Shown here one piece after another: positions 1-20,000 of a stretch of 20,000 nucleotides of DNA; within the stretch, counting starts at the first letter, position 1, and every line of letters begins with the position of its first letter. This stretch comes from an uncultured virus (IMG/VR IMGVR_UViG_3300001605_000037) (lineage: Duplodnaviria; Heunggongvirae; Uroviricota; Caudoviricetes): the IMG/VR virus record IMGVR_UViG_3300001605_000037, positions 44,915 through 64,914 of that record; one strand, given 5' to 3'. The position numbers and the translations under genes were made by a program. The notes beneath the pieces are model-generated. The model saw only the letters and a list, made by a program, of their open reading frames with translations, searched no databases and had not been told where the DNA came from.

Positions 1-17
1 AAGCAGGAGGTACAGTG

Positions 18-167
18 ATGAAAGAAGAATGTGAAAACCAGATTGATAATTTCATGTGGGGCAAACTCTGCAACCAAGGTGAAGAATTACAATCGCACAT
101 GCAATCGTGTCATAACTTGAACTTGTATAATTGCTGTCCAAAGAAGCAAAGGGAGGTGCAGCAATGA
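18..167 (+). CDS. Small Cys-containing hypothetical protein, 49 aa (MKEECENQ...KKQREVQQ)
   Basis: Translated by hand (below ORF-track cutoff). GGAGG at 6-10, TGATG overlap with an upstream ORF ending KQEVQ*, ATGA overlap with next gene. Confidence 0.7.
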   Translation: MKEECENQIDNFMWGKLCNQGEELQSHMQSCHNLNLYNCCPKKQREVQQ

Positions 168-319
168 CAAACAAACGTCCAATAGACAGATTTGAATCTC
201 GAAAGATGCCCGGGATTTGTATATTTTGCCTTGATGCTGACGAGTGTTATTCCACTCCAAGGAAGTGTAGAGAACAAGGCAAGGTAGATCGGATGAAACT
301 AGCGGGTGAAGCCCCATGA
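164..319 (+). CDS. Small Cys-rich hypothetical protein, 51 aa (MTNKRP...AGEAP), CxxC
   Basis: Track ORF 131..319 trimmed to ATG 164, which follows GGAGGTG and overlaps the previous stop (ATGA). Confidence 0.72.
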   Translation: MTNKRPIDRFESRKMPGICIFCLDADECYSTPRKCREQGKVDRMKLAGEAP

Positions 320-723
320 CCCCGCAGCCACAGCAGGTCTTATCTTGTGACACTTGCAATCATGCAGAAAAAAGTGATGCAAGGGAATACCCAATAAAAT
401 GCGGCATATCAAAACCCATTCCGATGTATGTTCACAAATATTGCGTATCATGGTTCGGATATGTAGGGTGTGCGTCCCACAGTTCCATCCCAGCCCCTGC
501 CGCCCTTGATCCAGCCGATGCAATCCCATTTTCAGATTGGGTATCGCAGCACGACGCCGCTATCATCGCCCAAGCCCGCGAGGATATGGTAAAAGAACTT
601 AACGATAAGATTGATAGTTGCATCTCATCGTGTCCAACAGATGCAAGGCAGAAACCAAAAACAATGCTTAAAAGATTTAAGCAAACAGTAGTAGAATCCC
701 TCCGCACCGGGGCGCAGCAATGA
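316..723 (+). CDS. Modular hypothetical protein, 135 aa (MTPQPQQ / Cys-rich / PAPA / QHDAAI..ARE / SLR..AQQ)
   Basis: ATGA-coupled at both ends; shares peptide modules with 869..1045 and 1038..1556. Confidence 0.8.
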   Translation: MTPQPQQVLSCDTCNHAEKSDAREYPIKCGISKPIPMYVHKYCVSWFGYVGCASHSSIPAPAALDPADAIPFSDWVSQHDAAIIAQAREDMVKELNDKIDSCISSCPTDARQKPKTMLKRFKQTVVESLRTGAQQ

Positions 724-872
724 CAGCGATACTTGAAATATCAAATGCACTGTCTGTAATACTATGTAGCGAGTGCACCCATTCCAGCGGATGCGCATAT
801 CGAGGAGAATATGGTGGCATGTGCTGGAAGAAAAGAGCAATTATGAATATTCTAAAGGAGATAGAGCAATGA
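720..872 (+). CDS. Small Cys-rich hypothetical protein, 50 aa (MTAILEIS...CSEC...KEIEQ)
   Basis: Translated by hand; ATGA overlaps at both ends; four Cys. Confidence 0.7.
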   Translation: MTAILEISNALSVILCSECTHSSGCAYRGEYGGMCWKKRAIMNILKEIEQ

Positions 873-1045
873 CCCCGCAGCACCCACAGCAGGAAGTCAA
901 TAAGTGTGTTGATTACGGCAATCCCCGCCCTACTCATCACATGTGCTTGCATTGTGGAATAAAAGAGGCATGCGAAGAAGAATATCAAAATCGCATTGCA
1001 GATGATGCATTTGTTGACCACATAACGGGAGGCAATTATGGTTGA
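869..1045 (+). CDS. Small Cys-rich hypothetical protein, 58 aa (MTPQHPQQ...CLHC)
   Basis: Track ORF 773..1045 trimmed to ATG 869 (GGAG upstream, ATGA overlap, same N-terminus as the 316 gene). Confidence 0.75.
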   Translation: MTPQHPQQEVNKCVDYGNPRPTHHMCLHCGIKEACEEEYQNRIADDAFVDHITGGNYG

Positions 1046-1556
1046 GGAAGAAGATATGAACGACGAGACAGCGCCATTCGATGTAAATAATCCTCCGTTC
1101 TCTAATGGCATCCGTTCCCGCCCCGCGCTGCCATGCAATATTATGACCTGCAACAAGGTAACAGACACCTGCATGGAACCCCGCCCCGCCCCGGCACCAC
1201 AGGGCAAACCCGCATCCAATCTTTGTAGACAATTTCCGAGTCATACAGTAATATCCGCAACATTGGCACATTTGTGCGTTGGTTGTCATTACGAGGAAAC
1301 ATGCACACCGATTAGCGGACAGACCGCGTGTGCAGACCATCCTTATTGTACGGGTAGTTGCTCTGGGGAAGTTGATGCTACATTCAATTGCTCTGCCGAA
1401 CAGCACGACGCCGCCATAGCCACAAAAGCCCGTGAGGAAGGGATAAATGCATTACTTGCAGCCATCGAAAACCGATTCGAGGATACCAATCGGGGGCGCG
1501 GTGTTGTTGGTACTATCAGAGGGCTGGCAGACTCCCTCCGCGAGGCGCAGCAATGA
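1038..1556 (+). CDS. Modular Cys-rich hypothetical protein, 172 aa (RPAPA, QHDAAI..ARE, SLREAQQ modules)
   Basis: GGAGG before ATG 1038; many Cys; C-terminal third paralogous in frame to 316..723. Confidence 0.8.
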   Translation: MVEEEDMNDETAPFDVNNPPFSNGIRSRPALPCNIMTCNKVTDTCMEPRPAPAPQGKPASNLCRQFPSHTVISATLAHLCVGCHYEETCTPISGQTACADHPYCTGSCSGEVDATFNCSAEQHDAAIATKAREEGINALLAAIENRFEDTNRGRGVVGTIRGLADSLREAQQ

Positions 1557-1729
1557 CATTTTATTGTGGAAAAAATGGCGTAGATATTGTATGCATGGAT
1601 GATATAGAAGGTAACTTTTCCGTGGTAGCATCTGGTAATAAAACTTCAATGTTAAAACTTGCGCGGGAGAGAAATTATGCTGTTGTTGAATTGAGACCGA
1701 TTCGGTATAAACAAGGGGATTACACATGA
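1553..1729 (+). CDS. Hypothetical protein, 58 aa (MTFYCGKNG...KQGDYT)
   Basis: Translated by hand; ATGA overlaps at both ends. Confidence 0.7.
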   Translation: MTFYCGKNGVDIVCMDDIEGNFSVVASGNKTSMLKLARERNYAVVELRPIRYKQGDYT

Positions 1730-1821
1730 TATTAGATGAACACAATGATCGACGGTGCGAAAAATGTATTGTAAAATCCATCCGGTATGAGGTGCAGCAA
1801 CAGCAGGCAGGTGCCCCATGA
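1726..1821 (+). CDS. Mini-ORF, 31 aa (MILDEHNDRRCEKC...EVQQQQAGAP)
   Basis: Translated by hand; ATGA-coupled on both sides; ends with two of the recurring terminal modules. Confidence 0.55.
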   Translation: MILDEHNDRRCEKCIVKSIRYEVQQQQAGAP

Positions 1822-1970
1822 TCACCGTCTACCACTGTCGACCCGAACAGTTCTGTCCCTGCCAGAAAGAGACGGGTGCGATCACATATCAATGTGGAAT
1901 TGCCAAGCCGCTCAACCAGTTTACCAACGATGAACTGCTTGCCGAGATCAAACGGAGGATGGGATCGTGA
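1818..1970 (+). CDS. Hypothetical protein, 50 aa, Cys-rich with C-terminal LNQFTNDELLAEIKRR helix
   Basis: Translated by hand; ATGA/GTGA overlaps; the C-terminal amphipathic motif resembles ones recurrent in small viral proteins. Confidence 0.7.
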   Translation: MITVYHCRPEQFCPCQKETGAITYQCGIAKPLNQFTNDELLAEIKRRMGS

Positions 1971-2212
1971 CAGAAAGCTTATGTGACGGATGCGACCATT
2001 GTGAGTCAGATTGCAAGAAGGCAGATAGGTGTAGTATTGATCCTGATAGAGTTATTTGCTCCAAGTGTGGATGTTGCTATGATATTAATGACTTGGATAG
2101 TGAAAGTGTCTATACAAAATCTCAAGACCACCCTTGGGGATCTACTACTGCAACAGAGACCTACGTTATTGGATGTAGGTGTCCAGACTGTGGGACAGAT
2201 AACATGTTCTGA
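1967..2212 (+). CDS. Cys-rich putative Zn-binding protein, 81 aa
   Basis: GTG start after GGAGG; CDGCDHC, CSKC and CPDC motifs. Confidence 0.78.
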   Translation: MTESLCDGCDHCESDCKKADRCSIDPDRVICSKCGCCYDINDLDSESVYTKSQDHPWGSTTATETYVIGCRCPDCGTDNMF

Positions 2213-2221
2213 GGTGTATCT

Positions 2222-2614
2222 ATGAGCCAGATTAACCCACACGACCCTTATGGGTATAATGAGGTCCATTGGAGAATGGAAGCATATTGGTTGGAATGTT
2301 CTGAGGATAGTATTGCCCCACATTTGTTTGGGAGATGGCATAGCGTTGAGGATATGTACGATGAACCTGATTGGTGTTCGTATAGGACATATTGGTGCTT
2401 TAGAGCACATGTGGTGGATATTCAGGAAGCTGTGAATGTGTTGTGTGATCATTGCTCTGATGCTATGAGTAGTTCTGGAACACGCTGGATACCACCCGAT
2501 GCTTGGTGTGGACATGATTGGACAAAAGGACCTTGTAGGATGCAAAACTATCAGAGGTTTCTTTGCCACATGTTTGTTGTAGACCCTGAGTGGTATCCGA
2601 ATGAGGAGTGGTGA
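2222..2614 (+). CDS. Trp/Cys/His-rich hypothetical protein, 130 aa
   Basis: GAGGTG before ATG; CDHC motif; codon usage like neighbours. Confidence 0.78.
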   Translation: MSQINPHDPYGYNEVHWRMEAYWLECSEDSIAPHLFGRWHSVEDMYDEPDWCSYRTYWCFRAHVVDIQEAVNVLCDHCSDAMSSSGTRWIPPDAWCGHDWTKGPCRMQNYQRFLCHMFVVDPEWYPNEEW

Positions 2615-2644
2615 GTATGATGAATGATCTGGGAGGTATGAGTA

Positions 2645-2788
2645 ATGGATGCTGAATCACTTAAAGGTGCTGTGGTAGTTGATACGTCGGAGTATGATAG
2701 GGATATGTGTATTACTATCAAACAGCTCGATGGAACGCTTGTAGTGTTGGATCTCTGGGATATTTATGAAGAAGTATCTACCAGTTAA
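2645..2788 (+). CDS. Small acidic hypothetical protein, 47 aa (MDAESLKGAVVV...)
   Basis: Translated by hand; GGAGGT at 2632-2637. Confidence 0.62.
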   Translation: MDAESLKGAVVVDTSEYDRDMCITIKQLDGTLVVLDLWDIYEEVSTS

Positions 2789-2924
2789 GAAGGATGTTTG
2801 GGTGCTGGGGCAGATGACTGCTTTCCTGGTACTCTGTATTGGATTGCTGTGGGCGGTTCATGAACCGAATCCCATAGTTGTTCTGTGTATTATTGGAGCA
2901 CTTGTTGTGTTGGTGATACCATGA
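2766..2924 (+). CDS. Small membrane protein with two hydrophobic segments, 52 aa (...IGALVVLVIP)
   Basis: Translated by hand; fills the gap; ATGA overlap with next gene. Confidence 0.62.
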   Translation: MKKYLPVKKDVWVLGQMTAFLVLCIGLLWAVHEPNPIVVLCIIGALVVLVIP

Positions 2925-3232
2925 CTAGGATTTGTGGTGAGTGTTTGAACTACATAGCTATTCGGGGTGATGAGGCTCAGAAAGCACGAGCACGAGCACC
3001 TTACGGGACATATTCTTCTGAGGTGAAGAAGTGTAAGCTTGGTGAGGAGTATGAATTGCAAGTGGATATTAACGGGACCTGCGAGGCTTTCAATAAGCCA
3101 GTGAGGATTAAATCCAAGGACTCCAAGAGGGTTGTGCAGGTAGATGATGTTCAACAGCAAATGCTGGATGCATTGAATCGGATTGAATATCACCTTCACA
3201 AGCTTGTTACGATGGCGGAGAGACAGCAATGA
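2921..3232 (+). CDS. Hypothetical protein, N-terminal CGEC and C-terminal coiled-coil-like helix, 103 aa
   Basis: Track ORF 2885..3232 trimmed to ATG 2921 (GGTGA upstream). Confidence 0.75.
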   Translation: MTRICGECLNYIAIRGDEAQKARARAPYGTYSSEVKKCKLGEEYELQVDINGTCEAFNKPVRIKSKDSKRVVQVDDVQQQMLDALNRIEYHLHKLVTMAERQQ

Positions 3233-3567
3233 TATCAGAACAGATTGGACAGATTATGGTGGCTACTAGGTCGGTATTGGGAGTAGTGAATATTACCACG
3301 CATGAGATTGATTTGCTTGAAGAGCAGATTGATAAGATTGCTCTGTTGGTTCCCTATTTGGCTCCCGAGAAGGCCGCAAAGGCTGACTGTGCTATTTCGG
3401 TTATGTATAGACGGATTCAGTTGGTACGCACAATGTTGATTTGTGTGAGCTTGGAAGATGCTACCGATCCTACTGAGATGGACTTTGACTTCTCTGAGTT
3501 TGAAGATGTGGCTTCCTTACCAGACCGGACTACTTGGTTAGGACGGTACAGCAGGGTGGTTGGATGA
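3229..3567 (+). CDS. Hypothetical helical protein, 112 aa
   Basis: GGAG upstream; ATGA coupling at both ends. Confidence 0.75.
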   Translation: MISEQIGQIMVATRSVLGVVNITTHEIDLLEEQIDKIALLVPYLAPEKAAKADCAISVMYRRIQLVRTMLICVSLEDATDPTEMDFDFSEFEDVASLPDRTTWLGRYSRVVG

Positions 3568-3770
3568 AACCAGATCTACCCACGAGAGTTGTAGGTAGGG
3601 CCATCGATGATATCATTTATCTGGAGACAGATGATGGTGGAGATGGGGAAGTACGGATACTGTTGGATGATGGAACTATCCTGAGTATCAATTCCCATAA
3701 CTCCAAGGGGGTTATTATGTACGTAGAGGTGTATGGGGAGGTGGAAGATGGATGTACAATCGACAGCTGA
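3564..3770 (+). CDS. Acidic hypothetical protein, 68 aa (MKPDLP...)
   Basis: Track ORF trimmed to ATG 3564 overlapping the previous stop. Confidence 0.68.
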   Translation: MKPDLPTRVVGRAIDDIIYLETDDGGDGEVRILLDDGTILSINSHNSKGVIMYVEVYGEVEDGCTIDS

Positions 3771-3951
3771 TGATGTGCTAGCAAGTTTGCTTGCTTTGGA
3801 TGGGGTTAATGAGGTTTACTTACTTAAGGATGCTTTCGATGGACTCGATGATAGATTGAAAGACAAGTTTGTAGAGCTCATTAAGGATGAGTATGAGTTA
3901 ATACCTATCGAGGATGCTAGGGAGATGGTGAACCGTGACGGACCAGACTAA
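3748..3951 (+). CDS. Acidic hypothetical protein, 67 aa (MDVQST...)
   Basis: GGAGGTG directly upstream of ATG 3748. Confidence 0.72.
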   Translation: MDVQSTADDVLASLLALDGVNEVYLLKDAFDGLDDRLKDKFVELIKDEYELIPIEDAREMVNRDGPD

Positions 3952-4072
3952 TGTACCTAAGTGTTCACACGCATACTATGATCGTACTGCCCTAACTAGC
4001 ATGTGCGATTACAATTGCAAGCAATGTGATGGGTATGATCAGAACTGTAATGATAGGGATGCCGATGATTGA
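3935..4072 (+). CDS. Small Cys-rich hypothetical protein, 45 aa (MTDQTNVPKC...CDYNCKQC...)
   Basis: Translated by hand; GGTGA then GTG start; five Cys; fills the gap. Confidence 0.6.
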   Translation: MTDQTNVPKCSHAYYDRTALTSMCDYNCKQCDGYDQNCNDRDADD

Positions 4073-4211
4073 GCGTGTGTTAATTGAGTGTCCTAAGTGC
4101 AAATCAGTTGATGTTCGGACAGCAACTAATCCAATCCGACATGAGTGCAATGAATGCCACTGTTGGTTTAAGAGGACCATTACAGTAACCTATGAGGTGC
4201 TTAATGGTTAG
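4065..4211 (+). CDS. Zn-ribbon protein, 48 aa (CPKC...CNEC)
   Basis: Two CxxC pairs with ribbon spacing; start trimmed to ATG 4065. Confidence 0.72.
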   Translation: MIERVLIECPKCKSVDVRTATNPIRHECNECHCWFKRTITVTYEVLNG

Positions 4212-4560
4212 AACTATCTGGGTGACATGGGGGTTTGTTGGATTTCACTCTTACCCGTCAGCTCCTCCTGTGGTTGGCTACCTGTCCCACATGCACCGTC
4301 ACACATTTAACATCCGGGTCGAACTTGATGTTGCACATGAGATAGACCGCGAACTGGAATTCCACATGGTTCGGAACAAGCTCATGTATGCTTTCTTCAG
4401 GCAGGTCAATGATCAGGATACAGGTTCCTGTGAGGCCATGTGCGATCTCCTGAGTCACATTGTTCAGTTAGAATACCCAGGACGATCACACACCATTACC
4501 ATCGATGAAGATGGAGAGTGTGGCTCAACCTTATGTGTTCCAATTCTTCAAGAACCGTAA
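4204..4560 (+). CDS. QueD-like (6-carboxytetrahydropterin/PTPS-type T-fold) protein, viral subfamily, 118 aa
   Basis: GFH-x-YP-x-AP, HRH-x-F metal-binding motif, DRELEF, SCE and C-terminal EDGECG, the pattern of phage QueD-like proteins; GAGGTG before ATG 4204. Confidence 0.72.
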   Translation: MVRTIWVTWGFVGFHSYPSAPPVVGYLSHMHRHTFNIRVELDVAHEIDRELEFHMVRNKLMYAFFRQVNDQDTGSCEAMCDLLSHIVQLEYPGRSHTITIDEDGECGSTLCVPILQEP

Positions 4561-4570
4561 GGTCTTTAAC

Positions 4571-4592
4571 AAATCCAAACATATAAATACTA
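4571..4592 (+). promoter_or_regulatory. Archaeal-type promoter (BRE + TATA box)
   Basis: AAATCCAAAC-ATATAAATAC in the only long AT-rich intergenic gap; TATA at about 4581-4589, upstream of an AAGGAG RBS and ATG 4660. Confidence 0.7.
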
Positions 4593-4659
4593 TTAAGATC
4601 CATATATATTGCGGATCCTACTTGTATGTAGGTGTACGCAAGCAAAGGAGTTTTGAACT

Positions 4660-5022
4660 ATGGCGAGCGCAGAAGATCTGATCAAGCTGTACAACAGCAT
4701 TCAGGCAAAGCAGGTAGAAAAGGGCGTAAAGGGCGAGAAAGCTAACGCAATCCGCGATACCGTCCGGTCAATTGTTGCTGCATTCAAGGCAACTGGTGTG
4801 GTTGAACTGTCCCAGGCAACCCTTCGGAATTCTGTTAAGGAAATTCTTGCAGAGTCTGACCCAGAGGTTAAGCTGGACCAGGGCCATTTCAGTACCATCA
4901 TCAGTGCCATGTATGAAACCAAGAAAGACACGGCAACTGGTGCAGTTATTGTGCTGACGGCAGCAGAGAAACCCCCGAAGGTTCGGGTCAAGAAAGCCAA
5001 AGCAAAGTCAGCAGCAGAGTAG
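4660..5022 (+). CDS. Lys/Ala-rich basic protein, 120 aa, candidate abundant DNA-binding protein
   Basis: First gene after the promoter; helical core plus KPPKVRVKKAKAKSAAE tail. Function is inferred. Confidence 0.85.
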   Translation: MASAEDLIKLYNSIQAKQVEKGVKGEKANAIRDTVRSIVAAFKATGVVELSQATLRNSVKEILAESDPEVKLDQGHFSTIISAMYETKKDTATGAVIVLTAAEKPPKVRVKKAKAKSAAE

Positions 5023-5045
5023 ACACTCAACTAGAGTTGGGTGTT
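5022..5045 (+). other. Stem-loop immediately after the stop codon (transcript-end or stability element?)
   Basis: GACACTCAAC-TAGA-GTTGGGTGTT, 10-bp stem with G-U pairs; no long T-tract follows. Confidence 0.55.
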
Positions 5046-5049
5046 AACA

Positions 5050-5346
5050 ATGTTGTTGGTGGTGAGTAATTATCAAGACATTCGTGAGCAAGAGATTCCC
5101 TGGGCGAAGTATTCCCAGGTATTGCTTGTTCATTGTGTCGAGGGTGGTGTGTTTGAGCTTAAGCGAAAGTTGAAGACACAAGCACTAATCCACCACATCC
5201 CACTACACATCATGTTTATCATCCCACCAGTTGAGATTGTTCCCCCCGAACTTCTTTTGGGTTGTGGACTAACCATATCCAAGGAGGTGGAACTATATGG
5301 ACAGCAAATTAATCATACCATACCTTCAGATGCCAAAGAGAGCTAA
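5050..5346 (+). CDS. Hypothetical protein
   Basis: Track ORF 5041..5346; ATG 5050 lies just outside the hairpin; start uncertain. Confidence 0.55.
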   Translation: MLLVVSNYQDIREQEIPWAKYSQVLLVHCVEGGVFELKRKLKTQALIHHIPLHIMFIIPPVEIVPPELLLGCGLTISKEVELYGQQINHTIPSDAKES

Positions 5347-5575
5347 GTCTCCTGATATTGTGGACTGCTTTATTAAAGCCGGAGCTCCGCGAGGTGTGGT
5401 GAAGGTTGAGAACACAGGACGAGATTTTGATAGTGTCTACTCGGCACTATTTATGTACCTGAAGAGCCATCCTGAGTTGGAGGTGACTCTTGTCAGAGAA
5501 GACGGAGACATCGTTCTATACAGACGTGTTGTCGGAGAAGATAGCACTATTTGTGATGCAGGACTGGACAGTTGA
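5297..5575 (+). CDS. Small alpha/beta hypothetical protein, possibly DNA-binding, 92 aa
   Basis: Strong AAGGAGGTGG RBS; helix (FDSVYSALFMYLKSH) followed by a beta-hairpin. Confidence 0.75.
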   Translation: MDSKLIIPYLQMPKRAKSPDIVDCFIKAGAPRGVVKVENTGRDFDSVYSALFMYLKSHPELEVTLVREDGDIVLYRRVVGEDSTICDAGLDS

Positions 5576-5759
5576 TGAGGCTCATACTATCTCGTCTGTT
5601 GCTGAAAGGTTTCAGATCGATATCAGAAGTGCAAGGTATTACCTTATGAAGTATGTGGATAAAGGAATCCTTTGTCAGATCACATGGGAGGGTAATACCT
5701 ATTATGCATGGAGGTGTTGGAAACGTCCATTCAAAGCTTTAGGGGTTAGAGTACTATGA
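5490..5759 (+). CDS. Winged helix-turn-helix protein, 89 aa
   Basis: TISSVAERFQIDIRSARYYLMKYVDKGIL plus wing; GGAGGTGA before TTG start. Confidence 0.75.
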   Translation: MSEKTETSFYTDVLSEKIALFVMQDWTVDEAHTISSVAERFQIDIRSARYYLMKYVDKGILCQITWEGNTYYAWRCWKRPFKALGVRVL

Positions 5760-5926
5760 GAAGCACATGGGTTGGTGCGTGTGCAGCACTATGCGTGATA
5801 TTCATGTACGTTGCATGGTACGGGTTCTCTGGTGGGACAATACCCCCAATTGTGGTGGGTATAACCGGTACAGTATTGACGACCATTACAGTGATGGGTA
5901 CTATAGCCATCATAAATATGAAGTGA
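5756..5926 (+). CDS. Small two-TM membrane protein, 56 aa (MRSTWVGAC...)
   Basis: Translated by hand; two hydrophobic stretches; ATGA overlap; fills the gap exactly. Confidence 0.62.
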   Translation: MRSTWVGACAALCVIFMYVAWYGFSGGTIPPIVVGITGTVLTTITVMGTIAIINMK

Positions 5927-5929
5927 CCT

Positions 5930-6955
5930 ATGTCATTTGTTGAAACACTTGTGAAGAATGATTGGACCACTGCGAACGCAGAGGCGAAAGTAAAGCAGCT
6001 GACTGAAGCAATCCAGAAGAAGTATCCTAGTGCAACACCTGAGTTTGTGGAGAATACTCTCAAGTCAGCTATTAATACCCTGACGAAGAGTAAGATCGAG
6101 GTTATTCAGGGTGTGTGTGTTGGGTTTGGGAAGAAGCAGGACAGTAACAGTTTTGCAAAGATGAAGGCCAAGGAGGTCTGGGATCAGAACCCCAAGCTGG
6201 CTGCAGATGAGAAGTATGTTGTTGTGGATGCCGATGGGTCTGTTGTGTTTGAGACTGACGATAAGGGCGTCCAGAAGGTTGACAAGAATGGATCACCTAT
6301 TCCTGTCTGGGCTGACAACAGGGAGTTCATTGACCCTGATACCAAGAAGATGAAGAACTCTCGGTGGGGCAAGGCTCTCGGAGAGGTTATTCAGCGTGAT
6401 GCCTTCTTTATTGTGAATGGTAAGTTTGCACGTGCCTTTGGGAATTTCGATGTCCAGATGGGACATGAATACCAGATATTTGGTACTACCAGTAAGAAGG
6501 GGTATATTACTATCCCGAAGAATAGTCCTGGAGTTAAGCATGTAAGGATGCTTGAGGATGCTGAGTATTGGACACTGGTCAACAAGGTTGCTCAGGTTGA
6601 TGATTTAGCTGTTCAGCTTGGTGATGTTGCTACTATGGATAAGAACAAGCCCGTGGTGACCAAGGGGACAGTAACTACAGCTAGGGAAGCTGGGGCTTTC
6701 TATATGATTGTGGTGACCGATGATTCATACCCCGATGGGTATATGTGCTTCTCGGCTGACGAGGCTCTGAATGTTGAGTGCGAGGCACTCGGAGCTGGTA
6801 ATGAGATCATTCTGGTTGGAAAGACTGGCCAGTCAGTTGATAAGGTGACCAAGGAAGTCCGGAAGAACATTTCGGTGTATGGGTTTGCTTGCAATCCCGA
6901 GAGTGATAAGATTGCAGGGGCTGTTAGGTCTCTGGATGACATCCTATACTCATAA
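5930..6955 (+). CDS. Putative OB-fold single-stranded DNA-binding protein (viral RPA/SSB-like), 341 aa
   Basis: Beta-rich repeats with OB-like patterns (VVTKGTV...IVVTDDS...GNEIILVGK...NISVYG); upstream of a Sak4-like ATPase. ORF certain, function inferred. Confidence 0.6.
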   Translation: MSFVETLVKNDWTTANAEAKVKQLTEAIQKKYPSATPEFVENTLKSAINTLTKSKIEVIQGVCVGFGKKQDSNSFAKMKAKEVWDQNPKLAADEKYVVVDADGSVVFETDDKGVQKVDKNGSPIPVWADNREFIDPDTKKMKNSRWGKALGEVIQRDAFFIVNGKFARAFGNFDVQMGHEYQIFGTTSKKGYITIPKNSPGVKHVRMLEDAEYWTLVNKVAQVDDLAVQLGDVATMDKNKPVVTKGTVTTAREAGAFYMIVVTDDSYPDGYMCFSADEALNVECEALGAGNEIILVGKTGQSVDKVTKEVRKNISVYGFACNPESDKIAGAVRSLDDILYS

Positions 6956-6964
6956 TTATTTTTT

Positions 6965-7047
6965 GGGTGTGTGGCAGAGTGGCCAAATGCGTCCCCCTCA
7001 AAAGGGGATCCTGTAGAGGTGCATCGGTTCGAATCCGATCATGCCCA
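6965..7047 (+). tRNA. trnL: tRNA-Leu, anticodon CAA, archaeal type, no intron, no encoded CCA
   Basis: Acceptor GGGTGTG/CATGCCC + A73; D-arm GCAGAGTGGCCAAATGC; anticodon stem TCCCC/GGGGA, loop CTCAAAA (CAA 6999-7001); variable arm CCT-GTAG-AGG; T-arm ATCGG-TTCGAAT-CCGAT. Confidence 0.95.
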
Positions 7048-7226
7048 TTGCCCGAGAGGGATCTAGAGAATAACAGAATATCTAGCCAGTAGCTTACATT
7101 GCGATACGCGGTATTCCTCCGCATAAATAAATGGATGGGAGTCTACCCAAGTGAGCAAGACATTACGAGAGAACCAGGACAGTTCGACTCTGTCTGGTTC
7201 TATAAGACTTCCGATGGAGGTCTTGC
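7048..7226 (+). ncRNA. Candidate structured RNA or leader with a tRNA-like acceptor-T minihelix
   Basis: About 190-nt gap in otherwise gapless DNA. Hairpins: CCC-GAGA-GGG; CTAGA..TCTAG; GCGG..CCGC; TGGG..CCCA; AGAACCA-G-GACAG-TTCGACT-CTGTC-TGGTTCT-A (7170-7202); AAGACTTCC-GAT-GGAGGTCTT (7204-7224). Confidence 0.45.
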
Positions 7227-7236
7227 AGGTGAGATT

Positions 7237-8193
7237 ATGGGATTAGCTGACAAGGTGAAAAGTGTAGAGGTGGGTAGAGTTCCGAGAAACATACGCGATG
7301 TTTTTCGCCCATCAACAGAGTTAGAACATGTTTCTGGCTTAAAGATTGCTGTGTATTCAAGAGCCAAGGTGGGCAAGACACACTTAGCATTTACTTGCCC
7401 ATTGCCTATTTATGGGATTGACACAGAAGGGTCTTGGGGGTTGAATAGGAAGCAATTCCCTGAAGAGATTCAGAAGCAAGTGCATGTTAGACAAGTGTTG
7501 TATGATGCAAGCAAGAAAGACAATCTGGTGGATTTGGTTGCTGCATTAAATGCTGCAAGGGATGCTCTGGATGTGCTTACTGATTATATCACTTGCAATG
7601 ATTTAGTAGAGACCTTTTTGAGTAGTGTTAAGCAGGCTACAATGGCAGAGTTGATAGCTGGATTAACCACTTCGGAGTATACACCCAACCAGGACTTGAT
7701 TGAGTATGTGCTGGAGGAGATGGTGTTCTATGAGAGCATAACTGCAGGTGAAGTGTACACTTATGTGAAACCGTTCCCGAAGGGTACTATTGTGATTGAT
7801 TCAGGTACTGATATATGGGACTGGCTGGGCATATGGAAGGATGAACAGAACTTTTCAGATCCTGGACGACTTCAGTGGGGGCACGCAAACAAACGGTACA
7901 ATCAGTTTATTATGATGATGTTGCATTCAAAGTGGAATGTGCTGGGTAGCTTTAAAGCCGAAGCTATGGTAGATTCCAAGGGTGCCGACATGGGTACAGA
8001 TAAACCCAAGTGGCAGAAGAAGACTGATTATTGGTTTGATGTGATCATTGAGATGAAGCGGATTGGGAATGATCGCCAGGTGGTGTTCAGAGGAGATAGG
8101 TTTGGGGGCAACATCGCAACATTAGTTAATCCCACTTGGGATGACATTGTGAAACAGCTCGAGAGTGTTAAAAAGATTACGGTACAGAAATGA
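7237..8193 (+). CDS. RecA-fold ATPase of AAA_24/Sak4-like ssDNA-annealing type, 318 aa
   Basis: Walker A YSRAKVGKT, IDTEGS, Walker B TIVIDS, C-terminal KPKWQKKTDYWFDVII; start moved to ATG 7237 after AGGTGA RBS. Confidence 0.75.
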   Translation: MGLADKVKSVEVGRVPRNIRDVFRPSTELEHVSGLKIAVYSRAKVGKTHLAFTCPLPIYGIDTEGSWGLNRKQFPEEIQKQVHVRQVLYDASKKDNLVDLVAALNAARDALDVLTDYITCNDLVETFLSSVKQATMAELIAGLTTSEYTPNQDLIEYVLEEMVFYESITAGEVYTYVKPFPKGTIVIDSGTDIWDWLGIWKDEQNFSDPGRLQWGHANKRYNQFIMMMLHSKWNVLGSFKAEAMVDSKGADMGTDKPKWQKKTDYWFDVIIEMKRIGNDRQVVFRGDRFGGNIATLVNPTWDDIVKQLESVKKITVQK

Positions 8194-8489
8194 GCCCACT
8201 TCGATCTTTCCTTGGTAACACTGATGAGATACGAGTGTTGGATCTCATAATACCCATTGGGTTTACACAGAGAGTATATGTGAGTGATATCGAGAGGGTT
8301 ACTAAGATTCCCCATGCTAAGCTGTGCAAGATACTTGATCGGTTAGTTGGACCTGATGGGGTTGATCTTTCGGACATGGCATACATTGAGTTAGCTAAGA
8401 ATAATAAAGCTCTTGCATTGCATAATGTGATCATTACATTGCATATCGAAGAGTTGATTGAAGCACAGAGGAAGGCACTGGAGGGGTAG
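8190..8489 (+). CDS. Winged helix-turn-helix protein, 99 aa
   Basis: LGNTDEIRVLDLI...VSDIERVTKIPHAKLCKILDRLV pattern typical of archaeal wHTH proteins. Confidence 0.65.
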   Translation: MSPLRSFLGNTDEIRVLDLIIPIGFTQRVYVSDIERVTKIPHAKLCKILDRLVGPDGVDLSDMAYIELAKNNKALALHNVIITLHIEELIEAQRKALEG

Positions 8490-8490
8490 T

Positions 8491-9135
8491 GTGACAGTAA
8501 TTGATCTTCAGGTATTGCAGGATGAGCTTGCTGAACTTGGCATGCAAGGAAACCCTGGTGTTGAGATGAGAGGGTTGATTGCTCTTAGTCAGTTTGGAGA
8601 CTTTGTGAGGTACACAACACATGATCAGGTACTTAACCCAACTGTTCGACCCCACGAGAATCCATCCCTTGAGGCTCATGCTGCAGGTCATGTACTTGTC
8701 CAGATGATGACCTACATCATTAAGAGGAATATAAATCTGGATGAGGCCCTAATGCTGGGGTTACAAGATCTTCGCGGACGAACTGTGATGAAGAAACCAT
8801 CACTGGCAGGTACAGTAGCTAGTCCTGGTGAATGCTCTGGTGTTGCATTAGTTGTACGTGATTGGGCAGGACTAACTTGTTTGAATAGAGAGATGTGTGC
8901 TGATAAGATCCTTATTACACCACATGCATCAGTTAAGATACCTGTGCATATTTTTAGGGGTGTTATTACTGATTATGGTGGTATTGGATGTCACGCTGCG
9001 ATTGTTTGTCGAGAGCACCACATACCCTGCATAGTTGATACTGGAGATGGAACATCACGGATTAGGACCGGAATGTACGTTAGTATTACTGCTGCGGGAG
9101 AGGTTCTTGGTCCTACAGGAGAGAAATTGTTATGA
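8491..9135 (+). CDS. Fusion of a degenerate MazG-like all-alpha domain and a PEP-utilising swivelling phosphohistidine domain, 214 aa
   Basis: C-half GTVASPG...GVITDYGGIGCHAAIVCREHHIPCIV with the phosphoacceptor His (strong). N-half has MazG-like helix spacing, SQFGDF...EAHAAGHVLVQ...NINLDEAL (weaker). GTG start after GGAGG. Confidence 0.78.
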   Translation: MTVIDLQVLQDELAELGMQGNPGVEMRGLIALSQFGDFVRYTTHDQVLNPTVRPHENPSLEAHAAGHVLVQMMTYIIKRNINLDEALMLGLQDLRGRTVMKKPSLAGTVASPGECSGVALVVRDWAGLTCLNREMCADKILITPHASVKIPVHIFRGVITDYGGIGCHAAIVCREHHIPCIVDTGDGTSRIRTGMYVSITAAGEVLGPTGEKLL

Positions 9136-9935
9136 TAAACTACATGCCTATAACACCCGTTGGGTTGCTTGGAACGTTAGATACCATGGAGGTTCGGAAT
9201 GCTTTCATGCTGACCCATCTGTGGGAGATTAAGAGGTATAGGGAGTTCTACCAGACACATCAGTTTGATACTGTGATTCTGGATAATGACCTGTATGAGA
9301 AGCCCACAGCTGCTAGCTTTGATCACATGTTGAAGATTGCTAGCCAGATTGATGCTGAGAGAATCTTTGTGGTTGGACCTGAGTGTTTGACTGATGGGGT
9401 TAAGACTGGACAGATGACTCTGGACTTGTTAACACAATATGAGTCTGAAGGGTATCTGACTGACAATGTACAGATGATGTGTATATTGCACGAGAGACCC
9501 AATGAGATGCTTAGGCAGTGGAATCTGATTAAGCATAAAGAGGATGTTGCAGTAGGGATTAGTATTTTTAGCTATAGGCTTGGGTATGATAGAGCAAGCT
9601 TACACAAGTTTCTCAACCTGCCTAGGAATAGGTACACACACGCGTTTGGGTGGGACAACCTGTTAGAGGTTTATAATATGAGGGGATGTTTTGACTCTGT
9701 TGATTCTTCCCTGGCTGTTAGTGCTGCCTATAATGGTGTGGATCTGATGAAGGCCTGGCAGATTACTAGGGATGAAAAGAAGGATGGACGGGTTATTAAG
9801 GACAGATTGGATCTGACTTGGGCTGGTAAACCATCAGTGTCTTTGGAGTTAGCTACCTGTAAGAATATTCATTTTCTCAGACAGTTCTGCAGATGTGAGG
9901 GTCCTATCTATAAACAATCGGAGTTACCTGTATGA
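9132..9935 (+). CDS. TGT/DpdA-like TIM-barrel transglycosylase (putative base-exchange enzyme), 267 aa
   Basis: VILDND-x-YE, VVGPE, THAFG and DSVDSS motifs in the order of the TGT-fold D-S, P-D, H-x-x-G and D-x-x-D-S motifs; recognised by eye. Confidence 0.58.
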   Translation: MINYMPITPVGLLGTLDTMEVRNAFMLTHLWEIKRYREFYQTHQFDTVILDNDLYEKPTAASFDHMLKIASQIDAERIFVVGPECLTDGVKTGQMTLDLLTQYESEGYLTDNVQMMCILHERPNEMLRQWNLIKHKEDVAVGISIFSYRLGYDRASLHKFLNLPRNRYTHAFGWDNLLEVYNMRGCFDSVDSSLAVSAAYNGVDLMKAWQITRDEKKDGRVIKDRLDLTWAGKPSVSLELATCKNIHFLRQFCRCEGPIYKQSELPV

Positions 9936-10351
9936 CAGATCGGTTAGCTAGTGTGGTTGATTTGGCAACGTTTGGGACAGGAACTATGACTGTGCTTGAG
10001 CTGCAGATAGATTCTTGTAGGATTGCACAGGATCATGGGTTCTGGAACACATATGATGATATACAGTCTGCTTTAGATGCAGCATGTGATGGGATGTGTT
10101 GTGGACCAGATGCTAACTTGCTGAATGTGATTATTGATAGTAAGCTTATGCTTGCTGTTGGGGAGCTTTCGGAGGCTGAGGATGCCTTGAGGCATAACAA
10201 GCCCACCCCTGAGTTTGCTGAAGAACTTGCCGATGCGATCATTAGGATTGCTGATCTGGCTCATAAGTTGGGTATTAACCTCGAGGCTGCTATTAGAGCG
10301 AAGCAAGCATATAATGAGCAGAGACCGCATATGCATGGCAAGACCTTTTAG
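9932..10351 (+). CDS. mazG: MazG-like nucleoside triphosphate pyrophosphohydrolase, 139 aa
   Basis: KLMLAVGELSEA...EELADAIIRIADL...KQAYNEQRPHMHGK: canonical ExxE...ExxD signature of viral single-domain MazG. Confidence 0.9.
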   Translation: MTDRLASVVDLATFGTGTMTVLELQIDSCRIAQDHGFWNTYDDIQSALDAACDGMCCGPDANLLNVIIDSKLMLAVGELSEAEDALRHNKPTPEFAEELADAIIRIADLAHKLGINLEAAIRAKQAYNEQRPHMHGKTF

Positions 10352-10363
10352 GTTGGGGTTGCT

Positions 10364-10486
10364 ATGATTGGAGCTCTAATATGTCTAGCTGCTGGGTTTA
10401 CACTCTTTGCAGGTGTGTTGTCTAAGAGGAATGGAATCGTTGTGATTGGGGCCATATTGTTGGTTGTTGGGATTGTGATACCATGA
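10364..10486 (+). CDS. Small two-TM membrane protein, 40 aa (MIGALICLAAG...VVGIVIP)
   Basis: Translated by hand; almost wholly hydrophobic with a central SKRN loop; ATGA overlap. Confidence 0.62.
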   Translation: MIGALICLAAGFTLFAGVLSKRNGIVVIGAILLVVGIVIP

Positions 10487-10758
10487 AGTGTCCGAGATGC
10501 GAGGTGAACGGAAAGGTTACCTTTTTGGGTGTATGGTATGTAAGACAGGGAGAGTTTTATATGCTAATGACTCACTATGGATGTGAGGTGTGCAAGTGTG
10601 CATTCACTAGACCTGTCTCTGAGGATGCATATTATTACAAGAAGCAGGATGGATCTGTGATTGTGAGACCTTCATATGTGCCTTTGAAGGATGAGACTAG
10701 ATTGTTCTTTGTGGACTACGATCCTGGGTTTAGGTACAGGTTGGATCATGAAAGCTAG
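10483..10758 (+). CDS. Zn-ribbon protein, 91 aa
   Basis: CPRC...CEVC pairs. Confidence 0.75.
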   Translation: MKCPRCEVNGKVTFLGVWYVRQGEFYMLMTHYGCEVCKCAFTRPVSEDAYYYKKQDGSVIVRPSYVPLKDETRLFFVDYDPGFRYRLDHES

Positions 10759-10882
10759 ATGTAGGACTTGTGTGTATAATATACAGACAGGTGTGTGTAT
10801 TTATACCGGCCATCAGCTGAATTGGTTGAGAAATTTGGGGATTTGGTTGTTGGGGTGTGTATGTTATAAGGAGAGAACATGA
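10748..10882 (+). CDS. Small Cys-rich protein, 44 aa (MKARCRTC...)
   Basis: Track ORF trimmed to ATG 10748; ATGA overlap with polB. Confidence 0.6.
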   Translation: MKARCRTCVYNIQTGVCIYTGHQLNWLRNLGIWLLGCVCYKERT

Positions 10883-13188
10883 CGAATTATGTGTGGAGTG
10901 GATCGTTGTGGACCATGAAAGCTGGGAAACCCATCACGATCCTCTTTGGACGGAATGCAGATAATCCGACAGAAACTAAGGCCATTGGGTTCGGAAATCA
11001 ACGACCCTACTTTTATGCTCCAGCAGATGAAGTGCTTGCATTGAAGGTTAAGAAGTGCCTGTATGAAATTGTAGAGATTGAGGAAGGATTTGTAGATGCT
11101 TTTGGAAGGTCTGTGACAAGGTGTTATACTACGTTGCCATCTGATGTACCGAAAGTACGAGGCTTGTTTAGCTTTACTTGTGAGGCAGATATTGTTTATG
11201 ATATGAGGTATCTGATTGATCATAAGATCTATTATGGGTTTAATGAGAAGGGAGAGCCAGTAGATATTCCGATGGTGTCTCCGAGGGTCTGTGAGTTTGA
11301 TATTGAAGTTAATGCTCCACAGGACATCATGCCTCGGGCTGAGGAGCCTATCTGGCCTATCAATCAGATTCAGGTGATGGATTCCTATACGGAGCAAGTG
11401 AGAGTGTTCACCTTCAATTATGGAGATGACATTGTTGATGTGGACCAGATTAACTTTAAGACTGAAGAAGAGGTGATTCGAGCATTTGCTCAGTGGGTAT
11501 GGGATACTGATCCAGACTTGCTTGCTGGGTGGAATATTAAAGGGTTTGATGTGCCATACATTATTGCTCGGGCCGCTAGGTTGAGAGTTGACATATCGAG
11601 GTTGTCTAGGTGGCCACAGGTGTATCCAACGGATGCCAAGATTGTTGGAAGAGAGATATTTGATTCGTTCGTGTTCTATAAGGATTGGAGTAAGCCTAAG
11701 GGACAGCTTCCGAGTTATACATTAAAGTATGTGGTGCAGCATGAAACTGGATGGAGTTATATTAACCAGGGTGATAAGATTCGAAGCCTGGTGGACAGCA
11801 AGGATTGGAAAACGTTGGTTGATTACGGCAAGAATGATGTCCTGGCTCTTAGAAAGATTCATAAGGAAACTGGACTGATTGAGTTTTATGAAGCCTTAAG
11901 ACGAATGACCGGAATCAAACTCACCGATTGCTTGCTTAGGAGTAAGATCATTGAACTCTATCTGATGCATGAGATTGCTAGGATTGGGGAGGTGATGCCT
12001 CTACCCACCAAGAAGCATGATGCTCAGAAGGCTGAGTATGAGGGGGCCCTTGTCTTACCTCCTGAGTTTGGAGTGCATGAGGATGTGGGGACGACAGATC
12101 TGACAGCACTGTACCCGACTATTATTATTGCGTTTGATTTGAGTCCTGATAGGTTGAAGATGATCCCAAGGGTTATTGTTCAGCTTATGGAGGCTAGAGA
12201 TGTTATGAGGAGGCTCAAGTTGGAAGGAAAGGCTTCTAAGGCCATGCTGACTTCCGAACAGAGCTTGAAGTATGTGATTAATGCTTTTTATGGGTACTTG
12301 GCATTTAGTGGGGCACGATTGCACAAACCTGAATTGGCTGCATTTATCACCTTAAAAGGGAGAGAGATTAGTCATGAGCTTCATAAGAAGATTGTTGAGA
12401 TGGGTTACACGATTGTATATGGGGATACGGACTCTACATTTGTCAAGCCAGTTAAGACCGTCGAGGAAGGTAAAGCGATCGAGGCAGCGCTCAATTCTTA
12501 TCTGGCGGATTGGGCAGCAGAACTTAAGATTACTCCACACTTGGCGCCGACCCTTAAGTTGGAAAAGATATACCGGACACTCATGTTTAAAAAGAAATCG
12601 GGTGGTACGGAAGCTGCGAAGAAGAGATATGCTGGTGTTGTGGTCTGGAAAGACGGTAAGGATCTAACGGGTAAGCCTCCCGAGGTTGACTATACTGGCT
12701 TGGAGGTTAAGAGATCAGATACAGCCAATGTGTCTAGGGAGTTGATGAAACAGTTTTTTGAGATGGTGTTGATTCAGAAGAACCCACACCAGGCTGCAAG
12801 GTTGGTCAAAGATATATACTGGAAAGTTTATAATGGATCTATGTCTTTACAAGATGTAGCTATTCCGAAAGGGATTAGTAAGGGGAGGAGTCATATGGAA
12901 CCTGGTTCTTCCCCTTGGATACGGGGGAAGGAGAATGGACGAGTACTTTTGGGCATACATTTCAGATCGGATAAAAAGCCTAAGTTGCTGTATTGCGTTG
13001 GTCATCCAGATACCATTTGTATTGATGATGATATTGATGACTTGCGTGTACTATCTGTGTGTAAGATTGACTGGAAAACAATGGCGTTGAAGACTGTTGA
13101 GATGAAGATGAAGAGTCTGATTGAGTCTGTTGGATTGTCTTGGGAGACAGAAGTGCTTGGACAGCAAGGGTTGGATAAGTGGTTTTGA
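10879..13188 (+). CDS. polB: Family B DNA polymerase with 3'-5' exonuclease and C-terminal PIP box, 769 aa
   Basis: ExoI FDIE, ExoII GWNIKGFDVPY, ExoIII YGKND; motif A DLTALYPTII, B KYVINAFYG, C YGDTDS; KKRY; C-terminal QQGLDKWF. Confidence 0.97.
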   Translation: MTNYVWSGSLWTMKAGKPITILFGRNADNPTETKAIGFGNQRPYFYAPADEVLALKVKKCLYEIVEIEEGFVDAFGRSVTRCYTTLPSDVPKVRGLFSFTCEADIVYDMRYLIDHKIYYGFNEKGEPVDIPMVSPRVCEFDIEVNAPQDIMPRAEEPIWPINQIQVMDSYTEQVRVFTFNYGDDIVDVDQINFKTEEEVIRAFAQWVWDTDPDLLAGWNIKGFDVPYIIARAARLRVDISRLSRWPQVYPTDAKIVGREIFDSFVFYKDWSKPKGQLPSYTLKYVVQHETGWSYINQGDKIRSLVDSKDWKTLVDYGKNDVLALRKIHKETGLIEFYEALRRMTGIKLTDCLLRSKIIELYLMHEIARIGEVMPLPTKKHDAQKAEYEGALVLPPEFGVHEDVGTTDLTALYPTIIIAFDLSPDRLKMIPRVIVQLMEARDVMRRLKLEGKASKAMLTSEQSLKYVINAFYGYLAFSGARLHKPELAAFITLKGREISHELHKKIVEMGYTIVYGDTDSTFVKPVKTVEEGKAIEAALNSYLADWAAELKITPHLAPTLKLEKIYRTLMFKKKSGGTEAAKKRYAGVVVWKDGKDLTGKPPEVDYTGLEVKRSDTANVSRELMKQFFEMVLIQKNPHQAARLVKDIYWKVYNGSMSLQDVAIPKGISKGRSHMEPGSSPWIRGKENGRVLLGIHFRSDKKPKLLYCVGHPDTICIDDDIDDLRVLSVCKIDWKTMALKTVEMKMKSLIESVGLSWETEVLGQQGLDKWF

Positions 13189-13868
13189 TGGCTAAGAGTA
13201 GTAGTTATTGGTATCAAGAAGGTACTGGAAAGGATTTGCATGCAGTGGATAAACCATTGTTGATGTGCTTGATTGGTGGACATGTAACCTTCAATGACTT
13301 GAAGAGGTTGGTGATTAGGAAAGAGTGGTTGGATCTTACTCATGAACGCAATCCACTACCTTCTGAGCTGCTGGTGTTGAGGATGAGACAGCAGTATGCT
13401 GTAGATGCAGCAAAGCTTCTTAGAGGATGTGGATGGCTTAATAAGCTTGCAGTGGCTAAGTTAGCTGACTTCTTGGTGGTGCTGTTTAAGTCTGATGACA
13501 TGTACCATGAGCGAATGGGGTATTTGTTGTGGAGATGTACGATGATGGCTCCTAGATGGTTAGCTGCTGGGTTTGAGGAAAGGTGTGTATTGCTACAAGA
13601 GGAGAGAGTTAATTATTTTGTACACGAGAAGAGACAGGATAGGATTGATCACCTTATGTTGGGATGGAACTATCTGGAGCGAGAGTATGCTAATAATGAT
13701 TGGATAACACGATCAGTTGATTGGTTGGTTGAATTTCTGCACACCTATCCAACCAAGATTAACTACGATGAGGTGTCTAGGTTGGGCATGATGAGTTTCC
13801 ATCCCGAGTGGTGGTACCCCGTTGGTCGGGGACAGTTGTGGGATATGGTACATGGAGGATTAGGATGA
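13188..13868 (+). CDS. Hypothetical helical Trp-rich protein, 226 aa
   Basis: TGATG overlap with polB; long ORF; no recognised family. Confidence 0.82.
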   Translation: MAKSSSYWYQEGTGKDLHAVDKPLLMCLIGGHVTFNDLKRLVIRKEWLDLTHERNPLPSELLVLRMRQQYAVDAAKLLRGCGWLNKLAVAKLADFLVVLFKSDDMYHERMGYLLWRCTMMAPRWLAAGFEERCVLLQEERVNYFVHEKRQDRIDHLMLGWNYLEREYANNDWITRSVDWLVEFLHTYPTKINYDEVSRLGMMSFHPEWWYPVGRGQLWDMVHGGLG

Positions 13869-14305
13869 ATGTTAATGCTGAATTGAAAGAACGGATGATG
13901 CAGGTTGGTACACTGGTTGATACTGTTGAGATTGATAAGGAGTTCTGGGACCTCAACCAACCCTACTGGCAGAATACCAACAATCATACCTTACTGATGT
14001 TGCGCAATACCTACCATAGGGTTGAGACAGATGAGGAGATTCACAAGGTTCTTGGACCACTTGTTGATAAGATGGCTTGGGTGTTTGTTAGCTATCCTGA
14101 GTTGAGAGCTAGGATTTCATGGCTAACATGGTTCTTTCAACTCTATGCGTTTGATAAGCAGTTTGCGAAGGAGAAGTATACCCATGAAGTGTGGACTGAT
14201 CCTCGGAAGTGGGGATTAGCTACAGATACTGTTAACCCCCTAGAGGTTGTAGTGGAGGTGAATGATGACAGTGCTAGTGGATTGGCAACTCAAGGAACGC
14301 ATTGA
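13865..14305 (+). CDS. Hypothetical helical Trp-rich protein, 146 aa
   Basis: GGAGG then ATG 13865 (ATGA overlap). Confidence 0.8.
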   Translation: MNVNAELKERMMQVGTLVDTVEIDKEFWDLNQPYWQNTNNHTLLMLRNTYHRVETDEEIHKVLGPLVDKMAWVFVSYPELRARISWLTWFFQLYAFDKQFAKEKYTHEVWTDPRKWGLATDTVNPLEVVVEVNDDSASGLATQGTH

Positions 14306-14834
14306 TGCTGGTGTGATTGGAGTATGTCCGTTGAGTAAGAGTGCCATTCAGGCTAACAGTATAGATGTTAGGTTGAATAATACATTTGCTGCTTACGATG
14401 CTCAGTATGCCAGTGTTGAGATTGATCCATATGATGAGGATAGTACACGGTTAGGACTGGCTGCCATGACTGCCGATAGTATATTGCTGACTAAGGGAGC
14501 ATTCTTGTTAGCTGAGACTATGGAGACCATAAGGCTGCCCGACAATGTATGTGCAACCATAGAGGGTAAGAGTAGTCTTGCACGGCTTGGTATTACTGTC
14601 CATCAGACCGGTGGGTGGATTGATTGTGGGTTTGAAGGGACCATAACACTTGAGATGACCAATGAGAATGTTAGACCTGTTGTACTGTATGCTGGAATGC
14701 CTATAGCACAGATTGTGTTTTATGAGACAGATCATGCTTTGATGCCATATGGGGTTAGGGGATCTGCTAAGTATCATAAACAGAAGGGTGCTACTGGATC
14801 TAGGTTTTACAAGAACGATAGGTGTGTTATATGA
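14262..14834 (+). CDS. dcd: dCTP deaminase
   Basis: QANSIDVRL, EGKSSLARLG, GGWIDCGFEGTITLE, KYHKQKG; GGAGGTGA RBS. Confidence 0.95.
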   Translation: MMTVLVDWQLKERIDAGVIGVCPLSKSAIQANSIDVRLNNTFAAYDAQYASVEIDPYDEDSTRLGLAAMTADSILLTKGAFLLAETMETIRLPDNVCATIEGKSSLARLGITVHQTGGWIDCGFEGTITLEMTNENVRPVVLYAGMPIAQIVFYETDHALMPYGVRGSAKYHKQKGATGSRFYKNDRCVI

Positions 14835-14968
14835 GTTATAAGCCACAAACTAAATGGATTGTTAATGTGAAGACACCTGAGGGGAAGCTTCGGACAGAAA
14901 TCTTTAAGTTTCAACCGAAGATGGGTCAGAAGTTGGCTGATGGATCGATTGTGATTAAGGTGAGTTAG
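14831..14968 (+). CDS. Small basic beta-rich protein, 45 aa (MSYKPQTKWIV...)
   Basis: Translated by hand; fills the dcd-thyA gap exactly. Confidence 0.62.
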   Translation: MSYKPQTKWIVNVKTPEGKLRTEIFKFQPKMGQKLADGSIVIKVS

Positions 14969-15691
14969 ATGATACCGATTAAGGCGTATAGTATTGGGGA
15001 TGCTCATTGTCAGGTTGTAACGAAGCTTCTTAAGGATGGGAAGGTACAACTAACACAGGATGGTGAATTGACAGTTGAGCATCTGGATATGGTGATTGAG
15101 ATTAAGAATCCTCTCTCGGAGCCAATGGTACATCCTGGGAGTAACTTTCAAGCTGGAAAGCTAAGAGAGTATGTTGATGGACTGCTGAATGGGACAAGTG
15201 GAACCTTTACATATACATACCATGAGAGGTTGTTTGGATGGAGTCCCTGGGAAGATGGGTATGATGCGATTAATCAAATTGATGGTATTGTTAGGTACCT
15301 TGCTGATGAGACAAATAGAGATAGCCGCCGTGCTGTTGCTATTACTTGGTATCCTTGGAAGGATCTTGGATATTCTGGACCATGCTTGCAATATGTGCAG
15401 TTTATTGTTCGTGATGGACAGCTGTTCATGACAGTTCTGTTCCGGAGTAACGATGGCTTATCAGCAGCTGGAGCGAATATGTTTGCCTTGGTGGCATTGC
15501 AGGCTGCGGTTGCTGCTAAGTTGTACTTGAAGGTTGGAGGATACTGTCATCACTCAGTAAGTATGCATGCATATGTGATCAGAGATCAGAAAGAGGTTGA
15601 GGATATGTTGATGAAGCAGTTTGGTTGGACACGTGACACAACTCGAGCTGGCTTGGTGCGTGACAGACCTGATATTCCTTGGAAGGTGTGA
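14969..15691 (+). CDS. thyA: Thymidylate synthase, archaeal ThyA type (or related dUMP hydroxymethylase)
   Basis: FTYTYHERL, SRRAVAITW, catalytic PCLQ, FRSND, ANM, SMHAY. Confidence 0.9.
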   Translation: MIPIKAYSIGDAHCQVVTKLLKDGKVQLTQDGELTVEHLDMVIEIKNPLSEPMVHPGSNFQAGKLREYVDGLLNGTSGTFTYTYHERLFGWSPWEDGYDAINQIDGIVRYLADETNRDSRRAVAITWYPWKDLGYSGPCLQYVQFIVRDGQLFMTVLFRSNDGLSAAGANMFALVALQAAVAAKLYLKVGGYCHHSVSMHAYVIRDQKEVEDMLMKQFGWTRDTTRAGLVRDRPDIPWKV

Positions 15692-15846
15692 TGGTGGAGC
15701 ATATTCCAGATATTGCACCACCTCCAAAATCTTGGAAGCTAACTCGAGTGAAAAGGTTGATGGTGAAGAAGAAGTTGGGGTCTGCATTTGTGCCCTATAG
15801 GTTAGTTGAGGATGCATGGAATGTAACGGGGATTGATGATGCATGA
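15691..15846 (+). CDS. Small basic hypothetical protein, 51 aa (MVEHIPDIAPPP...)
   Basis: Translated by hand; TGATG and ATGA overlaps. Confidence 0.6.
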   Translation: MVEHIPDIAPPPKSWKLTRVKRLMVKKKLGSAFVPYRLVEDAWNVTGIDDA

Positions 15847-17387
15847 TTGATGAGATGGATTTGTTATATAAAGCTCGGTACCCTATCATCTGGTTACAGA
15901 CAGCAGAGGAAGTACGAGCACTCAAGATGATTGAGGAACTTGCAGAGAGACGAACAGCTAAGGTACTTACTTGGACAGTAACGAAGGGATTGGTTGGACC
16001 TGCCGGAGGTATATCGAACACACAGGCCCTGGATGTTGCTTTGTCTGAAGTGATTAGTTACAATGATAGGGAAAATAGATTTGTGGTGTTGATTGATGTG
16101 CATAATCATCTCACTGATAATGTGGTGATTAGGTATCTGAAGGAGCTAGCTATTAAGCTTCCTGTGAAGACCCGTACGTCTATATTCGTGGTGTCACCCT
16201 CAGACAAGATTCCTAAAGATCTCCAGAAGGTCATAACTATCTTGGAGATACCATTGCCTGATAGGGATATTTTGAAGGGGATTGTCGAGAAGACATTGAC
16301 AGAGTGGATTGATCTGAGCAAGACTGACTCTGGAGCCAAACAACTTATTGGTGCTATTGAAGAGCCTGTGCGAGCAAAGATGGATGCATTAGTGAATGCT
16401 GGGTTGGGGTTGACAGTAGATGAGTTTGCTAACATATCTACTAAGACCTTGATTGGTAAGAACATCGATCCTTCTGTGATTCTGGGTGAAAAGAAACACA
16501 TCATCAGAAGTACGGGCATGCTTGAGTATATTGATAATGATACAGGTATGGCTGATGTGGGTGGATTGGATGCATTTAAGCAGTGGCTCACATTTGCTGT
16601 TAAGACATTGGATCCTAAGGCTGCCAGCTATGGGTTGAAGCCGCTGCGAGGTGTTATGTTGGTAGGTCCACCTGGAACTGGGAAGACCTTGTTAGCTAAG
16701 CTTATTGCAACACAGTTTGGAACACCTCTCCTGTTGCTTGATATGGCTAACATTGCTACTAAGTTCTATGGAGAGTCTTCGAGCAATATTAAGCAGGCTT
16801 TGAATTTAGCTGATGCGTTAGCTCCCGATGTGTTTTTGTGGGATGAGGTGGAGAAGATGTTTGCTACAGGTGGTGCTGGTGAGGGTCATGAGGAAACTAT
16901 GAGGACCTTGTCAGTGTTGCTTACACATATAGAGGAGAGTAAGGCTCCTGTGTTTAGGGTGGCTACCTGTAATAATCCAATGAATCTGAAGCCTGAGATG
17001 CTTCAGAGGTTTCCGAAGATATTCTTTGTGGACCTTCCTAATATGATTGAGAGGCTGTCGATTTTGGACATCCACTTACGAGCTAGTAAGCAAGATCCTG
17101 CTAGGTTTGATATGAATAGGTTAGCGAATATTACTGATGGGTATGTTGGAAGAGAGATTCGTAACCTCATCCAGGATGCTATGATAAGGTCGTTCTATGA
17201 GGATAGACCGTTGGAGACAGATGATATTGTGGCAGTTGTTAACCTGACCACCCCACTGTCCAAGCAAGATAAGATATCCAAGGAGATTACTGAGGTGCGT
17301 GAATGGGCAGGTATGAATGCTTGCAATGCTTCGACAGCCACTATTGGTGATCGGGGTGGTAGTACTTCGAGGGATGTGATTACATGA
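15843..17387 (+). CDS. Ycf46-like AAA+ ATPase (degenerate N-terminal and active C-terminal AAA domain), 514 aa
   Basis: N-terminal KARYPIIWLQTAEE.R; EKKHIIRSTGMLEY; DVGGLD; Walker A GPPGTGKT; Walker B LWDEVEK; IFFVDLP; VREWA. Confidence 0.88.
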   Translation: MIDEMDLLYKARYPIIWLQTAEEVRALKMIEELAERRTAKVLTWTVTKGLVGPAGGISNTQALDVALSEVISYNDRENRFVVLIDVHNHLTDNVVIRYLKELAIKLPVKTRTSIFVVSPSDKIPKDLQKVITILEIPLPDRDILKGIVEKTLTEWIDLSKTDSGAKQLIGAIEEPVRAKMDALVNAGLGLTVDEFANISTKTLIGKNIDPSVILGEKKHIIRSTGMLEYIDNDTGMADVGGLDAFKQWLTFAVKTLDPKAASYGLKPLRGVMLVGPPGTGKTLLAKLIATQFGTPLLLLDMANIATKFYGESSSNIKQALNLADALAPDVFLWDEVEKMFATGGAGEGHEETMRTLSVLLTHIEESKAPVFRVATCNNPMNLKPEMLQRFPKIFFVDLPNMIERLSILDIHLRASKQDPARFDMNRLANITDGYVGREIRNLIQDAMIRSFYEDRPLETDDIVAVVNLTTPLSKQDKISKEITEVREWAGMNACNASTATIGDRGGSTSRDVIT

Positions 17388-17518
17388 ATGTTTGGGAGTT
17401 TAGACAGCTCTATGAGTCTGCTATGCCATTGGAAGGATTGGTGGGTGGATTCCTGCTAGGTTGTGGAGTGTTGATAGTGTATGTGTGGTGGAAGGAGAGA
17501 TCGTTGAATGATCATTGA
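17384..17518 (+). CDS. Small single-TM protein, 44 aa (MNVWEF...GFLLGCGVLIVYVWWKER)
   Basis: Translated by hand; ATGA overlap; hydrophobic helix followed by WWKER. Confidence 0.58.
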   Translation: MNVWEFRQLYESAMPLEGLVGGFLLGCGVLIVYVWWKERSLNDH

Positions 17519-17690
17519 TGTGTATGAGAATCCAGAGGTGGCTGTGATGTTAGGAACACCTTCAGATGATGTGATTATCACTGATGAGGGTATCATTGCA
17601 ACCCATGGTGAGATTGATGAACAGATGAAAGCTGAGTTTGAGAGACTCGGTGTTAGGATTGAAGAGGAGACCACAGTACTCTGTGGGTAA
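17508..17690 (+). CDS. Small acidic hypothetical protein, 60 aa
   Basis: AAGGAG upstream; sits inside the AAA module. Confidence 0.7.
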   Translation: MIIDVYENPEVAVMLGTPSDDVIITDEGIIATHGEIDEQMKAEFERLGVRIEEETTVLCG

Positions 17691-17696
17691 AGTATT

Positions 17697-18059
17697 ATGT
17701 CACAAATGAGTGTGTTAAAAACAACTGTTGATCTGACAGATAAGAATGTACTGCAGACTGCCCTGACAGCTATGGCGACTATGTTTCCAGGCATGACCAC
17801 TACTGTTCGTGGGAATGATATACTGGTTCATTGGGTAGGTATCCAACAGTATAGGAAGCAGAATTTAACTTTCAAGTGGACAGGAAAGTTATTCGAGCCC
17901 ATTGGGGATTCGTATAATACGGGTGGTAACCTCGATAGGGTCATGAATGCTGTACCGGTGCATTATAGACGAGCTGTTGCTAAGTCTGTCATGGGGAAGT
18001 ATGGATCTTGCATTACATCTGAGATTAAGGGTGGCATTCGGCTTAGGGTACACAGGTGA
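17697..18059 (+). CDS. DUF1257 (Ycf35)-like protein, 120 aa
   Basis: MSQMSVLKT...DKNVLQTAL N-terminus, FKWTGKLFEPIGD, Y-x-R-x-V helix, G-x-IRLRV C-terminus; context next to a Ycf46-like ATPase. Confidence 0.75.
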   Translation: MSQMSVLKTTVDLTDKNVLQTALTAMATMFPGMTTTVRGNDILVHWVGIQQYRKQNLTFKWTGKLFEPIGDSYNTGGNLDRVMNAVPVHYRRAVAKSVMGKYGSCITSEIKGGIRLRVHR

Positions 18060-18064
18060 GGTAG

Positions 18065-18262
18065 ATGGAAGATACCATTGATGTTATGGATGATGGAAGG
18101 ATTATCGTTGACTTCCATGGGTATGAAGGTACTACATGCACTGATCATCTGAGGGATGTTGTACAGAGGTTTGGTGCGCTGGGTGTGAAGGCTCAGATAG
18201 AGGAGACTAGGAAGAAGAATTCTGTCCTAGCTGCACCACAGGGAATGTTAGTTAGGAAGTGA
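18065..18262 (+). CDS. DUF2997-like protein, 65 aa
   Basis: I-x-V-x-x-DG-x-I-x-V...GYEG-x-x-C...LG pattern; follows the DUF1257-like gene. Confidence 0.72.
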   Translation: MEDTIDVMDDGRIIVDFHGYEGTTCTDHLRDVVQRFGALGVKAQIEETRKKNSVLAAPQGMLVRK

Positions 18263-18265
18263 GGT

Positions 18266-18574
18266 ATGCCTGATGAGGTTTTTATACTTCATACTACGCA
18301 GGGACCACTAAGGTGTCGGGTCAGTGGTGGGGATATTGTAAGTCTTGAGAGCGTCGAACAGATACATGTTGGGGATAGGGTGCAAAGTGCTGATCTAATG
18401 TCAGCCACTGGGTCTGCCTGGCCAATCGTTGTACCAGAGTATCGACCTGATGTACCATTCTGGGCTAGGACATATGAGTTGCCATCGGATGATCCCAAAG
18501 CCTGCCAGGAGTTGAAGGGTAGGGTCGAGGAGAAAGAGACTGATAGGCGAGATGTGATTTTCGATGATGCATGA
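18266..18574 (+). CDS. Hypothetical protein, 102 aa
   Basis: ORF in tight operon-like spacing; ends RRDVIFDDA. Confidence 0.72.
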   Translation: MPDEVFILHTTQGPLRCRVSGGDIVSLESVEQIHVGDRVQSADLMSATGSAWPIVVPEYRPDVPFWARTYELPSDDPKACQELKGRVEEKETDRRDVIFDDA

Positions 18575-18812
18575 TGGTACTCAACTTGAGATTGGGGAAT
18601 GTGCAATTCGAACTGACACTGGATTCATAGTCTGCACTGTTGACTCATATTCGATAACACGCGACCATGTTGAGATGATTGGTAGTGAGTATCGGATTGG
18701 TGCTATTGCTACAGGGGATGTGAGGATAACGTTTGAGGGACGAGTGCTTTCTAACCTGAGTGACGACCCATTACCTAACAACCCATCATATCTCCTGTGG
18801 GTAGTATGGTGA
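18564..18812 (+). CDS. Hypothetical beta-rich protein, 82 aa
   Basis: Overlaps previous stop; codon usage like neighbours. Confidence 0.68.
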   Translation: MMHDGTQLEIGECAIRTDTGFIVCTVDSYSITRDHVEMIGSEYRIGAIATGDVRITFEGRVLSNLSDDPLPNNPSYLLWVVW

Positions 18813-18815
18813 TCT

Positions 18816-19169
18816 TTGAGGAGTAAACCTATGATGCTTGATAATAGTGACGAATATCTGGATCATCTGGAATTTCGGACACATACCATTGATCTATTCA
18901 AATGTGATACGATTAAGTATGCAATATTCTCAGGGTCCAGGCATGAACGCAATTCGGTACCGTATTCTGGATTGGTGATTGAATCAGATGTACGACCAAT
19001 GATATTAGGTAGAATGCACAGATTGGTGGTTCTTGAGATGACTGAAGAGGAGTTTGCTCAACGGCGGTCCCACTACCTAGAAGTAGTTGTTCCAATGCAA
19101 CATTCATGCCACGTGAGTAAGATACCTCCTAGATCTGGATCGTATAGACAAGTGGTCTTTGAGGAGTAG
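18816..19169 (+). CDS. Hypothetical protein, about 115 aa
   Basis: TTG 18816 after GGTGA, or ATG 18831 after GAGGAG; ends YRQVVFEE. Confidence 0.68.
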   Translation: MRSKPMMLDNSDEYLDHLEFRTHTIDLFKCDTIKYAIFSGSRHERNSVPYSGLVIESDVRPMILGRMHRLVVLEMTEEEFAQRRSHYLEVVVPMQHSCHVSKIPPRSGSYRQVVFEE

Positions 19170-19171
19170 CT

Positions 19172-19474
19172 ATGACAGATGATATTGATGCATTTATTGG
19201 AGAGTTGGTGGATGGACCCATGACAGGTCTCCCCCATGTGTCTATTGCATTTCCTGGACAGTCGCCAATACCTACCACCGTGGTTAGGATTACCCGTCGT
19301 AGAGAGGTTGGTGTTGGTATGCTGTATCGGATTGACTGTGTTATTACTGATGACCAACAGACCCGGGGGTATAGTAGAGCACTTGATGCTGGACTGACAC
19401 CTGCTACTTGGGAGGATATTGCTGAGGGGCGAACTGATCCAACCGCAACAAGAACAACAATACTTGAGGATTGA
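19172..19474 (+). CDS. Hypothetical protein, 100 aa
   Basis: GAGGAG RBS; ends TRTTILED. Confidence 0.72.
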   Translation: MTDDIDAFIGELVDGPMTGLPHVSIAFPGQSPIPTTVVRITRRREVGVGMLYRIDCVITDDQQTRGYSRALDAGLTPATWEDIAEGRTDPTATRTTILED

Positions 19475-19476
19475 CT

Positions 19477-20000
19477 ATGGTGTTTAAAGTGTTGGTGGAT
19501 GGGAGCAATCTAGGGACTGCTATAGCGGCCATGAGGGCTAATTGCGTAGAGTGCCTGGCAACGTTCCCATCTGCAGATGTGATGTACATGAGGGCCATTG
19601 ATACTGCCAATGTGTGCATCTGTGAGTGTAAAACAAAAGTGGTAGTGACTGGAGAACCAGAACAGTTGGGTATTGATTTGTTAGAGATGCCAACTGACCT
19701 ATCTGGACCAATTGAGCTTGAGGTAGCTGATAGGATTCTTATTAAGGTTGGGAGGGTAACCCACAAGATTAAGGTGTTGCATCCAGGGTATATTAGAGCA
19801 CCACCCGAACCGAAGGTGCAGTGGCCATTTGTGTTTGATCTGCCAGCTTCGGAGTTGAGGTTGGGGTTTAATGAGGTGGTTAAGAAGATTCCTCCGAAGG
19901 ATACTCAGGGTGGAGTGTTTATAACCTGGAGGGGTGATGAGTTGATTATTGAGGATATATCGAGGGATGTAGTGTTTATAACCTGGAGGGGTGATGAGTT
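19477..20000 (+). CDS. pcn: Divergent PCNA sliding clamp (3' end outside window)
   Basis: Open frame absent from the track because it has no stop in the window: MVFKVLVDGSNL...MRAIDTANV...LGIDL...LHPGYIRAPPEPKV. Matches the euryarchaeal PCNA motifs A(V/I)D-x-ANV, LG-x-D and the interdomain connector. Confidence 0.8.
   Translation, partial: MVFKVLVDGSNLGTAIAAMRANCVECLATFPSADVMYMRAIDTANVCICECKTKVVVTGEPEQLGIDLLEMPTDLSGPIELEVADRILIKVGRVTHKIKVLHPGYIRAPPEPKVQWPFVFDLPASELRLGFNEVVKKIPPKDTQGGVFITWRGDELIIEDISRDVVFITWRGDE
19914..20000 (+). repeat. Exact direct repeat of at least 30 bp, period 57 bp, in frame within pcn
   Basis: AGTGTTTATAACCTGGAGGGGTGATGAGTT at 19914-19943 and 19971-20000 (VFITWRGDE twice). 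Confidence 0.95.

Follow-up and report, generated by a model that had tools for sequence, protein, structure and literature searches.

A viral protein pairing a degenerate MazG-like domain with a phosphohistidine swivel domain is a candidate nucleotide phosphotransfer enzyme

The window analysed here, a stretch of 20,000 nucleotides from an uncultured tailed virus, encodes a 214-residue protein (P0001) in which a degenerate MazG-type four-helix domain is joined to a phosphohistidine swivel domain that carries a conserved histidine, His168. P0001 belongs to a rare, uncharacterised family of two-domain proteins which in tiny archaea and bacteria lies among genes for DNA precursors. This makes it a probable nucleotide phosphotransfer enzyme of a new kind. 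The analysis itself shows the two modelled folds, the conservation of the motifs, the family and its gene contexts.

The gene lies within an open reading frame at 8458-9135 (+). GTG 8491 was taken as its start, as the upstream stop TAG (8487-8489) stands just before it, preceded by GGAGGGG, and the homologue in a related virus (L002) begins at the equivalent residue (MIDLKSLQ...). A linker of ~10 residues separates the two domains. A preliminary description of this DNA had reported the two-domain frame, its motifs and its domain content, all of which were confirmed on the forward strand. The run of genes around the target is co-directional and overlapping, and the window also holds a canonical MazG, a PolB, a dCTP deaminase and a ThyA (Table 1); RNR is encoded elsewhere in the viral genome. 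That a canonical MazG lies two genes away, as the preliminary description had noted, was upheld by the metal ligands E78, E81, E98 and D101 (ExxE, ExxD) of its product, which are invariant in a 16-sequence alignment, and by a match to the PHROG 'pyrophosphatase' profile (E 1.1e-17); its PF12643 match stays below the cut-off (18.8 vs 27).

Table 1. Positions in the window of the target gene, its parts and its neighbours.
Feature	Position	Strand	Remarks
AAA_24 / Sak4-like ATPase	7099..8193	+	Pfam E 2.1e-8; PHROG 124; marks the upstream edge of the compact gene run
99-aa ORF that separates the target from the Sak4-like gene	8190..8489	+	missing from related virus L002
Shine-Dalgarno-like GGAGGGG	8480..8486	+	precedes the GTG start; read from sequence
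Target CDS (P0001)	8491..9135	+	214 aa; two-domain protein; GTG start
Residues 1-100, degenerate MazG-like four-helix domain	8491..8790	+	predicted from AF2 model, VIA, hhalign register and column counts
Codons T43-H44-D45	8617..8625	+	best-conserved motif in the N-terminal domain
Residues 105-211, PEP-utilizer swivel (phosphohistidine) domain	8803..9123	+	Pfam PF00391, PDB phmmer, VIA
Codons Cys167-His168	8989..8994	+	His168 (codon 8992-8994) is the predicted phospho-acceptor
267-aa TGT-superfamily TIM barrel, DpdA-like	9132..9935	+	start overlaps the target stop (ATGA, 9132-9135)
Canonical MazG-like NTP pyrophosphatase	9932..10351	+	start overlapping; second gene downstream of the target
Family B DNA polymerase	10879..13188	+	context
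dCTP deaminase-like gene	14262..14834	+	Pfam DCD E 1.5e-41; dNTP metabolism context
Thymidylate synthase, methanogen type	14969..15691	+	NCBIfam TIGR03283, 177.5 bits vs cut-off 174.55

Sequence and model evidence together identify residues ~105-211 as a complete PEP-utilizer swivel domain with His168 as its predicted phospho-acceptor. The sole Pfam family on P0001 is PF00391 (E 1.6e-12, 47.3 bits vs a cut-off of 23.1), and in a phmmer search of the PDB residues 105-201 align to the PEP synthase 8a8e (E 1.4e-9), with His168 falling on the 'TSH' histidine of PPS ('ggrtsHaaiv'). The swivel motif reads GGIGCHAAIVCRE in P0001, where His168 sits within GGIGCH and Cys167 takes the place of the Thr/Ser of the TSH motif. 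The swivel beta-barrel was recovered in the structural alignments (VIA-align, VIA) with 5hv1 (Z 16.4, rmsd 2.0, 109 aligned), 2e28 (Z 15.8) and 2wqd (Z 15.3), followed by 1vbg (Z 13.0) and 2fm4 (Z 11.1), and Foldseek matches for the domain range from E 2e-8 to 1e-6. Rifampin phosphotransferase, Enzyme I and PPDK are thereby matched at Z 13-16.4. These PF00391 and VIA matches bear out the intact GG-x-x-CH phosphocarrier domain of the preliminary description. Its remark that neither an ATP-grasp domain nor a PEP barrel accompanies the swivel also proved right: Pfam finds neither on P0001, and PF01326 (PPDK_N, ATP-grasp) and PF02896 (the PEP/pyruvate TIM barrel, PEP-utilizers_C) have no match at E≤1 in the complete 64,914-bp virus record. 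No dedicated ATP-grasp partner gene adjoins the family gene in the virus or in 28 cellular loci, and two of five carrier cellular genomes have PPDK_N frames of stand-alone size (308 and 327 aa) elsewhere.

Residues 1-100 are modelled as a four-helix, all-alpha NTP-PPase (MazG-type) fold. AlphaFold2, run with a 41-sequence alignment, gave a pLDDT of 94 and placed the helices at residues 6-16, 24-43, 58-78 and 83-95. The 14 best-ranked VIA matches confined to residues ~1-103 are without exception all-alpha NTP pyrophosphatases with Z 9.8 to 7.0, and by the tool's own warning a Z under ~13, as in this range of 7-10, can reflect a common helical-bundle arrangement. They are led by MazG of S. solfataricus (1vmg; Z 9.8, rmsd 2.2, 81 aligned), the mouse protein 2a3q (Z 9.3), which is also among the Foldseek matches of the P0001 model, and YpjD (2gta; Z 8.9); HisE, iMazG, the MazG proteins of M. 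tuberculosis, E. coli and cyanophage S-2L, and dimeric dUTPase also appear. Helices and VIA matches alike agree with the fold first proposed for this domain. Pfam assigned no family to residues 1-105 even at E≤10, MazG models included, and hhalign against 16 canonical MazG-like proteins returned the expected register over 83 columns with a probability of 3.2% and E 0.014, which is weak taken alone.

In the register of that weak alignment, Q34/D37 fall on ExxE and A64/H67 on ExxD, so the acidic metal ligands of P0001 appear incomplete (Q34xxD37, A64xxH67); the segments concerned are SQFGD (residues 33-37) and HAAGH (residues 63-67). With ligands as degenerate as these, P0001 may no longer bind a metal-nucleotide. 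The claim that the acidic ligands had been replaced stands for Q34, A64 and H67 of P0001 itself, but only part of the set is replaced, and cellular members of the family often keep E34, D37 and E61. Between helices 2 and 3 there is a family-specific loop, T43-H44-D45...N49-P50...R53.

The preliminary description called the fusion unusual, but it is not unique to this virus. Among the best 150 of 4,984 matches, drawn from 1.84 billion representatives, about 50 are two-domain proteins of 207-250 aa, and they make up a conserved, mostly cellular family. We found no description in print of a fusion of MazG with a phosphohistidine swivel among the papers listed on MazG, swivel/PEP-utilizing domains, phosphohistidine and nucleotide pyrophosphohydrolases; the available part of PMC8421398 is not concerned with one, and the terms swivel, MazG, TGT and phosphohistidine are all absent from PMC8989533. 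Members of ~300 aa carry N-terminal extensions on which Pfam finds no family. By eye, some of these extensions repeat the N-terminal domain, which is tandemly duplicated in P0016, P0043 and P0078; to judge from their sequences, these tandem domains probably imitate a MazG dimer. E. coli MazG has a tandem-domain form. P0079 shows a weak N-terminal match to Nuc_deoxyri_tr2 (E 0.039).

Conservation was counted in a 41-sequence alignment of the family. His168, the predicted phospho-acceptor, is kept in 40/41 homologues, as are His44 and Asp45, so that the conservation expected of this histidine was found. Arg27 and G66 are invariant (41/41 each), R53 is present in 39/41 and C167 in 29/41. Because polar residues are conserved there, the N-terminal domain is likely to contain a binding or active site and not to be a mere scaffold. 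The MazG-type acidic positions are more variable (E34 in 11/41, D37 in 22/41, E61 in 35/41), and position 67, aligned to the ExxD aspartate, is H in 22/41, Q in 15/41 and D in 1/41. A quick tree places P0001 in an 'H67' branch of 14 rows (SH-aLRT 91) together with P0005 from L002, P0003 and P0011, apart from all cellular loci. Identity between the viral P0001 and the cellular Q67 branch is 25-34% over the N-terminal domain and 29-38% in full-length BLAST matches.

The cellular relatives belong to DPANN archaea and CPR-like bacteria. We surveyed 28 cellular loci, including two near-duplicate pairs, with 83 neighbouring ORFs, of which 62 + 13 were scanned and eight short fragments left out. Nine of the 28 loci, all from the Q67 branch, have nucleotide-metabolism neighbours, as a raw count. 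A thymidine kinase gene lies directly upstream in three of them (L093, L096, L108), the last of which also has a dNK. Other neighbours are TMP kinase and HD/HD_assoc (L100), a CMP-kinase-like protein and HD (L104), the same CMP-kinase-like cluster (L107), dCTP deaminase, SHMT, FolD and DeoC (L106), ThyX (L110) and NUDIX (L089).

A conserved protein of ~280 aa also adjoins the cellular homologues. It is not a TGT relative, as hhalign against the DpdA-like alignment gave a probability of 0.1%, and as a missing catalytic partner it was rejected, with a null result in a PDB profile search and only weak PLDc_2/iHKD rows in Pfam. The ESM Atlas places it with TrmB-type regulators, a lead to a TrmB-like regulator rather than proof of one. 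The family itself is sporadic, being found in four of 201 sampled genomes from one carrier's phylum. Replacement of NDK can be rejected, with PF00334 above the cut-off in all five carrier genomes, and replacement of TMP kinase is unlikely, given that a TMP kinase gene adjoins the family member in L100. Because the carriers are sporadic, all five have NDK and one locus has a TMP kinase, the family fills no obvious universal gap.

Our preferred reading, which we hold tentatively, is that P0001 may be a (pyro)phosphoryl transferase that depends on His168 and works on a nucleotide bound in its degenerate MazG domain. We infer nucleotide binding, phosphorylation of the histidine, the direction of transfer and the substrates. 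Part of the hydrolytic metal-ligand set would have been lost from the MazG-type domain, and the invariant Arg27 and the T-H-D...N-P...R loop gained. The domain, probably as a dimer, would hold a (deoxy)nucleotide, and His168 would exchange a phosphoryl or pyrophosphoryl group with its phosphate chain in place of attack by water, P0001 thus working as a ping-pong nucleotide (pyro)phosphotransferase. An NTP bound in the same site could load His168, or a host component of the ATP-grasp/PPS type could do so in trans; charging in trans by host PEP synthase is possible. In the virus, the gene would be an accessory of a DNA-precursor/DNA-modification module, supplying or re-routing dNTPs during replication. 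The preliminary description had already suggested a nucleotide-directed phosphotransfer enzyme. This fits the cellular neighbourhoods, with their genes for thymidine kinase, dNK, TMP kinase, CMP-kinase-like proteins, dCTP deaminase and ThyX, and overall its phosphotransfer reading is partly supported.

Other viral copies of the family are few. tblastn found none in GenBank phages at E≤1e-5, and relaxing the threshold to E≤1 brought up nothing beyond parts of PPDK-like or kinase genes that encode the swivel domain. A protein-pattern search of IMG/VR gave one full-length relative, and a degenerate-motif scan gave four stretches, two of them true viral contigs and two chance matches in an unrelated ORF. 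Single-protein scans for more viral copies with P0011, P0009 and P0014 found none. The top match in BFVD, A0A1J0MCY3 (202 aa; E 8.5e-7 over 182 columns), could be a viral protein that combines the two domains.

The window represents a clade of tailed viruses, probably archaeal, in which a 7-deazaguanine precursor is made although QueC is absent. The gene directly downstream of the target encodes the DpdA-like transglycosylase of this clade, which is very small and unclassified. Its AF2 model (pLDDT 93.4) is consistently placed as a TGT-type TIM barrel: Foldseek matches bacterial TGT (best E ~3e-7), and VIA gives Cap10 15.8, ArcTGT 15.3, TGT 15.2 and DpdA 7ui4 14.4, with generic TIM barrels at ≤13.1. 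Pfam has no family for the protein at E≤10, its 23 homologues yield only chance rows at E≤1, and tblastn finds no match among GenBank phages. By Pfam it belongs to none of the named DpdA subfamilies such as DpdA4, which the available part of PMC10516641 equates with DUF6610/PF20314.

It is conceivable, if unlikely, that P0001 is part of a 7-deazaguanine DNA-modification system and works with this transglycosylase, either phosphorylating the carboxylate of 7-carboxy-7-deazaguanine in place of QueC chemistry or energising base exchange. The stop codon of the target and the start codon of the DpdA-like gene overlap, and the same adjacency is seen in L002, the only other viral contig that carries the family. 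The virus has QueD, QueE and FolE2 but not QueC, and the viral-context copies P0001 and P0005 share the H67 branch. P0011, the DpdA-like P0164 and the MazG-like P0188 each have a longest contig of 74,747 bp, which suggests a third co-occurrence. Against a role as QueC substitute or obligate DpdA partner, the related viruses G207 (100% complete), G209 (95%) and G208 (76%) have a DpdA-like gene and QueD, yet lack both QueC and the P0001 family, which weakens it. The slot between the Sak4-like and DpdA-like genes is filled in related viruses by other small genes (DUF3310 or unknowns), and the 28 cellular loci have no TGT-like gene nearby. A complex prediction for P0001 with the DpdA-like protein scored 0.00 against a mark of 0.32, which counts neither way.

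That variable accessory slot could suit a regulator, sensor or interfering protein, which would bind a nucleotide, alarmone or signal while its swivel intercepts or mimics host phosphohistidine traffic as a decoy or in counter-defence. We consider this more doubtful still. It agrees with the patchy distribution in cells, the rarity of viral capture (the two true contigs of the IMG/VR scan) and the loss of acidic ligands, as well as with the rate of change: the target gene is 43% identical between this virus and L002 against 53-79% for the flanking genes, and so diverges faster than its neighbours. Swivel folds without a catalytic role are known as well, one being the C-terminal domain of Bacillus pyruvate kinase (2e28). 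However, His168 in its GG..(C/S)H setting is kept in 40/41, the invariant polar residues of the N-terminal domain are typical of a catalytic or binding site, and what lies beside the cellular copies is housekeeping dNTP genes and a TrmB-like regulator rather than known defence genes. The preliminary description had also raised a decoy that drains host phosphoryl flux, for which no test run here gave support.

A narrower form of phosphotransfer, which we think improbable, would have the MazG-like domain replace the ATP-grasp of dikinases. His168 would attack the beta-phosphate of an NTP or dNTP bound in the degenerate MazG site, giving NMP and pyrophospho-histidine, and then pass the (pyro)phosphoryl group on to a second nucleotide in that site, as in dUTP + dTMP -> dUMP + dTTP, or NMP -> NTP in one step. 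If true, P0001 would act as a dUTPase/NMP pyrophosphokinase that conserves energy by 'pyrophosphate-saving', used by energy-poor DPANN/CPR cells and borrowed by the virus for dNTP supply. Least likely of all is that P0001 has remained a hydrolase, a (d)NTP pyrophosphatase like MazG or dUTPase in which the swivel does no more than modulate activity or oligomerisation: it would account for the MazG-type fold in VIA, the acidic residues often kept by cellular members (E34, D37, E61) and a dCTP deaminase and thymidylate synthase context where a dUTPase is expected, but the ExxD-aspartate position is nearly always H or Q, P0001 has Q34, A64 and H67, the virus already has a canonical MazG-like enzyme two genes away, and the strict conservation of His168 would stay unexplained.

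Should the phosphotransferase reading be right, P0001 would represent a new combination of modules among phosphohistidine-swivel enzymes, in which a nucleotide-pyrophosphatase fold is re-used as substrate or donor site instead of ATP-grasp. It would also point to an unrecognised step of deoxynucleotide metabolism in genome-reduced archaea and bacteria and, on the viral side, to a new type of auxiliary nucleotide enzyme. Because the proteins are small, soluble (~215 aa) and confidently predicted, the phosphotransfer hypothesis is directly testable at the bench. The DpdA-like clade bears, separately, on the making and insertion of CDG-derived DNA bases.

Compared with MazG, DCTPP1/RS21-C6, HisE and dimeric dUTPase, P0001 shares the four-helix fold (1vmg, 2a3q, 2gta, 1yvw, 2q5z, 7ody), and the helix 'RN/GI(D/N)L..A' of its family aligns with the MazG helix 'LGI(D/N)L..A'. 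Where MazG-type enzymes have ExxE...ExxD, the family has (Q/E)xx(D/S/A)...(A/D)xx(H/Q), and unlike them it has the invariant Arg27, the THD..NP..R loop and a fused phosphocarrier domain. Swivel domains are also encoded by other viruses, as in PHROG 18609 ('kinase / pyruvate phosphate dikinase'; Vibrio, Stenotrophomonas and Rhizobium siphophages), which matches residues 99-185 of P0001 (E 1.8e-6). Those proteins are ~685 aa long, with the swivel at profile positions 382-467, whereas P0001 has 214 aa, and the phage PPDK/kinase genes match P0001 weakly by tblastn and at residues 91-202 only, excluding the N-terminal domain.

With PEP synthase, PPDK and PTS Enzyme I, P0001 shares a complete mobile domain and a phospho-acceptor histidine in a GG..xH motif. 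PEP synthases are the closest sequence matches, and the fold gives Z 13-15.3 (VIA). These enzymes have an ATP-grasp domain and a PEP/pyruvate TIM barrel, whereas P0001 and its virus have neither; they have two linkers where P0001 has a single short one, and Ser/Thr before the phospho-acceptor where 29/41 family members have Cys. The best structural match of the swivel is rifampin phosphotransferase (RPH, 5hv1; Z 16.4). In the available part of PMC12167813, HpeH of the HpeHI system is described as a single protein that combines a substrate-binding domain with the swivel histidine, the ATP-grasp coming from a second protein, and that can by itself transfer phosphate between substrates. P0001 has the same 'domain + swivel' architecture as the HpeHI/RPH type, but its substrate module is of a different fold, a MazG-type four-helix bundle in place of the rifampin-binding-type domain of RPH/HpeHI-type dikinases.

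The target lies in an open frame at 8458..9135 (+) in the six-frame listing of the window. Its likely start is GTG 8491, because the upstream ORF stops at a TAG (8487-8489), the motif GGAGGGG lies at 8480-8486, and the homologue of a related virus (contig L002) starts at the equivalent residue. The gene, encoding P0001, sits in a co-directional run nearly without spacers, in which three of the four junctions are ATGA overlaps (8190-8193, 9132-9135 and 9932-9935) and the 99-aa ORF is separated from the target by one base.

Locations of the target, its gene run and the genes discussed in the text
Feature	Location	Strand	Remark
Sak4-like AAA_24 gene	window 7099-8193	same as target	gene run
99-aa ORF	window 8190-8489	same as target	gene run
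Target, two-domain protein, 214 aa	window 8491-9135	+	gene run
267-aa DpdA-like gene	window 9132-9935	same as target	gene run
MazG-like gene	window 9932-10351	same as target	gene run
Thymidylate synthase	window 14969-15691
Target homologue, related virus	L002:5001-5630
DUF3310 genes	L115, L117		slot between Sak4-like and DpdA-like genes
ORFs of 65-136 aa, no known function	L114, L116		same slot
219-aa ORF, no known function	L118:2629-3288		same slot; overlaps DpdA-like start
Ro60/TROVE + vWA protein	L114:2999-4522		in a related virus, directly upstream of its Sak4-like gene; Pfam E 2.1e-30
~280-aa neighbour, example	L005:4916-5770		alignment A6
Thymidine kinase	L093, immediately upstream		Pfam E 7.9e-43
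Thymidine kinase	L096 and L108, immediately upstream		BLAST cluster of L093
Deoxynucleoside kinase	L108
Thymidylate kinase, HD/HD_assoc protein	L100
Cytidylate-kinase-like genes, HD protein	L104
CMP-kinase-like	L107		cluster of L104
dCTP deaminase, SHMT, FolD, DeoC	L106
ThyX	L110
NUDIX	L089

The C-terminal half of P0001 forms an intact swivel phosphohistidine domain: with Pfam PF00391 it scores 47.3 bits (cut-off 23.1; E 1.6e-12). A phmmer search of PDB sequences pairs residues 105-201 with PEP synthase 8a8e (E 1.4e-9), and His168 falls on the histidine of the PPS 'TSH'. NCBIfam matches were sub-threshold and at domain level only (PEP synthase, PPDK, PigC/RedH, rifamycin phosphotransferase and PRK08296 proteins). 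An AlphaFold2 model, for which 41 aligned sequences were supplied, has a mean pLDDT of 94. Its residues ~103-211 resemble rifampin phosphotransferase (5hv1: Z 16.4, rmsd 2.0, 109 aligned), with Z 15.8 to the C-terminal domain of Bacillus pyruvate kinase (2e28), 15.3 to Enzyme I (2wqd) and 13.0 to PPDK (1vbg); Foldseek matches this domain as well (E 2e-8 to 1e-6). Profile searches found neither an ATP-grasp domain nor a PEP barrel on P0001 or in the 64,914-bp virus record, which ends in direct terminal repeats.

The N-terminal 100 residues form four helices in the AlphaFold2 model. In a structural search of 48,161 PDB representatives, independent of Foldseek, each of the 14 top-ranking matches that lie within residues ~1-103 was an all-alpha NTP pyrophosphatase. 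These were S. solfataricus MazG 1vmg (Z 9.8, rmsd 2.2, 81 of 83 residues), 2a3q (Z 9.3) and YpjD 2gta (Z 8.9), followed by HisIE 6j22, AF1178 4qgp, HisE 1yvw and 3c90, integron MazG 2q5z, RS21-C6 2oie, the MazG proteins of M. tuberculosis and E. coli, cyanophage S-2L MazG 7ody, dimeric dUTPase 5myd and the T. maritima MazG-related protein 2yxh; such Z values may be non-specific for helical bundles (the search tool's own warning), and the fold is assigned because the match list is consistent, not because of the level of Z. No Pfam family matched the domain even at E<=10. Profile-profile comparison of its family with canonical MazG (16 MazG-like proteins, seeded with the window's own MazG gene) gave a weak match (probability 3%, E 0.014) that spans 83 columns and keeps the expected register, in which Q34 and D37 fall in the ExxE columns, A64 and H67 in the ExxD columns, and the helix 'RNINLDEA' pairs with MazG 'LGINLEAA'. 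The preliminary description, which read SQFGD for ExxE and HAAGH for ExxD, had these positions correct, in a register that comes from this weak alignment. Residues 1-100 are thus modelled as a MazG-type fold with altered ligands, the support from sequence being weak.

Of 1.84 billion representatives searched with HMMER, 4,984 pass E<=0.001, the majority of them having the swivel domain alone in common; among the best 150, about 50 proteins of 207-250 aa match both domains. Across an alignment of 41 two-domain members (numbering of P0001), R27 and G66 are invariant, H44, D45, P50 and H168 are kept in 40, R53 in 39, N49 in 36 and E61 in 35. Position 34 is Q in 25 and E in 11, position 37 is D in 22, position 67 is H in 22 and Q in 15, and position 167 is C in 29 and S in 10. 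The family retains the phospho-acceptor histidine and, on its nucleotide-pyrophosphatase fold, a group of clustered polar residues, and has lost the ExxD aspartate position. MazG proteins work as dimers, and the tandem pair of N-terminal domains preceding the swivel in P0016, P0043 and P0078 (~300 aa; seen by eye in the sequences) suggests that this domain does likewise. We regard the architecture as almost certainly a real, conserved two-domain combination. The fusion noticed in the preliminary description is confirmed by the PF00391 and MazG-type fold matches, and no account of it was found in the literature searched.

In the ESM Atlas the query belongs to a cluster of 93 members, of which 78% are archaeal, with Nanobdellota most frequent. 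Full-length relatives in species-representative genomes come from Woesearchaeota (2), Nanoarchaeota, a 'Methanosarcinales' MAG and a 'Gammaproteobacteria' MAG, and a metagenome scan that used the N-terminal domain as query found 24 loci. The surroundings are cellular (topoisomerase, ribosomal proteins, NusG, gyrase). The family is rare, present in 4 of the 201 genomes that were sampled in one carrier's phylum, and rarer still in viruses: the only true members in an IMG/VR motif scan were copies of the window's virus and L002, with its homologue in the same position, and none was found in GenBank phages. In a quick maximum-likelihood tree, P0001, P0003, the L002 protein and P0011 fall in a 14-row 'H67' branch (SH-aLRT 91), and every locus of known cellular context lies outside it, in the mostly 'Q67' part. 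The viral BFVD entry A0A1J0MCY3 (202 aa) aligns with 182 columns of the P0001 model (E 8.5e-7, 19% identity) and may be a distant viral protein sharing the two-domain layout. Swivel domains also occur three to five in series in giant proteins, P0004 and P0013 from the representative library (1,832-1,836 aa) and frames G001:C37 and G004:C45 from DPANN-type genomes (1,995 and 4,201 aa), some with PPDK_N or phosphate acetyltransferase (PTA_PTB) domains attached. Several ~80-100-kb siphophages, such as Vibrio phage vB_VpaS_sm030 and Stenotrophomonas phage DLP_5, carry 'pyruvate phosphate dikinase' or 'kinase' genes with a swivel domain (PHROG 18609, ~685 aa), for whose role the annotations appear to give no explanation.

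Could the target be the partner of the DpdA-like gene in a 7-deazaguanine DNA-modification system? DpdA is the signature of such modification, according to the excerpt of PMC10516641 used here. The 267-aa product matches no Pfam (including DUF6610), NCBIfam or PHROG family, nor any GenBank phage by tblastn. Its model (pLDDT 93.4) is a TIM barrel of the TGT superfamily; Foldseek returned TGT entries only, from E 3e-7, and in VIA Cap10 (Z 15.8), archaeosine TGT (15.3), bacterial TGT (15.2), DpdA 7ui4 (14.4) and QTRT2 (13.3) all outscored generic TIM barrels (<=13.1). The same excerpt calls DpdA3 and DpdA4 distantly related to TGT and says that DpdA4 matches DUF6610. The very small 267-aa protein, unlike DpdA4, does not match DUF6610; it looks like a further DpdA-like lineage, as yet unclassified, that is carried by a clade of uncultivated viruses. 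The virus also encodes QueD, QueE and FolE2 (G000 5214-7043, locus L085), as well as ribonucleotide reductase and tail proteins, and QueC had no match in it at E<=1. QueC is absent from phages that stop at CDG (PMC10516641, same excerpt). The 267-aa protein possibly inserts a CDG-derived base. The thymidylate synthase of the virus passes TIGR03283 (methanogen-type; 177.5 against 174.55 bits, NCBIfam), which hints at an archaeal host.

The target's stop overlaps the DpdA-like start in both viruses that carry it, and there may be a third such contig, since the longest contigs of P0011, of a DpdA-like protein and of a MazG-like protein are equal in length (74,747 bp). However, five other viral loci keep the order Sak4-like, DpdA-like, PolB with other small genes in the slot, and in the whole records G207 (100% complete), G209 (95%) and G208 (76%) the DpdA-like gene and QueD occur without QueC and without the two-domain family. 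Because related viruses keep the DpdA-like gene and fill the slot otherwise, the target is an accessory gene of a variable slot and not an obligate partner, and a DpdA partnership is unlikely. Identity with the L002 homologue is 43%, against 53-79% for flanking genes; the target evolves faster than its neighbours.

Cellular neighbourhoods were compared over 28 loci (L005-L009 and L088-L110, with L111, a 36-residue partial match, excluded), including near-duplicates (L088 of L005, L094 of L008) and many spanning merely 1-4 kb; 62 + 13 of 83 neighbour ORFs were scanned, the other 8 being short fragments. By raw count, nucleotide-metabolism genes lie within three genes in nine loci. There is also a weak ThyX row in L103 (E 0.0067) and a weak N-terminal row in P0079 resembling nucleoside 2-deoxyribosyltransferase (E 0.039). 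A ~280-aa protein adjoins the gene in 18 of the 28 loci (divergent in 15, co-directional and downstream in 3). With no Pfam family does it score above threshold; the TrmB type (winged helix plus PLD-like sensor domain) is indicated by the ESM Atlas and by weak PLDc_2/iHKD rows, and the protein is probably a regulator of the cellular homologues.

Nucleotide (pyro)phosphotransfer is the most economical reading of P0001, given the kept histidine, the polar cluster on a pyrophosphatase fold, the lost ExxD aspartate and the dNTP-gene neighbours, and we propose it tentatively. The earlier suggestion of a new phosphotransfer enzyme is partly supported, through the conserved His168 and those neighbours. 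The N-terminal domain would hold a nucleotide's phosphate chain, with phosphohistidine-dependent transfer to or from it. Simple gap-filling was rejected for NDK, present in five of five carrier genomes, and is unlikely for TMP kinase, which neighbours a family member in one locus. His168 might receive its phosphate from a separate ATP-grasp protein, as in HpeHI, or the MazG-like site might itself be the donor site; a pyrophospho-histidine is formed by PPDK, and in dimeric dUTPases of the MazG superfamily the attack is at the beta-phosphate. PPDK_N has 2-9 matches in each of five carrier genomes; frames of 308 and 327 aa among them might encode components that stand alone. P0001 would belong with the swivel-histidine phosphotransferases, in a domain combination apparently undescribed in the literature searched. 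In HpeHI, as far as the excerpt of PMC12167813 goes, a 'substrate domain + swivel' protein is charged by a separate ATP-grasp protein, and alone is able to shuttle phosphate among substrates.

Follow-up and report, generated by a model that had tools for sequence, protein, structure and literature searches.

A predicted phiST-type gene set for 7-deazaguanine DNA modification in a probably archaeal tailed virus

Does a virus that carries a small transglycosylase-like barrel next to its DNA polymerase modify guanine in its own DNA, and if so by a new pathway? The 20,000-nucleotide stretch analysed here (the window) is part of a 64.9-kb viral genome, and a preliminary description had proposed such a new pathway for it. 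What our analysis shows directly concerns homology and fold, which residues are conserved, which genes the virus carries and which of them occur together, and on that basis the virus is predicted to carry the full bacteriophage-type gene set for swapping guanine for 7-deazaguanine in DNA. All window genes named in the preliminary description lie on the plus strand where it had placed them, and are listed here with one further gene, that of the 91-aa protein:

4192..4560, plus strand: DpdL homologue, a QueD paralogue and proposed 7-carboxy-7-deazaguanine decarboxylase, 122 aa (motif and pocket residues)
8491..9135, plus strand: fusion protein, N-terminal MazG-fold and C-terminal phosphohistidine swivel (PEP-utilizers mobile domain), 214 aa (Pfam, structure)
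9132..9935, plus strand: DpdA3-like guanine transglycosylase, minimal TGT-fold barrel, 267 aa (fold and profile comparison)
9932..10351, plus strand: MazG-type nucleoside triphosphate pyrophosphohydrolase, accessory, 139 aa (PHROG)
10483..10758, plus strand: small Cys-rich protein between transglycosylase and PolB, no assigned function, 91 aa (conserved position)
10879..13188, plus strand: family B DNA polymerase (PolB) with 3'-5' exonuclease domain (Pfam, PHROG)
13179..13868, plus strand: conserved protein, no assigned function, 229 aa (synteny)
13808..14305, plus strand: conserved protein, no assigned function, 165 aa (synteny)
14262..14834, plus strand: dCTP deaminase, dcd (TIGR02274, 166.8 bits, cut-off 92.8; Pfam DCD, E 1.5e-41)
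14969..15691, plus strand: thymidylate synthase, thyA, methanogen type (TIGR03283, 177.5 bits, cut-off 174.55)

The 267-aa protein had been read as a TGT/DpdA-superfamily barrel, and structure comparison and hhalign agree on this. Its AF2 model (pLDDT 94) is a TGT-type barrel, the top 50 Foldseek matches in the PDB are all TGT (E about 1e-6), and when 48,161 chains were scanned unfiltered with VIA-align, Cap10 (Z 15.7), DpdA (14.6), ArcTGT (14.5) and TGT (14.1) came first, followed by other barrels at 12.6. The fold is thus common to bacterial DpdA (PDB 7ui4), Z. mobilis TGT and ArcTGT (Z 14.1-14.6), and the nucleophile Asp is aligned, D191 falling on the Asp within MFDCV of Z. mobilis TGT; unlike these enzymes, the barrel is about 120-150 residues shorter, shares about 9-12% identity with them and lacks both conserved zinc-binding cysteines and a Pfam TGT match. 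D51, G173 and D191 are invariant across 131 sequences, and since no Cys is invariant in the family, the TGT zinc site is absent. The protein had no match in Pfam, PHROG or NCBIfam (Pfam TGT: none at E <= 0.01, and among 31 relatives one at E 0.03), nor by tblastn against 50,697 phage genomes. Its 34 homologue clusters at E <= 1e-39, together with synteny kept in six other viral contigs, indicate that the ORFs are real and not chance.

By sequence comparison the barrel groups with DpdA3, the transglycosylase of phages in which 7-deazaguanines take the place of all guanine (Cui et al. 2023, PMC10516641). A profile of 46 near relatives, compared by hhalign with 110 DpdA3 proteins including those of phiST and a Campylobacter phage, aligned over 237 columns (probability 100, E 5.9e-46); phiST DpdA3 recognises 121 proteins among those retrieved by a profile of the window's barrel, and a BFVD search with the barrel placed the phiST protein third (E 4.7e-8). 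The barrel's clade branches off deeply on its own, and an Asp-to-Glu change is fixed in it. In a FastTree phylogeny with no outgroup it stands apart from all 106 other rows, both reference DpdA3 proteins included (SH-like support 100), and position 84 is Glu in 26 of 26 near relatives but Asp in 100 of 105 DpdA3 proteins. The variant motifs noticed earlier, DND and PE, are indeed there, as D51-N52-D53 and P83-E84. With a separate branch and Glu at 84, the substrate of this clade could differ.

The genes predicted to make the base are carried by the same 64.9-kb genome beyond the window, about 16 kb away from the gene of the transglycosylase:

C1:5214-5633: QueD (Pfam, E 7.7e-25)
C1:5638-6261: QueE-like (phrog_2076, E 4e-35; five best NCBIfam matches all QueE models)
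C1:6261-7043: FolE2 (Pfam, E 7.3e-35; NF010200, 102 bits)

All three score under the NCBIfam equivalog cut-offs, and no QueC was found in the 64.9-kb genome. A 151-aa gene without assigned function directly follows FolE2 and, among the related genomes, occurs here only. The virus also carries a tRNA-Leu(CAA) gene.

The QueD-like gene that had been noted upstream of the barrel within the window is instead the DpdL homologue, the true QueD being the one listed above. Its L-S-H-M-H-R-H-T-F fits LxxxHRHxF, the motif given for DpdL (PMC10516641), and it keeps 12 of the 12 pocket residues listed in the supplement to that paper. It is related to CGPG_00067 of phiST (BLASTP, 31% identity, E 1e-11) and to a sequence of Acidovorax phage ACP17 (tblastn, 37%, E 3e-15), and phrog_17812 matches it (E 7.5e-16), while Pfam PTPS does not.

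The preliminary description had called for a check of co-occurrence with queD and queE. Among the five viral records found to carry the barrel, of which three, this genome included, are at least 90% complete, QueD, QueE, FolE2 and DpdL are each present in four, and all four genes in each of the three most complete. QueC was found in 0 of 5, its detection in control genomes being 14 of 14.

From these findings we infer each chemical step, which base is inserted, how far guanine is replaced and, following a proposal from the literature, that exchange acts on DNA. FolE2, QueD and QueE would convert GTP to 7-carboxy-7-deazaguanine (CDG); with no QueC, preQ0 could not be made, and the DpdL homologue would decarboxylate CDG to 7-deazaguanine, which the DpdA3-like barrel would exchange for guanine, Asp191 acting as the presumed nucleophile on C1' and Asp51 and Glu84 serving in catalysis and base binding. 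Judged by the pathway genes and the DpdA3-type barrel, the virus very probably puts a 7-deazaguanine into its own DNA, as had been suggested, and the product is most likely DNA with 2'-deoxy-7-deazaguanine (dDG), as in Cellulophaga phage phiST.

That such a pathway would be new did not hold, since the same set (FolE-type cyclohydrolase, QueD, QueE, DpdL and DpdA3-type transglycosylase, no QueC) is published for phiST and relatives (PMC10516641). The phiST system consists of FolE, QueD, QueE, the MazG/dUTPase-like CGPG_00068, DpdL CGPG_00067 and DpdA3 CGPG_00065, and dG is there replaced by dDG (Cui et al. 2023, PMC10516641). The two viruses share this inventory, with QueC absent in both; DpdL is homologous and retains both the motif and the pocket residues, the transglycosylases are homologous over their full length, and each virus has a MazG-type gene close by and, just downstream, a DNA polymerase. 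They differ in that the transglycosylases are about 19-25% identical and on separate branches, with Glu here for Asp at 84, the cyclohydrolase here is FolE2-type, the synthesis genes and the transglycosylase gene are far apart here instead of forming one cluster, the probable host is an archaeon, the virus has the extra phosphohistidine fusion, and the two MazG-type proteins have no detectable kinship. We regard a phiST-type 7-deazaguanine DNA-modification system, with the window as its insertion end, as the best explanation of the whole and a fairly probable one.

Even for the reference system, neither decarboxylation nor insertion has been proven: DpdL activity is a prediction, and DpdL and DpdA3 were inactive when tested in E. 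coli (PMC10516641). This is one reason to consider that the same transglycosylase and synthesis genes might install another base, dCDG (2'-deoxy-7-carboxy-7-deazaguanine) or a different CDG derivative, the DpdL homologue then having some other task, for instance to bind or carry the base. CDG insertion by DpdA3 has been considered possible and dCDG is reported in a Sulfolobus virus (PMC10516641); the clade's Glu84 could reflect a different base, and the 151-aa gene after FolE2 would fit too. The complete DpdL pocket, the joint presence of DpdL and barrel in four of five records and the dDG of phiST, with its identical gene set (PMC10516641), make this quite an unlikely reading.

Two further known systems can be set beside this one. 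Campylobacter phages of the CP220 group, whose product is dADG with complete replacement (PMC10516641), have the same transglycosylase family immediately upstream of DNA polymerase with a nucleotide-metabolism gene adjoining, but possess a QueC-like gene and no DpdL. Haloarchaeal virus HVTV-1 has dPreQ1 at about 30% of G (PMC10516641), and its gp69 (DpdA4/DUF6610) is likewise a TGT-related DNA transglycosylase of an archaeal tailed virus, accompanied by FolE, QueD and QueE; HVTV-1 differs in having QueC and QueF and in lacking DpdL. As an identity for the barrel, DpdA4, the published archaeal-virus type, was rejected (hhalign probability 0.7, no phmmer match, no PF20314 match in the genome).

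TGT enzymes classically act on tRNA, and FolE2 and enzymes of the QueD type contribute to pterin pathways as well. Together with the viral tRNA-Leu(CAA) gene, this would suit a role of barrel, QueD, QueE and FolE2 in host tRNA modification or pterin/folate metabolism during infection, with no DNA modification at all. We consider this very improbable: preQ0 and preQ1, the substrates known for tRNA, could not be made in the absence of QueC, the closest characterised relatives of the barrel are phage DNA-modification proteins, the barrel gene is surrounded by replication genes, and DpdL has been reported from no other setting than deazaguanine DNA-modification clusters (PMC10516641).

The barrel's two neighbours had been identified as a phosphohistidine fusion and MazG, and both identities were borne out. 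The GTG start of the fusion at 8491 is two bases past the upstream stop (8487-8489), behind GGAGGGG. Its C-terminus matches PF00391 (Pfam, 47.2 bits, cut-off 23.1, E 1.7e-12), its NCBIfam and PDB matches fall on PEP synthase, enzyme I and PPDK, in each case on the swivel domain, and GGIGCHAAI with its His is kept in the sole homologue, at related locus L002 (42% identity). Residues 1-105 (ESM Atlas model) resemble MazG-family folds at TM 0.70-0.73 in nine of ten rows; the acidic motifs are altered, with most canonical acidic residues lost. The 139-aa protein matches phrog_3301 'pyrophosphatase' (E 1.1e-17) and phrog_5658 (E 2.5e-14), its Pfam MazG-like score (18.8 bits) being under the cut-off. 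Fusion and barrel genes share an ATGA at 9132, and barrel and MazG genes another at 9932; as a module the three are not conserved, since MazG occurs in one of five related records and the fusion in two. PolB does lie downstream of the three genes, but not directly, as the Cys-rich ORF intervenes. MazG and the fusion are lineage-specific accessories and most likely adjust nucleotide pools, putatively by dGTP hydrolysis or phosphoryl transfer between nucleotides.

A larger part for these neighbours would follow if exchange preceded replication, the minimal barrel acting on a free guanine deoxynucleotide and PolB incorporating the product; MazG would draw down dGTP and provide dGMP, and a kinase-like partner (the fusion here, a DUF3310 nucleotide kinase in relatives) would rebuild the triphosphate. 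Z-genome phages achieve pre-replicative base replacement by the same logic through PurZ/MazZ/DatZ, combining a MazG-type (d)NTP pyrophosphohydrolase, a base-specific enzyme and the viral polymerase; in the present virus a transglycosylase fills the base-specific role, and a Pfam scan of the genome found no PurZ or DatZ homologues. Nucleotide-metabolism-like genes do lie directly 5' of the barrel in several lineages, the fusion in the window and L002 and a DUF3310 protein (PHROG 'nucleotide kinase' families, E 2.2e-22) in L004 and L006. PolB follows within 3 kb in five loci (window, L002, L003, L005, L007), the order in Campylobacter phage CC_R7 is DpdA3, thymidylate kinase, DNA polymerase, and a MazG/dUTPase-like gene adjoins DpdL in phiST. 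The barrel's missing zinc subdomain, the complete replacement in DpdA3 phages, free ADG nucleoside in infected cells and the failure of DpdA3 to modify DNA in E. coli (the last three from PMC10516641) point the same way. We nevertheless hold this route to be unlikely, given the poor conservation of the accessory genes, a DUF3310 gene in 0 of 5 long records, the lost acidic residues of the fusion and the proposal of post-replicative insertion for every DpdA type (PMC10516641). It also weighs against the route that, to our knowledge, no TGT/DpdA-superfamily transglycosylase acts on free nucleotides.

PolB itself is recognised by its family profiles (Pfam DNA_pol_B, E 3.4e-31; DNA_pol_B_exo1, E 1.4e-15; phrog_262, E 7.2e-88). 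The Cys-rich protein before it found no family match; L002, L003 and L004 encode homologues of it in the corresponding position (48-53% identity). Two unknowns followed by dcd and thyA come after PolB in the order first described. The 229-aa and 165-aa unknowns have homologues that keep this order in L002, L003 and L005, no family match in Pfam, PHROGs or NCBIfam and no counterpart in the phiST, ACP17 and Campylobacter loci; dcd and thyA are an ordinary supply of dTTP and dTMP. The named cellular homologues of thyA are from three Methanococcus species only (35-40% identity). This tailed virus is probably archaeal, indirect evidence making an archaeal host likely.

For such a virus, dDG-containing DNA would be shielded from those nucleases of the host that recognise N7 of guanine. 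The gene set reveals no new pathway; it extends a known anti-restriction strategy to a new group of viruses.

The final 20 kb of the 64,914-bp virus record make up the window; the first 30 bases of the record are repeated 55 bases before its end, and it is classed as 100% complete, with direct terminal repeats. From approximately 2 kb onward the window genes are carried on the + strand. All of the genes that a preliminary description of this DNA had named are present in the window, and those that matter here are arranged as follows.

4192-4560 (+): DpdL-type gene, 122 aa
7099-8193 (+): Sak4-like/AAA_24 ATPase, upstream of the three coupled genes
8491-9135 (+): candidate MazG-fold/phosphohistidine fusion, 214 aa; GTG start at 8491, preceded by GGAGGGG and two bases past the upstream ORF's stop codon
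9132-9935 (+): DpdA3-like barrel, 267 aa
9932-10351 (+): probable MazG-type protein, 139 aa
3' of the MazG gene and 5' of PolB (+): Cys-rich ORF, 91 aa
10879-13188 (+): PolB; after it come two unknown genes, then dcd and thyA of the methanogen type

ATGA overlaps join the fusion, barrel and MazG genes. The two unknowns between PolB and dcd (13179-14305, +) encode 229 and 165 aa, and their order is kept in three related viral contigs (L002, L003 and L005); the pair has no family match and no phage counterpart, and could be polymerase accessories. Further downstream, 15843-17387 (+) encodes a 514-aa Cdc48/PAN-like AAA+ ATPase (phrog_8638, E 3.5e-95) that is conserved in L005. The only tRNA detected in the viral genome is a tRNA-Leu gene (anticodon CAA) at 6964-7048 (+). 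The + strand block of replication genes (2001-20000) has a strong, uniformly positive GC skew (0.18-0.37 in most 1-kb windows). In one related virus the gene adjoining the Sak4-like ATPase encodes a Ro60/TROVE protein that contains a vWA domain (L003:6999-8522). The unknowns of the window have no counterpart in the loci of phiST (a Cellulophaga phage with dDG DNA), ACP17 or the Campylobacter phages.

The 267-aa protein had been claimed to have a tRNA-guanine transglycosylase (TGT) fold, and structural comparison bears this out. AlphaFold2, run from the homologue alignment, gave a (beta/alpha)8 barrel with pLDDT 94 and pTM 0.91, and the best 50 Foldseek matches to this model in the PDB are all TGTs. 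VIA-align, which is independent of Foldseek and was run over 48,161 chains, placed Cap10 first (Z 15.7), followed by DpdA, the DNA preQ0 insertase (14.6), archaeosine TGT (14.5) and bacterial TGT (14.1), with generic barrels behind them at Z 12.6 and below; these leaders superpose on the model at rmsd 3.3-3.7 Å over 222-231 aligned residues. A reading of the barrel as a PEP-utilizers_C-type partner of the swivel domain was rejected because no PEP-utilizer barrel is found among the best 50 structural matches, where the TGT family comes first.

Three residues of the barrel, D51, G173 and D191, do not vary across all 131 sequences, and P9, Y36, N52, E56, P83, R154, H170 and E179 are nearly invariant. 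Profiles built from the single sequence or from 31 sequences returned only noise against PDB sequences; the 131-sequence profile alone reached TGT, 39 of its 40 matches being Z. mobilis TGT chains, with a best E of 0.008 and an HMM alignment that spans profile positions 95-233 only. In those 39 chains D191 aligns with the Asp of MFDCV/MFDSV, the catalytic nucleophile (Asp280) that follows strand seven in Z. mobilis TGT; the further acidic residues for catalysis or base binding in that enzyme are Asp102 and Asp156, for which D51 and position 84 are candidate counterparts in the barrel. The variant motifs reported earlier are real and differ in reach: "DN" is a trait of the whole family, and "PE" is specific to the barrel's own clade, position 84 being Glu in 26/26 near relatives versus Asp in 100/105 DpdA3 proteins. 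No invariant Cys or C-terminal His of a zinc-binding subdomain was found in either the 31 or the 131 sequences, and in the AlphaFold2 model the protein stops about 60 residues past the barrel.

The barrel protein has no match in Pfam, PHROGs or NCBIfam. The Pfam TGT family (PF01702) does not match it at E <= 0.01 and reaches one of 31 relatives at E 0.03, and a tblastn search of 50,697 phage genomes returned nothing at E <= 1. Homologues are found in metagenomes, in 34 clusters of which several lie on 63-75 kb contigs, and a profile run against 1.84 billion representatives gave 290 proteins at E <= 0.001, mostly of 230-280 aa. Several comparisons tie these proteins to DpdA3. By phmmer, the phiST DpdA3 (CGPG_00065) matches 121 of the retrieved proteins and the Campylobacter phage DpdA3 matches 37, with no match for the HVTV-1 DpdA4. 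The near family aligns end to end with the DpdA3 set in hhalign (probability 100, E 5.9e-46, 237 columns), A1 against CGPG_00065 alone gives E 1.6e-5, and in a BFVD structure search the phiST DpdA3 ranks third (E 4.7e-8). An affiliation with DpdA4 finds no such agreement: PF20314 (DUF6610) matches nothing in the genome at E <= 10, and HVTV-1 gp69 has an hhalign probability of 0.7 against the near family and no phmmer match. Some distant relatives on the DpdA3 side do match DUF6610, one of them (P0075) at 30.8 bits. In a FastTree phylogeny, midpoint-rooted with no outgroup, the 26 near relatives and one further row (P0056) lie on one side of a branch with SH-like support of 100, and the remaining 106 rows, among them both reference DpdA3 proteins, lie on the other. 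The barrel's clade is new: a deep, unannotated and unnamed branch, either sister to DpdA3 or nested in it, in which the Asp-to-Glu change is fixed.

DpdA3 was defined in the same paper as DpdL, a QueD paralogue in which CxxxHGH is replaced by LxxxHRHxF and which is proposed to decarboxylate 7-carboxy-7-deazaguanine (CDG) to 7-deazaguanine (PMC10516641). The gene described earlier as QueD-like does exist, at 4192-4560, and its product fits DpdL, the true QueD being encoded elsewhere in the genome. LxxxHRHxF is found in this protein and in 6/6 aligned DpdL-type proteins, and the genome's own QueD retains CxxxHGH. All 12 DpdL pocket residues listed in the supplement of PMC10516641 (G15, H17, L33, H37, R38, H39, F41, R54, E57, S83, E85 and E104, phiST numbering) are identical in the 4192-4560 protein, which matches the phiST DpdL (CGPG_00067) at E 1e-11 and the ACP17 gene adjoining QueE at E 3e-15.

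Outside the window, at C1:5214-7043 in the rest of the same genome, the true QueD, FolE2 and a radical SAM protein resembling QueE are encoded by mutually adjacent genes, and three relatives share the syntenic order QueD, QueE, FolE2, ERCC4 nuclease. A scan of the rest of the genome found no QueC. Across the five barrel-carrying viral records (this virus and four relatives), each of QueD, QueE, FolE2 and DpdL occurs in four; the three records with a completeness of at least 90% all have the whole set, and the absences are confined to fragments estimated to be 68% and 76% complete. The association of the three coupled genes with queD, queE and queC that had been put forward for checking holds for the barrel with QueD and QueE; it does not hold for QueC, found in 0/5 records by a search that was positive in 14/14 control genomes, nor for MazG (1/5) or the swivel domain of the fusion, PF00391 (2/5). 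A 151-aa ORF at C1:7040-7495 (L008) shares 4 bases with the end of FolE2 and has no family match and no homologue in three related viruses.

The arrangement had been put forward as a candidate for a new base-modification pathway. Systems of this kind have been known since 2023 from the dDG phages (PMC10516641), and the gene inventory of the virus (QueD, QueE, FolE-type, DpdL, DpdA3-type and no QueC) equals the one published for those phages. In phiST the locus runs QueD, QueE, FolE, a MazG-like gene, DpdL, an unknown, DpdA3 and the polymerase region. What is new is that the barrel clade occurs together with DpdL and FolE2 in viruses whose hosts are probably archaea: the literature describes archaeal viruses as using DpdA4, and the rows of the supplement that we draw on show haloviruses with DpdA4 only (PMC10516641). 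Our literature search turned up no subsequent paper on either DpdL or DpdA3.

The three coupled genes do not form a conserved module, since MazG and the fusion are confined to one and two of the five records and the slot just upstream of the barrel has different occupants. In L004 and L006 the occupant is a DUF3310 protein matching PHROG nucleotide-kinase families, and in three other contigs the slot is taken by helical proteins (L003:9598-10008, L005:3210-3479 and L007:2629-3288) that are homologous to one another (E 1e-12 and 1e-9). hhalign detected no relation among the three kinds of slot protein, nor between the N-terminus of the fusion and the downstream MazG, and Pfam at E <= 10 gave nothing for the slot proteins or the other unknowns. 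The only element fixed across the loci is the barrel, between the Sak4-like ATPase and PolB. The 139-aa protein itself matches PHROG pyrophosphatase families (E 1.1e-17 and 2.5e-14) and scores 18.8 bits against Pfam MazG-like, under the cut-off of 27.

The C-terminus of the fusion is a PEP-utilizers mobile domain (PF00391, 47.2 bits against a cut-off of 23.1). Its sole sequence homologue is a protein of L002 with 42% identity, which scores 64.9 bits for the same domain; the two share a GGIGCHAAI stretch with an identical His, which we take to be the phospho-acceptor. The N-terminal 105 residues have no sequence match (Pfam at E <= 10), and a word-index search with the fusion returned only itself. 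In the ESM Atlas model these 105 residues resemble MazG-family folds (TM 0.70-0.73 in 9 of 10 rows), which is a lead to a MazG fold, not proof of one. AlphaFold2 on the two-sequence alignment reached pLDDT 36.8, and a complex prediction of barrel and fusion, run without controls, scored 0.00. The ESM Atlas also holds a 93-member cluster of approximately 216-aa proteins that carry PF00391; they are archaeal for the most part, with Nanobdellota the commonest assignment. The cluster seems to share the architecture of a MazG fold followed by a swivel domain, and if it does, the fusion is a cellular family too and not solely a viral one. The candidate MazG-fold/phosphohistidine fusion is an undescribed, new architecture; our literature search found no paper on such a fusion, nor one that connects MazG or DNA modification to PEP-utilizers or swivel domains.

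The best-supported reading is a pathway that leads from FolE2, QueD and QueE through DpdL and the DpdA3-like barrel to modified DNA. Its reactions, which we infer from the observed homology, fold, residues and co-occurrence, would begin with conversion of GTP to CDG by FolE2, QueD and QueE. DpdL would then turn CDG into 7-deazaguanine, the barrel would swap guanine for this base, and DNA bearing 7-deazaguanine would be resistant to restriction. For DpdA3 the base exchange is proposed to occur in DNA, and the reconstitution of DpdL or DpdA3 is described in the defining paper as unsuccessful (PMC10516641). An alternative that we regard as improbable is that minimal barrels of the DpdA3 type, this clade included, are not DNA enzymes at all and act before replication as nucleotide transglycosylases, with the fusion as a new phosphoryl carrier and MazG clearing dGTP. 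As a pyrophosphoryl or phosphoryl carrier, the fusion would draw its phosphates from an NTP bound at the degenerate MazG site, the swivel His would pass them to a modified deoxynucleotide made on the barrel, and the standalone MazG would remove dGTP. Such a route would account for the 100% replacement of dG, reported as complete in DpdA3 phages (PMC10516641), and for the failure of DpdA3 in E. coli DNA assays. It also agrees with the repeated placement of the barrel beside kinases, pyrophosphatases and the polymerase, although the kinase and pyrophosphatase neighbours are poorly conserved.

The host of the virus is probably an archaeon. Among cultured viruses, the best full-length matches of PolB are haloarchaeal tailed viruses (24-26% identity); thyA meets the methanogen-type equivalog, and its only named cellular homologues are from three Methanococcus species; and the nuclease adjoining FolE2 is Hef-like. 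Other observations are neutral or speak against an archaeal host: the terminase is approximately 21% identical to those of Streptomyces and Xanthomonas phages, a related contig encodes, downstream of PolB, homologues of two anti-defence proteins, Gad1 (L007:9529-10428, E 2.7e-37) and Tad3 (L007:11176-11682, E 1.4e-27), and one member of the family falls in the bin of a Fervidobacterium MAG. The putative capsid protein gave no match.

These results extend the phiST-type pathway, in which DpdA3 and DpdL occur without QueC, beyond bacteriophages, the new carriers being uncultured tailed viruses of 45-75 kb that probably infect archaea. Pfam and BLAST miss the branch to which the barrel belongs, and deazaguanine-modified viromes are therefore probably under-counted. 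The recurring link between minimal barrels, nucleotide kinases or pyrophosphatases and a viral DNA polymerase bears on whether the complete replacement of guanine precedes or follows replication.
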